This document shows, piece by piece, positions 1 to 64,000 of a stretch of 64,000 nucleotides of DNA. The position numbers and the translations under genes were made by a program. The notes under the pieces are model-generated. The model was not told the DNA's origin. It did not search any database and worked only from the letters and a program-made list of their open reading frames with translations. This DNA comes from an uncultured bacterium. Its GTDB lineage: Bacteria; Fidelibacterota; Marinisomatia; Marinisomatales; TCS56. Where the stretch lies: NCBI GenBank assembly GCA_964439935.1, contig CAYTPW010000009.1, positions 1,623-65,622 of the forward strand. The letters run 5' to 3'. Numbering within the stretch: position 1 is the first letter of the stretch; the number at the start of each line of letters is the position of its first letter.

Positions 1-549
1 CGCATTGGTACCAACAACTCCGCCGCCGATCACAGTGACCGTGGCCGGCTTGACACCGGGAACACCGCCAAGCAGAATTCCGCTGCCGCCGAATGCCCGT
101 TCCAGATACTTGGCTCCTTCCTGGGCGGCCATCCTTCCGGCTACTTCACTCATTGGAACCAACAATGGCAAACTACCGTCTTCCAGCATTATCGTTTCAT
201 AGGCAATCGCCGTAGCACCGGTAGCAGCAAAATCTCTGGTCAACTTTTCGTCAGCGGCAAAATGAAAATAAGTGAACATGGTCATGTCCTGCCGACACAG
301 GGCTATTTCCGCTGGCTGGGGTTCTTTTACTTTGACTACCATCTCAACCGCGTCGAAAACTTCCTTGGGTGTGTCTACTATCCGGCAACCAACTTCCAGA
401 TAAGAATCATCAGAAAAGCCGCTTTCCACACCGGAATTACGTTCTGTGATGACCGTGTGTCCCCGGTTAACCAACTCCAGGGCGCCATGTGGCGTCAGTG
501 CAACACGCGATTCATTATCTTTAATCTCTTTTGGTACACCAATTATCAT
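1..549 (-). CDS. ald: Alanine dehydrogenase, N-terminal 183 codons (3' end runs off the window)
   Basis: Absent from the ORF track because no stop lies inside the window. My reverse-complement translation from the ATG at 549..547 gives MIIGVPKEIKDNESRVALTPHGALELVNRGH...GILLGGVPGVKPATVTVIGGGVVGTNA. This is the canonical Ald N-terminus plus the GxGxxG NAD loop. The frame stays open to base 1. Confidence 0.9.
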   Translation of the reverse strand, partial: MIIGVPKEIKDNESRVALTPHGALELVNRGHTVITERNSGVESGFSDDSYLEVGCRIVDTPKEVFDAVEMVVKVKEPQPAEIALCRQDMTMFTYFHFAADEKLTRDFAATGATAIAYETIMLEDGSLPLLVPMSEVAGRMAAQEGAKYLERAFGGSGILLGGVPGVKPATVTVIGGGVVGTNA

Positions 550-572
550 CTTAGACCCCCATAGTCTTAATG

Positions 573-2735
573 TTAAAACCGTTTTTTCTTGAATGGACGG
601 CTATGGCCGCCATCGCGACGAGGCGGACGTTCGCGGCGCTGTGGTTCACGCCATCCCTCTGGTTTGGGCAGGGTCGCCTTACGACTGAAATCATAGCGTC
701 CCTGATCATCTACTTTAATCAGTTTGACCCGAACCTTATCGCCCGGATTAAGTACGTCAGCAACTTTCTCAACCCGTTTCCATTCCAGTTCGGATATATG
801 TACCAGACCTTCCCGTCCGGGAGCATATTCCACGAATGCACCAAAGGTCATTAATCTAGTCACAATGGCATCATATTCCTTACCTACCTCCGGCTCGAAA
901 GTAATCGCTTTGACCATTTCAACTGCATCCCGACATCTTTCAGTATCACTACCAGATACAACCACATTTCCTTCATCATCAACGTCAATACCACATTCCG
1001 TGTCGGCAATAATTTTTTTGATAGTTTTACCGCCTGGTCCGATCAACATACCGATCTTCTCAGGATTGATCTGCAGCATCAGAATCTTGGGTGCATGAGG
1101 TGATAGTTCACTGCGCGGTTCCGGTAACGCTGCATTCATTTTATCCAGGATAAACAGACGACCTTCCCGGGCTTGGGCCAGGGCTTCCCGCAGCAGATCA
1201 AAACTAAGCCCAGCGATTTTCAAATCAAGTTGGATGGCGGTAATTCCATTGGAAGTACCGGCAACTTTGAAATCCATATCTCCAAGATGATCTTCAGTGC
1301 CCAGAATATCGGTCAGGATAGCGTATTTATCACCTTCAAGTATCAATCCCATGGCAATACCAGCCACATGCTCACGCATTGGAGCACCGGTGTCCATCAG
1401 GGCCAGAGAACCGCCACAGACCGAAGCCATCGATGAGGAACCATTCGATTCCAGGATATCGGAAACGATCCTGACAGTGTAGGGAAATTCCTGAGCTGTC
1501 GGAATCAAAGGCTTAAGCGCTCGTTCCGCCAAATTACCATGCCCCACTTCACGGCGGCTGACGCCCATTATCCGTCGCACCTCACCGACACAAAATGGTG
1601 GGAAATTATAGTGCAGCATGTAGCGTTTGGTTGTGTCCCGATCGATATCATCTATTATCTGTTCATCACGCTTGGTACCCAGGGTAACCGCCACCAGAGC
1701 TTGTGTCTCACCGCGGGTGAATAGTGCTGAACCGTGTGTTCTGGGCAGGAATCCCGGTTCGATCGTGATCGGGCGTACTGTCTTTGTGTCCCGGCCATCA
1801 ATCCGGCGGCCCTTGGTAAGAATGATATCCCGCATTACAACCTTATGGCGCTCCTGAATCAATTCCTTGATTACCGGGTCCGATTCGGGATACACTTCAG
1901 CCAGGGCGGCAATTGTTTCATCGGTCAGGGTATCCATGGCTTCATAATGTTCCATCTTATCTTCGATGGCGACAATATCAACCACCTTGGCATCTGTCAG
2001 ATCAGCAACCGCTTTTGTCAATGCTTCATTTTCTTCGACTTCCGGGATTGAACGTTTCTTTACTTCGCAATCCGCTATCAGCTTCATCTGCAGTGCGTTC
2101 AATTCCTTGATATAGCCGTGTCCGAATTCAATCGCATCGATCAAGATCTCTTCAGATATCTCACTCGCTTCTCCCTCGACCATGACCACCGATTCATCAG
2201 AACCGGACAGGACAATTTCCAATTCGCTTTCTTCCAGTTGATACATGGTCGGATTGATGATGAATTCACCATCGATCCATCCAACACGAACGCTGGAAAT
2301 CGGTCCATTCCAGGGAATATCCGACAGCATCAGGGCCGCGGAAGCACCGAAACCCGCCAGGGTATCCGGCGAATTTTCGCCATCACTGGAAAGAGCGGTG
2401 ATGATCACCTGGGTTTCGTATTTGAATTCCTTGGGAAATAAAGGCCGGATCGGACGATCCGTCAATCGGCAGGTCAGGATTTCCTTCTCTGTCGGACGAC
2501 CTTCACGCTTGAAAAAGCCGCCAGGTATTTTTCCACCGGCGTAATAGCGTTCCCGGTATTCAACCTGCAGCGGGAAAAAATCAATATCATCCCGTAATTT
2601 GTTGGCAGCATTCACCGCTACCAATATCATAGTCTCGCCATAGGTCACCAGGACCGATCCGGAAGACTGTTTGGCCACATGGCCAGTTTGTATCGACAGT
2701 TCGCGACCACCGATATTAATTTCGTGTTTTACCAT
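573..2735 (-). CDS. pnp: Polyribonucleotide nucleotidyltransferase (PNPase)
   Basis: 720 aa with two RNase PH-like halves followed by KH and S1 regions (GPGGKTIKKI; AIVTRLMTFGAFVEY). Lies directly downstream of rpsO, as is usual. Confidence 0.97.
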   Translation of the reverse strand: MVKHEINIGGRELSIQTGHVAKQSSGSVLVTYGETMILVAVNAANKLRDDIDFFPLQVEYRERYYAGGKIPGGFFKREGRPTEKEILTCRLTDRPIRPLFPKEFKYETQVIITALSSDGENSPDTLAGFGASAALMLSDIPWNGPISSVRVGWIDGEFIINPTMYQLEESELEIVLSGSDESVVMVEGEASEISEEILIDAIEFGHGYIKELNALQMKLIADCEVKKRSIPEVEENEALTKAVADLTDAKVVDIVAIEDKMEHYEAMDTLTDETIAALAEVYPESDPVIKELIQERHKVVMRDIILTKGRRIDGRDTKTVRPITIEPGFLPRTHGSALFTRGETQALVAVTLGTKRDEQIIDDIDRDTTKRYMLHYNFPPFCVGEVRRIMGVSRREVGHGNLAERALKPLIPTAQEFPYTVRIVSDILESNGSSSMASVCGGSLALMDTGAPMREHVAGIAMGLILEGDKYAILTDILGTEDHLGDMDFKVAGTSNGITAIQLDLKIAGLSFDLLREALAQAREGRLFILDKMNAALPEPRSELSPHAPKILMLQINPEKIGMLIGPGGKTIKKIIADTECGIDVDDEGNVVVSGSDTERCRDAVEMVKAITFEPEVGKEYDAIVTRLMTFGAFVEYAPGREGLVHISELEWKRVEKVADVLNPGDKVRVKLIKVDDQGRYDFSRKATLPKPEGWREPQRRERPPRRDGGHSRPFKKKRF

Positions 2736-2738
2736 AAA

Positions 2739-3014
2739 TTATATATTACCTCTTATTGATAAATCTTTAATTATTTTTACATATGCTGCTGGGTTCGTCC
2801 TGCGCAGGTATTTCATCAATTTCCTGCGTTTGGCAACCAACATTACCAGTCCACGACGGGAATGGCTGTCTTTTTTATGTACTTTTACATGTTCCGTTAA
2901 ATCCCGAATCCGCTGGGTCATCATCGCAATCTGCGATTCCGGCGATCCGGTATCTTGTTCATTTCTGCCATGCTTAGAAATTAGTTCAACTTTCTTCTCA
3001 CTGGTCAATGGCAT
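2739..3014 (-). CDS. rpsO: 30S ribosomal protein S15
   Basis: 91 aa, GSPESQIA...LTEHVKVHKKDSHSRRGL signature. Conserved rpsO-pnp pair. Confidence 0.97.
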   Translation of the reverse strand: MPLTSEKKVELISKHGRNEQDTGSPESQIAMMTQRIRDLTEHVKVHKKDSHSRRGLVMLVAKRRKLMKYLRRTNPAAYVKIIKDLSIRGNI

Positions 3015-3022
3015 AATATCTC

Positions 3023-3961
3023 CTACTTGTATTTACTTAATAGATCTAAACAGTATTGTTTATCTTCTTCTAGTTGTTCAATTAATTCTTCAGCCGAATC
3101 AAATTTTTTCTCATCACGGATCCGCTCCAGAAATTCGATCGTGATCTGCCGGCCGTACAATTCTTCATCTATCGCCTTAAAAAAATGCACCTCCATCACA
3201 AATCCTTCCTCATCGAAGGTTGGACGAGTTCCCAAATTACACATACCATAGATATTTTTTGAATTAAGTCTTCCTCTGGTGAAATATACTCCTTGGCCTG
3301 GTAATAACTGGTTTTTCTCCCGGGGGATGAAGTTAGCGGTTGGAAATTGTAAGGTACGTCCCCGTCCAACTCCCGGTACTACTGTGGCCTGGAAACCATA
3401 GACCCATCCAAGTTCGAACGACGCCCGGCGCACAAATCCTGCGCTGATCAGCTCCCGGATATGAGTGCTGGATATTACAACATTCTCATCATGAACCGGC
3501 TCTACCACCTCCACTTCGATGTCCTGAAGATCAAGCTGCGACCGAATAAAAACAGGTGATCCTTCCCGAGCATGGCCGAAATGGTGATCATAGCCAATCA
3601 CAATCTGCCGGGGAGCGAATTTGCTTAGAATAATTTCTTCCAGAAAGTCTGCAGCTGATATGTGGGAAAATTCTTTTGTGAATGGAATAATCACCGCCAG
3701 GTCAACCTTCAATTCCGCCAGTATGTCCAATTTCTTATCAATACTCATCAATAGCGGCAATTGCTCACTATTTTCATTTAAAACATGGCGGGGATGAGGA
3801 TCAAAACTGATGACCACCGACTTGGAATCATGGGCATTGGCGTATGCTACAACCCGCTTGATGATCTCCTGGTGCCCCCGGTGAAGGCCATCATAAGTAC
3901 CGATAGTCAAATAACATTCCGGCAGTTTAGTGAATTGATCTAAGCTGCGGATGATTTCCAT
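3023..3961 (-). CDS. ribF: Bifunctional riboflavin kinase / FAD synthetase
   Basis: 312 aa. N-terminal FAD synthetase region (GTYDGLHRGHQ) and C-terminal riboflavin kinase region (PTANF, GVY, NLGTRPTF). Confidence 0.93.
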   Translation of the reverse strand: MEIIRSLDQFTKLPECYLTIGTYDGLHRGHQEIIKRVVAYANAHDSKSVVISFDPHPRHVLNENSEQLPLLMSIDKKLDILAELKVDLAVIIPFTKEFSHISAADFLEEIILSKFAPRQIVIGYDHHFGHAREGSPVFIRSQLDLQDIEVEVVEPVHDENVVISSTHIRELISAGFVRRASFELGWVYGFQATVVPGVGRGRTLQFPTANFIPREKNQLLPGQGVYFTRGRLNSKNIYGMCNLGTRPTFDEEGFVMEVHFFKAIDEELYGRQITIEFLERIRDEKKFDSAEELIEQLEEDKQYCLDLLSKYK

Positions 3962-4602
3962 TTCGCTGCCAGATCTTCAATTGTGATGGCCGACTCCAGT
4001 GTATATTTGCCCACCGCTGTCCGGATCAGTCGGGTCAGATGACCTACCGTACCAAGCTTCCGGGCAATATCGGAACCCAGGACCCTGATATAGGTACCCT
4101 TACTGCAAATTGTGCGGAATTCTATAATGTCAGGCATAAACTTTATCAGTTCAAGCGTATGGATTGTAATCGGTGCCGGTTTCCGCTCAACTGATATATT
4201 ATTCCGTGCCAACCTGTAAAGCCTCTGTCCACCTATTTTCTTAGCGGAAAACATCGGTGGAATCTGGGTTTGTTCACCACGAAATAAATCCAGAATCGAT
4301 ATTATTATCTCCGCGCTCAATTTGGGAACCGATTTTGTGTCAATAACTTTTCCGGTGAGATCGTGACTATCGGTAGCGGTGCCTAACTTCAGTACGGCTT
4401 CGTACGTTTTATCTGCAGTAGTAACAGTCGTCAGCTGCTTGGTATCCCGGCCGGTACCTAGAACCAGCACTCCCTCAGCAAATGGATCAAGGGTGCCACC
4501 ATGCCCAACTTTTTTCGCGCCGGTGATATTGCGTACCTTTTTAACTACATCGAACGATGTCCAGCCAACAGGTTTGTAAATATTAATCAACATCCGCTTC
4601 AC
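3940..4602 (-). CDS. truB: tRNA pseudouridine(55) synthase (short form)
   Basis: 220 aa, KPVGWTSFDVV...GHGGTLDPFAEGVL catalytic Asp motif. Located in the nusA-infB operon. Overlaps ribF by 22 nt. Confidence 0.93.
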   Translation of the reverse strand: MKRMLINIYKPVGWTSFDVVKKVRNITGAKKVGHGGTLDPFAEGVLVLGTGRDTKQLTTVTTADKTYEAVLKLGTATDSHDLTGKVIDTKSVPKLSAEIIISILDLFRGEQTQIPPMFSAKKIGGQRLYRLARNNISVERKPAPITIHTLELIKFMPDIIEFRTICSKGTYIRVLGSDIARKLGTVGHLTRLIRTAVGKYTLESAITIEDLAAKWKSSAA

Positions 4603-4957
4603 TAGGGGGAGGTAAATCCGACAACAGTTTATTCATTTTTTCGGCATATTCGAGCGACTCATCGTGAATAAATTGCAATTCAGGCGTATGCTTGATCCGC
4701 AATTCAGGACCCAGATATTTGCGAAACGCGGAACTTAGTCGGTTTAGCCGTTCAATCACAGATGAATTATCAGGTTTTGGTTGTATAACGCTGAAATAGA
4801 TTTTGGCTTGTTTCAGATCGCTGGTAATCTCGACGCGCGTAAATGTAATAAATCCCAAATGGGATAAATCTATATTCCGGGCAGCAATTTCACCGAGAAT
4901 CTCGAGGATCTGTTGGGCGACTCGATCCGGTCGCCGATAGGGTGTCGCTAAGTTCAA
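4583..4957 (-). CDS. rbfA: Ribosome-binding factor A
   Basis: 124 aa, R..RVAQQILEILGEI and VEITSDLKQAKIYFS pattern. ATGA overlap with the infB stop. Confidence 0.9.
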   Translation of the reverse strand: MNLATPYRRPDRVAQQILEILGEIAARNIDLSHLGFITFTRVEITSDLKQAKIYFSVIQPKPDNSSVIERLNRLSSAFRKYLGPELRIKHTPELQFIHDESLEYAEKMNKLLSDLPPPSEADVD

Positions 4958-7449
4958 TTTGCTTCAAGTTTCCGCTTAATTTTCTTTACTACGAAGGATT
5001 CGATGATATCACCTTCGTTATACTTGGATATGCCTGCCAGACCAATTCCACATTCCAGACCTTCTTTCACTTCCTTGGCATCATCTTTAAAACGTTTCAA
5101 TGAAGATACCGTACCTGAACCGATGACTTCTTCATCCCGGATCAGGCGGGCATCTGCATTGCGTTTAATTAGGCCTTCGGTTACCTTACAACCAGCGATA
5201 TTACCAATCTTGGGGATTTTAAATTGGGCTTGAACCAATGCCCGGCCGGTGATTTCTTCTACCAAATCCGGTTCCAGTAAACCTTCCAAGGCTAATTTGA
5301 TATCTTCAACCACATTATAGATCACACTGTAATCCCGGATTTCAATTCCTTCTTGATTAGCCAACAGTTTAGCGTTCGAATGGACTTGAACCTGGAAACC
5401 AATTACAACCGCACCGGAGGCCGCCGCCAGTAATACATCTGATTCGCTAACCATACCCACCGCTTTATGCCTGATCTGTACACCGACTTCCTCGGTGTTA
5501 AGTTTTTCCAGTGTTTGGGCCAGAACTTCGACCGAGCCATCCACGTCACCTTTGATGATCAATGGTAAATTCTTAATACTGCCTTCTTTGATCATGGCTG
5601 ATATTTGATCCAGTGACTGAGTAGCAATTTTCTTATGATCGATTTCCCGCTTCAGACGCTGGCGCTCGGAGGCGATTCGCTTAAGATCCCGTTCATTCTC
5701 AACACCGGCAAAAATATCAGCTGCCTGAGGTACCTGATTGAAGCCTAAAATCTGCACGGCTTCTGAAGGACCGGCTTGTTTAATCCGATTGCTACGTTCA
5801 TCCAGGATCGCCCGCACCTTACCGGGATAATTATTACAGATAAACGGTGTCCCAACCTTCAGGGTACCTTTTTGGATCAAAACAGTAGCTATCGGTCCAT
5901 GTCCCTTGTCCAACCGAGCCTCTACCACCGTACCCTTGGCCAGGCCGCTGTGATTGGCTTTCAACTCCAGCATTTCCGATTCCATCAGAATGGCGGCTAA
6001 TAAATCTTCGATTCCCTCACCGGTTTTGGCTGATACCGGAATTGATTGCACTTTACCACCCCAATCTTCAACCAGTACTTTCTGTTCGGATAATTCCCGT
6101 TTGACCCGGTCAATATCAACATTGCTTAAATCTATTTTATTAATTGCCACAACTAATGGAACATTGGCTGCTCGGGCATGATTGATCGCTTCGATAGTCT
6201 GGGGCATAACCGCATCATTGGCCGCCACAACCAGAACAACAATATCGGTCACCTGGGCGCCCCGGGCACGCATAGCGGTAAAAGCCTCATGTCCCGGCGT
6301 ATCCAGGAAGGTTATCGGTTTACCGGGATTAACCTCTACCCTATAGGCGCCGATATGCTGGGTGATTCCGCCAGATTCACCGGCGACGACATTGGCTGTA
6401 CGTATATAATCAAGGATCGATGTTTTGCCATGATCTACATGACCCATTACCGTTACAACCGGCGAACGCTCATGAGCCTGCTTAAGGTCTTCTTCTGTAT
6501 CTTCCAGTGAAAATAATTCTTCGCCAATCTCGGTCAACTGTTCGGCCTGATAGCCAAATTCCTCCGCCAGCAATTCGATTGTATCCCAATCCAGCCGTTG
6601 GTTGATCGTTGCCAGAAAACCCAGGCTAAAACATTTTTGGATAATCTGATTGGGCGGTACTTCAAAAATCTTGGATAACTCTTCCACGTTGGCGAATTCA
6701 GCAATTTTGAGGATATTAACTTCCTCACCTTCGTCAACTTTTTCCTTTTTCGCTTTGGAATAGGATTTTTTCCTGGATTTGGAGTCTATCCCGGCTATTG
6801 TTCGGCGCACAGCATCACGGACAGTGGGCTTGACATCAGCCGCCTTCTCCTGATCCTTTTCTTTCTTGTCCTTGGCTTTAGGCCTGTGTCCCGATGTACC
6901 AATTTGCGATTCGATTTCAGACAAGTTAATCTTACGCAGCTTCCGCTTCTTACCCTTAACGGTTGATTTAACTACCTTGGTCTTTGCATCTTTAGCCGCC
7001 TTAACCTTATCCGCTGCTGCTTTTTCCTCGGCCAGTTTCTTGGCTGTCTTGCGGGCGGCTTCCTCGGCTTTCTTTTCCTCTTCCTTACGCTTGGCTTCTG
7101 CCGCTTTGGCTTCTAACCGAGCTGCTTTATCCTCAGCTTCCTTCCGCGAGCGTTCCTTGCGTTCATCTTCTTCGATTTTCCGCTGCTCAGACAGCGAAAG
7201 GATCTTCATTTGCTTACCGGAATGCTGCTCTTCCATCATGCGGGTTTCATGAATCTCCCGCCGGACCTGATCCTTTCGGTAACGGTCAACGACTTCCTTA
7301 TCCTTGGCAAACTCAGCTAAGATTTGATTGTAAACCTCTTCATTTACCGGTGACATGTGGCTGGATATCGCTTCCCCGTTTTTCTTCAGGAAGGTCATAA
7401 TCTCCTGATGAGAGATATTCAGTTCTTTGGCAATTTGGAAGATTCGCAT
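4954..7449 (-). CDS. infB: Translation initiation factor IF-2
   Basis: GTPase motifs [14 protein letters not shown] and NKID, with a K/E/A-rich N-terminal region. I prefer the ATG at 7449 ([17 protein letters not shown], a typical IF-2 N-terminus, no overlap with nusA) over the longest-ORF start at 7506. Confidence 0.95.
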
Positions 7450-7468
7450 CAGTCGTCCGTCATAAAAA

Positions 7469-8806
7469 TTATTTATCCAATTCCTGCTCGGTCGGACTCG
7501 ATTCATTTTCAGGCGCCATCAAGTCAAAATCAAAGATAGATTCGTCTTCCTCAACTTCCGACCGCTCGACGAAATTCTGAATCGTATCATACATTTTTTC
7601 AATTGATACAGGGGTAATTCCCTCAATTGCCGCTAACGTATTATCGTCCGTATTCAATGCGTCTGAAACGAGGTTTATATTACCATTGGCCAATGTGGTT
7701 GCCAGATCCTCTGGAAAATCGGGGATATTTTTCAACAGTGTATTTTGATCACTTTGTTGTCGCTCATACTCCGATTTACCGTAAGCATCAATCCGATAGC
7801 CGGTTACACGGGCAGCAAGATTGATATTGACACCACCTTTTCCGATTGCCGTATCAAGATCATTATCACCGAAAATAGCTGCACAATAGCGTCGATCGTC
7901 ATCGATATAGAGGTTGATTGGCTTGGCCGGTGATAAAGCCCGGCTAATCAGAATTTCGGGTTGGTCGCTATGATTAATAATATCGATTTTCTCGTTATTC
8001 AATTCTCTTACAATCGCCTGGATCCGGCTACCACGCATACCAACGCAGGCTCCGACTGCATCAATCCGTCGATCCTGAGATTTGACAATAATTTTAGCGC
8101 GTTCACCGGGCTGGCGGGTAATTGTGGTAATTTCTATAATCCCATCCTCTATTTCCGGTACTTCCATCTCGAATAATTTGTACAGGAATTGGTTACTACT
8201 TCGAGAAACAATGATATCTGGTCCTTTGGGTGAAACATCAACTGATTTAATGATTGCCCGGATTGTATCACCACGGCGGTAACGTTCCGATTGAATCTGT
8301 TCGCGTCTGGGCATGTGCAGTTCAGCATGTTCAATATTGATGTAAATGTTGTCCTTCTGGACCTGATGCACCGCTCCAATAATTATTTCACCTACACGCT
8401 GATTATAATCTTCATAAATATATTTTTTTTCTACATCCTGGATCCGCTGAGCAAAAAACTGCTTGGCTGTCGCCACCAGTCGCCGTCCGAAAACGGTAGG
8501 ATCAATAACTTCAATATAGTCATCGCCAATATCCAGATCACCCAGATCCGGCTCCAATTTGCGTACATCAGCTAACGAAATTTCATGGGTTGGATCTTCA
8601 ACCTCGGCAACAATCTGTCGTTCAGCATAGATTTCGATCTCACCCTTATCGATATTGACGATTACACTGCAATTCTCCGAATCACCGCGCTGTTTTTCGA
8701 TTATATATAAAAACAGCTGTTCGATAATTGATCCTAATTCCGAACGCTCGACATTTTTCTCCCGTGCGATTTCAGAAAATACTTCAATTAATTCCCGGTT
8801 AATCAA
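7469..8806 (-). CDS. nusA: Transcription termination/antitermination factor NusA
   Basis: 445 aa. Order is N-terminal domain, S1, then two KH regions (ACVGMRGSRIQ, AIGKGGVNI), followed by an acidic C-terminus. Confidence 0.96.
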   Translation of the reverse strand: MINRELIEVFSEIAREKNVERSELGSIIEQLFLYIIEKQRGDSENCSVIVNIDKGEIEIYAERQIVAEVEDPTHEISLADVRKLEPDLGDLDIGDDYIEVIDPTVFGRRLVATAKQFFAQRIQDVEKKYIYEDYNQRVGEIIIGAVHQVQKDNIYINIEHAELHMPRREQIQSERYRRGDTIRAIIKSVDVSPKGPDIIVSRSSNQFLYKLFEMEVPEIEDGIIEITTITRQPGERAKIIVKSQDRRIDAVGACVGMRGSRIQAIVRELNNEKIDIINHSDQPEILISRALSPAKPINLYIDDDRRYCAAIFGDNDLDTAIGKGGVNINLAARVTGYRIDAYGKSEYERQQSDQNTLLKNIPDFPEDLATTLANGNINLVSDALNTDDNTLAAIEGITPVSIEKMYDTIQNFVERSEVEEDESIFDFDLMAPENESSPTEQELDK

Positions 8807-8818
8807 AAATGACCTCCA

Positions 8819-9292
8819 TTAACCCTTAAAGGAAACTATTAAGTTGGCTTGAATTATCTGCTTAAACGGGATAAACTGGTTGGGATTTTTTTTCCCACTG
8901 ATAAAAATACCTGTTTCTTCGACTTTCGTTAATTTTCCTAGCAGTTCGCTGCTTTGATCTTCACGCAGTTTTAGTCTGAGAGTCCGGTTAATATTTTTCC
9001 GGTACTGAAACGAGTGCTCAAGGGGAGAATCAATTCCAGGTGAGGTTACTTCAAGGCGTAATCCATCGGGAAATAATTCTTCTATTTCATCGGCATCCTT
9101 GATCAGCCGCGTAATCCGGGTCACCATGTCTAGCGATACCGGAATTTCGGAATCGATAATAATCCTCAAAGGCGAATTGATTCCATCACCGCGCACTTCC
9201 AGAACGACCACTTTTTCAGCAGCGACCAAATTTCTAATTATTTGCGTTATCTGTTCCATCTCGTTCAGTAAAAGAAAAGTGGGTGTTGTCAA
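8819..9292 (-). CDS. rimP: Ribosome maturation factor RimP
   Basis: 157 aa directly upstream of nusA, with an LEVTSPGIDSPL motif. The true start may be the internal Met at 9259. Confidence 0.85.
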   Translation of the reverse strand: MTTPTFLLLNEMEQITQIIRNLVAAEKVVVLEVRGDGINSPLRIIIDSEIPVSLDMVTRITRLIKDADEIEELFPDGLRLEVTSPGIDSPLEHSFQYRKNINRTLRLKLREDQSSELLGKLTKVEETGIFISGKKNPNQFIPFKQIIQANLIVSFKG

Positions 9293-9349
9293 CCCACTTT
9301 TCAGCCCTGATTTTACTTGTAATTATTTACTTTACCAAGCCATTTATCG

Positions 9350-10030
9350 TCATTCTAGGGCCAGTAATTGACCAGACAATTCTTCCACCCGCTTTTTTAT
9401 TGCAGCCGGTAATGCTTCATCAACCATAATCTGCTTGACCAGCTTATCCGCCGCATCGATTTGATCATTGCGTAAGTACAATTTGGCCAGTGCGAGTTGT
9501 TTTCCCACCTGGTCACCTTTGCTGGAGGCTGATTTTACGGCATTAGTGGACATTTTGATCGCTGTCTCAATATCAGCTGCCTGTTCGTTGATATCCGCTA
9601 GCATGGTGTAGGCGTTTGATGTCAAAAGATCAACTGGTGATCCGCTAACGAAATCTGTGAGGTAGGTTTCCGCCATCGGCAGGTCATTTTGATCGTAAAG
9701 GATTTGACCAAGATAATACATTGCCAGCTTGCCATGCTGATTTCCGGAGTACTCATCATTGACAAACTCAAATTGGAGTCGGGCATTTGACAGATCATTG
9801 GACATGAAAGCGACCAGGGCTTTGCCAAAAGCTGTACGGGCATCCATATTGATGGTGCGATTACGTTCGATCAAAACAAAAGCTACTATCAGAACAACCG
9901 CTGCAACGGCAGCAATTCTGAAGATCGCAGTGCGATTTTTTTTATAATAGGTTTGTGCTTTGTAAGTTGTTTCCAGCAGAGGGTCCTGCTTGATTTCTTT
10001 TTTTGTTATCTTCTTTTTTGGTTTAAGCAT
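9350..10030 (-). CDS. Membrane-anchored TPR-like protein (YfgM-like architecture)
   Basis: 226 aa with a basic N-terminus, one TM helix (FRIAAVAAVVLIVAFVLI) and a helical repeat region. No catalytic motif recognized. Confidence 0.6.
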   Translation of the reverse strand: MLKPKKKITKKEIKQDPLLETTYKAQTYYKKNRTAIFRIAAVAAVVLIVAFVLIERNRTINMDARTAFGKALVAFMSNDLSNARLQFEFVNDEYSGNQHGKLAMYYLGQILYDQNDLPMAETYLTDFVSGSPVDLLTSNAYTMLADINEQAADIETAIKMSTNAVKSASSKGDQVGKQLALAKLYLRNDQIDAADKLVKQIMVDEALPAAIKKRVEELSGQLLALE

Positions 10031-10208
10031 TATGTCTCCATTCCCTTTCAGGAATTTTTAATATCCGGCCAGCCGGCTATTGATTAATTTCTATCAAATT
10101 TTAATTCCCCGTATTTAGGTGGTACCGCTTTTTTCAGGCACGGATTCGCAGTTATTGCCGTCCGAGTGATACCAGCCAGGTCAGATCGGGGGATTCTCAA
10201 ATAACCAG

Positions 10209-10282
<74 letters not shown>

Positions 10283-10334
10283 AGCCTGGGAAATTAATTC
10301 TATATATAGATGTATGAAAAGCAGGAAAATCTAT

Positions 10335-11348
10335 TTAAACAGCAGTTTCATCCTTCAAGTCGCGGGTCATCAGATTGCGGACCGCCTGGATCGGATCCAT
10401 ACCCTTAAATAATACCTTGTACATTATTTCGGAGATTGGCATCTCTACCTGATATTTATTCAGCAACTGATGCACGGAAGTCGCAGTCTTCACCCCTTCT
10501 GCCACCATTTTCATATCAGCCAGTATCTCATCCAGTTTACGTCCCCGGCCGATTTCTTCGCCCACATAGCGATTGCGGCTGTGTTTGCTGAGACAGGTGA
10601 CAATCAGGTCACCGATCCCGCTCAATCCGGCGAATGTCTCCCTCTGGGCGCCCATTTTGAGCCCCAGGCGGGTGATCTCCACAATACCGCGCGTCAGGAG
10701 TGCTGCCTTGGTATTATCTCCAAAGCCGACTCCGTCACAGATACCGGAGGCAATTGCAATTACGTTTTTCAACGAACCACCCAGCTCAACACCCAGGATA
10801 TCATTATTAGTATATACGCGCATAACGGGATTGGCAAAGATATGCTGAACCAGCCGAGCTGCATCTTGAGATTTGGAAGCGGCCACCAGGGTAGTGGGTA
10901 CTCGTCGAGCCACCTCCTCTGCGTGACTGGGGCCATATAGAGTCACGATCCGTTCATTCTCAATTCCAGCCACGGAAGATATGACCTGACTCATGGTCAA
11001 CAGCGAATTATTCTCAATGCCCTTAGCCAGGTTAACGATAATCGCGTCGGGTGGAATAAAATCCTTGATTTCATCGATAACCGGCCGGACAATGTGGGAC
11101 GGCACAGCTACCACTATCAAATCCGCATTTTCCAGAGCTGTTGTTAAAGAGCCTGCAAATTCAATATTATCGGAAAAAACCAGTTCCGGAATAAAAGGAT
11201 GCCGACGAGTTTTTTCCATTCGCTCCAGTTCATCAGCGAACTTATGCCATACTTTTAATGCGTATTCGTTCTCCGCCAATAACTGGGCCACGGTACCTCC
11301 CCAGGAACCGCAGCCCAATACAGTGATTTTCTTGTCGATGTAATTCAT
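10335..11348 (-). CDS. gpsA: NAD(P)H-dependent glycerol-3-phosphate dehydrogenase
   Basis: 337 aa, N-terminal VLGCGSWGGTVA Rossmann loop and LKNVIAIASG motif. Confidence 0.93.
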   Translation of the reverse strand: MNYIDKKITVLGCGSWGGTVAQLLAENEYALKVWHKFADELERMEKTRRHPFIPELVFSDNIEFAGSLTTALENADLIVVAVPSHIVRPVIDEIKDFIPPDAIIVNLAKGIENNSLLTMSQVISSVAGIENERIVTLYGPSHAEEVARRVPTTLVAASKSQDAARLVQHIFANPVMRVYTNNDILGVELGGSLKNVIAIASGICDGVGFGDNTKAALLTRGIVEITRLGLKMGAQRETFAGLSGIGDLIVTCLSKHSRNRYVGEEIGRGRKLDEILADMKMVAEGVKTATSVHQLLNKYQVEMPISEIMYKVLFKGMDPIQAVRNLMTRDLKDETAV

Positions 11349-11368
11349 ATTATATCACTGAAGTGTTG

Positions 11369-13159
11369 TCAGGAATAGATCTGCTCGATTTGCTCGGCGT
11401 ACTTTTCAATGACAACTTTCCGCTTTACTTTCAGCGAAGGCGTGATTTCACCACCCGATATCGTCCATAGCTCAGGCAGCAGGACAAATTTCTTGATCTT
11501 CTCGTAACGAGCAAAATCCTCCATTGACTGCTCCACTTCGGCCTCAAAAAGTTCCATAACCTGGGGGTGCATTATTAGAGTCGCATAGTCTTCACTGGGC
11601 AAACTGTTTTCCTCGGCCCAGGCCACCAGATTTTCCTGCGACGGAACGATCAGAGCACTGACGAAATTGCGTTGGTCACCGATCGCCAGGCATTGTTCGA
11701 TGTATTTGGATAGAATCAGAGCATTTTCAAGCTGTGCGGGGGCGATATTTTTACCACCGGAAGTGACTATCAGGTTCTTGATCCGATCGGTGATCACCAG
11801 ATAATTTTCATCATCGAGGTGACCGACATCGCCGGTATGGAACCAGCCATCTTTGTCGATCGTTTCGGCAGTGGCTTCCGGATTCTTATAATAACCTTTC
11901 ATTACATTATCACCTTTACAAAGGATTTCACCGTCATCGGCAATCTTGACTTCAACTCCATCAATCGTCCCACCCACGGTACCGAATTTGAACAATTCAG
12001 TCCGGTTACAGGTAATAACCGGGCTGGTCTCTGTTAATCCATAACCTTCCAGGATTGGAATATTGGCCGAGGCGAAGAATTCACCAATAGCTTTAGATAA
12101 TGGGGCACCGCCGGAAACGAAAAAGCGTAGTTTGCCCCCGACCCTTTCCTTCAACTTTGAGAAGACCAGTTTATCGGCCAGACTAAATTTAAAGGCCAAA
12201 AAGCCGGTTGGTTTGGAACCGCGTGTCAGATACTTGGCCGATTTTTGCCCGACACCCAATGCCCAGTAAAATATTTTCTGGCGCAGGGCCGGATCGTTAC
12301 TGACCTTATCAATAACACGGCCATGGACTTTTTCAAAGAAGCGCGGTACGGCAACCACCACCGTTGGATGAACATCCTGCATGTCAGCCGCGACTGTGTC
12401 GATACTTTCGGCATAATAGACTATACCGTTGGCTGAAAAAGCAGTCAAATGTCCGACCATCCGCTCAAAACTATGACTGAGGGGCAGGAATGACAGAAAT
12501 ACGTCGGTATGATCAATCTTGATTGCCTTACGTCCATTGACAATATTGGAGATCAGGTTTTTGTGAGTCAGCATAACGCCTTTGGGATCACCGGTGGTCC
12601 CGCTGGTGTAGATCAAAGTCAGGAGGTCGTCCGGTTTTATCGCTTTCGATCGTTCTTCAAAAGTAAATCCGGCCTGTGACTTGAAATCAGCTCCGGTTTT
12701 CATCAGATCGCTGAATCCGATGACCCGCTTATCATCGCTGGTATCATCATTCATGACAACAACTGTTTTAAGCTCAGGAGTTTCATCAATGAATTCCATT
12801 ACCTTGGCCGTTTGTTCCTGATCCTCAGTAAATATCAATTTTGAATCGGAATTCGAGATAATATACTTGATTTGAGGAGCAATCAGAGTTGGATAGACGG
12901 TAACTGAGGCCGCTCCCAGACCGGTGATAGCATAATCGCTGAGTGCCCACCGGGATTGGTTGGTTGACAAAATGGCCACATTATCGCCGGGATTAATCCC
13001 CACAGAAGCCAGTCCAAAAGCCAGGTTCTCAACGATTTTACCAGCATCACCATAGGTAGTTTTTACCCATTCACCATCGACTTTATCATAGTAGGCCGGG
13101 TGCTCGGGCATATTCTTCACTGATCTTAAAAACAGTTCGGCTATAGTATTAATTTCCAC
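11369..13159 (-). CDS. Long-chain-fatty-acid--CoA ligase (AMP-dependent synthetase family)
   Basis: 596 aa, AMP-binding signature IYTSGTTGDPKGVMLTHKN, plus GYGLTE and GWFHTGD motifs. Confidence 0.88.
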   Translation of the reverse strand: MEINTIAELFLRSVKNMPEHPAYYDKVDGEWVKTTYGDAGKIVENLAFGLASVGINPGDNVAILSTNQSRWALSDYAITGLGAASVTVYPTLIAPQIKYIISNSDSKLIFTEDQEQTAKVMEFIDETPELKTVVVMNDDTSDDKRVIGFSDLMKTGADFKSQAGFTFEERSKAIKPDDLLTLIYTSGTTGDPKGVMLTHKNLISNIVNGRKAIKIDHTDVFLSFLPLSHSFERMVGHLTAFSANGIVYYAESIDTVAADMQDVHPTVVVAVPRFFEKVHGRVIDKVSNDPALRQKIFYWALGVGQKSAKYLTRGSKPTGFLAFKFSLADKLVFSKLKERVGGKLRFFVSGGAPLSKAIGEFFASANIPILEGYGLTETSPVITCNRTELFKFGTVGGTIDGVEVKIADDGEILCKGDNVMKGYYKNPEATAETIDKDGWFHTGDVGHLDDENYLVITDRIKNLIVTSGGKNIAPAQLENALILSKYIEQCLAIGDQRNFVSALIVPSQENLVAWAEENSLPSEDYATLIMHPQVMELFEAEVEQSMEDFARYEKIKKFVLLPELWTISGGEITPSLKVKRKVVIEKYAEQIEQIYS

Positions 13160-13251
13160 AATATTACCTCCAACTTGTTATACTGAGTCAAAAATATTGA
13201 CTATATATTAACAGATTCTCGAAATTTCCGCACTCGTTTTTTTAATAAATT

Positions 13252-13335
13252 GCCGGGGTGGCGGAATTGGTAGACGCGCTGGTCTCAAAAACCAGTGAGG
13301 GCGACCTCGTGCCGGTTCGATCCCGGCCCTCGGCA
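13252..13335 (+). tRNA. tRNA-Leu (anticodon CAA), long variable arm
   Basis: GCCGGGGTGGCGGAATTGGTAGACGCGCTGGTCTCAAAAACCAG...GGTTCGATCCCGGCCCTCGGCA. The anticodon loop is CTCAAAA. D loop and variable arm are class II. Confidence 0.9.
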
Positions 13336-13341
13336 CACAGG

Positions 13342-13374
13342 AATCCCCGATAAAGAATCGGGGATTTTTGTTTG
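13342..13374 (+). terminator. Rho-independent terminator after tRNA-Leu
   Basis: AATCCCCGA-taaagaa-TCGGGGATT stem-loop followed by a TTTTTGTTTG run. Confidence 0.6.
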
Positions 13375-13818
13375 TTGGGCGATTGGTCTGGTTTGGTCTG
13401 GTTTTGTCTGAAAATTGCAACTTAATTGCTACTAGCGATTCAAAACCAACCAACAGTTGCTTTTGTTTGCTGTAACTTAATTGTTAGAAGGATTGATCAA
13501 GATAACAATTACATAGAGGCGAATTGGTTTATACTCTTCTATGCCTAACGGTTATATGGGATTTATTCTTGTTTAGCAATGCAGTTCGTCCTTATGCAGA
13601 TTTAGAATCATTTTATGTAAAATCTACTTAAACCACAATTTATATTCAAATTAAACCGGTTCTTACATAAATTCCATCAACCGAATACGAATTGTGCTTT
13701 GAGTTGCTCAATGGGGATGGGGATTGATAGATTAATTCAACTGAATGGATGAAATGAAACAAAAATCTCCACTTATTGATATCTGACAGACCAGAAATTG
13801 AAAAAGGAGTAATTAGTA

Positions 13819-14511
13819 ATGCTTAATAAAACGATTTTCTTTTCAATCATATTGGTGTTAATAATGTGCTGTTGTTCAAAAATAGATGACAGTCTAAATA
13901 CACTTGATCCCCAACTATATAGTTATGATTTTAACGACAATGATCTTTCCAGTTGGGATGGAACGGCAAACGCTGAAATTATCAATGGTCAATTACATCT
14001 TAGTTCTGTTCAGGGATATTGGTGGCACACAATAGAATATGATAGCAGTACACACTTTGTTGAAGGTGATATAGAAGTTGAAATATATCCACAAAATGGT
14101 TCGTATTCATTTCAAACTAAGGGCAATACTTTAAGTAGTGGTATTCTTGAGTGGAGTATTTTCACTCTTTTCAGACGTGATTCATTATTTGTTCGTCAAT
14201 TCATTGATGGTAGTGTTACGCCAGTATATACAGATTTCATATATGAGAAAAATACCTGGTATTATCTAAGATATAAATTCAATAATGAAGCTGGTGAGCA
14301 AGGCAAATTTGATTTTTGGATAACAGAAATGGATAACGAAAGTAGTGAAATTTACTTAGGGAATTTTGATTATGGTGCAAGATATGGCCGACTCGAAGGC
14401 ATTAATCAATTTGTTTTAGCTGCAGGTGATCCTGATGGATCAGTTATAATGGAAGGTATTTTTGACAACGTTGAGTTCAATGAAATGACCGGTGTTCTGA
14501 CCCCTTTTTAG
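13819..14511 (+). CDS. Hypothetical exported protein
   Basis: 230 aa with an AAAAAGGAG RBS about 10 nt upstream and a hydrophobic N-terminal signal ending in CCC (possible lipoprotein). AT-rich. No motif I can name with confidence. Confidence 0.6.
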   Translation: MLNKTIFFSIILVLIMCCCSKIDDSLNTLDPQLYSYDFNDNDLSSWDGTANAEIINGQLHLSSVQGYWWHTIEYDSSTHFVEGDIEVEIYPQNGSYSFQTKGNTLSSGILEWSIFTLFRRDSLFVRQFIDGSVTPVYTDFIYEKNTWYYLRYKFNNEAGEQGKFDFWITEMDNESSEIYLGNFDYGARYGRLEGINQFVLAAGDPDGSVIMEGIFDNVEFNEMTGVLTPF

Positions 14512-14832
14512 ACTCAAATAATAAAATAATATACAAAAGCAATAGGCATTGGTTATAAACATCCTCAATCTTTCGGACTTTACCTTAAAAAAAATAACAA
14601 ACAGTATTTTGCGAGAAAATCTATGTCAAAATTATGGACTAACCACCCCCGGTCATTTCCTGATTTGGTTTTCAGATTTTTGTAGAGTTTTTAGTTTTAA
14701 TAAATAAGGCTAATGAATCTATCATATTACCAAGGAGCATTGAACGGGAAAACACTGCATGAGGTGACAGTTTGACAACCATTTATTGGATGAAGTTGTC
14801 TTACTGTTAACTAACTTGACTGGAGAATACAA

Positions 14833-15234
14833 ATGCTAATAAAACAAATCATTCTTCCGTTCCTCATGTTTTGCCTGGTGTTTGGAAGTAACTCAACTGT
14901 AACATTTTCACCTTACAAACAGAACAATGAAGCAGCTTACGTGAAATGCCTTAATAATTATAATTTAGGTGTTGTCGAATCAGCAATATACTGCGCGGTT
15001 AAGATGCAAAATGTCAATCAGGATAAAGCTTATTATGACCTCACCAGAGTTCTGAATCGTTTGTCACATACGGGAAGAACCGCCACAATCCGTTACAAGG
15101 CAAATGTAGCCAGCATATATTTAACGAATCATGAATTGATGAGCAAATTGGATCTGTCCTATTCTGAAGATGGTCCCCAATTCTGGTCGACGCTGGTGTC
15201 AAATATGAGTAATCCTTCACCTGAGTGGAATTGA
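14833..15234 (+). CDS. Hypothetical exported protein
   Basis: 133 aa with an N-terminal signal-like helix (ILPFLMFCLVFG) and a GGAGAA RBS-like element upstream. No recognizable domain. Confidence 0.5.
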   Translation: MLIKQIILPFLMFCLVFGSNSTVTFSPYKQNNEAAYVKCLNNYNLGVVESAIYCAVKMQNVNQDKAYYDLTRVLNRLSHTGRTATIRYKANVASIYLTNHELMSKLDLSYSEDGPQFWSTLVSNMSNPSPEWN

Positions 15235-15580
15235 CAGTAAGTTGATTATCAAACGACTCGGATACTCACGCCAATCAATGACTTTATGACACCTGCATAA
15301 ATTTCAAATCCTCAGATTTTCAACCAAAGGGGATAAATTCCGGAGGATCATTTTTCCGATTTTGAATATGATTTTTCGTTGAACATATCAATCACATTGT
15401 TTCATTATTATTTCAGCAATAGGGAGTATGATTGACAAACTCACAGTTACGCTGTAAGTTGTAGGAAATAAGCTGGCACATAGAACTGGAGATCAATTAG
15501 TTTTAAAATTTCTGTGAGTCAAATATTCAAGCTATTCAATTCAAGGAAGAATTAACGATTATGGCAAGGAAAGCCGATCA

Positions 15581-16000
15581 ATGAAGATAGAGATGATCCT
15601 AGATTCTGAGTTTTATATCAGGATTATCACCATAAAGGGACTATTAACCTATAATGATCTTCGTAATAAACTGCAGGAAATTTATTCCGACCCAAATCTG
15701 ATCCCCTATCAGAAGTCGCTCTGGGATCTCGCTCAAGCAGATGTAACTACTTTCACCTCCGAACAGATCAATACTATCGCTGATTTCGTATCCAAATCCT
15801 GGGGCACCAATGGGCAGAGCCGAGCAGCACTGGTAGTGAAACAGGATGTATCATTTGGGTTGTCGCGTATGTATGAAATTCTACTCAGCGATAAAACACT
15901 CTCTGTAACCAAAGTTTTCAATGATTACGAACAGGCACTGGAATGGTTGAAAACCGGCCAAGAACCGGCATCTTTGAACAAAGAAAAAATTATATCCTAA
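15581..16000 (+). CDS. Hypothetical cytoplasmic protein
   Basis: 139 aa with no signal peptide. There is a vague resemblance to STAS/SpoIIAA-like small regulators that I cannot verify. Confidence 0.5.
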   Translation: MKIEMILDSEFYIRIITIKGLLTYNDLRNKLQEIYSDPNLIPYQKSLWDLAQADVTTFTSEQINTIADFVSKSWGTNGQSRAALVVKQDVSFGLSRMYEILLSDKTLSVTKVFNDYEQALEWLKTGQEPASLNKEKIIS

Positions 16001-16110
16001 CGCTGATATCGGTCAAGTTGATCAACACTGCAGTCCGCAAACAATAAAATGTGCTACTGTTTCCAAGATAGGGACCTGCCCCACGGCGGATGGCAACAAT
16101 TCAGTAATAA

Positions 16111-16134
16111 AAAAGGGCTGTTAAACAGCCCTTT
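16111..16134. terminator. Bidirectional rho-independent terminator between convergent genes
   Basis: AAAAGGGCTG-ttaa-CAGCCCTTTT: a perfect 6-bp GC core flanked by an A-run and a T-run. It sits between the 16000 (+) and 16153 (-) gene ends. Confidence 0.6.
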
Positions 16135-16152
16135 TAGCAAGCTTTAAAACGC

Positions 16153-16695
16153 CTACCGGCGCTTTTCATCCTTCTCTTTTTCAAATACCTCTTCATTCAA
16201 TTTATTAACATCTGCCTGAAGGGTAGATATCGACTGCTGCACTTCTGCGATTTGTGCTGCAACACGGCGACGATAGGACGAAAAACTATCCTGTACATCG
16301 CGGATATCGCGGGTGATGCCACTTAATTCATCATTTGTTTCTCGCTGGAACTCTTCAAGGTTGAACTGCACATCGCTGATCATTGTGGCCAGTGAATCGG
16401 TGTTCTTTTTGATCAGCTCAAGGTTGGCAGCGACATTATCGCGATTCCGGGCAACATGCTTACCGCGGCCGATAAACTGTAGATTCAAAGTGCGTAAATC
16501 CTCACGGAATTCAGCGTTTATTTCATCGACATGAGAATCGATAATCGGATTTTCAATGGTCGCCTTTGAATATAGTTGTTCAGAGGCTAATACTTCCATT
16601 ACAGCTAATAATTGAGTATAAGTATACTGAATGTATCCACCACCAATGAGTAAGACGACAATCAATCCAAATATGATTTTATCCTTAATGCTCAT
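16153..16695 (-). CDS. Hypothetical membrane-anchored coiled-coil protein
   Basis: 180 aa with an N-terminal TM helix (IIFGLIVVLLIGGGYI) followed by heptad-like helical sequence. Last gene of the 18678->16153 operon. Confidence 0.6.
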   Translation of the reverse strand: MSIKDKIIFGLIVVLLIGGGYIQYTYTQLLAVMEVLASEQLYSKATIENPIIDSHVDEINAEFREDLRTLNLQFIGRGKHVARNRDNVAANLELIKKNTDSLATMISDVQFNLEEFQRETNDELSGITRDIRDVQDSFSSYRRRVAAQIAEVQQSISTLQADVNKLNEEVFEKEKDEKRR

Positions 16696-16713
16696 AGTAT
16701 CCCCTATCTGTAA

Positions 16714-17046
16714 TTATTTACCTGATGTTTCTACCCGTTTTTCCCATTCACTTATATTTTCATCAGCAGCAGGGGCAGATTCAGGTTGCTCGGGTTCGGT
16801 ATTACTAGATTTAATATTCTGCAGCAATTGCTCTTTGCGCTTGAGATTCTCCTGCAGTTGAACCATCATCTGGCTCACTTCATCATTGAATTCTTTGATT
16901 GTATTTTCCAGGCGCTCTACTAATTCATCCATTAATGATTTACCGTAGGTTTCATTTATACCAACAAGTAAATCATCGAATTTTGAAATCAGATAGTTTT
17001 TTCGGCCTTCTTCTTTATGAAAATCAAGTGCCATTTTTCTACTCAA
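16714..17046 (-). CDS. Small acidic coiled-coil protein (paralog of 36637-37014)
   Basis: 110 aa. The core YGKSLMDELVERLENTIKEFNDEVSQMMVQL...EQLLQNI and the C-terminal ISEWEKRVE align with the 125-aa protein at 36637-37014. Confidence 0.65.
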   Translation of the reverse strand: MSRKMALDFHKEEGRKNYLISKFDDLLVGINETYGKSLMDELVERLENTIKEFNDEVSQMMVQLQENLKRKEQLLQNIKSSNTEPEQPESAPAADENISEWEKRVETSGK

Positions 17047-17126
17047 GTTTACCTATATTATTATGGAAATTAAAAATTGAATTTATTTATTCCTCACTTT
17101 AATTGCACTGTGTGCCGACCAATTCC

Positions 17127-17603
17127 TCATAGCCTCCCAGCCACTGGCTGCTGTTGTGAACTAAACTCTATTATTCCCTGCGTCTGTAATTTTCCACGGA
17201 TTGGATTCAAGATTTCATTCTGCAATTTAAATGGAAGTTTATCTTCCTGTTCATTTTCAATCATTGTGCTGCCGAACAGTGATAGTTGAGATCCCCGCTT
17301 ATACACATATTTTTGTGCCGTGACAAATATCTTCAATCGATCTTCAATTCCCAAGACCAAGGAATAATCGTAGCGCTGTAAAAAATATTTGATCGGTTGT
17401 TGGGTTGTTACGATTAAATTGCTTTCAGGAGCATAAACATCGATCTCGTAACCTAGTTCTTCCAGGATTTGTTTGCAGGCGACCAGAGTAGCGGCTTTGG
17501 TCCCGGGATAATCAAATTCCCAAGCCATCCGAGTCGATTCTGGACATGATGACAGCTGGATCGCCAGGATCAGCGAGCCGAAAAAACGCAGTTTTCCTGA
17601 CAT
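17127..17603 (-). CDS. Hypothetical lipoprotein
   Basis: 158 aa with a signal peptide and lipobox-like LSSC. Separated by 4 nt from the upstream gene. Confidence 0.6.
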   Translation of the reverse strand: MSGKLRFFGSLILAIQLSSCPESTRMAWEFDYPGTKAATLVACKQILEELGYEIDVYAPESNLIVTTQQPIKYFLQRYDYSLVLGIEDRLKIFVTAQKYVYKRGSQLSLFGSTMIENEQEDKLPFKLQNEILNPIRGKLQTQGIIEFSSQQQPVAGRL

Positions 17604-17607
17604 CTAA

Positions 17608-18627
17608 TCAGTAGATTTCAAAAATGCTGGGGATTTTCTCAGCACGTTCCGAGATCGGACGAAAATGCATGTAATCAGGATTATAATAGACCAGCTTCAA
17701 TACGCTGAATTCACCTTCAAAGATCGGTAGTACCGATCCACTCTGTTGCACAACAGCGCTGAGTAATAATTCAATCCTGACCGGAAGTGGCTGCCAGCCA
17801 GAACGATAAAAGGCGCGGGAGAAATTGACATCCAGGATATCATTATATGACGGTGACGGTCCCTGGTAAATCTGATTGGTACTGCTGGGATAACCATAGA
17901 TCTCGGACATACTTTTTTCAATCCGCAAAAACTGATCAATCTGATCGTCTATATCGGTTTGTACCAGTTCGAAATCTATCTCAACTTTCCAGAATCCACT
18001 ATCAGCAAAATGGTACGTAATTTGAACAGGATCAGGCCCTAACCGGGCTGCTAATATAACTTTTACACTGTCCTGGGATATTATCGATTCAGCATAAGCA
18101 AACTGTGGAACACTGCCAATCGGGCTGCCCCAGCGATAACCCTTATAGCCATAACTCATTTCCATTGGCAATGGTGCGATCGGTGCTTCCAGCAACTCTA
18201 CCGCAGCTGCCTCCTGTTCTGCAGTAGGCTGGGATATAGAATCCGTTTGAACGATCTTGGTTATAGTTGAGTCAGTTAGCTCCTCGACGAATTCGCCAGG
18301 CAACGAGTCAGTAGCCGTTATCACCGCAGCTGTATCTGTCTCCAGGCTATCAACAACGAATGTATCTTCAGTAATCAGATTGGTGGTTGAATCGGTAGCG
18401 ACTGAGTCTTCGGTCGCCAGATCGATTGGTGCATCGGCGGTGATTGAATCTTCGGCACCTAAGTTGGTTGGTGTATCGGTAGCGGTTGAATCTTCGGCAT
18501 CCAGATTTGTTGTCGTATCGACAGGTATTGTCTCCGCCGGGACATTACTGGTAACTGTATCTTCCAATATCTCCTGTGCGCAAATCAATGTACTGATGGA
18601 AATTATCAGGATTAATGCTGTTCTCAT
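17608..18627 (-). CDS. Hypothetical secreted protein with acidic 14-aa tandem repeats
   Basis: I prefer the ATG at 18627 (AGGAG RBS 7 nt upstream; MRTALILIISISTLICAQE signal peptide) over the longest-ORF start at 18678. No recognizable domain in the C-terminal about 200 aa. Confidence 0.6.
   Translation of the reverse strand: MRTALILIISISTLICAQEILEDTVTSNVPAETIPVDTTTNLDAEDSTATDTPTNLGAEDSITADAPIDLATEDSVATDSTTNLITEDTFVVDSLETDTAAVITATDSLPGEFVEELTDSTITKIVQTDSISQPTAEQEAAAVELLEAPIAPLPMEMSYGYKGYRWGSPIGSVPQFAYAESIISQDSVKVILAARLGPDPVQITYHFADSGFWKVEIDFELVQTDIDDQIDQFLRIEKSMSEIYGYPSSTNQIYQGPSPSYNDILDVNFSRAFYRSGWQPLPVRIELLLSAVVQQSGSVLPIFEGEFSVLKLVYYNPDYMHFRPISERAEKIPSIFEIY
18349..18516 (-). repeat. Four tandem 42-nt (14-aa) coding repeats
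   Basis: TTTNLDAEDSTATD / TPTNLGAEDSITAD / APIDLATEDSVATD / STTNLITEDTFVVD within the 17608-18627 CDS. Confidence 0.7.
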
Positions 18628-18726
18628 GCCGGTACTCCTGTTGCCGTGGTTCAATGGACGGATTTGCCCATACCTCAAGATAGGGCAAAATACACTTTCA
18701 GCAATCTTTTCGCAAGTGTAAAAAAT

Positions 18727-19707
18727 TTAGCGAATTATTGTACCAATCCGACTTAAACGGGGCAACCAGGTATCGAAATCAATCGACATATAGGAAAAAA
18801 GTGCTTCCCCAAGAATGTAGCAACGCGGGACGAATCCCCAGTAGCGTGAATCAGCACTATCATCACGGTTATCCCCCATCATCCAGAAATAGTCCTGCTC
18901 AACTGTATAGTCGGTTATTTCTGAAATGGGCAATCCATCGATATGCAGAGCCTGGACCTGGTTGGAATTATAGGACAGTTGATCCGCCCAGGGTGTCAAC
19001 AGAGTTCCCCGCGGATAATATTCATTGATAATTTTTAATTGTGGAGTCCGTTTTTTTCGACGCATAACATCCACCGGTTCAAACATGGTGAATTCATAGC
19101 GAACATTATCAGTTTCAATGGTTACCGTATGCCCATCCATGAGCATGATCGGGATCAGATACTCCCAGTTGGTGGAACCATTAAAGGTGATTAAATCACC
19201 TTTCTGCGGTACGCGTAAAGACCTGAAATGATCCCGGTTACCCTGGGTACCCAGAAAAATGTCGGGCTGGACATCGTTGGGCGACAATGAATACGGTTTT
19301 ACTTTACCATTTGGAGAAAGCGCCACTTCATTGCCATTAACAAACAGCTGTTTGGCAACGATCTCAACTGTATCTCCCGGTTCAGCCACGCAACGTTTAA
19401 CATATTTCTGAAATACGTCCCGTGGATATTTAAATATCATAACGTCTCCTGCACGGGGCTCACGGAATACCGGGAACTGAAAATGGGGAAAGCTGAAACC
19501 GATATCAGTATATGGAATCCCAATCCAATCCGGTGTCCGCATTCCATACACAAATTTTGATCCGATCAGAAAATCTCCGGTCATTATGGTATCTTCCATA
19601 CTACCGGTCGGAACGATATATGCTTCAATAATAGTTGCCTTCAGTGTGAAGGCAATAATAATGATTATTACAATCGATTTTACTTCGCGAATTACTTTAT
19701 TTTTCAT
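18727..19707 (-). CDS. lepB: Signal peptidase I
   Basis: 326 aa with an N-terminal TM helix, the S26 catalytic Ser box (PTGSMEDTI) and GDNRDDSADSRYWGFVP. Confidence 0.92.
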   Translation of the reverse strand: MKNKVIREVKSIVIIIIIAFTLKATIIEAYIVPTGSMEDTIMTGDFLIGSKFVYGMRTPDWIGIPYTDIGFSFPHFQFPVFREPRAGDVMIFKYPRDVFQKYVKRCVAEPGDTVEIVAKQLFVNGNEVALSPNGKVKPYSLSPNDVQPDIFLGTQGNRDHFRSLRVPQKGDLITFNGSTNWEYLIPIMLMDGHTVTIETDNVRYEFTMFEPVDVMRRKKRTPQLKIINEYYPRGTLLTPWADQLSYNSNQVQALHIDGLPISEITDYTVEQDYFWMMGDNRDDSADSRYWGFVPRCYILGEALFSYMSIDFDTWLPRLSRIGTIIR

Positions 19708-19757
19708 TGGTCTGAATTTACCTAAGTCTTATGAATGAGGACTATTTTAATTCGTGA

Positions 19758-20690
19758 TTAATCCACATCGATTCCAACGTAATGCTTCAGGTTGGGACCG
19801 CCTTTCGCGAGCCTCACAGTTATCACATCCAGTCTGATATCCTTGTAAATTTCTTTCTGCATCAAATGATAATCGATTGCCCGCTGCAATTTGGATAATT
19901 TATTGCGATCCACTTTCTGCTCTGGTGTTCCCAGCTGTGCTTTGGTGACAGTTTTAACCTCGACAAATATGATTTCTTCATTCGATTCTGCAATGATATC
20001 GATTTCTCCGTAATTACCACAGTTCAGATTGGTTGCCGAAATCGTTAAACCCTGTTTGATCAATTCAAGACAGGCCAATCTTTCGCCCCACCAACCGATT
20101 CTGTGCTGGTCTCGAAGCCAGGCCATCGTTGGCAGATTTTCTGACACTGGTCGGAAACTTCGACGGTGGATCGGGGTTGCTTTTAATTCAGTTAATGCCG
20201 CCAAATGCTGTCTGGTTCCGTAACCTTTATGCCGGGCAAATCCATATTCCGGAAAGACAACATCCATGGCGCACATATATCGGTCCCGAGCTACTTTGGC
20301 AATGATAGAAGCCGCTTTGACACAGTCAATCTTACGATCGCCACCGACGATACCGCGGTTGGGAATAATCTGGGTTGGAAGACCATAACCATCTATCAAT
20401 GCTTCATCGGGAGCTATTTTAAGTCGGCCAAGAGCCTGTTTCATTGCCTTGAAGGTGGCCTGTAGGATATTTATTCGGTCAATTTCCTGTTCGTCAACTA
20501 TCCCAATTCCAACCGCCAGCGCATGTTCTTGGATCACGCCGAACAGGAGTTCGCGTTTGCGGGCAGTAAGTCTTTTCGAATCATCCAATCCATCGATCAA
20601 ATACTTTTCAGGTAAAATAACAGCGGCAGCATAGACCGGACCTGCCAAAGGTCCCCTTCCAGCTTCATCGACACCGGCTATCATTGCCAT
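19758..20690 (-). CDS. rnhB: Ribonuclease HII fused to a YraN/UPF0102-family endonuclease domain
   Basis: The N-terminal part has GVDEAGRGPLAGPV, DDSK and HRRSF (RNase HII). The C-terminal about 115 aa has GERLACLELIKQGL...GEIDIIA...IFVEVKT...RLDVITV (YraN pattern). The start is ATG 20690 or 20684; the latter forms an ATGA overlap with the comEC stop. The longest ORF starts at 20756. Confidence 0.85.
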   Translation of the reverse strand: MAMIAGVDEAGRGPLAGPVYAAAVILPEKYLIDGLDDSKRLTARKRELLFGVIQEHALAVGIGIVDEQEIDRINILQATFKAMKQALGRLKIAPDEALIDGYGLPTQIIPNRGIVGGDRKIDCVKAASIIAKVARDRYMCAMDVVFPEYGFARHKGYGTRQHLAALTELKATPIHRRSFRPVSENLPTMAWLRDQHRIGWWGERLACLELIKQGLTISATNLNCGNYGEIDIIAESNEEIIFVEVKTVTKAQLGTPEQKVDRNKLSKLQRAIDYHLMQKEIYKDIRLDVITVRLAKGGPNLKHYVGIDVD

Positions 20691-23053
20691 TCCACCACCT
20701 TTATCTCTCTTCCATCGGAGTTTAGCCACAGCGCTTGATGTAGGTCGGTGCGCCATATATCTGCACCGGCTGATTTCAGACGATTGATGGTCAATTGAGA
20801 TGGATGTTTAAATTTGTTCCCATGCCCAACTGAAATTACCGCATGTTGTGGTTTAACGGCAGAAATAAAACCAGGTGTTGTCCCTGTGATCGATCCATGA
20901 TGGGCTACTTTGAGCACATCTGAATTCAGGCATTCTCCCAGTGGCCTGAGTAACTGCTCACCCTCTTTTTCCAAGTCTCCGGTAAATAGAAATGATGTTT
21001 TACCATAAATTAATTTAAAAACAATACTCCAATTGTTCAGATTATGCTTATCGCTGATCAAATTCGAATCGGGCGCAAAAACTTGAATAGTTGTTTTAGA
21101 ATCAATTTGGAAAATATCGCCCCGGACCGGATAAACATATTCGATGCCCAATTCCGGTATTACGGTCAGGATAGCTTGGTAAGCGTAAGAGCTGTAATCG
21201 ACTGATGTGTCCCATACTGTGTCAACCGGAATCGTTTCCAGGACTGTAATAATTCCTCCGACATGATCATTATGGGGATGGGTCATAACAACATAATCAA
21301 ATCGGTCGATATCCATATATATGGCTGTCGGTATTACAACATTTTTACCCATATCCTTTTTCCTAAACCGCAATCCGGCATCAACAAGCATCGTCTTTTG
21401 ATTTGGAAATTTGATCATTGCGGCATCCCCCTGGCCAACATCCAAAATCAGTATCTCCAAACCAGGACGAATCAAAGCCCATTTCCAAATCGCACAGGTT
21501 ACCAGACTCAGGAAAATAACAAATATATATTTCCGTTTGGATTGAACACTCAATAAATACAGGGAAATCAAAAAAGTGACGTAGACCAATCCGCTCATTA
21601 AACCGGGATTCGGCATATCAATCGCCGCCATTGGTAACGAAGAAAAACCTTTAGTGAGCAGAATGATAATCTGAGACAATAACCAGATAGCATTTCCAAG
21701 GGCAAATCCAATCAGGGGCAGCCAGTTAAGAAATAATAAGGCAAATCCGAGCGCAACCAATATACCAATCAGCGGTACGATGAGAACATTGGCCACCAGG
21801 GCAATGATCGGCAAACGGTGAAAAAACAATACGGTAAACGGCAGAGTTCCAATCTGAGCTGAAAGTGACACCAGAAATAAGCCCCAGCTGTATTTCAAAA
21901 ATTTATTTTTAATGTTGCTAACGCGCATTTTTACCGGCAGGATTTTCTCAAACAGGTTATAGAAGAATATTATCGAAATAACAGCGGTAAAGCTGAGTAA
22001 AAAACCAAGGTCATAAATATAGATCGGATTAAAAACCAGGATTGACAAAGCGGCAGCAGCAATCAGATTCCATACTTTTGCAGGTCGATTAACCACAGGC
22101 GCCAGAATGTACAAACCAGTCATTAGAGCAGCCCGGATAACGCTTGGTTTTCCACCTGTTAATAGTACAAAAAAAATCAAGCCAATGATTACAGCCAGTC
22201 GATCCCAGCCCCAGGGAATCCGCAGAACCCGGGTCAGGGCCAGTAATATGATCAAGACGTAACCGACATGCAGCCCGGATACGGCCAGCACGTGAATCAC
22301 ACCAGTGTCGGCAAATGCCGTCCGTACTTCCGGGTCCACCTCTGATTTATCGCCGAGGATAAGAGCCTGCAGTAAGCCTGCCGGTTGACCACCGATATTA
22401 GTCCGGAATATCTCCCGGATCGATTCTCGAATAGATTCAAGTCGTCTTTGGACCGGATGATTATCAGCGGCTACATACATCAGCGGAAATTGATCCGCTA
22501 AATAAATCCGTCCATATATTCCCTTGCGGTGATAAAAAGAGCGAAAATCGAATCCACCAGGATTGCGAGGGCCTTCAAGTGCATAGAACTTGCCCCTGCC
22601 ACTGATCGTATCTGCCAGTTGAACAATCTTTAGCTGGTCATCATAAATGTAATATGATAACTTGCCGGTAAATTTTATAGAATCATTTTCGATACTAAAA
22701 TTATCGATCTGGATTCGCATTCCCCGATCAGTTGTGTTGACAGCCCGAACGACTCCCTCAAAAGATACTGAACTGTAAGCAAGTTTTTCAGCCAGATTGG
22801 AACGGATTTCCATTTTTTGTAAGGATAACGAATATTGCAGCCATCCATACCCAAAGATTATCATAAACCAGAAGATCAGCAACCGATTACTGCTTTTAAC
22901 CAGCAATACTCCAGCACAGGCACCGGACATAAAGCTGACCGCCCACAGACTATTATTCAATATACTGGCGGTAATAATGCCGCTGATCATAAAAAAGATC
23001 AACCAGACTAATGGAATCTGTTTATAAAACTTAGATATACTTAACGAACACAT
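20681..23053 (-). CDS. comEC: DNA internalization competence protein ComEC/Rec2
   Basis: 790 aa with a polytopic membrane core and a C-terminal metallo-beta-lactamase domain (THPHNDHVGG, AHHGS). Confidence 0.9.
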   Translation of the reverse strand: MCSLSISKFYKQIPLVWLIFFMISGIITASILNNSLWAVSFMSGACAGVLLVKSSNRLLIFWFMIIFGYGWLQYSLSLQKMEIRSNLAEKLAYSSVSFEGVVRAVNTTDRGMRIQIDNFSIENDSIKFTGKLSYYIYDDQLKIVQLADTISGRGKFYALEGPRNPGGFDFRSFYHRKGIYGRIYLADQFPLMYVAADNHPVQRRLESIRESIREIFRTNIGGQPAGLLQALILGDKSEVDPEVRTAFADTGVIHVLAVSGLHVGYVLIILLALTRVLRIPWGWDRLAVIIGLIFFVLLTGGKPSVIRAALMTGLYILAPVVNRPAKVWNLIAAAALSILVFNPIYIYDLGFLLSFTAVISIIFFYNLFEKILPVKMRVSNIKNKFLKYSWGLFLVSLSAQIGTLPFTVLFFHRLPIIALVANVLIVPLIGILVALGFALLFLNWLPLIGFALGNAIWLLSQIIILLTKGFSSLPMAAIDMPNPGLMSGLVYVTFLISLYLLSVQSKRKYIFVIFLSLVTCAIWKWALIRPGLEILILDVGQGDAAMIKFPNQKTMLVDAGLRFRKKDMGKNVVIPTAIYMDIDRFDYVVMTHPHNDHVGGIITVLETIPVDTVWDTSVDYSSYAYQAILTVIPELGIEYVYPVRGDIFQIDSKTTIQVFAPDSNLISDKHNLNNWSIVFKLIYGKTSFLFTGDLEKEGEQLLRPLGECLNSDVLKVAHHGSITGTTPGFISAVKPQHAVISVGHGNKFKHPSQLTINRLKSAGADIWRTDLHQALWLNSDGREIKVVEWQ

Positions 23054-23188
23054 GTTTAAAATTGGATAAAATGATAGCGAAATACCAGATTAATTTTAAT
23101 CTGGATCATTTTAATAAATTACATTTTGCCGTAATCAGTCTGTGCCGTTAATTTGCCCGCAAAATTAATTAACCAAAGGGGATCGTTC

Positions 23189-24799
23189 ATGAGTCGACTC
23201 ACAGCGGGATTGATTGCTTTCGGAATTATTTTCTTAATTCTAATTATATTCGGAATTGGACCCTACGAGGCTGTCTGGTCTTTCCCTGGTAATTTTGACG
23301 CTATTCACAATTTACCCAGCTCTGACCTACCCCTTGGCGCCATTCCGCTCTTGATCATTGTACTGGTTGGAACTGGTATTTATGCCACCGTAAGGCTGGG
23401 TTTTCCGCAGATAAAACATTTCTGGCACGGCGTCAAAGTGACCATGGGCATCTATGATAATCCCGAGGACGAAGGCGATTTAAATCATTTTCGGGCTTTG
23501 ACAACCGCCCTGTCTGCGACGGTTGGTATTGGTAATATCGCCGGTGTGGCGACAGCCCTTTACTACGGTGGACCAGGAGCAATATTTTGGATGTGGATTA
23601 CCGCTTTTTTCGGAACTACCTTGAAATATGCGGAATGTTCTCTGTCTCTGAAATACCGTGAGATTCGTCCTGATGGATCAACGGCCGGTGGTCCAATGTA
23701 CACTATCGAACACGGGCTCGGTAAAAACTGGCGCTGGCTGGCAGTGGCCTTTGCCGCATTTACAATTATCTGCTCTTTTGCCACCGGTAATGCAGTTCAA
23801 TCATTTACCGTCTCGGACCAGGTATACTCCGAAGTGGCGCAAATTGTGGGAACCAGCCATTTCCTGACAATCAAACATCAGTTGTTTGAGAATTACTCAC
23901 TGTCGGTTCAGCAGGTCATTAATGGTCTGGTCATGGCCGGATTGGTAGCTATGGTTATCATCGGCGGAATTCGTCGCATTGGAAATGTAACTGGTGTTCT
24001 CGCGCCAGTGATGGCTTTGATTTATGTCAGTGCAACACTGTTGATCATTGTGTCCCACCTTAACACTTTGGGTGAAAGCTTCTCAATGATTTTCCGTTGG
24101 GCTTTCAATCCACCGGCCGAGATTGCCGGTATAGCCGGCGGCGGTTTCCTGGTATTTATGAACACTCTCCTGTGGGGTATCAAACGTGGCCTGTATTCCA
24201 ATGAAGCTGGCCAGGGCAGCGCCGCCATCGCCCATTCCACAGCCAAGACCAAATACCCGATCCGTGAAGGATCCGTTGCGATGCTGGGTCCCTTCATTGA
24301 CACAATCGTGATCTGCACCCTGACCGGTCTGGCAATCATCACAACCGGTGCCTGGCAACATACCGCCTTTTACGTAAATCGGATTGATCCCAATTTCACG
24401 ACTGAATTACTGAATGGTAGCCTGCTTACCTCACTAGCGTTTAAAGAGGGTCTGAGCTGGTTGTTCATCGGTGGTGATAAAATCGTGACTCTGTCGGTTA
24501 TGCTGTTTGCGATTTCAACAGCGATCAGTTGGTCATTTTATGGTGACCGGGCATCAGAATATTTATTTGGAAATAAAGCGATCCTCCCCTACCGCTGGAT
24601 TTTTGTGTTCTTTATTTTCATGGGTGCGATTGTCCCGCTGGAAGCAGCCTGGGCTTTTGGTGACGCTGCATTGGGCTTCATGACTTTCCCCAACCTCATA
24701 ACAATCATTTTACTGACCGGTGCCCTGCGGAAGATGACTAAAGATTATTTTGCTGTGAACCATCAACCCTACACCAAGCAAACTTTTCATGACAAATGA
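23189..24799 (+). CDS. Sodium:alanine (amino acid) symporter, AGCS family
   Basis: ALSATVGIGNIAGVATAL, GGPGAIFWMW and EAGQGSAAIAHS motifs. I prefer the ATG at 23189, with an AAAGGGGA RBS, over the TTG at 23153. Confidence 0.9.
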   Translation: MSRLTAGLIAFGIIFLILIIFGIGPYEAVWSFPGNFDAIHNLPSSDLPLGAIPLLIIVLVGTGIYATVRLGFPQIKHFWHGVKVTMGIYDNPEDEGDLNHFRALTTALSATVGIGNIAGVATALYYGGPGAIFWMWITAFFGTTLKYAECSLSLKYREIRPDGSTAGGPMYTIEHGLGKNWRWLAVAFAAFTIICSFATGNAVQSFTVSDQVYSEVAQIVGTSHFLTIKHQLFENYSLSVQQVINGLVMAGLVAMVIIGGIRRIGNVTGVLAPVMALIYVSATLLIIVSHLNTLGESFSMIFRWAFNPPAEIAGIAGGGFLVFMNTLLWGIKRGLYSNEAGQGSAAIAHSTAKTKYPIREGSVAMLGPFIDTIVICTLTGLAIITTGAWQHTAFYVNRIDPNFTTELLNGSLLTSLAFKEGLSWLFIGGDKIVTLSVMLFAISTAISWSFYGDRASEYLFGNKAILPYRWIFVFFIFMGAIVPLEAAWAFGDAALGFMTFPNLITIILLTGALRKMTKDYFAVNHQPYTKQTFHDK

Positions 24800-25607
24800 T
24801 GGTCCGATTCCGCTTAGTGATCTACATGCTGCAGCGTCTGAAGCAGCGCACGCTGCACGTGATATAATTAATTCTGCGGCGGACCAGCCAAAACAAATCG
24901 ACTATAAAGGCGACACCGACCTGGTTACCACTACCGATCGTGAATCAGAAGCGGCAATTACAGGTATCATCAGGCAGTATTTTCCAAACCACCAGATCCT
25001 GGCTGAAGAAAGCGGAGATAGCCACCACAAGTCAGACTATGAGTGGCTAATTGATCCTTTAGATGGAACCACCAATTTTGTACATGGTTATCCCTCCTAC
25101 GCTGTTTCCATTGGAATAGCTTATCAAAAAATCCTTGTTTGCGGCGTAATTGTCGAATTGCCTGCAAATCATGTGTATCATGCTATCCGAGGTCAGGGTG
25201 CTTTCTGCGATAATTATCCAATCACGGTTTCAAATGTGTCAGATCTGGGGAAATCACTATTGGTAACCGGCTTTGGTTATGTGCACGATGCCGCCTGGCA
25301 GGCCAATATGGAGCTGTTTAAGCATTTTACCGACATTACCCAGGGTGTACGCCGTTTAGGCGCAGCAGCGGTCGATTTAGCCCATGTTGCCTCGGGCAAA
25401 GTAGATGGCTTCTGGGAATTCAGTCTAAATCCCTGGGACACAGCCGCTGGAATTTTATTGGTGGAGGAAGCAGGCGGAAAAGTCAGCCGGATAGATGGTG
25501 AAAACTATTCAATCTATGATAAAAATTTCCTGGCAACCAACGGTAAGCTATATGATACCGTGTTAGCGCAAGTACAGTCAACATTAGCAATGTCCTCTCA
25601 CTTGTGA
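24789..25607 (+). CDS. suhB: Inositol monophosphatase family protein
   Basis: 272 aa, WLIDPLDGTTNF and WDTAAG motifs. Confidence 0.88.
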   Translation: MTNDGPIPLSDLHAAASEAAHAARDIINSAADQPKQIDYKGDTDLVTTTDRESEAAITGIIRQYFPNHQILAEESGDSHHKSDYEWLIDPLDGTTNFVHGYPSYAVSIGIAYQKILVCGVIVELPANHVYHAIRGQGAFCDNYPITVSNVSDLGKSLLVTGFGYVHDAAWQANMELFKHFTDITQGVRRLGAAAVDLAHVASGKVDGFWEFSLNPWDTAAGILLVEEAGGKVSRIDGENYSIYDKNFLATNGKLYDTVLAQVQSTLAMSSHL

Positions 25608-25638
25608 TCTGAATCTACACTTTGAGATGCGCGAATAT

Positions 25639-26391
25639 TTATTTATACAATATTTTCTGCAATTGCTTATCACTGGCAATTTCAGCAGCATCGCATCCAT
25701 ATTGAAAAATTCTAACTGGTTTTTCACCAATGATGGCTATTTGTGAATTAACAATTTGCAGGATACTGCCTTCATACAATCCAACAACCGGGACATGCTT
25801 ATTAACGGTAATAAATTCATTCAAACGGTCCGCCCGTGATTCACCACCGTGCCCTTCTGGTTTGGCATCAATAAAATGGGGATTGATCTGAAAAGGAACC
25901 AAACCCAGTGCTTCCAGGCTGGGAGGATTGACAATCGGCATATCATTGGTGGTCATAATTGTTGGACAGGCCAGATTGGAACCGGCACTCCAGCCCAAAT
26001 AGGGTTTACCACTGGATATTGCCTGTCTAATCGGTTCCAATAATTCATAGCGATATATTTCATGTAACAGCTGAAACGTATTCCCGCCACCGACCATGAT
26101 GGCATCCGCGATTTGAATGGCTGCTGTTTTATCAGTCTGGTCATGTAATGCGATGATATCATATCCCATCTCGTCAAATCGCTGCCGGACTTTATCTGCA
26201 TAATCCTGGTAAGAGATTGAAACACCGGCAAAAGGTAGAAAAATGATTGTCTTTATTGATGAGCCTAAAAATGCCTTAATGATTGGTTCGGGATACGCCA
26301 GGAATGATTCACCATAATTAGTAGAATTGCTCATCAACAGGAGACGATTATGAGCATATTGATCTTGACCGGCCATTCTCCCCTGCTCCAT
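25639..26391 (-). CDS. pepE: Dipeptidase E (peptidase S51)
   Basis: LLMSNST, GGGNTFQLL and GWSAGSN (nucleophile Ser) motifs. The N-terminal start is uncertain by about 5-20 codons. Confidence 0.85.
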   Translation of the reverse strand: MEQGRMAGQDQYAHNRLLLMSNSTNYGESFLAYPEPIIKAFLGSSIKTIIFLPFAGVSISYQDYADKVRQRFDEMGYDIIALHDQTDKTAAIQIADAIMVGGGNTFQLLHEIYRYELLEPIRQAISSGKPYLGWSAGSNLACPTIMTTNDMPIVNPPSLEALGLVPFQINPHFIDAKPEGHGGESRADRLNEFITVNKHVPVVGLYEGSILQIVNSQIAIIGEKPVRIFQYGCDAAEIASDKQLQKILYK

Positions 26392-26411
26392 TACTTGATA
26401 ATTATCATGTT

Positions 26412-28403
26412 TTATTTAGTTAATCCGGGTAGACGGGACCGGATTTCAGAAACCGGTAAATCGATTAAATCGTTGAAGGTAAACCGACCGTCATCGGTAA
26501 CTCGTCCAATCGTAGTGGATGGAACTCCGACATTCATGCATATACGCTCAAATTCCATAAGATCATTCTCGCCCAATGTAATCAGTACTACCCCCTGTGA
26601 CTCACCAAAAAGGAGCTCAGCCGGTAGCAGTTTTCGTGACAGATGAACCCGCGCACCAAGCTCTTCCTGAGCATAAACCAGATTATTGGCAATCGCCGCA
26701 ACCAGTCCACCCCGTCCAATACTATAAGCTGATTTAACGAATTTTCCCTCAATTCCTTGGATTATGGTTTCCTGCAGACGCCGTTCCATTCCGAAATCCA
26801 GAGTCGGTAATACACCGGCTGAGGAATTATGAAATACCTGCATATATTTTGATCCCCCCAATTCACCACGCAAACTACCCAATATGGAAATAAAATCGCC
26901 ACTATCCTTGAATACAGTAGTAACCGGCTCGCTGTTAGAGCTCATTGATCCAATTAGTCCAATCGTTGGTGAATATTGTTGAGTTATTTTTACCGGACCC
27001 GAATAAATGCTCAATTGCTGCAATCCCAGCTGGTGACAGGCACTTGAAATTCCCCTAATAACCTGACTGAAATTTAAGAGGTTATCAGCTGCCAGATCCT
27101 GATTACAGAGAATATATGCTGTAATCCCATTAGCTTTGCCCCCGTTGCAAGCCATTCTGCGAACCATTTTAGCAATCAAAATCGTCACTGACAATTGCGG
27201 ATCCAGTGCTGTCATCGATTGATTTTGTCCGATATCAAACAAGATGGAAGAATTAGTGATATCCGATGAAATGATTCGTGCCGGTTGGCCGATATTTCGA
27301 TCAGTGATATATGCCATTAAATCCAGTAACTGAAGGTTGTAATCTTCTCCATATTTTACTTCGGAGATCGCTCCGGTCTGCCGTTCAGTTTCTTCAGGAG
27401 TAAAAAGAGTTGAGTACTCCTCGATCAAACTCACATCCGGATTGTAAAGGGTTGCCGGGATATGTACCAGTATTTCACCATTATTTGTAACTGTAAAATC
27501 CAGATCTTCCTTGATGTGTCCGATAGTTTGGAAAGTCAAACTGAAATCGCTTAAAAGTGACAGCAATTCATGCTCATACCCGGCTTGAATCTGAACCATG
27601 AATAACCGTTCAATGGAAAACAATCGATCGTACATATCATCGGGGGAAACATCTTTTAGCGAAATTTCGATCCCAACGCCATTGTTTATTAAGAAATCGA
27701 TGATATCATTGATGCAGTTTCGTGTGGAGACGTCTGCCAAACGGATAATCCATGGTTTTTCGATCAACAACCGTAAAGCTTTAATAATATTTTTCCGTTG
27801 AGCTATTGTTGTCGCGCTACCCGATTTACGGTAAATACCGGTATCTACTGCAACTAAAATTCCTTGACTGGGATTGATTGTTCCCACCCGTGACTGAGCA
27901 GGAACACCAAGAACCATTAAATCTGCGCTATCTTTTTCACCAGATAAATAGGATCTTCCCGGTATAATCCGCAAATCCAAGTCACCATATTGTCGTTCTA
28001 ATTTCCGGATAATGTGCGGTAGTGAAGCAGATTCATTTTCAATTAGATTTCCACCGATGATAGCAGTACTTGGTAACCATCGTTTCAGCAACATGTTTAG
28101 TACCGAATCATGCAGGGCTACAGGCAGATTCTTCAATGAATTATTTCCATTGATTTCAGTAATATAATCACTATCCAGTTTCAAGATTGAATTTTCTGAT
28201 GTGAGGATTTCATCTTGAGCTGTCTGGTTTCGTCTAATCATATCAGCGTAAGGAAACCATTGATAAAATTCATGCCAGATATGGGCGACTACCAACTGTT
28301 CGTATTCAGTTGGAATCCTACCTAGCGAGTGGCGCAGATATTCCTGCTCGCGTTCAGTAAGCCTGCCACGGGAACCGGCTTTTTTCGTCACAGTGCTCAT
28401 CAA
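26412..28403 (-). CDS. PurL-like (FGAM synthase II / AIR-synthase-related) protein with degenerate catalytic motifs
   Basis: 663 aa. The N-terminus LGRIPTEYEQLVVAHIWHEF parallels PurL LGREPT..EL..F...WSEHC. The C-terminus GRGGLVAAIANN...LLFGESQGVVLIT...GVPSTTIGRVT parallels the PurL C-terminal half. I could not find the ESHNHPS, GAATGVGG or GRDG motifs. Confidence 0.6.
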   Translation of the reverse strand: MMSTVTKKAGSRGRLTEREQEYLRHSLGRIPTEYEQLVVAHIWHEFYQWFPYADMIRRNQTAQDEILTSENSILKLDSDYITEINGNNSLKNLPVALHDSVLNMLLKRWLPSTAIIGGNLIENESASLPHIIRKLERQYGDLDLRIIPGRSYLSGEKDSADLMVLGVPAQSRVGTINPSQGILVAVDTGIYRKSGSATTIAQRKNIIKALRLLIEKPWIIRLADVSTRNCINDIIDFLINNGVGIEISLKDVSPDDMYDRLFSIERLFMVQIQAGYEHELLSLLSDFSLTFQTIGHIKEDLDFTVTNNGEILVHIPATLYNPDVSLIEEYSTLFTPEETERQTGAISEVKYGEDYNLQLLDLMAYITDRNIGQPARIISSDITNSSILFDIGQNQSMTALDPQLSVTILIAKMVRRMACNGGKANGITAYILCNQDLAADNLLNFSQVIRGISSACHQLGLQQLSIYSGPVKITQQYSPTIGLIGSMSSNSEPVTTVFKDSGDFISILGSLRGELGGSKYMQVFHNSSAGVLPTLDFGMERRLQETIIQGIEGKFVKSAYSIGRGGLVAAIANNLVYAQEELGARVHLSRKLLPAELLFGESQGVVLITLGENDLMEFERICMNVGVPSTTIGRVTDDGRFTFNDLIDLPVSEIRSRLPGLTK

Positions 28404-28411
28404 ATCACCAC

Positions 28412-29068
28412 TTATTTAGCTTCATTTTGGGACTGTATAACAGTGTTGATTTCTGTCCAGTTATACCCTTTTCGCATAAGAAAATCGATTATTTTTTTTT
28501 GTTGTTTTTTATCTGAGCCAGCCATCGAAATATTCTTTTTATCCAATAATTTCCTGATCAATTCAATTTCTCTGCCAGCCGGATAATATTCAGTAATTAT
28601 CTGCTGAATAATAGTGGCGGTTATATGCAGTCGAAATAATTCGGAACTCACTACCCTGGGACCTAAATACTTCAATTTAATTTTATCTCTACAGAAAGCG
28701 CGGCTAAACTCCAGATCATCCAGATACCCTTTATTTTCCAGCCGATCCAAAATTGGTTCGACTTCGGATTTATCCCAGTTTTTCTGGATCAAGCGCTGTT
28801 TCAGTTCTCCACGGCTGCGAGCCCGGTAGCTCAACAGGTTAAGTGCCGAATCCCACAGTTTCTGCTGATCGCTTTGGTCCAATAAATCATTTATCTGATG
28901 CTCGTCAAGATGATCCCCGGGATGAATAGGGTGGGCAAGGAAGATATCTCCCGGCAGGCCGAATACTCGACCATCAGCCAGAAATATCGTCCGTCGATCG
29001 GTACGTCGTCGTTGCTCCTTTACATTGACAACTTTAATCTTCGGAGTGATCTTCCGCTTCCTCTTCAA
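28412..29068 (-). CDS. recX: RecA regulator RecX
   Basis: 218 aa immediately downstream of recA with a 35-nt overlap. Has the [16 protein letters not shown] helical repeat pattern. Confidence 0.85.
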
Positions 29069-30059
29069 TTCCCATAAATGCTTTCACCTGGCTGATGACT
29101 TTGGCCATAGTATCGGCATTATCCCGGAAGTAACTCTTGGCATTTTCGCGACCTTGACCAATACGTTCATCGCCAAATGAATACCACGATCCTGTTTTCT
29201 GAACAATATCACCTTTCAGGGCTAAATCAAGTATATCACCTTCATATGAGATGCCGTGCCCAAACATGATATCAAATTCGGTCTTTTTAAATGGTGGAGC
29301 TACCTTATTTTTAACCACTTTCACCCGTACACGATTGCCAACATTTTCACCGCCATCCTGAATTGATGTAATGCGTCGTATATCCATTCTGATCGAGGTG
29401 TAAAATTTTAAAGCACGTCCACCGGATGTTGTTTCCGGGTTACCGAACATAACGCCTATCTTTTCCCTGATCTGGTTAATAAAAATAACACAGGTATTGG
29501 ATTTATGAACAGTACCGGTAAGTTTGCGCAGTGCCTGGGACATTAGGCGAGCCTGCAATCCGATAAACGAATCGCCCATTTCACCTTCCAATTCAGCCCG
29601 GGGAACCAAAGCAGCGACCGAATCGATTACAATTACATCCAAGGCACCGCTGCGAACAAGTGTCTCAGTGATTTCCAGGGCTTGCTCGCCAGTGTCAGGT
29701 TGTGAAACCAGAAGTTGGTCGGTGTCCACTCCTAATTTTCGGGAATATTCCGGGTCTAAGGCATGTTCAGCATCAATAAAAGCAGCATAACCACCAGCTA
29801 TTTGCGCCTGAGCAATTATATGTAAGGCTAAGGTTGTTTTACCACCAGCTTCCGGACCATAAATTTCTACTATTCTGCCCCTGGGTACCCCGCCAATCCC
29901 CAAAGCAATATCAAGTGAAAGACAGCCAGTAGAAATTATATTATCGAGCATCCGGGGTTGATCACTTCCTAATCTCATTATCGATCCTTTTCCGAATTGC
30001 CGGTCGATCTGGCTGATAGCTAAATCTAATGCACGTTCTTTCTTATCTGTGGCTGCCAT
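29034..30059 (-). CDS. recA: Recombinase RecA
   Basis: 341 aa, [12 protein letters not shown] Walker [10 protein letters not shown], and the conserved L1/L2 loop region. Confidence 0.98.
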
Positions 30060-30062
30060 AAA

Positions 30063-30671
30063 TCACTCCTTTACAGGTTGTGGTGAAAAATAATGGGTTC
30101 CCAAATTGGTATAGATCGGGCCACCCGGTAATAATTCACTGGAAATTAAATGTATACGATCAGTTACTAGGTTGATACTATTATACTGCGTTCGTAGAAA
30201 AGAATTTATATCAGGGGTATGTTTCTGTGGATATCTGATCCGCGCAATTGTAACATGTGGTTTGAAACGTTCACTTTCGTCCGGAAAGCCGAATTTGTCC
30301 AGCACATTATGGATGAGTCGAACCAGTTCCTGTAATTGCTCTAACTCTCCATCCATACCAAGCCATAAGACACGAGGTCTGTTAGGTGTCGGGAAGCAGC
30401 CAGTACCGGTGATTTTAAAGTTAAGTGGCTGGAATTGCTCAGCCAGATTTTTCAGACGGTAATTAATTTTATCGATCAATTTTTCCGGAGTCGGTCCAAG
30501 AAATTTTGCGGTGATATGAATGGAATTGGGATTGACCCATTTCAGTTTCGTACGTTTAGCTTCGATAGTCGTTTTTAACATCTCCTGAACAGCACTAACC
30601 CGTTTAGGTACTGCGAGAGCAATGAATGTTCTAAGTAGTCTTTCAGGCATTTTCAAGTTCAAGTCTAACAA
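30063..30671 (-). CDS. thpR: RNA 2',3'-cyclic phosphodiesterase (2H phosphoesterase, ThpR/LigT)
   Basis: Two HxT motifs (HITAKF and HVTIARI) at the expected spacing. An alternative start lies at 30650. Confidence 0.85.
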   Translation of the reverse strand: MLDLNLKMPERLLRTFIALAVPKRVSAVQEMLKTTIEAKRTKLKWVNPNSIHITAKFLGPTPEKLIDKINYRLKNLAEQFQPLNFKITGTGCFPTPNRPRVLWLGMDGELEQLQELVRLIHNVLDKFGFPDESERFKPHVTIARIRYPQKHTPDINSFLRTQYNSINLVTDRIHLISSELLPGGPIYTNLGTHYFSPQPVKE

Positions 30672-31857
30672 TATTTAAGGCAATCTGGCTACTCATTGCT
30701 TTATTTATCTTGCGATCATAAATGAATTGAAATTTCCGCGTGAAAGACTGTTGAGGACTGGCAAAACCAAAATAAACCAGTCCTACTGGTTTTGCCTTAG
30801 ATCCGCCACCCGGCCCAGCAATTCCAGTGGAGGAAATACCAATATCGGCACCAAGATTTTGGCGCACTCCCTCCGCCATTGCAATCGCGGTCTGTGAGCT
30901 GACCGCACCATGCTCGATCAATGTTTTTTCAGGAACACCAAGTTGCTCCATTTTTACCGCATTGCTATATGCAACAACACCGCCAAGCATATAGTTAGAA
31001 CTTCCCGGAACCTGTGTTAGACGGTGACTAATCAAACCTCCCGTGCACGACTCAGCCGTAGCAATGGTCAATTTTTGTTTTGTCAAAAATGATCCGACCA
31101 CGTTTTCCAGTTCATCCGCATCAAAGCCATAGATATAATCACCAGCACGCTCGATAATCTTGGACTCCAAGTCGTTTACAGCTGTGCGATCGTTACTAAT
31201 CAACCTGATGTCAACACCACCCAACCGTGGAAGCGAAGCAACGCTGACTGTTGGGTATGAATTATATAGATCGGTCAGCTTTTCCGCCAGGTGCGATTCG
31301 ATATTTCCAGCAGTACGGATTACCCTGATCTTACCGTTAAAACTAGCTGGCTTGATCAATGGCAGAATCGTTGCATTGAACATTGCCTTCATTTCTGCTG
31401 GTACACCGGGCAGCAGAAATAATCTGTATCGTTCGGATTTAAAAATAGCACCTCGTGCCGAACCAACCGGATTTGGGATTATTGAATGACCTGCCGGAAC
31501 CAGCGCCTGGTTACGGTTTATAGCGCCGATCTTGAAACCACGTCGGGCAAACCGCTCAGTTAATTCCTCCCAGTACACCTGATCAAATTCCAGCTCCGCT
31601 CCGTATACTTCTGTGATTGTCTTCAGCGTAATATCATCATGGGTTGGACCCAAACCCCCGGTTACAATCAATTCCCGGACATGTTCTGGCACCGAATTCA
31701 GCGCTGCTTTAATCGATTCAGTGCTATCACCGATAGACAGATGCCAGACTGGTGCTCGACCGATAATAGTCAACTCGCGCCCCAACCAGGAACCATTTGT
31801 ATCATCGATGAATCCCGTGAGCAGTTCATCTCCCACGGTAATTATCCCTACACTCAT
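30643..31857 (-). CDS. cinA: Competence/damage-inducible protein CinA (MoCF-like plus PncC nicotinamide-nucleotide amidase domains)
   Basis: 404 aa, N-terminal IITVGDELL..G and C-terminal ATAESCTGGL motif. Confidence 0.92.
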   Translation of the reverse strand: MSVGIITVGDELLTGFIDDTNGSWLGRELTIIGRAPVWHLSIGDSTESIKAALNSVPEHVRELIVTGGLGPTHDDITLKTITEVYGAELEFDQVYWEELTERFARRGFKIGAINRNQALVPAGHSIIPNPVGSARGAIFKSERYRLFLLPGVPAEMKAMFNATILPLIKPASFNGKIRVIRTAGNIESHLAEKLTDLYNSYPTVSVASLPRLGGVDIRLISNDRTAVNDLESKIIERAGDYIYGFDADELENVVGSFLTKQKLTIATAESCTGGLISHRLTQVPGSSNYMLGGVVAYSNAVKMEQLGVPEKTLIEHGAVSSQTAIAMAEGVRQNLGADIGISSTGIAGPGGGSKAKPVGLVYFGFASPQQSFTRKFQFIYDRKINKAMSSQIALNIVRLELENA

Positions 31858-32315
31858 AACCAGATAAATTTAATCAAGTGGGTAACTCCCAATGCATATA
31901 TTCCCGCCAGCAGATCATCGGTCATCACTCCCCAGCCTTTTGGCAAAGTTTGCAGTCGATTGATCGGCCAAGGTTTTAGAATATCAAATGCTCTGAAAAA
32001 TAAAAATGCTATCAATCCGATTAGCCAATTTTGTGGCAGGGCTATTAAAGCAAACCACTGCCCTACCCATTCATCCACAATAATATATCCCGGATCGTTA
32101 CTCCTGTGAAAATCCTCGACTTTGGTTGCCGACCAAACGCCGATAAAAAAAAGAATTATTGCCAAACCTATGAAAAGAGGCCATTCAATCACCGATTGTG
32201 GTAAAATCAACCAGGCCAGTACCGCTGCCAGGCTGCCCCAGGTTCCGGGTGCTCCAGGAATCCGGCCAATATTCCCGACAGTGGCAACCCACTCGGCCAG
32301 CTTAATATTACTCAC
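31854..32315 (-). CDS. pgpA: Phosphatidylglycerophosphatase A
   Basis: 153 aa, APGTWGSLAAV and DDLLAGIYA motifs. ATGA-type overlaps with both neighbours. Confidence 0.85.
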   Translation of the reverse strand: MSNIKLAEWVATVGNIGRIPGAPGTWGSLAAVLAWLILPQSVIEWPLFIGLAIILFFIGVWSATKVEDFHRSNDPGYIIVDEWVGQWFALIALPQNWLIGLIAFLFFRAFDILKPWPINRLQTLPKGWGVMTDDLLAGIYALGVTHLIKFIWL

Positions 32316-32908
32316 TGACCGATAGTAAAAAATTGTTTAATAGCACTCCGGTTACTCCTAATATAGGCGATGCCGGTAATCACTGTAAAAATAGTCATTA
32401 TCAATGTAATAACATAAATGAAATTATATTGTACAATCAGTTGAAGAATGAATTTCAATGGTTCAAGATTCAAAGCTTTCAAACCCAGAAAAACGAGTAT
32501 GAAGATAATAATTCCAATCTGTGTGCCTGTTTTTGCTTTAGCAATCTTGCTGGTGATCATAATGAATCCCCGCTGGGATATTACAATTCGCAGACCGGTT
32601 ACGAACAGATCTCGGAATACAATTAGGGCAACCATCCAGTATTCGACAACTCCCATTACGGCAAATGATATAAAGGCCGACGAGACCAGAATTTTATCTG
32701 CCAGTGGATCCAAAAATCGGCCGGCTTCGGTCACCTGATCATTCTTGCGGGCTAGATAACCGTCATATGCATCGGTAATTGATGCGACAACAAATATAAT
32801 TAATGCCCAGGTTTTGGCCCAGGGATGATCATAGAACAAGCAAATGATGAAAAAAGGTGTCATTAATATGCGCCCGATAGTTAAAATATTTGGCAAAGTC
32901 ATTAACAT
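32312..32908 (-). CDS. pgsA: CDP-diacylglycerol--glycerol-3-phosphate 3-phosphatidyltransferase
   Basis: CDP-alcohol phosphatidyltransferase motif DGYLAR...G...DPLADK in a 198-aa polytopic protein. Confidence 0.9.
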   Translation of the reverse strand: MLMTLPNILTIGRILMTPFFIICLFYDHPWAKTWALIIFVVASITDAYDGYLARKNDQVTEAGRFLDPLADKILVSSAFISFAVMGVVEYWMVALIVFRDLFVTGLRIVISQRGFIMITSKIAKAKTGTQIGIIIFILVFLGLKALNLEPLKFILQLIVQYNFIYVITLIMTIFTVITGIAYIRSNRSAIKQFFTIGQ

Positions 32909-33498
32909 AATGCTGTTCTACCTTCTATTGCTCTAATTAAAGTCGCGTCATCGGTATATTCCAGATCGCTGCCGACTGGAAGACCGCGCGCCAGCCTGGT
33001 GACGTATGCGCCACGTGAATTTAACAATTTAGCCAGATATAATGCAGTGGTCTCACCTTCAACACTGGGATTAGTTGCTACTATTATTTCACTATCCGCA
33101 TTTATTCGCGGTAATAAAGAATCAATATTCAAGTCATCCGGGCCGACACCGTCAAGCGGCGATAATACACCTCCGAGAACATGATAAATCCCCTGGTAAC
33201 TATTCGTTCTCTCAAATGCATATATGTCCGCTGGATCTTCGACAATGCAGATCAGGTTTTTATTGCGCTTTGAATCCAGACAGATCTCACAAGTATTCTG
33301 CTCGGTTATTCCGCCGCATACATCGCAAAAGATGATTTTAGTTTTCATCTCCATCACGGCCTGAGCCAGGTTAGCAGCTGCTTCATCAGACGAGTTCAAA
33401 AGGTGAAAAGCCATCCGGCGCGCAGTTTTTCGACCAATACCAGGAAATTTGGCAAACTGCTCGATTAATCGATTTACAGTGTCTGGTACGAAACCCAC
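32902..33498 (-). CDS. recR: Recombination protein RecR
   Basis: 198 aa with a helix-hairpin-helix N-terminus, a C4 zinc finger (CDVCGGITEQNTCEIC) and a Toprim domain. Confidence 0.96.
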   Translation of the reverse strand: MGFVPDTVNRLIEQFAKFPGIGRKTARRMAFHLLNSSDEAAANLAQAVMEMKTKIIFCDVCGGITEQNTCEICLDSKRNKNLICIVEDPADIYAFERTNSYQGIYHVLGGVLSPLDGVGPDDLNIDSLLPRINADSEIIVATNPSVEGETTALYLAKLLNSRGAYVTRLARGLPVGSDLEYTDDATLIRAIEGRTALC

Positions 33499-33501
33499 AG
33501 T

Positions 33502-33828
33502 TTACACTCCCGGTATCTTTAAGCCTGACAGCATACCGCCGGTAGCGGAATTCATTCTGGTCTGTGATTCTTCCTGAGACTTGCGCAATCCCATGTTTAC
33601 AGCAGAAATAACTAGATCTTCCAGCATTTCAACATCCTCTTCCAACGCTTCCGGCTGGATCTTCAATTCTAAAAGTTCCTGTTTGCCATTTACCTGCACT
33701 TTTACGAGACCACCACCGGCCTCAGCTTCCACGATCAAGTCCTCCAATTCATTCTGTACCGACTCGATTCGTTTCTGAACATCCTGGGCTTGTTTTAAAA
33801 TATTTGTCATATTTCCTTTATTGAACAT
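33502..33828 (-). CDS. ybaB: Nucleoid-associated protein YbaB/EbfC
   Basis: 108 aa in the conserved dnaX-ybaB-recR position, with the GGGLVKVQVNGKQEL motif. Confidence 0.92.
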   Translation of the reverse strand: MFNKGNMTNILKQAQDVQKRIESVQNELEDLIVEAEAGGGLVKVQVNGKQELLELKIQPEALEEDVEMLEDLVISAVNMGLRKSQEESQTRMNSATGGMLSGLKIPGV

Positions 33829-33836
33829 CTTAACTC

Positions 33837-35555
33837 CTATCGAATTTGTTCTCCATCAAATAATTCTACAATTCTGTCAACAACCGCTTCCCGATGTTCC
33901 GCCTGCCCCTGATCATCAGATGCAACATCAGGTATCTCTACTTCCATATCGGGCTGCGAATCGATCTCCAGACTTTTGTCTATCTCAATAAATTTAACTG
34001 TTACTGAAAAATCAATCTGCCGCTTTATTATCGCTTCAATCTGATGTTTCTTTTTCTCGATCAGATCCAGGTTGAAACGGGACTGGCCTTCTACACCAAT
34101 CACTATCTGATTATTCTCAATAGCATTAATCCGGCTTTGTTCCAGGATATTTCCAACCGAAGCGCTTTCTTTTTGTATATCCGATAAAATGGCACTCCAT
34201 TTTCCCTGGAGCATTTCCGGTATGAGTGTATTTTCGACCGGCTGCTCACTGGATTGCTCCGTAGGTCCTGATTCAACCTGCTCAGCATTTACCGGTACCT
34301 GCGGTCGTGACTTTCCACTTACCGGATCCGCTCCCGATTTGGTACTAGCTTGAGTATCGCTATCCTCGATCGCTGGCTTGTTGTGCACAGTTGATTTTTT
34401 GGGAGTAAGAACCGGTTTTGGCAGTGATTCAGTTGGTAATTGTGTCAATAATTGGTCTATTGAAATTGAAGCATCCATCTCCAGTAGTTTTAGGACCAGA
34501 ACCTCAATCAGCAAGTAGGGATTATTTGAACGACGCAGGACTTGTTCTACTTCCAGGAGCAGATTGGCAATACGTAGCAAGTCACGTCGATCCCAGGAAA
34601 CCGCATCATCCAAATATCGCTGAGCCAATTCATCAGTCAAGCCTATTACCTTGTGTCCGTCCGGTAAGGTGGCATACAGCAAATTCCGAATATGTTGGCT
34701 AAAACCATTGATAAATTCAGCCACAGGTGTTCCCGATAGTTGAATATCCTCAATCAATTTTAGTGCATCAATGGATGATCTGGTCTTGATTGAATTTGAC
34801 AAACTAAAATGTAAATCAAATGGAATAATTCCAAGTACCTTAATCGTGGCCTTGTATGTAATTGTATCGCCACAGTAGGCTATAACCTGATCCAGATAAC
34901 TCAATCCATCCCGCATGCTGCCATCGGCTTTACGTGCCAGGGCTTGAAGAGCTTCTGCCTCGCAAACAACACCTTCATCCTTTAAAACCTGTTCTAACCG
35001 ATCAGCGATAATATTTACAGTAATTCGATTGAAATCATAGCGCTGGCAGCGTGAAATTATTGTCAGTGGAACCTTGTGGATATCGGTAGTCGCCAGGATA
35101 AATTTACCATGTTCAGGCGGCTCTTCTAATGTTTTCAGTAATGCATTAAAAGCGGGACCGGTTAGCATGTGCACTTCATCAATAATAAAAATCTTATATG
35201 GGGAATTAATAGGAGCATATTTAATCATTTCGCGCAGATTGCGAATTTCCTCGATCCCCCGATTAGAAGCCCCATCGATCTCCAGAACATCCATATTACG
35301 ACTGTCAGCAATTTCAGTACAATTGCTACATTGATTGCAGGGATTACTGGTATGATCATTCTTACAGTTCAATGCAGCAGCTAAAATTCGTGCCGTGGTT
35401 GTTTTACCTACTCCCCGTGGACCGGTAAACAAATATGCCTGTGCAATCCGCTCCTTTTTGAAAGCATTGACCAGCGTATCGGTTACATGTTCCTGTCCAA
35501 CAACATCATCAAATGTTTTCGGTCGCCATTTAAGGGATAATACTTGGTATGCCAT
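33837..35555 (-). CDS. dnaX: DNA polymerase III subunit gamma/tau
   Basis: 572 aa, GPRGVGKTT Walker A, a zinc module (CNQCSNC), DEVHML and SRCQ. Confidence 0.95.
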   Translation of the reverse strand: MAYQVLSLKWRPKTFDDVVGQEHVTDTLVNAFKKERIAQAYLFTGPRGVGKTTTARILAAALNCKNDHTSNPCNQCSNCTEIADSRNMDVLEIDGASNRGIEEIRNLREMIKYAPINSPYKIFIIDEVHMLTGPAFNALLKTLEEPPEHGKFILATTDIHKVPLTIISRCQRYDFNRITVNIIADRLEQVLKDEGVVCEAEALQALARKADGSMRDGLSYLDQVIAYCGDTITYKATIKVLGIIPFDLHFSLSNSIKTRSSIDALKLIEDIQLSGTPVAEFINGFSQHIRNLLYATLPDGHKVIGLTDELAQRYLDDAVSWDRRDLLRIANLLLEVEQVLRRSNNPYLLIEVLVLKLLEMDASISIDQLLTQLPTESLPKPVLTPKKSTVHNKPAIEDSDTQASTKSGADPVSGKSRPQVPVNAEQVESGPTEQSSEQPVENTLIPEMLQGKWSAILSDIQKESASVGNILEQSRINAIENNQIVIGVEGQSRFNLDLIEKKKHQIEAIIKRQIDFSVTVKFIEIDKSLEIDSQPDMEVEIPDVASDDQGQAEHREAVVDRIVELFDGEQIR

Positions 35556-35577
35556 GCAATTTTATTAGTGTTAAGAA

Positions 35578-35856
35578 TGCAGTCGTGCACCATCGCTTGA
35601 CCAGTCTGGAGATTCATCTGATCGCAATAGTTGGCTCCCCTTCAGGATACCGCCACCAATTGACTTCAACACCTACCGCTGCTCCTTTCCAGGCCTGACG
35701 GGATTTAGCGTAAAACCATTGCAACGGTTTGAAGTTTCAACGCCACTTTTCACGATTGCTGAATACAGCACCGGCCGTACTTTGGAGTTAAACCCTGCTG
35801 TAGCGGATTGCAGGTTACAGGGCACCGCTACCTCCCCGTCTAGCACGACCACAATG
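35578..35856 (-). ncRNA. ffs: Signal recognition particle RNA, long (Alu-domain-containing, Bacillus-type) form; ends approximate
   Basis: The minus strand contains the helix-8 core GTCAGGCCTGGAAAGGAGCAGCGGTAGG (compare E. coli GUCAGGUCCGGAAGGAAGCAGC). Its 5' segment GTCGTGCTAGACGGGGAGGTAGCGGTGCCCTGTAACCTGCAATCCGCTACAGCAGGG resembles my recollection of the B. subtilis scRNA Alu domain. The 3' end GGTGCACGAC can pair with the 5' GTCGTGC. It lies directly upstream of dnaX, as scr does in Bacillus. Confidence 0.8.
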
Positions 35857-35891
35857 TCAATTAACGCTCTGGTTTTCGTCTAATTCTAACG

Positions 35892-35964
<73 letters not shown>

Positions 35965-36212
35965 ATTTGAAAATCAAATTGGGACTCAGCAAGCTTTTCG
36001 ATGAATTCTTGGCAGTTATCTGGATTTACAGCCCCAATGGTCAAATGTCAATTCAAAGAGCGGTGGCGAATTTACAAGTATGCTCTTACCAAGTCTAACC
36101 AAAATATTGCCCGGAAAATGGTTTACGGAAAATATCTGCCATCGATTATTCTCCTTAATCGTAAACTCAATCTATCTTCCTAAAAAAATACTCTTTAACA
36201 AATCTTAGCATA

Positions 36213-36590
36213 TCAATAATAAATCACAATTTTTATTTCATCCAATTCGATCCAATCCCAGAAATTCGATCGATCGAGTTTGATGACGCCGTCTTGAAAG
36301 CTGAATCGCACACGTTTGCGATACAGTGACTCGGTAAACCACTGCGAATTATTTCTTTTGTAATAAATCGCTATATATGGCGGACTGTCGGCTTTGAAAT
36401 CTGGTATTATCAGAGTACAAATCGCCTCGTTAAACTCCCCTTCTTCAGTAATAAATTCCACCTTGGTAAAACTGTATACGCGCTTGGTAAGATTTGTGTA
36501 ATCCCGGTACTTGTGAATTGATTGGCAATCAGCCCATGGCGAACAGGCACAAATTATTGCCAGAAGTAATATACCGTTCCGCCAATACAT
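36213..36590 (-). CDS. Hypothetical exported protein
   Basis: 125 aa with an N-terminal signal-like segment (GILLLAIICACSPWADC). Last gene of the 42815->36213 co-directional block. Confidence 0.55.
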   Translation of the reverse strand: MYWRNGILLLAIICACSPWADCQSIHKYRDYTNLTKRVYSFTKVEFITEEGEFNEAICTLIIPDFKADSPPYIAIYYKRNNSQWFTESLYRKRVRFSFQDGVIKLDRSNFWDWIELDEIKIVIYY

Positions 36591-36636
36591 GATTGTATAA
36601 CAACTCGAACCCAGATCTTATTTCTGTCCGGGAAGC

Positions 36637-37014
36637 TTAACTTTTTTTCTGCTCCAGCATCTCCAATCGACGTTCCCACTCACTCATTTCCCGCGCCGGT
36701 TCTTCTGTTTCTTCCTCGGCAGGTTCTTCTTCAACTATCTCAGTTTCACTTTCCTGATGTTGAATCATATTCTGTAGTTGTTCCCGGCGGGTCAGTGACC
36801 GCTGTTTTAATTCCACCAGCATTTCATTGACTTCATTATCAAATTCAGCGATTGTCCGCTCCAGGCGATTCAATAATTCATCCTGCAGAGATACACCATA
36901 CTGGGAACCAATATTTTCCAGGATGTTGCCCAGTTTTTCACTGATATAATTTGCTGCATCAATTTCTGGTGCTGGTTTGGGAGCTGTTTTGTTGGTTGTC
37001 TTTGCCACTGGCAT
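36637..37014 (-). CDS. Small acidic coiled-coil protein (paralog of 16714-17046)
   Basis: 125 aa, core YGVSLQDELLNRLERTIAEFDNEVNEMLVEL...REQLQNMI, an E-rich tract, then MSEWERRLEMLE. Separated by 8 nt from the upstream gene. Confidence 0.65.
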   Translation of the reverse strand: MPVAKTTNKTAPKPAPEIDAANYISEKLGNILENIGSQYGVSLQDELLNRLERTIAEFDNEVNEMLVELKQRSLTRREQLQNMIQHQESETEIVEEEPAEEETEEPAREMSEWERRLEMLEQKKS

Positions 37015-37022
37015 GTAACCTC

Positions 37023-37823
37023 CTATTCTTCAATATTAATGATTTTCTGCACTTCTTCTGGTGAAAGGGTAAAATGTGTTTTAGGACTGGTGAGAATATT
37101 GACCGCCTCATACATCTCCCGTCCTCCAAGTAGACCTAGCAGTATACCCATAAAACGGTAGTGCCAGCCCATTTCGGGTACAGGATTGGTATGGCCATTC
37201 CAGACTTCAGCCAATCCCAATCCCATCAAAGCACCTGCCGTATAAATCCATTTACGCCAACCATATCGGATATTAAAGAATTCGCGATATGCTATTCCAC
37301 TAACTTGATGGTAGGGAAAATCCAGGACTTGAACAGGAGTCTGGATTTGAAGAGAATGGTCAACAGATGGTAGTAAAATTCCACGGATCTTTTTACCGCT
37401 GACGTGTTTGATGATAACATATTGTCCGGTGGGTATCTCCTCCAGAATTTCACTCGTTCTTAAATATGTTAGATTTTCATAAATCTCTTGCCGATCCTTC
37501 ATCGTAATAGCCGGTTTACGATCAATCATGTGTTTTAACCTGATAAATTTATCGAAAGTATAATTCAGGGTTTTAATTTTGATCCTTCCAGATTTCAGAT
37601 AGGCAATTTTCACTTGGTAAGTATCATCAGGCAATGCAAAAATCTGGGCGCTCTCAAACCCAATCACATCTTGGAAGATTCCAAAAACGATATTCTCTTC
37701 CGCATCGATTGTTGTGCCAACCTTGGCGCTGAGAGGTATGATCTCCGGTGACTGGGAAGTTGCCCAACTTGCCAGTAATAAACCGATAATCAGGATTGTC
37801 TTATAAAACCGCCAGCAATTCAT
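37023..37823 (-). CDS. Hypothetical envelope protein (signal peptide plus C-terminal Gly-rich hydrophobic helices)
   Basis: 266 aa, signal TILIIGLLLASWATSQS. The C-terminus has two hydrophobic segments (IYTAGALMGLGLAEVW; FMGILLGLLGG). Overlaps the SelW-like gene by 23 nt. Confidence 0.6.
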   Translation of the reverse strand: MNCWRFYKTILIIGLLLASWATSQSPEIIPLSAKVGTTIDAEENIVFGIFQDVIGFESAQIFALPDDTYQVKIAYLKSGRIKIKTLNYTFDKFIRLKHMIDRKPAITMKDRQEIYENLTYLRTSEILEEIPTGQYVIIKHVSGKKIRGILLPSVDHSLQIQTPVQVLDFPYHQVSGIAYREFFNIRYGWRKWIYTAGALMGLGLAEVWNGHTNPVPEMGWHYRFMGILLGLLGGREMYEAVNILTSPKTHFTLSPEEVQKIINIEE

Positions 37824-38022
37824 CTAATTCCGGAAAACGTCCCGATTCTTTTTTTGAGAAAATCAGTTTATCATTTTTGGTCACCTCAAAAACGCCGCCT
37901 CCGGAAGGAATTAACGTCATTGACTTAATCTTATTTCCATATTTAGTTAAAATGTCCACAGCCACACTGGCTGCTCTAGGTAAATAATTTCAGGCATTAC
38001 AATATTCAATGCTTACATGCAT
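37801..38022 (-). CDS. Rdx-family (SelW/SelT/SelH-like) selenoprotein; UGA at 37992..37990 read as selenocysteine
   Basis: Not in the ORF track. My translation is MHVSIEYCNA-U-NYLPRAASVAVDILTKYGNKIKSMTLIPSGGGVFEVTKNDKLIFSKKESGRFPELDELLAVL* (73 codons). It has the CxxU redox motif, the GGGVFEV...LIFSKK..GRFPE pattern typical of bacterial SelW-like proteins, an AAAGGAG RBS 11 nt upstream of the ATG and a hairpin downstream of the UGA. Confidence 0.8.
37958..37974 (-). promoter_or_regulatory. Candidate bacterial SECIS hairpin
   Basis: On the mRNA, 15 nt after the UGA: GCAGCCA-GUG-UGGCUGU. This gives a 6-7 bp stem with G and U in the apical loop, consistent with bSECIS spacing and loop rules. 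Confidence 0.55.
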
Positions 38023-38105
38023 AAATTACTAAACTCCTTTCTTCTAGGTGATTTTACCTTTCAATTTTAGTACTAAACCAGACAGATTTTAAACACTTGA
38101 GTTGA

Positions 38106-40337
38106 TCATAATTTAAAAGCTGTCTCGATTGTTGTTTGTTTGATCGGGATTAATTCACCGGTCCCATCATCGCGGTAGAACTGGCGAAAATCCCAAATCA
38201 TACTAACTCCGGATGCAATGGCATATCCGACCCGGTAGCCAATGATTGTATTGATGCTGGGATTAGCAAAATCAAATGGATTTGAGTCATTGTTACGCTG
38301 GTAGTAAGCACGCGCTTCACTCAATTTCGGAATCAGATCTGGTTTGATCTCAAGTCCAGCATTGAAACTGTTATACTCTAACGTATCCTTTACCATATTG
38401 GTGTAGGATGCATCGACCCGGACAAGATCGAACAGATTAATACCGGCTGATCCGTAAAAACCCGACATTGACATATCTGAATTTTCCTCACCAAATACCT
38501 GCATATCCTTGGTCCGAACAATTGTCGAAAAACCATCATTAATCGGGACAACCCGTGTTATATCGTAAGATTGATCAAAAAAGCGCGGCACGAAATAACC
38601 TGATTTAATCCGGTATTCAACATTAATATTAATCATACTGAACAGGGTTGCCTTAAGACCCGGTATTGTAATTCCGTCACCTGATCTTGCTTCCGGTCGG
38701 TAAAAGGCTGTTCCCGAATCGCCATCCGCCGGAAAACTAAGGTGGTTCCATTCTGTATATACGGTCAACTGTGCCGATTTTAATTTGATAATTGGGTAAC
38801 CTATATCCAATCCATACCCAAAGGCCTGAGCCTGGCTCCCCTGTGCGCTGAATGGTTCACTCTTTAAAATGACCTCTGTATCACTGCCACCGATCCATGG
38901 ATCAAAATATTCATCATCGTCAGAATTAGGATCCCATAATATTGAATCGGTTCCGGCATGGGGATCCGGAATTCCATCACCATCCGTATCGTTCCAGAAT
39001 AGCTTGTCATTGGGGTAATCATCAAAAGCATCGGGGTAACTATCATCATCGCTGTCAACCAATCCGGAGAATTGATTCATATCCATCACAAAATTGACAC
39101 CGAATGTGAGCGGAAAATTCCTGGAGACTGTATATGAACTTCTGAGACCCATTAATGTACCACCGCGGGAAAAATCCTTCACATTTGACAAGAAAATTTC
39201 AACGCCAAATGATCCAAAACCAAATCCACTGTTGACACCTATCTGGCGCACAGTCGGAAATTCCATCATATTGGAATAACCACTGAGAATACCGCCATAA
39301 CCCAGAGTTACGTTTTCCAGAGCGCCCAATTTAATCCAGAAGGGATCGCCTTTATCGGCCCAGCGGATGTAGAGGAATTTATCCACGATATCCGAAGCTT
39401 CATTCCACTCCTCCTGGCGGATATTACCTTCATTATCGAGGTAAATAACAAGATCAAATCCCAATCCTAGCTTACCAATTTTCAGTTCAGGTCGGAAAGC
39501 TAGCTGATTATACACAATTCCATCAATCGTCACTGAACCGACACCAAAGCCCATTCCAAATGGTTTTGACGGTGGCGAAGGAGTCGATTGCGGGACATCA
39601 GTATCCGGTGTCTCCGGGCTGGTTTCAGGCTCCGGTGCGGGTGCCTGTTCCGGCAGCACTTCCTGTGGGAATTCTTCCGGTATCGCTTCTCCCGGAGCTG
39701 GGGAATACTGTTCAATTAACTGATCCAGTTCCCCGGTTCCGACATCAGGATCGGGATCGATGGGGAATTCAGTTGGCGTGGCCGGTGCGGAGATAACATT
39801 TCCGGTTGGACTGGATAATGCTTTTTGTCCCGGTCCAATTTCCACGGACTGTCCGCTGACCAGATTGAAAACATCAAAGATTCCCTCCTGGCCGTAAAAC
39901 TGGTCGATCCCGCTGGCATCCACAATTGCAGCAAAGATGGTACCCTTCACCGATGCCACTGACGTGGGAGTTTGAACCCGGAAAGTTTTAGTCCTGTTTT
40001 CTTTATTGATATCGTTGATAATTGTGCCTATTTCTATATCGATTGTACGGGTATTCTCAGTATCAACGAACTGGAACTGAGTATTTTCCTTCATTTTAAT
40101 TACGGATTTGTCATCAAGATACATAACGACTGCAAAACTGGCTGATTCGACACGCACGATATCACCGTTACTGATCCCGAATCCTGGCTTTACTAATGTA
40201 TTAAAAGCCTCCGCAGCAACTTTTTTCAATTTGACCGAACCGTTTACTTTGATAACCCGGGCAATCGGCGTGGCTCCGATTATTTGAAAAAAAAGTGCCA
40301 CTCCCAAAATTTGGAGTAAATATTTTTTTGCCAACAT
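38106..40337 (-). CDS. Secreted FecR-domain protein with Pro/acidic linker, TSP3-like Ca-binding repeats and putative C-terminal beta-barrel (paralog 1)
   Basis: 743 aa with a signal peptide. The FecR-like N-terminal domain includes GDIVRVESASFAVVMYLDDKSVIKMKENTQFQF and FRVQTPTSVASVKGTIFAA. The linker is PAPEPETSPETPDTD. Aspartate-rich repeats are DSDDDSYPDAFDDYPND and DTDGDGIPD. The C-terminal region alternates hydrophobic and polar residues. GGAGGA RBS. Confidence 0.8.
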   Translation of the reverse strand: MLAKKYLLQILGVALFFQIIGATPIARVIKVNGSVKLKKVAAEAFNTLVKPGFGISNGDIVRVESASFAVVMYLDDKSVIKMKENTQFQFVDTENTRTIDIEIGTIINDINKENRTKTFRVQTPTSVASVKGTIFAAIVDASGIDQFYGQEGIFDVFNLVSGQSVEIGPGQKALSSPTGNVISAPATPTEFPIDPDPDVGTGELDQLIEQYSPAPGEAIPEEFPQEVLPEQAPAPEPETSPETPDTDVPQSTPSPPSKPFGMGFGVGSVTIDGIVYNQLAFRPELKIGKLGLGFDLVIYLDNEGNIRQEEWNEASDIVDKFLYIRWADKGDPFWIKLGALENVTLGYGGILSGYSNMMEFPTVRQIGVNSGFGFGSFGVEIFLSNVKDFSRGGTLMGLRSSYTVSRNFPLTFGVNFVMDMNQFSGLVDSDDDSYPDAFDDYPNDKLFWNDTDGDGIPDPHAGTDSILWDPNSDDDEYFDPWIGGSDTEVILKSEPFSAQGSQAQAFGYGLDIGYPIIKLKSAQLTVYTEWNHLSFPADGDSGTAFYRPEARSGDGITIPGLKATLFSMININVEYRIKSGYFVPRFFDQSYDITRVVPINDGFSTIVRTKDMQVFGEENSDMSMSGFYGSAGINLFDLVRVDASYTNMVKDTLEYNSFNAGLEIKPDLIPKLSEARAYYQRNNDSNPFDFANPSINTIIGYRVGYAIASGVSMIWDFRQFYRDDGTGELIPIKQTTIETAFKL

Positions 40338-40485
40338 AAAAACCGGTCCTCCGCAGAATAGTTATTGATCCCTGAAAGCACTTACGGTGGAATTTAAGTG
40401 CCCCTGAAATCTGGCAACGTGAGGAAGTTCACGTCGAACTGATTGTGATTAATTTATTGCTAAATCCAATTAAAAGGAAGAATAC

Positions 40486-40515
40486 AATCAGGGGCAAGTG
40501 AACATGCCCCTGATT
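40486..40515 (-). terminator. Strong hairpin downstream of paralog 2 (possible terminator)
   Basis: AATCAGGGGCA-(8 nt)-TGCCCCTGATT, an 11-bp stem followed on the minus strand by GTATTCTTCCTTTT, a moderate T tract. Begins 33 nt after the stop at 40548. Confidence 0.45.
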
Positions 40516-40547
40516 GATGAAAGCATCGTGATCTGACTAGAGATCAG

Positions 40548-42815
40548 CTAAAAATTAAATACCGTTTCAATAGTGGTTTGCGCGATTGGTTCCAACCCAT
40601 CACCGGTATCGCGGTAAAACTGACTGAAGTCCCAGATCAGGCTAACACCAGCACTGATTTCATACCCCAGCCGATAGCCAAAAACTGTGTTTTCAGAGGG
40701 ATTATTAAAATCAAATGGATCAGCGTCGTTATTCCGAATATAATAAGCTCTAGCCTCGCTTAATTTAGGAATCCAATCGGTGTTCAGTCCAGCTACCGCG
40801 GTAAAGCTGCGCACTGTATCGGTTTCAGCCTTCATGTTGGCATAGGAGGCCGACACATTGGCAAAGCCAAAGATATCCCAACCGGCGGATCCAAAGTAAC
40901 CTGATAGGTCAGAATCGTCGACCAAAACTAACATGTCTTTGGTATATATCTCTGTTTCGCCCTGTGAATTTCTCATTGATATTACGCGCGAAATATCATA
41001 TGACTGGTCGAAGAAACGGGGAACGAAATAACCGGTCTTATAACGATATTCGGCATTAATCTGTATCATTTTGAATAGAGTCAGCTTTACACCAGGAATA
41101 GTTATACCTGTTCCTGACTGGGTATCGCGTCCTATGAATTGAGTCCCGGAGGCGCTAGCAGATGGAAATATCAAATGATTCATCTCTGAGTAGATATCGA
41201 TCCCAATAATATTATTACTGAAAACGGGATAACCGACGTCAAATGCAAAGCCAAATGCTCTTGCATTGTTATTTTCCGTACTAAAGGGATCATTGACTAA
41301 TTCAATGAGTGAATCAGGAATGACATCGTAATACGCACTCATATCAATTCCAGTAATAGATTCTATATTCTGCCAGTACTCTAAGATAGCCGGACCAGCC
41401 ACATCTGGATAATCATCCCCATCTCTATTTGTTTCAGCTGGATCATTATCAGCGAGTCCATCATCATCACTATCTTTCCAATACTCTTCCTGATCTGGAA
41501 ATTTGTCAAATACGTCGGGATAATTATCTCCATCACGATCCTTTAATCCCGAAAACTGATTAATATCCACCACCAGATTAGCTCCAACTGTCAGCGGTAA
41601 AGCCTTCGAGAATTTATAGGAAGCCCTGGCACCCAGCAGAGTACCACCACGCATCAAATCTTTAACATTAGAAAGGAAAATTTCTGTGTTGATTTTTTCC
41701 TTGAACTGCATCCCCATGTTAACGCCCAGCTGCCGGACTGACGGATACTCCATCATATTTGAATATCCATTCAACAATCCGCCATAACCAAGTGTCACAG
41801 TCGGTAATGTTCCAAATCTGACCCAGAATGGATCACCTTTTTGGGCCCAGCTGAGATACATGATTTTATCCATGATCACGCTGGGATCATTCTTAACATC
41901 CCAGTCATCCTTGCGGACATTCCCTTCATTATCGATATACAGGACTATATCGAGGCCTACACCCAGTTTGCCGAATTTTAACTCAGGTCGTAAGGCAAAT
42001 TGATTGTAGATCACACCATCGATAGTAACAGAACCGATTCCCAATCCGAAATTATAGGGGCTGTCTTCAGCGGCTTCCCCGGTATCTTCCGGTGGAGCGA
42101 CTTCCTCAGGCACTGGTTGAGTTTCATCTGGAGTAACTTCCTCGGCACCAGTATCCTCCACTTCGGCGTCTTCGTCATCAATTTCTTCGTCAGAATCCGG
42201 TTCTGGTTCAGGTTGTGGTTCCGGCTCAGCATCCGGGTCGCTGGGATATTCATTCGGCAGTGCCGGAGCCTGAATCAAAGCACCGGCAATATTTGAAATC
42301 GCTTTCTGACCGGCGCCGATCGATACAATTTGCTGACTGATCAGATTCAATACTTCGACCAGACCACTGGACCCTAAGAACTGGTCAACACCAAATATGG
42401 AATTTACTATCGCCGTAAATTCAGTACCTTTCACCGAGGCAACAGATGTTGGTGTTTCAATCCGAAATGTTTTAGACCTACCCTCAGTGGCGATCTGATT
42501 GATCAGTGTTCCATTTTCAATTTTCAGTGTACGGCTGCTTTCTGAATCCACGAATTCGAATTCGGAATTCTCTTTAACCTTAATAACCGACCGGTCATCG
42601 ATAAATACCACCACAGCGAATCCTAGTTCGCCAACTTTCAGGGCATCACCATTGTTAATGGCAACTCCTGGCGCGGCGGCTTCTGCAAACTCGGGTCCAC
42701 CCAGCCTTTTAATATTTACTTCACCTTGAGCTTTCATTACCCGGGCAATGGATTCGGCTACAGTAAATCCGGTCATCAGACAAATGACCATTAAACAAAT
42801 AATTATTTTTTTCAT
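40548..42815 (-). CDS. Secreted FecR-domain protein with Pro/acidic linker, TSP3-like repeats and putative C-terminal beta-barrel (paralog 2)
   Basis: 755 aa, collinear with 38106-40337. Shared blocks are FRxxTPTSVASVKGT, GSVTIDGxxYNQ, GDPFW, LGYGGxLxGYSNMMExP, EIFLSNVKD, GITIPGxK, GYFVPRFFDQSYDI, IPKLSEARAYY and QTTIET. Ends in ...VFNF, a C-terminal Phe as in many OMPs. Confidence 0.8.
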   Translation of the reverse strand: MKKIIICLMVICLMTGFTVAESIARVMKAQGEVNIKRLGGPEFAEAAAPGVAINNGDALKVGELGFAVVVFIDDRSVIKVKENSEFEFVDSESSRTLKIENGTLINQIATEGRSKTFRIETPTSVASVKGTEFTAIVNSIFGVDQFLGSSGLVEVLNLISQQIVSIGAGQKAISNIAGALIQAPALPNEYPSDPDAEPEPQPEPEPDSDEEIDDEDAEVEDTGAEEVTPDETQPVPEEVAPPEDTGEAAEDSPYNFGLGIGSVTIDGVIYNQFALRPELKFGKLGVGLDIVLYIDNEGNVRKDDWDVKNDPSVIMDKIMYLSWAQKGDPFWVRFGTLPTVTLGYGGLLNGYSNMMEYPSVRQLGVNMGMQFKEKINTEIFLSNVKDLMRGGTLLGARASYKFSKALPLTVGANLVVDINQFSGLKDRDGDNYPDVFDKFPDQEEYWKDSDDDGLADNDPAETNRDGDDYPDVAGPAILEYWQNIESITGIDMSAYYDVIPDSLIELVNDPFSTENNNARAFGFAFDVGYPVFSNNIIGIDIYSEMNHLIFPSASASGTQFIGRDTQSGTGITIPGVKLTLFKMIQINAEYRYKTGYFVPRFFDQSYDISRVISMRNSQGETEIYTKDMLVLVDDSDLSGYFGSAGWDIFGFANVSASYANMKAETDTVRSFTAVAGLNTDWIPKLSEARAYYIRNNDADPFDFNNPSENTVFGYRLGYEISAGVSLIWDFSQFYRDTGDGLEPIAQTTIETVFNF

Positions 42816-42911
42816 CAGAATTCTCTCTGTTTATTACTAAACATTGCTGTGTGATTCCCCTGAACAGCGAAATTTAACGGTATACAACAATCAATACCAT
42901 ATTTTTCAGAA

Positions 42912-45761
42912 TCACATAATCTGGGTCAAATAATCGCGAACGAGTAGTGCAATTGATTCATAAGCGCGATCAGAAGCTGACATCATACCCACTTCGCAGG
43001 TCCGACTGGTTGATATACCCTGGGCAGTGTCAGGAAGTTGTTTAACCTGCTCGGCTTCTTTACGAGTGGCGCTGGCTGTCAGTTCCGGAATTAGCATACC
43101 ACGGTCCCCTGCAAATGCACAACAACCATAATCTTCCGGCAAATGTACGGTCCGGGCGCAATTCCGGGCTAGATCGACCATCATATCTACCTGATCCATT
43201 TTTTGGGTTGAACAAGTGGGATGTAAAACAACTTCACGCTCCAGAGGTTTTTCATCGCGTTCCGCGATCAAATCATGCAGGAAAGGAATGATATCAATAA
43301 ATTTCAATTTATTCCACATAACCAGGATATGCTCATCAGTTATATGATTACCCATGTTTATAAATTGATAAGTGCAGGGGGATGTATCAACTATAATGGG
43401 TACTTCTCCTTGGTGGGATGTTTCAAAAAGCATTGTAATTGTTCGGTTCACCATTTTAGAGTAGGCTGCTTTGAATCCTTTGGAACCGTAGGGCGTGCCA
43501 CAACAGGTATCATTGATCCGTTCCGGAACGATTAACTGAATATTACAGATGGCAGCAATCTGCCCGATGATGTCTGTCAGCGACATTTTTTTACCACTGG
43601 CATTGAAAGTCCGGTTAATACAGGATGTATAATAAATATACGGCATACCACTTCCATATACCTCCTGAGAACGAACGCGGGCACCTGCAGGTAGGACAGA
43701 ATTCCAAACCGGAATCACATGGTTGGACCACCAATTGATTAACTCGGATGGTTTCTTCAATAAATGCTGTAAACCAATATACTTGGCAATATGTTGAACA
43801 TTCAGCAGAAAACGAATCAATTTCTGCAGTCCATTAAAATGAGTAACGGTCCAGTCTGCGATTTGATTTTGCAGCGAACTATGGGCGTCAAACCGTAATT
43901 TTTTTACATAACTGCCCGTATCGATGTTCACCGGGCAGGCGGTTTCGCACAGACCATCCGCCGCACAGGTAGCGGTACCCTTATAATTGTAAGCCTTGAT
44001 CAAATCATATCGACGTTTATCTGAATTACTTTTCATCGTTTCTATTTCACGGGCAACAGCGATGCGATTCCGTGGTGTAAAGGTCAAATTCCGTGACGGG
44101 CATACCGGTTCACAAAAACCACATTCCACACAAAGATCTACCTGCTCATTGACCAGTGGTAACGGTTTCAACGATTTGATATGTACTTTTGGATCGCGAT
44201 TCAGCAAAACATCAGGATTTAATATATTCTGCGGATCTGACAATTCCTTGATCCGCCACATAATCTCGTACAAATCACTACCCCACTCCTGTTCGACAAA
44301 CGGTGCCATATTGCGCCCGGTTCCATGTTCTGCCTTTAATGAACCGTCATATTTAGAGACTGTCATTTGTCCAATGTCAGCCAGCATCCGTTCGTATGCT
44401 TTGATGCCTGCGTCTGTTTCCAGATCGATTGAAGCAACAAAATGCAGGTTACCGTCTTTGGCATGCCCGAAGATTACGGCATCTTCGTAATTCCATTTAT
44501 CAAAAATGGCATGTAGATCGGCAATCACGTCAGCCAGTTTTTCAACATCGAAGCAAATATCTTCGGTTATTACGCTGGTACCTGGCTTCCGTAGCGAACC
44601 AACTGTTGTAAACAGACTCTTCCGCACAGTCCACAATTTTAAACGGTTAGTCTCATCATTGAAAAAACCACTGAGTACTTTGCCTTTATATTTACCAAGA
44701 TTTGTTTCAATGTACTGAGCGCAAACCTCAGCTTCCTTGAGACTGTCTTTCTGAAATTCGCATAATAAAGATGCGGAACCTGGTTTCAATTTGTCTGGGT
44801 CGTATGGTGGTGCTTCCAGATATTTTGCAGTTGTCAGAGAATTGAAATCCATCAATTCGACCGCATCGGCTCCATTGGCTTTTAAGAATTCAATCGCATT
44901 ACAGGTTTCTTTCAAGGATGGAAATATCAATAAACCGGTCACTTTAAATTCAGGATCTGGTAACGTTTTCAATGTAACATCAGAAATGAAGGCCAGAGTA
45001 CCCTCGGCACCAATCAGCAAATGAGCGAATATATCTAATGGATTTTCAAAGTCAAGCATTGCATTAAGAGAATAGCCCAATGTGTTCTTAATACGGTATT
45101 TATGTATTATTTTTTTCTTTAAATCATCACTGGATATAATTTCATCACGCAGCCTGGTTAATCCCGAAGCCAGTTCTTTTTCCTGTACTGCAAAACGTTG
45201 ATAATCAGCATCGATGCTGGTATCATAAACATTTCCATTACCGAGAATGAAGCGGATATCCTGCAATGTATAATAAGAATTCAAGCCGATCCCGCTGTTC
45301 ATTCCGGAGGCATTATTTGATACAATTCCACCGACTCTGGCTGCCTTGATGGAAGCCGGGTCAGGTCCGATCTTCCGTCCAAACGGCGCTAAAGCGCGGT
45401 TGACATGATCACCGATTACACCTGGTTGGAGGTTTATAGCCTTACCATCTGCAAGAATTTTATATCCGGTCCAACCCTGGACCGTTTCTGCCACAATGCC
45501 ATCGGTTACTGTCTGACCGGATAGCGAAGTACCACCACCTCTGAATGTAACTCCAACTCTGTTCTGATGGGCATATTTCAGCAATCTGATCACCTGCGCT
45601 TCATCCTGTGGCTGTACAACTGCCTGAGGAACCAGGCGGTATATGCTGGCATCATGGGCATAAGCAAGACGATCGATCAACTGGACAGTCGCACTCTGTT
45701 CTTTCAATGTATTAGTCAGCTGTTGAAGGTTCAAACCAACTGAATTATCATCCAATTTCAT
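42912..45761 (-). CDS. FAD-linked oxidase fused to 4Fe-4S and CCG (GlcF-like) domains, YdiJ-like
   Basis: 949 aa with an N-terminal FAD-binding PCMH-type region (RGGGTSLSGQ), two ferredoxin-type Cys clusters (CVECGFCEPVCPS; CAADGLCETACPV) and a Cys-rich C-terminal region. Confidence 0.85.
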   Translation of the reverse strand: MKLDDNSVGLNLQQLTNTLKEQSATVQLIDRLAYAHDASIYRLVPQAVVQPQDEAQVIRLLKYAHQNRVGVTFRGGGTSLSGQTVTDGIVAETVQGWTGYKILADGKAINLQPGVIGDHVNRALAPFGRKIGPDPASIKAARVGGIVSNNASGMNSGIGLNSYYTLQDIRFILGNGNVYDTSIDADYQRFAVQEKELASGLTRLRDEIISSDDLKKKIIHKYRIKNTLGYSLNAMLDFENPLDIFAHLLIGAEGTLAFISDVTLKTLPDPEFKVTGLLIFPSLKETCNAIEFLKANGADAVELMDFNSLTTAKYLEAPPYDPDKLKPGSASLLCEFQKDSLKEAEVCAQYIETNLGKYKGKVLSGFFNDETNRLKLWTVRKSLFTTVGSLRKPGTSVITEDICFDVEKLADVIADLHAIFDKWNYEDAVIFGHAKDGNLHFVASIDLETDAGIKAYERMLADIGQMTVSKYDGSLKAEHGTGRNMAPFVEQEWGSDLYEIMWRIKELSDPQNILNPDVLLNRDPKVHIKSLKPLPLVNEQVDLCVECGFCEPVCPSRNLTFTPRNRIAVAREIETMKSNSDKRRYDLIKAYNYKGTATCAADGLCETACPVNIDTGSYVKKLRFDAHSSLQNQIADWTVTHFNGLQKLIRFLLNVQHIAKYIGLQHLLKKPSELINWWSNHVIPVWNSVLPAGARVRSQEVYGSGMPYIYYTSCINRTFNASGKKMSLTDIIGQIAAICNIQLIVPERINDTCCGTPYGSKGFKAAYSKMVNRTITMLFETSHQGEVPIIVDTSPCTYQFINMGNHITDEHILVMWNKLKFIDIIPFLHDLIAERDEKPLEREVVLHPTCSTQKMDQVDMMVDLARNCARTVHLPEDYGCCAFAGDRGMLIPELTASATRKEAEQVKQLPDTAQGISTSRTCEVGMMSASDRAYESIALLVRDYLTQIM

Positions 45762-46113
45762 TTAGTACTCATTCGTCAGTTTCGGTGAAACAATGTCATG
45801 ATCAATTATGAATTTATCACGTATTGATTATAAGCTCAGCACCCTAAAGCGGATTTACTCGGGTTTCTGCTCTCAAATCTATTTTTTCGAATATTGCGAA
45901 ATTAATAATTATTACTTACAGTACCATTTCGAGATTGAAAAATTATGCTGTTAATTAATCCCGATTCGATAGATATGTTTGCTAAATTCGTCCGGTCAGA
46001 ATGAATGAACAAAATAAACAACAGGTTCGTTCCCAGACTTCTTAATCTTATGAATAATAAATCAATCATTATTTCCTGATGTTTAATAATTCGACCAACG
46101 AAGGACTACAATT

Positions 46114-47289
46114 TTGAACCGAATATTTTTAACCGTCCTGTGCTTTGGAAATCTGATGAGTACAAGCCAGCTATTGGCTGCGGGTGAAAATATTACTAAA
46201 GCTAGTAATTGGGGGTATAGTTACAATGATTTACTTAACGATCTGCCAATTTGGAATGCCAGTCCCTGGGTAACTCTCGATTCGATCGGTGCCAGCGTTC
46301 AGGGAAGAGCATTGTGGGAGTTGACCATCACCGATACCCTGCCACACGATTCACCGCGTCGCACTATCTATATGCACGTTCGCACCCATCCCAATGAAGT
46401 ACAGTCATTCTGGGTTGCCAACGAATTTATCAATCTGCTTCTTTCTGATGATCCTTACGCTGCGTTTTTACGATCGCGATGCACTTTCTATATTATTCCC
46501 ATGTATAATCCCGATGGTGTCGAACTCGGCTTTCCCAGGGAAAATGCCAACGGAATAGATATTGAAAGCAACTGGGCCGATATTCCAATGCAACCAGAAC
46601 CAACGGCCTTGAAGCAGCGATTTACAGACCTGATGGCATCCGCCGCTCCGATAGAAATAGCACTAAATATGCATTCTGCGTACAGAGCCGCTGTTAGGTA
46701 TTTTGTCTATCACCATGAGAATGGAACATCATACGAGTATACTCAGCTGGAACAGCAATTCATTGGAGCAGTTCAATCATATTTTCCTACCGGGATCGCC
46801 CCCTGGTACCACACTGTTACCTGGACCAATTTTACTCCCGATTATTATCCCGAAAGCTGGTTCTGGCTGAACCACGGTAATTCTGTAATGGCTTTGACTT
46901 ACGAAGATATGAACAATGATCAGGCAGGCTTGTATGATTCCACTGCCTACGCTCTGCTTCATGGGATAGGTGACTATCTGGGATTGGTTCCCTCAACAAC
47001 TGTTGTTGAAGTAACTGATCATCCTCAAACATTCACTCTGAACCAAAATTATCCCAATCCATTTAATCCGATCACAACAATCAGTTATTATCTCATAAAA
47101 CCGGGATATGTTACCATGAATATATTAGACTTGAGAGGTCGTACAGTGGCAACTCCAGTAAATACATTCCAATCAGCTGGGAACAAACAAATACAGTGGA
47201 ACGGTGAACTGTATCCCACAGGAACATATTTCTACCAGCTAATAGTCGACGGACGGCAACAAACAGGGAAAATGACTATGCTAAAATAG
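46114..47289 (+). CDS. Secreted zinc carboxypeptidase (peptidase M14) with T9SS C-terminal sorting domain
   Basis: 391 aa with a TTG start and a signal peptide. Has an HPNE zinc motif, PMYNPDG and NMHSA. The C-terminus NYPNPFNPITTISYYL...GTYFYQL...KMTMLK matches the Por_Secre_tail pattern. Confidence 0.8.
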   Translation: MNRIFLTVLCFGNLMSTSQLLAAGENITKASNWGYSYNDLLNDLPIWNASPWVTLDSIGASVQGRALWELTITDTLPHDSPRRTIYMHVRTHPNEVQSFWVANEFINLLLSDDPYAAFLRSRCTFYIIPMYNPDGVELGFPRENANGIDIESNWADIPMQPEPTALKQRFTDLMASAAPIEIALNMHSAYRAAVRYFVYHHENGTSYEYTQLEQQFIGAVQSYFPTGIAPWYHTVTWTNFTPDYYPESWFWLNHGNSVMALTYEDMNNDQAGLYDSTAYALLHGIGDYLGLVPSTTVVEVTDHPQTFTLNQNYPNPFNPITTISYYLIKPGYVTMNILDLRGRTVATPVNTFQSAGNKQIQWNGELYPTGTYFYQLIVDGRQQTGKMTMLK

Positions 47290-47360
47290 CCCCTGTCAGT
47301 ATTAATTTCATAACCAGCCTGATCATTTAAGACTCTTATTAATCTTCAGGATTGCATGCG

Positions 47361-48617
47361 ATGACATCACATCCACTAATAAAGCTGATAGCCGATAAAA
47401 ATCTGTTGGGGAATCTAGCCGACGAATATGGCACTCCGACCTACATCTATTCGCAACCGCGCCTGCTCGACAATATTAACCGACTAGATAAAGCACTGCG
47501 GCAGAATTTTGATAAGTATCATATCTGCTATGCAGTTAAAGCAAACAGTAATCCTAATTTAATTGCGGTGATGAAGGCTCACCTGCCCAACCTGGGTGGA
47601 GATTGCGCAAGTCCTGGTGAGATCGAAGCAGCTTGGTTAGCCGGAATCAAATCGCAAGATTGTATTTACACTGGAAATTATGAATCGCCCGCAGATTTGC
47701 AGTACGCCCTGGATTCTCGCATTTGCATCAATCTGGATGATGTATCATCATTGGACCGTTTAGCGCGCCTAAAGCTACCGAAACGTCTGTCATTCCGGCT
47801 TAATCCCGGATTTGGTAGGGGCATGTTTAAACAGATCAATACGGGAGGTGAAAAGGCAAAATTCGGTGTTCCCCGACATGATATTATTAATGCTTATTCG
47901 AAAGCGTTGAATCTGGGAGTCAAACGTTTTGGGCTACAATGCATGACCGGATCCGGTATTTTGGATAAAGATTATTTTGCAAGCTTATTGACCGCAATCC
48001 TGGATTCCGCTAAAAATATCGATACAGAACTCGGCATTAAAATGGAATATATATCTATCGGGGGTGGGCTGGGAATTCCATATCAGGACAAAGATCAGCC
48101 CCTGCCAATTGATTACGTGATGAAGCAACTTGGTGAAGTTTTTTATCAATATTATGACCGGAAAGCAATCGATTGTCCAGCTCTATGGCTCGAGCCGGGT
48201 AAGTATATTGTTGGCGATAGTGGATTCGTATTATCAAGAGTAACCGGGATTAAAAAAGGGTACCGCACTTTTATTGGTTTGGATGCTGGGATGGAAACCA
48301 TCCTTAGACCGGCCCTCTACCAAGCATACCATAGATTTTTAAAGGTCGGTGATCCCGATGCCAATCCGGTTGGCAAAGTCGACTTTACCGGCCAGATTTG
48401 CGAAAATACAGACCGCCAGGCCATTGATCGGTCTTTCCCTTCTGTCGCAGAAGGAGATTTAATAGCGATTATGGATGCGGGAGCATATGGATTTGTAATG
48501 TCAATGAATTATAACTCACGTCCCCGGCCGTCGGAGGTTTTATTGACTGAATCGGGATCCCAGTTAATTCGCCATCGTGAAATGATCGATGATATTTATG
48601 CTAAATGCATTTTATAA
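47361..48617 (+). CDS. lysA: Diaminopimelate decarboxylase (PLP-dependent, Orn/DAP/Arg decarboxylase family 2)
   Basis: LADEYGTPTYIY N-terminus, PLP lysine in YAVKAN, then GGGLGIPY, EPGKYIVG, CENTD and AGAYGFVMSMNYNSRPRP. ATG at 47361; the track uses the TTG at 47352. Confidence 0.85.
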   Translation: MTSHPLIKLIADKNLLGNLADEYGTPTYIYSQPRLLDNINRLDKALRQNFDKYHICYAVKANSNPNLIAVMKAHLPNLGGDCASPGEIEAAWLAGIKSQDCIYTGNYESPADLQYALDSRICINLDDVSSLDRLARLKLPKRLSFRLNPGFGRGMFKQINTGGEKAKFGVPRHDIINAYSKALNLGVKRFGLQCMTGSGILDKDYFASLLTAILDSAKNIDTELGIKMEYISIGGGLGIPYQDKDQPLPIDYVMKQLGEVFYQYYDRKAIDCPALWLEPGKYIVGDSGFVLSRVTGIKKGYRTFIGLDAGMETILRPALYQAYHRFLKVGDPDANPVGKVDFTGQICENTDRQAIDRSFPSVAEGDLIAIMDAGAYGFVMSMNYNSRPRPSEVLLTESGSQLIRHREMIDDIYAKCIL

Positions 48618-51048
48618 AAGATTAGTTGGCTTCCTGATCTTATTGGGCATAATAGTCGCCCAGGATCACCAATCGATCCATCAGGAGCAGGCTGAATATT
48701 ATCGGCAGAATTATCGTCACCCGGCTAAACCCGACGACAGTGGTCCTCTGCTACCCAAGCAATTGCGAACAACTGAACCAAGTCATACTGTATTCGGTTA
48801 TCACCCTTACTGGATGGGAACTGCCTGGCAGAATTATAATTACAATTTGCTTACTACTGTTGCTTGGTTCAGTGCCGAAGCAACCCCAACCGGGCAGTTG
48901 AGCGATCTGAACGGCTGGCCGGTAACCGGATTGATTAACCTGGCACATTCCCATGGAGTCGAGGTTGTACTTTGCGTGACCCTGTTTGATGACGCGGATC
49001 TGACCACACTACTGAGCAATCCTTCTTATCGCCAGAATTTGATCAATAATTTGATCGCACAGATTCAAGCCGGGAATGCGGATGGCGTCAATATTGATTT
49101 TGAAGATTTCCCCAGCTCGCAAGAAAATAGTATGGTCCAATTTATCAGCGATTTGACTGACGCATTCCATTCGCAAATCCCAGGATCGCAGGTTACACTA
49201 GCCACTCCTGCTGTGGATTGGAGTAATGAATGGGATTACAATGCTCTGGCGGCTGCCAGTGATGGCTTATTCATCATGGGCTATGGCTATCATTGGTCAG
49301 GCAGTGACTACACCGGTGCGATTGCTCCTTTAACCGGTGGATCTTACAATATTACCTGGACCGTAAATGATTATCTAACCAAGACGAATAATCAATCTGA
49401 TAAAATCATCCTGGGCCTACCCTATTATGGTCGCGAATGGGAAGCTGTAAGCGCCAGTCCCGGAGCAGCAACCCTCAGTTCTGGAGCGGTACGGTTATAT
49501 GATGCTGCCGAAGCACTGGCAATGACCTACGGCAGAATCTGGCACGGCAGTTCACAGACTCCCTATTATACCTATCAAAATCCCGGTTGGTACCAGGGCT
49601 GGTATGACGACAGTTTGTCATTATCCATAAAATACGATCTGGCGATCCAGAATGATCTTCAGGGTGTGGGAATGTGGGCATTGGGCTATGACGGTTCAAG
49701 TCCCAAATTATGGCAAGCGCTGGCAGATAAATTTGGTGGAGTATTACCACCCACGGAACCGCAGAATTTTACCATCAGTAATCTTGGGAATGGAACTGTT
49801 GAAATTGATTTTAGCGGCTCTAATTCGGCAGATAGTCTCACCATTCTGCGTCACTATCTAAATTCAAGTCAAATTGATATACTTGGCACATATGACCAGC
49901 ACCCGATTCTGGTCAATAGTTTAGCAACCACCGAGACCTATTTTATCAGCGTCGTTGCTTCAAACGCTGCTGGTGATAGCCCCGCGACCGAAATACTGGG
50001 TGTCAAACCAGATACTAATCTATCCAATGCGTTGATAATCAACGGTTTTGACCGCCAGTCCGGAACTACTAATCCCCGAAACTACTTTACTCAGCACGGA
50101 TCTGCACTAGGGCAAGCTGGAATCAGCTTCGATGGTGCCTGTAATGAAGCTGTTATTGAAGGATTGATCAACCTGAATGATTACACCGTGGTGGACTGGA
50201 TATTGGGTGAAGAAGGCGCTACAAACTCAACATTTACACTCGCAGAGCAAGCTCTAATCCAGGCCTATCTTGAACAAGGTGGACATCTTATGGTCTCAGG
50301 TTCCGAAATCGGCTATGACCTGGTTGACCAAGGTAATAGCCTGGATCAGGATTTCTATTCCAATTATCTTAAAGCAGAATATGTCACAGATGCCGCCGGT
50401 GGCCAATCTGGTGTTTATCAGGCCTGGGGAGTTTCAGGAAGCATTTTTGATGGTATCAATGCAATCAATTTTGACAACGGAACCCATGGAACTTATGATG
50501 TCGATTGGCCTGATGGCATTTTACCAATCGTTGGGGCACAAAATTGTGCCCGTTATACCTCTGTGGATTACGACGCTAAAGGTGGTACCGGAATAGTATA
50601 TAATGGTCCCTTCGGAACCAGTACGGCATACGGGGCTCTGGTTTATTTGGCGATCGGTTTTGAAGCTATATATCCGGAATCAAAGCGAAATGAGCTTATG
50701 TCGCGGATTACTGATTATTTTGATCAAGCGGAAGGTGGAACAATCAATCCCCCTGAAATACCAGTCGAATTTGGAATCACCTCAATTTACCCAAATCCGA
50801 CTAATAGTACAGTCACGATTGAGTTTTCATTGGCCTTAAATGTCGCTCAACCGGTTGAAATTAGTATAATTGATATGCTGGGTCGCACAATTCAAACATT
50901 AGTTCTTACACAACAACAATTAACTAATAACCGAGTAAGCTGGAATGGATACTCTGCCAAAGGTTCTATTGCTCCGTCAGGGGTATATATTGCCTTGCTA
51001 AAATCCGGTTCAAAATCCGATATCAGTAAATTTACGGTATTAAAATGA
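48598..51048 (+). CDS. Secreted multidomain glycoside hydrolase family 18 protein with Fn3-like region, unknown domain and T9SS C-terminal domain
   Basis: Signal peptide. GH18 catalytic block ADGVNIDFEDF (DxxDxDxE). An Fn3-like segment (PPTEPQNFTISNLGNGTVEIDF), then an unassigned domain of about 250 aa. The C-terminus is YPNPTNSTVTIEFSL...GVYIALL...KFTVLK. The start is 48598 or 48589, overlapping the lysA end. Confidence 0.8.
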   Translation: MLNAFYKRLVGFLILLGIIVAQDHQSIHQEQAEYYRQNYRHPAKPDDSGPLLPKQLRTTEPSHTVFGYHPYWMGTAWQNYNYNLLTTVAWFSAEATPTGQLSDLNGWPVTGLINLAHSHGVEVVLCVTLFDDADLTTLLSNPSYRQNLINNLIAQIQAGNADGVNIDFEDFPSSQENSMVQFISDLTDAFHSQIPGSQVTLATPAVDWSNEWDYNALAAASDGLFIMGYGYHWSGSDYTGAIAPLTGGSYNITWTVNDYLTKTNNQSDKIILGLPYYGREWEAVSASPGAATLSSGAVRLYDAAEALAMTYGRIWHGSSQTPYYTYQNPGWYQGWYDDSLSLSIKYDLAIQNDLQGVGMWALGYDGSSPKLWQALADKFGGVLPPTEPQNFTISNLGNGTVEIDFSGSNSADSLTILRHYLNSSQIDILGTYDQHPILVNSLATTETYFISVVASNAAGDSPATEILGVKPDTNLSNALIINGFDRQSGTTNPRNYFTQHGSALGQAGISFDGACNEAVIEGLINLNDYTVVDWILGEEGATNSTFTLAEQALIQAYLEQGGHLMVSGSEIGYDLVDQGNSLDQDFYSNYLKAEYVTDAAGGQSGVYQAWGVSGSIFDGINAINFDNGTHGTYDVDWPDGILPIVGAQNCARYTSVDYDAKGGTGIVYNGPFGTSTAYGALVYLAIGFEAIYPESKRNELMSRITDYFDQAEGGTINPPEIPVEFGITSIYPNPTNSTVTIEFSLALNVAQPVEISIIDMLGRTIQTLVLTQQQLTNNRVSWNGYSAKGSIAPSGVYIALLKSGSKSDISKFTVLK

Positions 51049-52352
51049 AATCAATTACCATCCTGTTTGCAGTAGGAATTTGTGCTAGTTTCGTAATGGC
51101 TCAAAATCACCCCTCGATCCACCAGGAACAGGCACGGCAACACAAAGGGCAGATTAATCCACCAGCGGACAAAATTAATGTCCTGAATGGGATTGATGTT
51201 TTGCTGGAGCAGCAAGCTAACAGGTTGACTGGCAAGAATATCGCACTGGTGACAAATCATTCCGGGATTGACAAACAAGGTCAGCCCAATTATCAACGCT
51301 TAATGGAACTGGAACAAATCAACCTGCAGGTTATCTTTTCACCCGAGCATGGATTATTCGGAGAAGCCGCTGCAGGTGAAAAAGTGAAGTATGGAAAAGA
51401 TATTAAAGAATTACCTGAGGTAATAAGTCTATATGGGAAAATAAGGAAACCTACAGCGGAAATGCTCAATGGTATTGATCTTATTCTTTACGACATCCAG
51501 GATATTGGCGCACGTTTTTACACCTATATTTCTACGATGGGTCTGGTAATGGAGGCAGCCGGTGAATTGGGAATACCGATTTGGATTCTTGATCGACCTA
51601 ATCCGATTCGAGCAGATTTGGTGGAAGGACCTGTTTTGGATATCAATTATCAGTCTTTTGTTGGCTACTACCCGATTCCGATTCGTTATGGCTTAACGGC
51701 AGGAGAACTGGCACAGATGATCGTTGGTGAAAAATGGATAATCACAATTCCAGAACTTGAAGTAATTCCATTGCAGGATTGGACTCGCGATCGCTGGTTC
51801 GATGAAACTGACCTGCCCTGGATTAAACCATCTCCGAATATTACAGACCTCGAAACAGCGCTAATCTACCCTGGTATGTGTCTATTGGAAGCTACTAATG
51901 TCAGTGAAGGCCGGGGTACCTATCAACCATTTAAAAAGTTTGGTGCTCCCTGGATCGATGGCCACCGATTAGCACAATCGCTTAACAAACAACATTTGCC
52001 AGGCGTTATATTTAAACCGGTACAATTTATTCCCGTATCTATCCCCGGAATGTCAGGTAAGCCCAAGTACCAGGACTTAGCTTGTCAAGGAATCGAAATA
52101 GTGGTTACTAATCGAACGAAATATCGAAGTTTAATGGTGGGAATCAGCGTCCTGTCCACAATTCAATCACAGTATCCGGATGAATTAAAATTCCGGACGA
52201 ATAGCTTAAACCGATTATGGGGATCAGATTCACATCAGGCAACGATAAATTCATATCCCGAACAAACCGAATACATTGATTCCGGCCAGGTGGAATATCA
52301 TGAAATTGCAAAGAAATATCATATTTATTCCAATAGTTACAGAAATCCCTAG
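51045..52352 (+). CDS. namZ: DUF1343 / NamZ-type exo-beta-N-acetylmuramidase
   Basis: 435 aa with a signal peptide. GKNIALVTNHSGID, SLYGKIRKPTAEML..IDLILYDIQDIGARFYTYISTM and EGRGT closely follow my recollection of the B. subtilis YbbC/NamZ pattern. ATGA overlap with the GH18 stop. Confidence 0.8.
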   Translation: MKSITILFAVGICASFVMAQNHPSIHQEQARQHKGQINPPADKINVLNGIDVLLEQQANRLTGKNIALVTNHSGIDKQGQPNYQRLMELEQINLQVIFSPEHGLFGEAAAGEKVKYGKDIKELPEVISLYGKIRKPTAEMLNGIDLILYDIQDIGARFYTYISTMGLVMEAAGELGIPIWILDRPNPIRADLVEGPVLDINYQSFVGYYPIPIRYGLTAGELAQMIVGEKWIITIPELEVIPLQDWTRDRWFDETDLPWIKPSPNITDLETALIYPGMCLLEATNVSEGRGTYQPFKKFGAPWIDGHRLAQSLNKQHLPGVIFKPVQFIPVSIPGMSGKPKYQDLACQGIEIVVTNRTKYRSLMVGISVLSTIQSQYPDELKFRTNSLNRLWGSDSHQATINSYPEQTEYIDSGQVEYHEIAKKYHIYSNSYRNP

Positions 52353-52489
52353 ACAAATCTCAAATTAATCTGCCATCAAAATTAAGTGACCAAAACAAGT
52401 AACTTCCATTATGACCTCCATGTTGTATTTTCTGAAAGTTACTAATCCTATTCAAACTCGGATTCCACCGATTAAATCTTGTATTTAAT

Positions 52490-53932
52490 ATGAAATTATT
52501 GATCCGATTGCTTATCTTGTCTACTCTGCTTTTTATAGGTGGGTGTTCTCAGATTCCCCGAACGTACGCCGTCAAGGGTCACCCTATCCTGTCACATAAA
52601 ATTAAGTCTGCTATTGACGATTCGGGATTGGTAACTAATCTGGGAATCAATGTACTAGATCTGAGGAACGGAAAAACCCTGTATCAACTAAATTCCAACC
52701 ACCTGTTTACCCCGGCCAGTAATAATAAATTATATACCGCGGCGGCCGCACTCCATTACCTGGGACCGGATTATCGCTTCAGTACTACGGTCTGGACAGA
52801 TAGCAGTGGCATTACAAACGGTCGGGTCAACAAATTGATACTGAAAGGCGGTGGCGATCCTGATTTTTCCCTGACCAGTCTTGATTCTCTGGCGGGAGTC
52901 CTCAAGCAGGATATCACCGCCATCGATACATTAATTGTTGATAATTCCCGTCTCGATTCAATTCGTTTTGGTGAAGGTTGGATGTGGGATGAAGGTTCCT
53001 GGTGGTATGCTGCACAGATCGATGCCATGTCCCTGAATGACAACTGCATAGATATTGATATTGCTCCCGGAATCCTCGGTCAGGCACCGCAAATAACAAT
53101 CAATCCACCAACCAATTATGTGACCTTGAACAATCTTTCTCAGACCGTCGCCGATACGTTGGATTTACAATCCATGAAAATTGAGCGGCGCTGGTGGGAT
53201 TTCAGCAATACTATCGATATCACCGGTGATATACTATTTACCGAGGAACGAGACACTATTTACCGAAATATTGAATATCCGGCACGATTTGCCGGAAAAA
53301 CATTCAGCGAATCGTTGATCAGGCAGGGTATTTCGTTTGATGGACCGATAATTATCGAAACCATCCCACGTGGCACACAGCTGATTGCGGAACATATTTC
53401 AGATTCTCTTTTCGTGTCGTTAAGGAATTTCTTAAAAGAGAGTGATAACCTTACCGGTGAACTTCTGATCAAGACAATCGGCCGGGAAACCAGCGGTCAG
53501 CAGGGTAATTGGCAAAACGGTCTGCTGGCAGTAAAAACATTCTTAAATGATATAGCCGCTATCGACACCACCGAATTGAGGATGGTCGATGGTTCCGGCG
53601 TATCCCGGTATAACCTAACCAGACCCGACCAATTAGTAACGATTCTGGAATATGTTTTTAATCAATCCGGATTCAAGTCCGAATATCTGGCTTCCCTACC
53701 ATTGTCCGGAGTTGATGGCACCTTAGAAGAAAGAATGGAAAATGACCGAGCCAAAGGCCAGATTTTGGCTAAGACCGGGACCCTCTCCGGTGCAAGTTGT
53801 CTGTCCGGTTATGCTTTTACCAGTTCTGGAACACCGTTGGCATTTTCGATCATGATGAATGGATATGTGGGATCATCGGGACCTTATCGAAAACTTCAGG
53901 ACGATATCTGCACAATTTTGGCAACCTATTAA
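52490..53932 (+). CDS. dacB: D-alanyl-D-alanine carboxypeptidase/endopeptidase (PBP4, peptidase S13), lipoprotein
   Basis: 480 aa, lipobox FIGGC, SxxK (ASNNK), SxN (SDN) and KTG (AKTGT) motifs. Confidence 0.88.
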   Translation: MKLLIRLLILSTLLFIGGCSQIPRTYAVKGHPILSHKIKSAIDDSGLVTNLGINVLDLRNGKTLYQLNSNHLFTPASNNKLYTAAAALHYLGPDYRFSTTVWTDSSGITNGRVNKLILKGGGDPDFSLTSLDSLAGVLKQDITAIDTLIVDNSRLDSIRFGEGWMWDEGSWWYAAQIDAMSLNDNCIDIDIAPGILGQAPQITINPPTNYVTLNNLSQTVADTLDLQSMKIERRWWDFSNTIDITGDILFTEERDTIYRNIEYPARFAGKTFSESLIRQGISFDGPIIIETIPRGTQLIAEHISDSLFVSLRNFLKESDNLTGELLIKTIGRETSGQQGNWQNGLLAVKTFLNDIAAIDTTELRMVDGSGVSRYNLTRPDQLVTILEYVFNQSGFKSEYLASLPLSGVDGTLEERMENDRAKGQILAKTGTLSGASCLSGYAFTSSGTPLAFSIMMNGYVGSSGPYRKLQDDICTILATY

Positions 53933-53945
53933 GGGAGAAGAATAA

Positions 53946-54875
53946 ATGATAAAACCATTACGGTTAAAACCTGGTGGGACGATTGGCATTGTAAATCCGT
54001 GCTACTGGTTGAAAGAGGAATTCCTGACTAAAACAGTTAAAATTATGGAGGCACACGGGTATAAAATCCAGTTGGGCAAATCGCCCGGACTAAAGGACAA
54101 TCTATATGCCGGTACACCGCAAGAACGGGCCGATGATTTGATGAACATGTTCATAGATCCGGATATCGATGCTATAGTTTGTGCGCGTGGTGGTTATGGT
54201 GCTAACCGTGTTGAGCCGCTGCTGGATTACGATCTAATTCAAGCTAATCCCAAAATATTTATGGGATATAGCGACATCACTGTTTATCACACTTCAATCA
54301 CCCAAAATACAGGCTTAATCACTTTCCATGGCCCAATGCTGGTAACCCACAAAGATGAAGAGCTTGAATATAATTTTATCAATTTTGAATACGGTGTTGT
54401 TAATGGAGAGCCGTACACAATCACTCCACCGGACGACTTCCCGTCTCAGATTCTTAAGCCAGGTCAGGCTGAAGGTCCTTTGTGGGGTGGTAATATATCT
54501 CTACTGGTCAACCGGCTGGCAACTCACCGGCAACTGGATACTGATGGTGTAATCCTGTTCCTGGAGGATATTGACGAATACTTATATTCCTTCGATCGCA
54601 CAATGTACCATTTGCGGCAAACCGGAATGTTTGACAAAATCAACGGTCTTATCATCGGTGAAATGTATGAAATGAAAGATACTGAGACTCCGTTTGGCAA
54701 ATCAGTCGATCAAATCGTAATGGATGTCTGCGGCGATCTGGATATTCCGATCATTTCCAATTTTACCTGTGGTCATGGCCGCTACCAGGCTACATTACCA
54801 ATTTCAATCTCATCCCGGTTGCGAGCCGATGGTGCTATTCCGACGTTGGAAATTCTTGAATCACCCGTCAAATAA
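53946..54875 (+). CDS. ldcA: LD-carboxypeptidase (muramoyltetrapeptide carboxypeptidase, peptidase S66)
   Basis: 309 aa, PGGTIGIVNP, ARGGYGANR, GYSDIT (nucleophile Ser) and a C-terminal GH motif. No signal peptide. Confidence 0.88.
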   Translation: MIKPLRLKPGGTIGIVNPCYWLKEEFLTKTVKIMEAHGYKIQLGKSPGLKDNLYAGTPQERADDLMNMFIDPDIDAIVCARGGYGANRVEPLLDYDLIQANPKIFMGYSDITVYHTSITQNTGLITFHGPMLVTHKDEELEYNFINFEYGVVNGEPYTITPPDDFPSQILKPGQAEGPLWGGNISLLVNRLATHRQLDTDGVILFLEDIDEYLYSFDRTMYHLRQTGMFDKINGLIIGEMYEMKDTETPFGKSVDQIVMDVCGDLDIPIISNFTCGHGRYQATLPISISSRLRADGAIPTLEILESPVK

Positions 54876-54886
54876 AGGGAAATAAT

Positions 54887-55522
54887 ATGCTCAACTATAT
54901 CTGGTTCGGATTAATGATGATTGCAATCATCGTTGGAGTAATCAACGGTTCATTAACTGAAGTGACTAATGCTGCCGTGAATTCTGCCGCTGTGGCAGTG
55001 AAAATCGCATTAGGCCTGATTGGCATCATGGCCATGTGGTTGGGAATCATGAAAATTGCCGAAAAAGGCGGCCTGATTAAAATCCTTGCTCGTGGTATCA
55101 GGCCAGTGGCGCGTTTCCTGTTTCCTGAGATACCCGACGGTCATCCCGCTATTGGTGCCATGATGATGAATATCACCGCTAACTGGCTGGGGCTGGGTAA
55201 TGCCGCTACACCACTTGGGTTAAAAGCCATGGATCAATTACAGAGTTTGAATCCATCTGCTGATACAGCTACAAATTCCCAGATTACTTTCCTGGCAATC
55301 AATACCGCCAGCATTACCTTTATTCCAATGACAGTAATCGCGGTACGCGCCGAACTCGGTTCGGCAAATCCATTTGAAATTATCAGTACCGGAATCTTTG
55401 CTTCCACCTGTGCCTGTATCGCTGCCATCACTGCTTCACGTTTATTACAGAAATTGCCTTCTTCACGAGGTAGCGATCCCATGAAAAAAAATACGAATGA
55501 AAAGGTGGTGCAAAATGATTGA
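54887..55522 (+). CDS. spmA: Nucleoside-recognition (Gate) domain membrane protein, SpmA-like
   Basis: 211 aa polytopic protein. The N-terminus MLNYIWFGLMMIAIIVGVINGS resembles B. subtilis SpmA. Confidence 0.8.
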   Translation: MLNYIWFGLMMIAIIVGVINGSLTEVTNAAVNSAAVAVKIALGLIGIMAMWLGIMKIAEKGGLIKILARGIRPVARFLFPEIPDGHPAIGAMMMNITANWLGLGNAATPLGLKAMDQLQSLNPSADTATNSQITFLAINTASITFIPMTVIAVRAELGSANPFEIISTGIFASTCACIAAITASRLLQKLPSSRGSDPMKKNTNEKVVQND

Positions 55523-56099
55523 CACATTGGCTACTACCGCAGCAGCTGCTGTATCCGATCCCCTTTTCACAGTGATTATGAAAGGGATATCCAATCTGGC
55601 GATCCCGTTCCTGTTATTCGTTATTATTCTGGTGGGTTTCATTCGGAAGGTCAAGGTTTATGAGGTTTTTGTTGATGGAGCCAAAGAAGGTTTTGATGTT
55701 GCCATACGGATAATTCCCTATCTAGTGGCAATATTGGTAGCAATCGGCATGTTCCGCGCTTCCGGTGCGATGGACTGGCTGGTGGCAATCTTATCACCAG
55801 CTACAAATCTGATTGGAATGCCGGCCGAGACGTTGCCGGTGGCTCTGATGCGTCCACTGTCTGGTAGTGGTTCGCTCGGAATTGTAACTGAATTAATCAA
55901 CACTCACGGTCCGGATTCATTTATCGGTCGTCTGGCTTCGACTCTGTTTGGGAGTACTGAAACGACTTTCTATGTGCTGGCGGTGTATTTTGGGGCTGCT
56001 GGTATCCGAAAGAGCCGCCATGCCGTCGCTTCCGGATTGATCGGTGATTTCGTAGGTATAATGGCCGCTGTTTTCATTTGTCGAATCGTATTCAGCTAA
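55515..56099 (+). CDS. spmB: Nucleoside-recognition domain membrane protein, SpmB-like
   Basis: About 194 aa polytopic protein with MRPLSGSGSLG and STETTFYVLAVYFGA motifs. Start 55515, or 55497 in the track. Confidence 0.8.
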   Translation: MIDTLATTAAAAVSDPLFTVIMKGISNLAIPFLLFVIILVGFIRKVKVYEVFVDGAKEGFDVAIRIIPYLVAILVAIGMFRASGAMDWLVAILSPATNLIGMPAETLPVALMRPLSGSGSLGIVTELINTHGPDSFIGRLASTLFGSTETTFYVLAVYFGAAGIRKSRHAVASGLIGDFVGIMAAVFICRIVFS

Positions 56100-56168
56100 T
56101 TCTTGGTAAATTTGACAGGTAATTAAACTTATCATTTCCGTTGACCTCATAGAAACCTAATTTCAATC

Positions 56169-57326
56169 ATGGCAACCATTAGAGAAGTATTCGAAATATT
56201 ATTCCAAGTGTTTAAATATCCTGTGATAAACAGTGCTGCTCTACAGATTGAACTGGGGCAACTGATCCTGGGAGTATTTATCTTTCTGGTTGGTCTGAAA
56301 TTGATACGATTTTTAATTAACAGGTTGTTCTCACCCTATTTCTATAAGGGAATAAAAGATACTGAAACCAGAAGTTGGCTAAACGGTTTTACTACATTCC
56401 TGTTGATTATTGTTCTCAGCATCATTTCGTTGACGATAATTGGTTTCCCCTTTTCAATTTTCGGACAGGTCTGGCATCTAACTTTATTCACTATTAAAGA
56501 TAATTCCGTTAATATCGGCAATATTATACTGGGATTAATTTTACTATACCCCGGCATCAGAATTTCAAGATATTTCTCCGGTGAATTTCAGTCCCTGGTT
56601 CTGAAAAGGCTGCGCTTAGACTCGGGTACAAAAAAGTCGCTAGAAGCTTTCTTCCGTTACATATTATTCGCAATTGTCATATTATTTGTACTGACGATTG
56701 TCGGAATTCCCTTAACTGCATTCACATTGTTGGGCGGTGCTTTTGCGATTGGCATTGGCCTTGGAAGTCAAAACCTCGTCAATAATTTCCTTTCCGGTAT
56801 TGTATTAATGACCGAACGACCGTTGAAAATCGGTGATATTGTGGAATTAGAGAACAGGCGGGGAATTGTCGAACATATCGGGGGAAGATCAACCCGGATA
56901 AAAACATTCGAAAATGTTCGAATGGTGATTCCGAATAGCAAATTACTGGAAAATACGGTTATTAACTGGTCCCTCATCGACAGTGATCTAAGGCGCGAAG
57001 TTTCAGTTGGAGTGGCCTACGGTTCACCAGCCAGTACTGTTGGTAACATTCTGAAGCAGGCAGTCAGTGATATTCCGGACATAAAGCAATCACCGGAACC
57101 GGTAATTCTATTCGATAATTTCGGCGATGATGCACTGATATTCAGAATTTTATATTGGGTAGAGATCAGTAACACCCTGAATCCATTCGTAATTGACAGC
57201 GATCTAAGATATAAAATATATGAAATGCTAAACGCCGAGAATATAACTATTGCGTTTCCACAACGTGATATCCACCTGGACACGACAAGCCCTCTTGAAG
57301 TGTCGATGGTAAAACCTGCTGACTGA
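56169..57326 (+). CDS. Mechanosensitive ion channel, MscS family
   Basis: 385 aa with several N-terminal TM helices and the MscS core FLSGIVLMTERPLKIGDIVEL...GIVEHIGGRSTRIKTFEN. Confidence 0.88.
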   Translation: MATIREVFEILFQVFKYPVINSAALQIELGQLILGVFIFLVGLKLIRFLINRLFSPYFYKGIKDTETRSWLNGFTTFLLIIVLSIISLTIIGFPFSIFGQVWHLTLFTIKDNSVNIGNIILGLILLYPGIRISRYFSGEFQSLVLKRLRLDSGTKKSLEAFFRYILFAIVILFVLTIVGIPLTAFTLLGGAFAIGIGLGSQNLVNNFLSGIVLMTERPLKIGDIVELENRRGIVEHIGGRSTRIKTFENVRMVIPNSKLLENTVINWSLIDSDLRREVSVGVAYGSPASTVGNILKQAVSDIPDIKQSPEPVILFDNFGDDALIFRILYWVEISNTLNPFVIDSDLRYKIYEMLNAENITIAFPQRDIHLDTTSPLEVSMVKPAD

Positions 57327-57344
57327 GAATAATACTATGATAAA

Positions 57345-57364
57345 GGGGGTCCGTTAGCACCCCC
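57345..57364. terminator. GC hairpin between convergent mscS-family gene and nagB
   Basis: GGGGGT-ccgttagc-ACCCCC, flanked by A/T-rich sequence on both sides. Confidence 0.5.
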
Positions 57365-57385
57365 CGATCCAATTAATTAGGACAA

Positions 57386-58192
57386 TTATAACTCACATGG
57401 ATCTAAATTATCTTTTTCAATATCGCGGAAATACCTGACAGTTTCCATTTTCAATTCGGCTGTAGCATCAATATCGCCAACGATCATCGATTTAGGATGG
57501 AGCTGCAGTGCAGATGCTGTCCACATATGGTTAACGCCTTCTTCAATGATTTTATGCAGGGCGCGAGCTTTTCCATGACCACTGACGATCAGAATGACCT
57601 CCTCCGCATCGGTAACGGTGGCTACACCGACAGTTAAAGCCAGTTTGGGGACTTGATCGACATCATTGTTAAAGAACCGGGAGTTGGCGATTCTGGTGTC
57701 ATAAGTCAGTGTTTTAATCCTCGTCCGGGAATGGAGCGATGATCCGGGCTCATTGAAGGCAATATGACCATCGGGACCGATTCCCCCCAGAAATAGCTTA
57801 ATCCCACCACGGGCAGCAATCTTTTCTTCGAAACGCTGACATTCTTTTTCCAGGTCTTCGGCGTTACCGTCCAGTATATTGATATTCTCCAACGGCATGC
57901 CGATATGCTCAAATAAATTTTTCCGCATAAATGAATGGTAGCTTTCCGGGTGCCCATGCTCTATACCGACATATTCATCCATATTGAAAGTGACGACATT
58001 GTTAAAAGACACCTTTCCGGCTTTTACCAGTTTCACCAATTCTTTATAGGTTCCCACCGGTGATGAGCCGGTCGGCAAACCGAGCACAAATGGATTATCA
58101 GGTGTAGGATTGAAATCATTAATTGATTTTGCGATATAGTTTGCTACCCATTTACTAAGCGTGTTATAACTGTTTTGAATGATCAAACGCAT
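57386..58192 (-). CDS. nagB: Glucosamine-6-phosphate deaminase
   Basis: 268 aa, [17 protein letters not shown] and [16 protein letters not shown] motifs. Confidence 0.95.
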
Positions 58193-58212
58193 CTTAAACT
58201 CCGATCTTTTCC

Positions 58213-60222
58213 TTATATCCGGTCAATGATTCCCTGAGCACTGGCATATTTTTCTTCGACCTCATAACCCATTGCTTCCAATTGCTGGATAAATGTGTTG
58301 TTGGAATAATCTCCGCGGACCGCAGTAAAATCTTCATCCTGATTGCCATCAATACCGTATCCGATCCGGACATTACCTTCAAATTCTTTTTTAGAGTCAT
58401 TGGCCACCAGATTCAGATATTTCCGAGACGCCTTAAGCCAGAATTCCAGCATCTTTTTCAAATCTTCTTTGGTGGCCTCCGACAATTTCTTTCCCTGCTG
58501 TTTCGCATATACAGCCAGAAACCAGTTCCATTCATCAGTGCGATAGGCCGCATGAATTGCTTCAAATCCTTCCTGCAGTTGATCGAAATCAGCGATCTGC
58601 CCTGTTTCTATCGCAGTGAGCATTCGTTCCAGACGACTCTGGCGACAAAGCAGGCCATTTACATCGATCCATTCACCCTGCCCCTTTTCTCCGTCGGGGT
58701 TCGGCCGGCCGATTGATTCCGATGTTGCCTGATCGCCCAGTTCCTCGAGCCGACAGATCAATAAATCACCAAAATACATATCCAAAGCCATTTGATAATA
58801 ACGCCCGCAGGTTTTCAGCAGCAGGCGTTTGATGTGTATACCGTTATTGATGATCGAATCCTGACCCTTCACAGTTTTAGCATATAGTTCAGCCATGGCC
58901 TGCTGACCACGGAGCATCTTTTGGGCAGTATAAGGCGATAATACATCAAAAATGATCAGATCAAGCTTATCAGCGTTTTTACGCCGGTCACGTTTGGGCC
59001 ATTTCAGGCCATCGCGGAGGGTTCCAACCGTAAAATAATTCATACCTGGAATCAGGTAGGAATTCCCATCGATGATATCCAGATACGAGAATGGAAAATC
59101 GCTGGTATCAAAATTAGCGTAATGCTTTCCCATTATCGCGGAGAATGCTCCGACCTTTGCTGGCCACAATAAATAGGAGCCGGATCCGGTCTTGCAGCCC
59201 CGCTCCAAAATACCTTGATGAACCGGACCAAGCTTGTACATATGGTTGGATTGGTTGGTGGCGCTGCCAGCGTTGTAAAAAGAAAACAGGCCGGCAATCA
59301 GTAAAGTCGAACGATGATGGGTTACGGTATAGGGTCCACCCATTATAGAACAGACCTCCGAGTGAAAACCTTCACAGTTGGCAAATAAGGCGCTGTTCTC
59401 AGCTGAAAACTGTTTACCGATTTTGGCGCCTTCTCCGATCAAGCAGGAAGATAACATTGCCATATCGGTAACGGTGGCACCAGACTGGATGATAAAATTT
59501 TCAGCGATTACACCCTGACCGACATAACTATTGTGATCCGGCGAAGATACTACCGTTCCATTTTCCAATGATTGTACTCCGTCAAGAAAAGCACCATCGC
59601 CAACTAAAACATTACGAAGAGTTCCGCAATTCAGAATACGAACCTGATCACCGATTGCCGCCCAATCAGTCCGCAGTTTGTCGGCATATTTTCCAGCTAT
59701 TTCATCCAGCCGTTGGATCAGTTCGCTGCGCTGGCGATATTGGGTGTTCAGATACGCTGACTGAGCGCTGGTCCGGGCCGTAATTTTGATTTCCCTGCCA
59801 CCACCTTCGTTGATAACCTCAATCGAATGACCATTTCCAAATGCAGATTCACCATCACAGCTCACAGATCCGACATTTTCAATAATCACCGATCTGCCGA
59901 TAGTCAGATTAGATAACCAGCCTTTAACATTGGAAATATGGCAATTATCACCGATGTCTACATTATTAAACCGGCTGTTTAACAGTGCGGCCTGGCGCTG
60001 GATGCCGTCAAACACTTTTAAGTCCGCATCCAGTTGTCCGATTGACATACTACCCTGGAATTCACAGTTTATGACACGATCCAGTTTGGTTTTATCTGTG
60101 ATCAATATTCGATCCCAGTCAGCGGACCGGCAACCATTGCCCTTGAGAATCGCAATCTCGGCAGTGGTTAGCTGTCGATAATCCGGCTTCATAGCATAGC
60201 CTTCATTTGGTGATTTCCACAT
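58213..60222 (-). CDS. Uncharacterized beta-helix-like protein (tentatively DUF4954-like)
   Basis: 669 aa. The N-terminus [27 protein letters not shown] is followed by short V/I/L-G/N periodic repeats suggesting a left-handed beta-helix and a helical C-terminus. The DUF4954 assignment is from memory and unverified. An alternative start lies at 60192. Confidence 0.6.
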
Positions 60223-60970
60223 TCAGTTTATATTTATCACCCCGGTAAATGCCTTCAAGGTATTCAATGGGTCGATTTGCCGCTGAATAGGTAGTCCCTT
60301 TGACAAACAGAATCGGGCTACCCGTCTTGATACTCAACAGTTTAGCGGTTGTATTCTTAGCCAGCGCCGGTTCGATAATATGCTCTGCCCGAGAAAGATG
60401 AATAGCACATTCTTTTTCAATAAAACCATAAATGGAAATGATTTCGTCCAGGCCTTTTTCTAATATTTTTTCACCAACCAAATGCGTTAGAAACGAAGTT
60501 TCCAGGCAATATGGTGTATCCTCCAGGTAACGCAGACGCCGAACCATGACGATTGGATGTTCATTAGTTTGATTCAACCCCTGGAAAGCATATTCCCATT
60601 TTTTCTGGGATCGGGTAATTGTTTGAATTTTTAGAATTTGTGAATGAGTTGAATAACCCATTTTATGCATTACTGCTGAAAACCCCTCCAGCTTAATCAG
60701 CATCTGGGTGGTTGGCAATTCATTAACAAACGTACCTTCCCCACGTTTGATGTGTATATAGCCTTCTTTAACCAATTCACGGATCGCCTGCCGAACCGTC
60801 ATTCTACTGATATTGAATGCGGTTGATATTTGATTCTCACTGGGAATGCGCTGATTTGGTAAAAGTTTTTTATCCTTAATCAATCCGATCAGTATATCCC
60901 TGACCTGGATATAGATTGGCGTATGAGTATTTTTGTCCACATAATAATCTGCGAGCAGTTTCAACATCAT
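60203..60970 (-). CDS. GntR-family transcriptional regulator, HutC/NagR-like (wHTH plus UTRA)
   Basis: 255 aa, PSENQISTAFNISRMTVRQAIRELVKEGYIHIKRGEGTFV, then an effector domain of UTRA length. Confidence 0.88.
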   Translation of the reverse strand: MMLKLLADYYVDKNTHTPIYIQVRDILIGLIKDKKLLPNQRIPSENQISTAFNISRMTVRQAIRELVKEGYIHIKRGEGTFVNELPTTQMLIKLEGFSAVMHKMGYSTHSQILKIQTITRSQKKWEYAFQGLNQTNEHPIVMVRRLRYLEDTPYCLETSFLTHLVGEKILEKGLDEIISIYGFIEKECAIHLSRAEHIIEPALAKNTTAKLLSIKTGSPILFVKGTTYSAANRPIEYLEGIYRGDKYKLNVEITK

Positions 60971-61019
60971 TTACCCCTTGCCCAAAGCCCAAACATTTGC
61001 TATCGAAACTAGGTTCAGC

Positions 61020-61262
61020 TCAATTCCCAGCTATTACATTTTCGATGAATTCATTGGCATCGCTGACATTGGTGATCGCCAGGGCTGCATCCTCATCCAT
61101 CTCAATATTAAATTCTTCTTCAAATGCTGCTACCAGCTCGATCGACTGAATTGATTCGGCACCTAGATCTTCAACAAACCGGGCCTGGTCGCTGATCTGT
61201 TCAATATTAATCCCCAGAAGATCAGCTGTTACTTGCTTGATTCTTCCAATTGTATCCGACAT
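61020..61262 (-). CDS. Acyl carrier protein-like (stand-alone)
   Basis: 80 aa. FVEDLGAESIQSIELVAAFEEEFNIEM matches the ACP helix II region with the Ser attachment site; the context is AES rather than the canonical DSL. Confidence 0.75.
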   Translation of the reverse strand: MSDTIGRIKQVTADLLGINIEQISDQARFVEDLGAESIQSIELVAAFEEEFNIEMDEDAALAITNVSDANEFIENVIAGN

Positions 61263-61433
61263 AAATTCCTCACTTAATTAATTATAGAAGATTGCTGTTT
61301 TAAAATATCGAGTTGATAGATATCCTCAGCAATCGCGGTTACCAGCAATTTGTCTGGCTTGCTGAAAAGTGACGGCGAAATAAAGTGCTTGATAAGGTTC
61401 ATTGGTTTTACGTGTAGTCATATCGATGTTAAC

Positions 61434-61445
61434 TTGTCTATACAA
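61434..61445. promoter_or_regulatory. Candidate GntR/HutC-type operator
   Basis: TTGTCTATACAA contains the GT-n-TA-n-AC core typical of HutC/DasR/NagR operators. It is an imperfect palindrome (10 of 12) lying 172 nt upstream of the ACP start. Confidence 0.3.
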
Positions 61446-61538
61446 CTTATGCAAGAAAAAAAATAGATCCTAAATGGAGATGGTCGATAATGTTTTAAAT
61501 AGAATTGTTGAGACGAATATTCTAAACCGGATGGCAGC

Positions 61539-63860
61539 TCAGCTAATCTGACCTTCCATGGATTTCTCCAGGTTGCGAGCCATCTTTATAAAGTCTGCTA
61601 CCGACAGATCCTTCAGGAAGATTAATCCGTGTGCCGAACGTAGCCTGGGATGTTCATTCTGATACCAGAAATCCTTGCCCTGCAATAACTGCAACTGCTG
61701 GTGTTGTTCGACCCAGATCCGCTGGGCCAGATCGCTGAATGGTCCATCATATTCATGACTGGGGAATGATGCTTCTTTTTGGCTTAAGTAACTTTCCATG
61801 AACATTGATTGAAAAACAGCCAGTGAATTGATGGAAACAGGAATGATAATATCAGCCTCGGCCGGATTGAAACGATACCATACATTTCGGTAACCCCAGA
61901 TTCGTACCTGGGACAGATCTTTTTCCTTTTGCCATTCCCGCACTGCTTCTGCGATTGCCTGCAGCACTTTGTAGTGTGTATCCGGACCGCTTCCCTCCGG
62001 ATCCAGGGCTAATGTGATCACGGTAGGATCAAGCTGACGCAATTGATCCAGAATCGGTGGAATATCACGCTTTCGATCAGGTTGCTCTGTGAATACATCA
62101 CCGGTATAAAAACCTAGACGTAAATGGCTGACATCCCGGACCCTGACTCCAAGGTGCGCCCAGACCAATTCTTCTTCAAATTCCCTGATCATCCCTTTCA
62201 ATAATTGAATTGGCGGAGGATTTTTTTCGCCATCGTAACAACCTTCCAGATAAGTAACAATATCGCGAATTTTTACACTCAACTCTGATTTGGATTCAAC
62301 CGAATATATCTCTATCAGCGCTCGTACCACTCGATGGCACAATCCCCGTTTCTGGCCGGCAATATTTTTGGCTGCTATCTTATCCAAATAATGGTAGACA
62401 TCCTTATCACGCTTAAACTTAAAACCACCGTCAAAAAAATCAGGATAATCAGTCATCTGGATCTGCCCAGCATCGAGTAATCTACCGGTTTCAGCCAAGA
62501 TCGAGATGACATAGGCATTGGTGACCGAAGTGAATCCAGAGGTCAGTACTGAAAAATGATGACGGTTGAGTGGTGTCCGTGCCAGGTGCAGTATTTGAGG
62601 CGTATAACCCAGCATAATATCATCGTGGTGGGGTCCGGTGTGATAAAATATCTGGTCAACCGGCAGATCCAATCCCCGCTCCATTTTGCCGGTCAAATCT
62701 GCCAATACACCAGCAACAGTGTCTTCATCAATTGCTGGAATTTTACTGCAATATCGATCGGCCCGCAGATCTTCAACTGTGATGTTCTGGCCAAATTTCT
62801 GCAATTGATTCACCAGATTAATCACAGCCCGGTCAGTTTTTTCCTGATCCCAATCACCGGTAAAAAAATATTCATCCACACTATCTTTCAGAGCAGCAGC
62901 AGCACTGCGCGTCAAGTAAAATCGACTGTTGGGAAGGTTTTGTAAAACTGTCGCCGGATAATGATTATCCCGTTGGCTCTCCAGAGATTTTTTAACGATT
63001 GACGCTTTCGCTTCTCCAGCGGCAATGATTATTGCAGTTGCTTCAGGATTATAAGTTATAGTCGACAATCCAATCGTAATCACCAACCGGTTACGGGAGA
63101 TTTCAATCCCGCCCAAGTCACCTGCGGCGGCCGCCTGGGTTTCGAAATTTGTCTCCATCAAACGGGTGGTAGAATTGTGATCAGAGCCACGTACATTGAA
63201 AGCTATATGACCATCGGGACCGATTCCGCCCAGGAAAAATCCGATTCCGCCTTTTGCCCGGATCTGTTCCTCGTATTCAGTGCACCACTGATCAATCAAA
63301 AAGATGGTTTGCTGGCGGTCCTGATCAGGATCGGTCTGACAATCGCAATAACGGAGGGATAAATCCACTTTATTGTCGGGGAAAATCGCCACGACCGGCA
63401 AATTTTGGTAGGTGGGAATCGTAGTGCAGTCAATCAGTTGCGCCCGAGATTCGTCCAGGCCAAAGTCCTTTATATAATATTTTTTCACATAATAATAGAA
63501 GCTGTTGTGCTGCTGTGAATCAATGGGAAAAAATTCATCAATCTGGACAAATTGTAGTCCACGAAAATCGGGTTTTTGATTGATATCCAATCCATTATCG
63601 CGGCGCAGTTCAACCAATTTTTTATCATTCCAGTTGTTAATAAAATGATAAACCCATTTTATAAAATATTCCGGTGTCTTGCCTGTTGGCAGACTGATCA
63701 CGCCTTCGGGATTTTCATTAACCCATTCCAGAAAACGCAAAGCGGTGAAAAAACCAAGTTTGGGAAAATTATCGACTAATATATATGGTACCCTGGTTGT
63801 GGGCTCGGACCGTTGTGATTTCTGGAAGAAAACCTGTTCAACTGGCGATAAGTTAATCAT
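61539..63860 (-). CDS. Fusion protein: NagB-like glucosamine-6-phosphate deaminase/isomerase domain plus PIG-L/LmbE-type deacetylase domain
   Basis: 773 aa. The N-terminal half has LPTGKTPE, IDEF and [16 protein letters not shown]. The C-terminal half has the HTGPHHDDIMLGY (xHxDD) LmbE/PIG-L metal motif. Confidence 0.8.
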   Translation of the reverse strand: MINLSPVEQVFFQKSQRSEPTTRVPYILVDNFPKLGFFTALRFLEWVNENPEGVISLPTGKTPEYFIKWVYHFINNWNDKKLVELRRDNGLDINQKPDFRGLQFVQIDEFFPIDSQQHNSFYYYVKKYYIKDFGLDESRAQLIDCTTIPTYQNLPVVAIFPDNKVDLSLRYCDCQTDPDQDRQQTIFLIDQWCTEYEEQIRAKGGIGFFLGGIGPDGHIAFNVRGSDHNSTTRLMETNFETQAAAAGDLGGIEISRNRLVITIGLSTITYNPEATAIIIAAGEAKASIVKKSLESQRDNHYPATVLQNLPNSRFYLTRSAAAALKDSVDEYFFTGDWDQEKTDRAVINLVNQLQKFGQNITVEDLRADRYCSKIPAIDEDTVAGVLADLTGKMERGLDLPVDQIFYHTGPHHDDIMLGYTPQILHLARTPLNRHHFSVLTSGFTSVTNAYVISILAETGRLLDAGQIQMTDYPDFFDGGFKFKRDKDVYHYLDKIAAKNIAGQKRGLCHRVVRALIEIYSVESKSELSVKIRDIVTYLEGCYDGEKNPPPIQLLKGMIREFEEELVWAHLGVRVRDVSHLRLGFYTGDVFTEQPDRKRDIPPILDQLRQLDPTVITLALDPEGSGPDTHYKVLQAIAEAVREWQKEKDLSQVRIWGYRNVWYRFNPAEADIIIPVSINSLAVFQSMFMESYLSQKEASFPSHEYDGPFSDLAQRIWVEQHQQLQLLQGKDFWYQNEHPRLRSAHGLIFLKDLSVADFIKMARNLEKSMEGQIS

Positions 63861-64000
63861 TTTTATCTCTTTCTATCTAAAACAGCTGATGATACTCAAA
63901 CTATTCGGTAATAAACAGCACTAAAAATTAAACTGAAATCATTATCAGATTCACTATTCCAATAAATTAGCAGGTTCCTCTTCCCTGCTGAAAACCTTAC

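What the first reader, a model, noticed from the sequence alone, without database searches (positions are those of the whole stretch)
46114..56099. Peptidoglycan-harvesting locus: T9SS-secreted M14 and GH18 enzymes, NamZ, PBP4, LdcA, SpmAB, with lysA embedded
Eight consecutive plus-strand genes, several with overlapping or abutting ends (lysA/GH18 overlap; GH18/NamZ ATGA; spmA/spmB overlap), cover most steps of taking murein apart.

- **Glycan cleavage:** a GH18 enzyme with an intact DxxDxDxE motif and a DUF1343/NamZ-type exo-N-acetylmuramidase.
- **Peptide cleavage:** an M14 carboxypeptidase, a PBP4 DD-carboxy/endopeptidase and a cytoplasmic LD-carboxypeptidase.
- **Secretion:** M14 and GH18 carry T9SS C-terminal domains, so they should act outside the cell. 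This points to scavenging of foreign cell-wall material rather than only recycling of the cell's own wall.
- **lysA:** a full-length diaminopimelate decarboxylase sits between the two secreted enzymes. It would convert DAP released from stem peptides into lysine.

I am not aware of lysA being described as part of a murein catabolic operon.
Basis: partly seen in the sequence, partly recalled or inferred. Interest (0 to 1): 0.62.

Follow-up and report, generated by a model that had tools for sequence, protein, structure and literature searches.

The report
Cell-wall salvage operon led by lysA
In the abundant ocean bacteria called SAR406 (Marinimicrobia), the gene that makes lysine from the cell-wall amino acid DAP is the conserved first gene of an operon of enzymes that dismantle bacterial cell wall, which points to these bacteria feeding on other bacteria's walls.

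Summary
Eight co-directional genes at 46114-56099 encode M14+T9SS tail, LysA, GH18+T9SS tail, NamZ, PBP4, LdcA and SpmA/SpmB, with overlapping ends.

- The GH18 motif is DGVNIDFE (second Asp is Asn), not an intact DxxDxDxE.
- M14 is not a core member. It occurs only in the three closest relatives.

**Main result**
- The organism is a Marinimicrobia (SAR406/Fidelibacterota).
- I examined 74 species-representative genomes of that phylum with enough sequence downstream of lysA.
- In 55, this 810-aa GH18 follows lysA immediately, its start overlapping the lysA stop.
- In 7, NamZ follows directly.
- In 3, MpaA follows directly. MpaA is the amidase that frees DAP from murein tripeptide.
- PBP4, LdcA-SpmAB, GH20 and an AmiA-like amidase recur nearby. 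The upstream flank varies.

**Interpretation**
- lysA heads a phylum-conserved peptidoglycan-disassembly operon, most plausibly coupling released DAP to lysine.
- It looks like the ordinary housekeeping lysA, not a second copy.

**Not shown**
- GH18 substrate (peptidoglycan versus chitin)
- Co-transcription
- Whether a second lysA exists elsewhere in the genome

**Extras**
- An unannotated GATase1-like domain sits inside the GH18.
- An N-terminal SIHQxQ peptide is shared only by GH18 and NamZ.

The parts
42912..45761 (-). Divergent neighbour: an FAD-linked D-2-hydroxyacid dehydrogenase fused to 4Fe-4S and CCG domains. It is a candidate D-lactate dehydrogenase. This is context, not the core operon.
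   Evidence: Pfam FAD_binding_4, FAD-oxidase_C, Fer4 and CCG. Nearest solved chains are LctD lactate dehydrogenase and mitochondrial D-LDH. Below cutoff for YdiJ and GlcD. Same position in L003, L004 and L010. The D-lactate assignment is inference.
46114..47289 (+). Secreted M14 metallopeptidase with a T9SS type A C-terminal domain. It is an accessory gene specific to this lineage.
   Evidence: Pfam Peptidase_M14 at 2.2e-19 and Por_Secre_tail at 30.2 bits. Nearest PDB chains are bacterial CCP-like M14 (3l2n, 4b6z). Present only in L009-L011 among 80 related loci. Reads DIESNW where MpaA and 3l2n have DLNRNF/NLNREW.
47361..48617 (+). lysA, diaminopimelate decarboxylase. It is the conserved first gene of the unit. 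An alternative TTG start lies at 47352.
   Evidence: TIGR01048, 351.5 bits against a cutoff of 297.9. The 13 best PDB hits, and 16 of the 24 listed, are DAP decarboxylases; the others are BtrK-type and D-ornithine/D-lysine decarboxylases. The 418-aa form is on record and identical in SRR8146442. Orthologues at 54-83% identity occur in 80 Marinimicrobia species.
48589..51048 (+). Four-domain secreted glycosidase: signal peptide, SIHQxQ peptide, GH18 catalytic domain, Ig/FN3-like sandwich, GATase1-like domain and T9SS C-terminal domain. The likely start is 48598 (816-aa form).
   Evidence: Pfam. Homologues of about 810 aa keep the full architecture across the phylum. AlphaFold model has mean pLDDT 83.
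48673..48690 (+). SIHQEQ peptide just after the GH18 signal peptide.
   Evidence: Invariant His and near-invariant Ile and Gln in 27 homologues. The motif was found only in the GH18 and NamZ families among 944 ORFs of 80 loci.
49081..49104 (+). GH18 catalytic motif D-G-V-N-I-D-F-E.
   Evidence: D162, G163, N165, D167, F168 and E169 are invariant in alignment A2. The second Asp of the canonical motif is Asn.
50005..50745 (+). Unannotated domain with a class I glutamine-amidotransferase-like (ThuA/GIFT/GH42-M) fold.
   Evidence: No Pfam hit at E<=1. No PDB sequence hit. Domain model has pLDDT 85. Foldseek hits are the GH42 middle domain, STM3548, IFT52-N, GATase and ThuA, at E 1e-7 to 1e-4. The profile finds 3093 cluster representatives. 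It is fused elsewhere to Amidase_3, LysM or Peptidase_M1, or stands alone with a T9SS tail.
50785..51039 (+). T9SS type A C-terminal sorting domain of the GH18 protein.
   Evidence: PF18962 at 37.8 bits and TIGR04183 at 38 bits against a cutoff of 23. Listed for nearly all of the 120 homologues shown.
51045..52352 (+). NamZ (GH171) exo-beta-N-acetylmuramidase with a signal peptide. Its start overlaps the GH18 stop (ATGA).
   Evidence: NamZ_N at 1.3e-79 and NamZ_C at 1.5e-41. PDB 4k05 at 2.8e-73. Adjacent to GH18 in 37 of 39 long loci.
51114..51131 (+). SIHQEQ peptide just after the NamZ signal peptide.
   Evidence: The DNA of the two motif regions is also similar.
52490..53932 (+). PBP4-type (S13) DD-carboxypeptidase/endopeptidase, a predicted lipoprotein (LFIGGC).
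   Evidence: TIGR00666, 271 bits against a cutoff of 107.8. SNNK, SDN and KTG motifs are read from the sequence. Present in 24 of 39 long GH18-linked loci.
53946..54875 (+). LdcA-type (S66) LD-carboxypeptidase with no signal peptide (cytoplasmic).
   Evidence: Peptidase_S66 and S66C. Below the E. coli LdcA equivalog cutoff (143 against 378). Follows PBP4 in L008-L011, L039, L066, L071 and L086.
54887..55522 (+). SpmA-like Gate-domain membrane protein.
   Evidence: PF07670 Gate. Always paired with SpmB after LdcA.
55497..56099 (+). SpmB-like Gate-domain membrane protein. An alternative start at 55515 gives 194 aa.
   Evidence: PF07670 Gate. The gene call in L001 is 194 aa.
56169..57326 (+). MscS-family channel on the same strand. 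It is loosely linked and not core.
   Evidence: Pfam MS_channel domains. Present after SpmB only in L002, L008 and L009, with gaps of 222-411 nt.
57386..60970 (-). Convergent amino-sugar block: nagB, a DUF4954/DUF6819 protein and a GntR/UTRA regulator.
   Evidence: TIGR00502 nagB, 406.9 bits against a cutoff of 236.9. PF16314, PF20683, GntR and UTRA. nagB and the DUF4954 protein keep this position in L003, L004 and L010, and nagB also in L009; the GntR regulator is seen in L003 and L004.
61539..63860 (-). 773-aa protein with a NagB-like domain.
   Evidence: NF002557 (glucosamine-6-phosphate deaminase-like), 192 bits, below the cutoff of 384. This family recurs in 17 related loci.

Best explanation
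This is a phylum-conserved Marinimicrobia operon for taking peptidoglycan apart, headed by the cell's ordinary lysA.

**Proposed route (all steps inferred)**
1. The GH18 protein is exported by the type IX system. Outside the cell it cuts GlcNAc-beta-1,4-MurNAc bonds in wall debris from other bacteria. This leaves fragments with MurNAc at the non-reducing end.
2. NamZ, in the periplasm or lipid-anchored, removes that terminal MurNAc. PBP4 opens DD-cross-links and trims D-Ala.
3. In many relatives a GH20 hexosaminidase and an AmiA-like amidase complete the glycan and peptide separation.
4. Sugars go to the adjacent nagB block.
5. In the cytoplasm, LdcA shortens tetrapeptide to tripeptide. MpaA, which is adjacent to lysA in three species and at an unknown place in this genome, frees meso-DAP.
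6. LysA converts the meso-DAP to L-lysine.

**Why lysA is first**
Placing lysA first, with GH18 translationally coupled to it, ties lysine production to the supply of salvaged DAP.

**Shown versus inferred**
- Shown: gene identities, conserved order and overlaps, secretion tails, and intact catalytic motifs.
- Inferred: substrates, compartments, flux and co-transcription.
For: - **Gene identities:**
- **Organism:** Marinimicrobia.
- **Synteny downstream of lysA:** in 74 species-representative loci with at least 1.5 kb downstream, 55 have GH18 and 7 have NamZ immediately after lysA. The GH18 start is estimated to overlap the lysA stop by 16-34 nt in nearly all 55.
- **Further members:** 37 of 39 long loci add NamZ and 24 add PBP4.
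- **Upstream flank:** it differs between lineages.
- **MpaA:** an MpaA equivalog (240-256 bits against a cutoff of 157) lies directly after lysA in L023 and L039. The third member of that ORF family, L043, was not scanned itself; it lies 16 nt after lysA, and GH18 and namZ follow it.
- **Other recurrent neighbours:** AmiA-like amidase in 26 loci, GH20 in 12, and PorV-family proteins in 19.
- **T9SS tail:** conserved in GH18 homologues.
- **NamZ substrate fit:** NamZ needs a non-reducing MurNAc end, which endo-N-acetylglucosaminidases generate (PMC8054146).
- **GH18 subfamily hints:** the best sequence match in PDB is B. subtilis YdhD, and SleL is also hit. JGI names homologues 'YaaH'.
- **Cultured relative:** Fidelibacter multiformis requires exogenous muropeptides, cannot make DAP or lysine, and has lysine in its murein (PMC11652737).
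- **The GATase1-like domain elsewhere:** it also occurs fused to Amidase_3 and to LysM.
Against: - There is no biochemical or transcript evidence.
- GH18 homology does not separate peptidoglycan-active enzymes from chitinases. A nematode chitinase and many other chitinases score similarly. Earlier SAR406 studies read GH18 as chitin degradation (PMC5596340).
- The 80 loci are related genomes, so part of the conservation is shared ancestry.
- In 9 of 74 loci lysA has no peptidoglycan gene directly after it. In one of these it precedes thrC-thrB, an ordinary biosynthetic context.
- mpaA, murQ and a muropeptide importer were not found in this window.
- The LdcA match is below the E. coli equivalog cutoff.
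- The rest of the genome could not be read, so a complete DAP pathway, which would make salvage unnecessary, cannot be excluded.
Confidence: 0.6

Rival explanations
1. The operon recycles and remodels the cell's own wall. The enzymes turn over the cell's own murein during growth. lysA sits with them only because DAP is shared between wall synthesis and lysine synthesis. No foreign material is harvested.
For: - PBP4, LdcA and MpaA are classical recycling enzymes of Gram-negative bacteria (established knowledge of E. coli recycling).
- NamZ in B. subtilis serves turnover and recycling.
- dacB-spmA-spmB are linked in B. subtilis (own knowledge; the function of SpmAB is unknown).
- lysA is the housekeeping orthologue.
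Against: - The GH18 carries a conserved T9SS tail and so should leave the periplasm.
- In this lineage a second T9SS peptidase (M14) was added next to the operon.
- The cultured relative uses exogenous muropeptides.
- Own-wall recycling in known systems starts with lytic transglycosylases, and no such gene is in the cluster.
Confidence: 0.17
2. It is a chitin or GlcNAc-oligomer utilisation locus. GH18 would be a secreted chitinase feeding GH20 and nagB under a GntR regulator. The wall enzymes would be bystanders.
For: - The fold search ranks many true chitinases as high as SleL and YdhD.
- The third-best sequence hit is a nematode chitinase.
- GH20, nagB and a GntR/UTRA regulator are typical of chitin loci.
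- The SAR406 literature assigns GH18 to chitin.
Against: - The gene that most constantly follows GH18 is NamZ, which is specific for MurNAc.
- PBP4, LdcA, MpaA and the AmiA-like amidase have no role in chitin use.
- In seven or more species lysA-NamZ persists without GH18.
- The best sequence match is YdhD.
Confidence: 0.1
3. The lysA linkage is frozen synteny. The downstream genes are a peptidoglycan operon, but lysA is merely an upstream neighbour inherited from the phylum's ancestor, with no metabolic coupling.
For: - All loci come from one phylum.
- lysA is the ordinary orthologue and occurs without the cluster in some genomes.
- No regulatory element tying them together was found. There is no lysine riboswitch or other Rfam hit.
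Against: - The overlap of the lysA stop with the next start is kept down to 54% lysA identity, while the upstream flank is not conserved.
- The partner directly after lysA changes between GH18, NamZ and MpaA but stays a murein enzyme. MpaA's product is LysA's substrate.
Confidence: 0.13

Closest known systems
Bacillus subtilis murQ-murR-murP-amiE-nagZ-namZ muropeptide rescue operon (PMC8054146)
   Same: NamZ exo-muramidase is encoded together with secreted partners that strip GlcNAc and peptides. The wall is degraded outside the cytoplasm, and sugars and peptides are then taken up.
   Different: - It has no lysA, no GH18 endo-enzyme, no PBP4 or LdcA, and no type IX secretion.
- Here the MurNAc end would be generated by an endo-acting GH18 rather than by exo-NagZ.
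- murQ, murP and murR are not in this window.
Escherichia coli murein peptide recycling (LdcA, MpaA, Mpl) with lysA as a separate LysR-controlled gene (established knowledge)
   Same: It has the same chemistry for the stem peptide: tetrapeptide to tripeptide (LdcA), release of meso-DAP (MpaA), then DAP to lysine (LysA).
   Different: - In E. coli these genes are scattered and lysA is not linked to them.
- Here lysA is the first gene of the cluster, and in three species it abuts mpaA.
Spore-cortex GH18 N-acetylglucosaminidases SleL/YaaH and YdhD (PDB 4s3j, 4s3k, 3cz8)
   Same: It is the closest sequence relative in PDB. It is a GH18 barrel acting on murein glycan, and the second Asp of the motif is not conserved (YdhD reads GGVTIDFE).
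   Different: - Identity is only 20-25%, and true chitinases score about as well.
- There are no LysM domains.
- Instead there is an Ig-like domain, a GATase1-like domain and a T9SS tail.
Muropeptide dependence of Fidelibacter multiformis IA91, the only cultured member of the phylum (PMC11652737, and Katayama et al. 2024 cited there)
   Same: It is in the same phylum. It uses exogenous wall fragments for wall building, carbon and energy. D-lactate from MurNAc is oxidised. DAP and lysine are not self-made.
   Different: - That work concerns an anaerobic subsurface class that has lost wall synthesis. I could not read the primary paper.
- Whether it describes this lysA-GH18-namZ operon is unknown to me.
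- The window comes from a different, metagenomic lineage.
Tannerella forsythia MurNAc/peptidoglycan salvage with NamZ1 and NamZ2 (bioRxiv 10.1101/2021.12.02.470905, abstract)
   Same: It is an FCB-group bacterium that scavenges foreign peptidoglycan using NamZ-type exo-muramidases.
   Different: No lysA or GH18 linkage is mentioned in the abstract, which is all I read. I did not examine its gene neighbourhood.

Membership tests
Diaminopimelate decarboxylase LysA (TIGR01048) | Full-length match above the curated equivalog cutoff | tested here: met
   351.5 bits against a cutoff of 297.9, covering residues 12-418. The 13 best PDB hits are DAP decarboxylases.
Diaminopimelate decarboxylase LysA (TIGR01048) | PLP-lysine and active-site motifs (AVKAN, GGGxGI, EPGR/K, CEx(x)D) | tested here: met
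   YAVKANSNP, IGGGLGIPY, EPGKY and ICENTD were read from the sequence and are invariant in alignment A1.
Diaminopimelate decarboxylase LysA (TIGR01048) | Decarboxylates meso-DAP to L-lysine | not testable with these tools
   This needs an enzyme assay.
Glycoside hydrolase family 18 | Pfam GH18 match above the gathering score | tested here: met
   117.9 bits against 29.6. The model shows a TIM-barrel-like alternation of strands and helices.
Glycoside hydrolase family 18 | Canonical DxxDxDxE motif | tested here: not met
   The motif reads DGVNIDFE. The second Asp is Asn in all 27 homologues, and the D-x-E pair is kept. YdhD also lacks this Asp.
Peptidoglycan-active GH18 subgroup (SleL/YaaH, YdhD) | Closer to these than to chitinases | tested here: inconclusive
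   By sequence, YdhD is best (4.7e-22) and SleL scores 1e-13. A nematode chitinase scores 1.4e-16. Foldseek does not separate the groups.
GH171 NamZ exo-beta-N-acetylmuramidase | Both NamZ_N and NamZ_C domains above the gathering score | tested here: met
   266.8 and 143.1 bits. B. fragilis DUF1343 structure 4k05 at 2.8e-73.
T9SS type A cargo | C-terminal sorting domain above the curated cutoff | tested here: met
   TIGR04183 at 30.1 bits (M14) and 38 bits (GH18) against a cutoff of 23. PF18962 at 30.2 and 37.8 bits against 27.
T9SS type A cargo | Type IX machinery present in the organism | tested here: inconclusive
   No T9SS machinery gene turned up among the window ORFs of at least 150 aa that I scanned; five of them (30063-33498) were not scanned. 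PorV/PorQ-family genes lie near lysA in 19 related loci.
PBP4 / peptidase S13 (TIGR00666) | Equivalog-level match and the SxxK, SxN and KTG motifs | tested here: met
   271.4 bits against a cutoff of 107.8. SNNK, SDN and KTG were read from the sequence.
LD-carboxypeptidase LdcA (peptidase S66) | Both S66 domains | tested here: met
   128.6 and 103.6 bits.
LD-carboxypeptidase LdcA (peptidase S66) | E. coli LdcA equivalog cutoff (NF008424) | tested here: not met
   143.3 bits against a cutoff of 378. The assignment holds at family level only.
Murein tripeptide amidase MpaA (M14, NF007897) | The window M14 matches the MpaA equivalog | tested here: not met
   No MpaA hit for the window M14. It is 28% identical over 75 residues to the true MpaA of L039. 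The L023 and L039 genes pass the cutoff; L043 is assigned by family clustering only.
SpmA/SpmB | Paired Gate-domain membrane proteins | tested here: inconclusive
   Only the generic Gate domain is matched. The biochemical function of the family is unknown (PMC3533761).
Operon (single transcription unit) | Co-directional genes with overlapping or short gaps, no internal terminator, and conserved order | tested here: met
   The gaps of 62-71 nt before lysA and 137 nt before PBP4 could hold promoters.
Operon (single transcription unit) | One transcript | not testable with these tools
   This needs RNA data.

The most novel reading that the evidence does not exclude
Marine SAR406 would be dedicated consumers of other bacteria's cell walls.
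- A secreted GH18 of a new architecture (GH18 plus an unannotated GATase1-like module) and NamZ would be brought together by a shared N-terminal SIHQxQ docking peptide. Together they would strip wall debris.
- LysA would act as a salvage enzyme that turns foreign DAP into the cell's lysine, possibly including lysine for a Lys-type murein.
- Lysine supply in these cells would then be wired to wall scavenging rather than to the aspartate pathway.
Probability: 0.3. Interest if true: 0.8.

Novelty: new variant of a known kind. Interest (0 to 1): 0.66.

Why it matters
**Ecological relevance**
- From my own knowledge, peptidoglycan is a large, slowly degraded share of marine organic nitrogen, and SAR406 is among the most abundant deep-ocean bacteria.
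- A conserved, easily recognised operon would give a genetic marker for wall scavenging in this phylum.
- It extends the muropeptide dependence shown for the one cultured strain to the marine lineages.
- It corrects the habit of reading the SAR406 GH18 as a chitinase.

**Testable consequences**
- It offers the first case I know of in which lysA is wired into murein catabolism.
- That makes a concrete prediction: DAP from foreign walls ends up as lysine.

**New objects to study**
- A widespread secreted domain with no family name.
- A short peptide shared by two unrelated glycosidases.

Tried and rejected
- **Exact look-up of lysA:** the 421-aa TTG-start form is not on record. The 418-aa ATG form is.
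- **First genome scan:** the single lysA protein found nothing. An alignment was needed.
- **RNA elements:** Rfam found no lysine riboswitch or other element in the locus.
- **Promoter and terminator scan:** counts are at shuffle level and so uninformative. It showed only that there is no plus-strand terminator in the gaps.
- **GATase1-like domain as a peptidase or amidase:** I considered a Ser nucleophile in SGSE, by analogy with the S51 and S66 peptidases. The top fold matches are non-catalytic GH42-M, ThuA and IFT52 domains, and I had no coordinates to test a triad, so this stays open.
- **SIHQ peptide as an N-terminal copper/nickel (X-X-His) site:** rejected, because the third-position His is not conserved.
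- **Window M14 as MpaA:** rejected.
- **Primary paper on strain IA91:** not held in the library.
- **Second lysA or DAP pathway:** the rest of the genome could not be fetched to look for them.

Full report
**1. What is in the window**

| Coordinates | Gene product |
|---|---|
| 46114-47289 | M14 metallopeptidase with a type IX secretion (T9SS) C-terminal domain |
| 47361-48617 | LysA (TIGR01048, 351.5 bits, cutoff 297.9) |
| 48589-51048 | 819-aa GH18 protein with a T9SS domain |
| 51045-52352 | NamZ (both domains) |
| 52490-53932 | PBP4 (TIGR00666, 271 bits, cutoff 107.8; lipobox LFIGGC) |
| 53946-54875 | S66 LD-carboxypeptidase |
| 54887-55522 and 55497-56099 | Two Gate-domain proteins of SpmA/SpmB type |

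- The stated overlaps are real: lysA/GH18 20-29 nt, GH18/NamZ ATGA, and SpmA/SpmB.
- No plus-strand terminator-like site lies in any gap.
- One detail is wrong. The GH18 motif is DGVNIDFE, with Asn in place of the second Asp, and this is invariant in 27 homologues.

**2. Surroundings**

- A ninth gene on the same strand encodes an MscS channel.
- Convergent on the minus strand lie nagB (TIGR00502, 407 bits), a DUF4954/DUF6819 protein, a GntR/UTRA regulator and a 773-aa protein with a NagB-like domain.
- Divergent upstream lies a 949-aa FAD-linked D-2-hydroxyacid dehydrogenase fused to Fe-S and CCG domains.
  - Its nearest solved relatives are lactate dehydrogenase LctD and mitochondrial D-LDH.
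  - It could oxidise the D-lactate released from MurNAc. This is inference.
- The rest of the window that I scanned is housekeeping: pnp, ribF, truB, infB, nusA, gpsA, recA, recX, dnaX and SRP RNA. Five ORFs of 150-404 aa at 30063-33498 were not scanned.

**3. Organism**

- All close LysA and GH18 homologues that carry an organism name are called Marinimicrobia, Neomarinimicrobiota, Fidelibacterota or FCB group.
- The same sequence occurs in a Logan assembly of SRR8146442.

**4. Is the linkage conserved?**

A scan of one genome per GTDB species with a LysA alignment returned 80 Marinimicrobia loci, with LysA identity of 54-83%. I mapped the window's proteins onto them with tblastn and counted.

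Of 74 loci with at least 1.5 kb downstream of lysA:

| Gene directly after lysA | Loci |
|---|---|
| Full-length GH18 | 55 |
| NamZ | 7 |
| Neither | 12 |

- In nearly all of the 55 GH18 cases the inferred start overlaps the lysA stop by 16-34 nt.
- Of 39 GH18-linked loci with at least 6.5 kb of sequence, 37 continue with NamZ, 24 with PBP4 and 5 with LdcA-SpmA-SpmB.
- Gene tables from the protein collection show the same pattern in independent metagenomes.
- The upstream flank differs between lineages: FAD oxidase, PAP2, M24 peptidase and unrelated genes. The conserved unit therefore starts at lysA.
- M14 is present only in the three closest relatives, L009-L011.

**5. Wider neighbourhood**

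I clustered all 944 ORFs of the 80 loci into families and annotated the recurrent ones.

| Recurrent neighbour | Loci |
|---|---|
| AmiA-like (DUF1460) N-acetylmuramoyl-L-alanine amidase-like lipoprotein | 26 |
| Metallo-beta-lactamase-fold protein after PBP4 | 24 |
| PorV/PorQ-family T9SS protein | 19 |
| NagB-like 770-aa protein | 17 |
| Sodium:solute symporter | 17 |
| TonB-dependent receptor | 16 |
| GH20 hexosaminidase | 12 |

**6. The most telling variant**

- In L023 and L039 the gene directly after lysA passes the curated equivalog cutoff for MpaA, murein tripeptide amidase (240-256 bits, cutoff 157).
- The L043 gene belongs to the same ORF family and lies 16 nt after lysA. It was not scanned itself.
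- L043 reads lysA, this mpaA-family gene, GH18, namZ.
- L039 reads lysA-mpaA-(T9SS protein)-(GATase)-PBP4-LdcA-SpmA-SpmB.
- MpaA cleaves gamma-D-Glu-meso-DAP and releases free DAP, which is the substrate of LysA (established knowledge of E. coli recycling).
- So in 65 of 74 species the gene after lysA is a murein-degrading enzyme. When that gene is a peptidase, it is the one that feeds LysA.

**7. Is this a special lysA?**

Probably not.
- The same orthologous group is found in genomes where lysA is not followed by the cluster.
- In L084 it precedes thrC and thrB, an ordinary aspartate-family context.
- No second, unlinked copy appeared among the 80 loci. The one genome with two loci has the same cluster twice.
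- I could not read a whole genome, so a second copy is not excluded.

**8. The GH18 protein**

- About 810 aa with one architecture across the phylum.
- AlphaFold gives mean pLDDT 83. The order is signal peptide, a short helix, GH18 barrel, Ig-like sandwich, an alpha/beta domain and the T9SS domain.
- By sequence, the best PDB match is B. subtilis YdhD (4.7e-22). Next come a Desulfitobacterium GH18, a nematode chitinase (1.4e-16) and SleL/YaaH (1e-13).
- JGI calls several homologues 'spore germination protein YaaH'.
- Foldseek ranks chitinases and SleL/YdhD alike. Homology therefore does not settle the substrate.
- The case for peptidoglycan rests on context, above all on NamZ. NamZ acts only on non-reducing MurNAc ends, the ends left by endo-N-acetylglucosaminidases (PMC8054146).

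**9. The alpha/beta domain (residues 473-719)**

- It has no Pfam match at E<=1 and no PDB sequence match.
- Its own model (pLDDT 85) matches class I glutamine-amidotransferase-like folds: the GH42 middle domain, STM3548, IFT52 N-terminal domain, GATase subunits and ThuA.
- A profile of it finds 3093 cluster representatives in 1.84 billion proteins, 748 of them at E<=1e-30.
- Ten sampled proteins show it in these settings:
  - with Amidase_3 plus a T9SS tail
  - with LysM
  - with Peptidase_M1
  - with FN3
  - alone with a T9SS tail
- A paralogue with this domain but no GH18 lies next to lysA in L003, L004 and L010.
- Its role is open: binding, oligomerisation or catalysis.

**10. A shared peptide**

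- Right after their signal peptides, GH18 and NamZ both carry [S/G]-I-H-Q-x-Q. In the window these read QDHQSIHQEQA and QNHPSIHQEQA.
- The motif is kept whether NamZ has a type I signal or a lipobox.
- Its Ile, His and the following Gln are invariant or nearly so in 27 GH18 homologues.
- The loose pattern occurs in 55 of 105 ORFs of the family that holds GH18, which also gathers other T9SS-tailed proteins, and in 34 of 60 NamZ ORFs. It occurs in one of the remaining ORFs.
- It is found nowhere else in the window in an N-terminal position.
- I have no tested explanation. A common docking or tethering peptide is my guess.

**11. Literature**

- The only cultured member of the phylum, Fidelibacter multiformis, needs exogenous muropeptides for its wall, carbon and energy. 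It cannot make MurNAc, D-Ala, D-Glu, DAP or lysine, and it has lysine in its murein.
- The authors trace muropeptide reliance to the phylum's ancestor (PMC11652737). The primary paper was not available.
- SAR406 genome studies listed GH18 under chitin (PMC5596340).
- Full-text searches found no paper linking lysA to a murein catabolic operon.

**12. Verdict**

  - It is a peptidoglycan-dismantling locus.
  - Its first enzyme is secreted.
  - lysA is a conserved member.
- It needs these corrections:
  - M14 is accessory.
  - The GH18 motif is variant.
  - lysA leads the operon rather than sitting embedded in it.
  - lysA is the housekeeping orthologue.
- The best model is a salvage route in which LdcA and MpaA release DAP and LysA makes lysine from it, coupled to extracellular GH18 and periplasmic NamZ/PBP4 action.
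- Confidence is 0.6. Substrates, transcripts and fluxes are inferred.
- I rate it a new variant of known peptidoglycan recycling and salvage systems.

Noticed in passing
window 48673-48690 and 51114-51131; GH18 and NamZ genes of L008-L087: GH18 and NamZ, which are unrelated enzymes, share an N-terminal peptide [S/G]IHQxQ right after the signal peptide or lipobox. It is conserved across the phylum and was seen in only one of the other ORFs of the 80 loci, at a non-comparable position. In the window the underlying DNA is also similar (about 79% column identity over 84 columns).
   Followed up: partly
window 50005-50745: A 247-aa domain has no Pfam or PDB sequence match but a GATase1/ThuA/GIFT-like fold. 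Its profile finds 3093 cluster representatives. In other proteins it is fused to Amidase_3, LysM, Peptidase_M1 or FN3, or stands alone with a T9SS tail.
   Followed up: partly
L023:11220-11966, L039:11261-11962, L043:11270-11974: MpaA (murein tripeptide amidase, above the equivalog cutoff in L023 and L039) lies immediately downstream of lysA. The L043 gene is in the same ORF family but was not scanned itself; there GH18 and namZ follow it.
   Followed up: yes
L084:9983-13598: In one species the lysA orthologue is followed by thrC and thrB instead of wall enzymes. This is an ordinary amino-acid biosynthesis context.
   Followed up: partly
window 42912-45761 (minus strand): A 949-aa FAD oxidase fused to Fe-S and CCG domains lies divergent from the locus. 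It is closest to lactate and D-2-hydroxyacid dehydrogenases and is syntenic in L003, L004 and L010. It could handle D-lactate from MurNAc.
   Followed up: partly
window 46114-47289: The M14 peptidase reads DIESNW where relatives read DLNRNF or NLNREW. The Asn-Arg pair that binds the substrate's C-terminal carboxylate in M14 enzymes (own knowledge) is Glu-Ser here, which suggests altered specificity.
   Followed up: no
window 57386-63860 (minus strand): This amino-sugar block holds nagB, a 669-aa DUF4954/DUF6819 left-handed-helix protein of unknown function, a GntR/UTRA regulator and a 773-aa NagB-like protein. DUF4954 travels with nagB in the related loci L003, L004 and L010.
   Followed up: partly
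window 38106-42815 (minus strand): Two tandem proteins of about 750 aa carry only an N-terminal FecR domain. One or two FecR-domain proteins of similar size lie upstream of the FAD oxidase in L001, L003 and L004.
   Followed up: no
window 13300-18700: A low-GC stretch (0.36 at 14-16 kb, against about 0.44 elsewhere) begins next to tRNA-Leu (13252-13336). Its ORFs have no Pfam match or only weak coiled-coil matches. It may be an inserted element.
   Followed up: no
L015, L016, L035, L039, L067, L071, L073, L082 (for example L039:13348-14001): A stand-alone 217-aa class I glutamine amidotransferase-like protein recurs in eight loci, in several of them directly upstream of PBP4 on the same strand. 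It might hydrolyse gamma-glutamyl bonds of stem peptides.
   Followed up: no
L021, L023, L038, L050, L067, L082 downstream of lysA: Where GH18 and NamZ are absent, lysA is usually convergent with a PorV/PorQ-family gene. In most of these loci that gene is followed by an unannotated protein of about 1100 aa and then a TonB-dependent receptor.
   Followed up: partly
window 23153-26391: An AgcS-type sodium:alanine symporter and a PepE (S51) dipeptidase lie about 20 kb upstream. Either could take part in using wall-derived alanine or peptides, but nothing links them to the locus.
   Followed up: no
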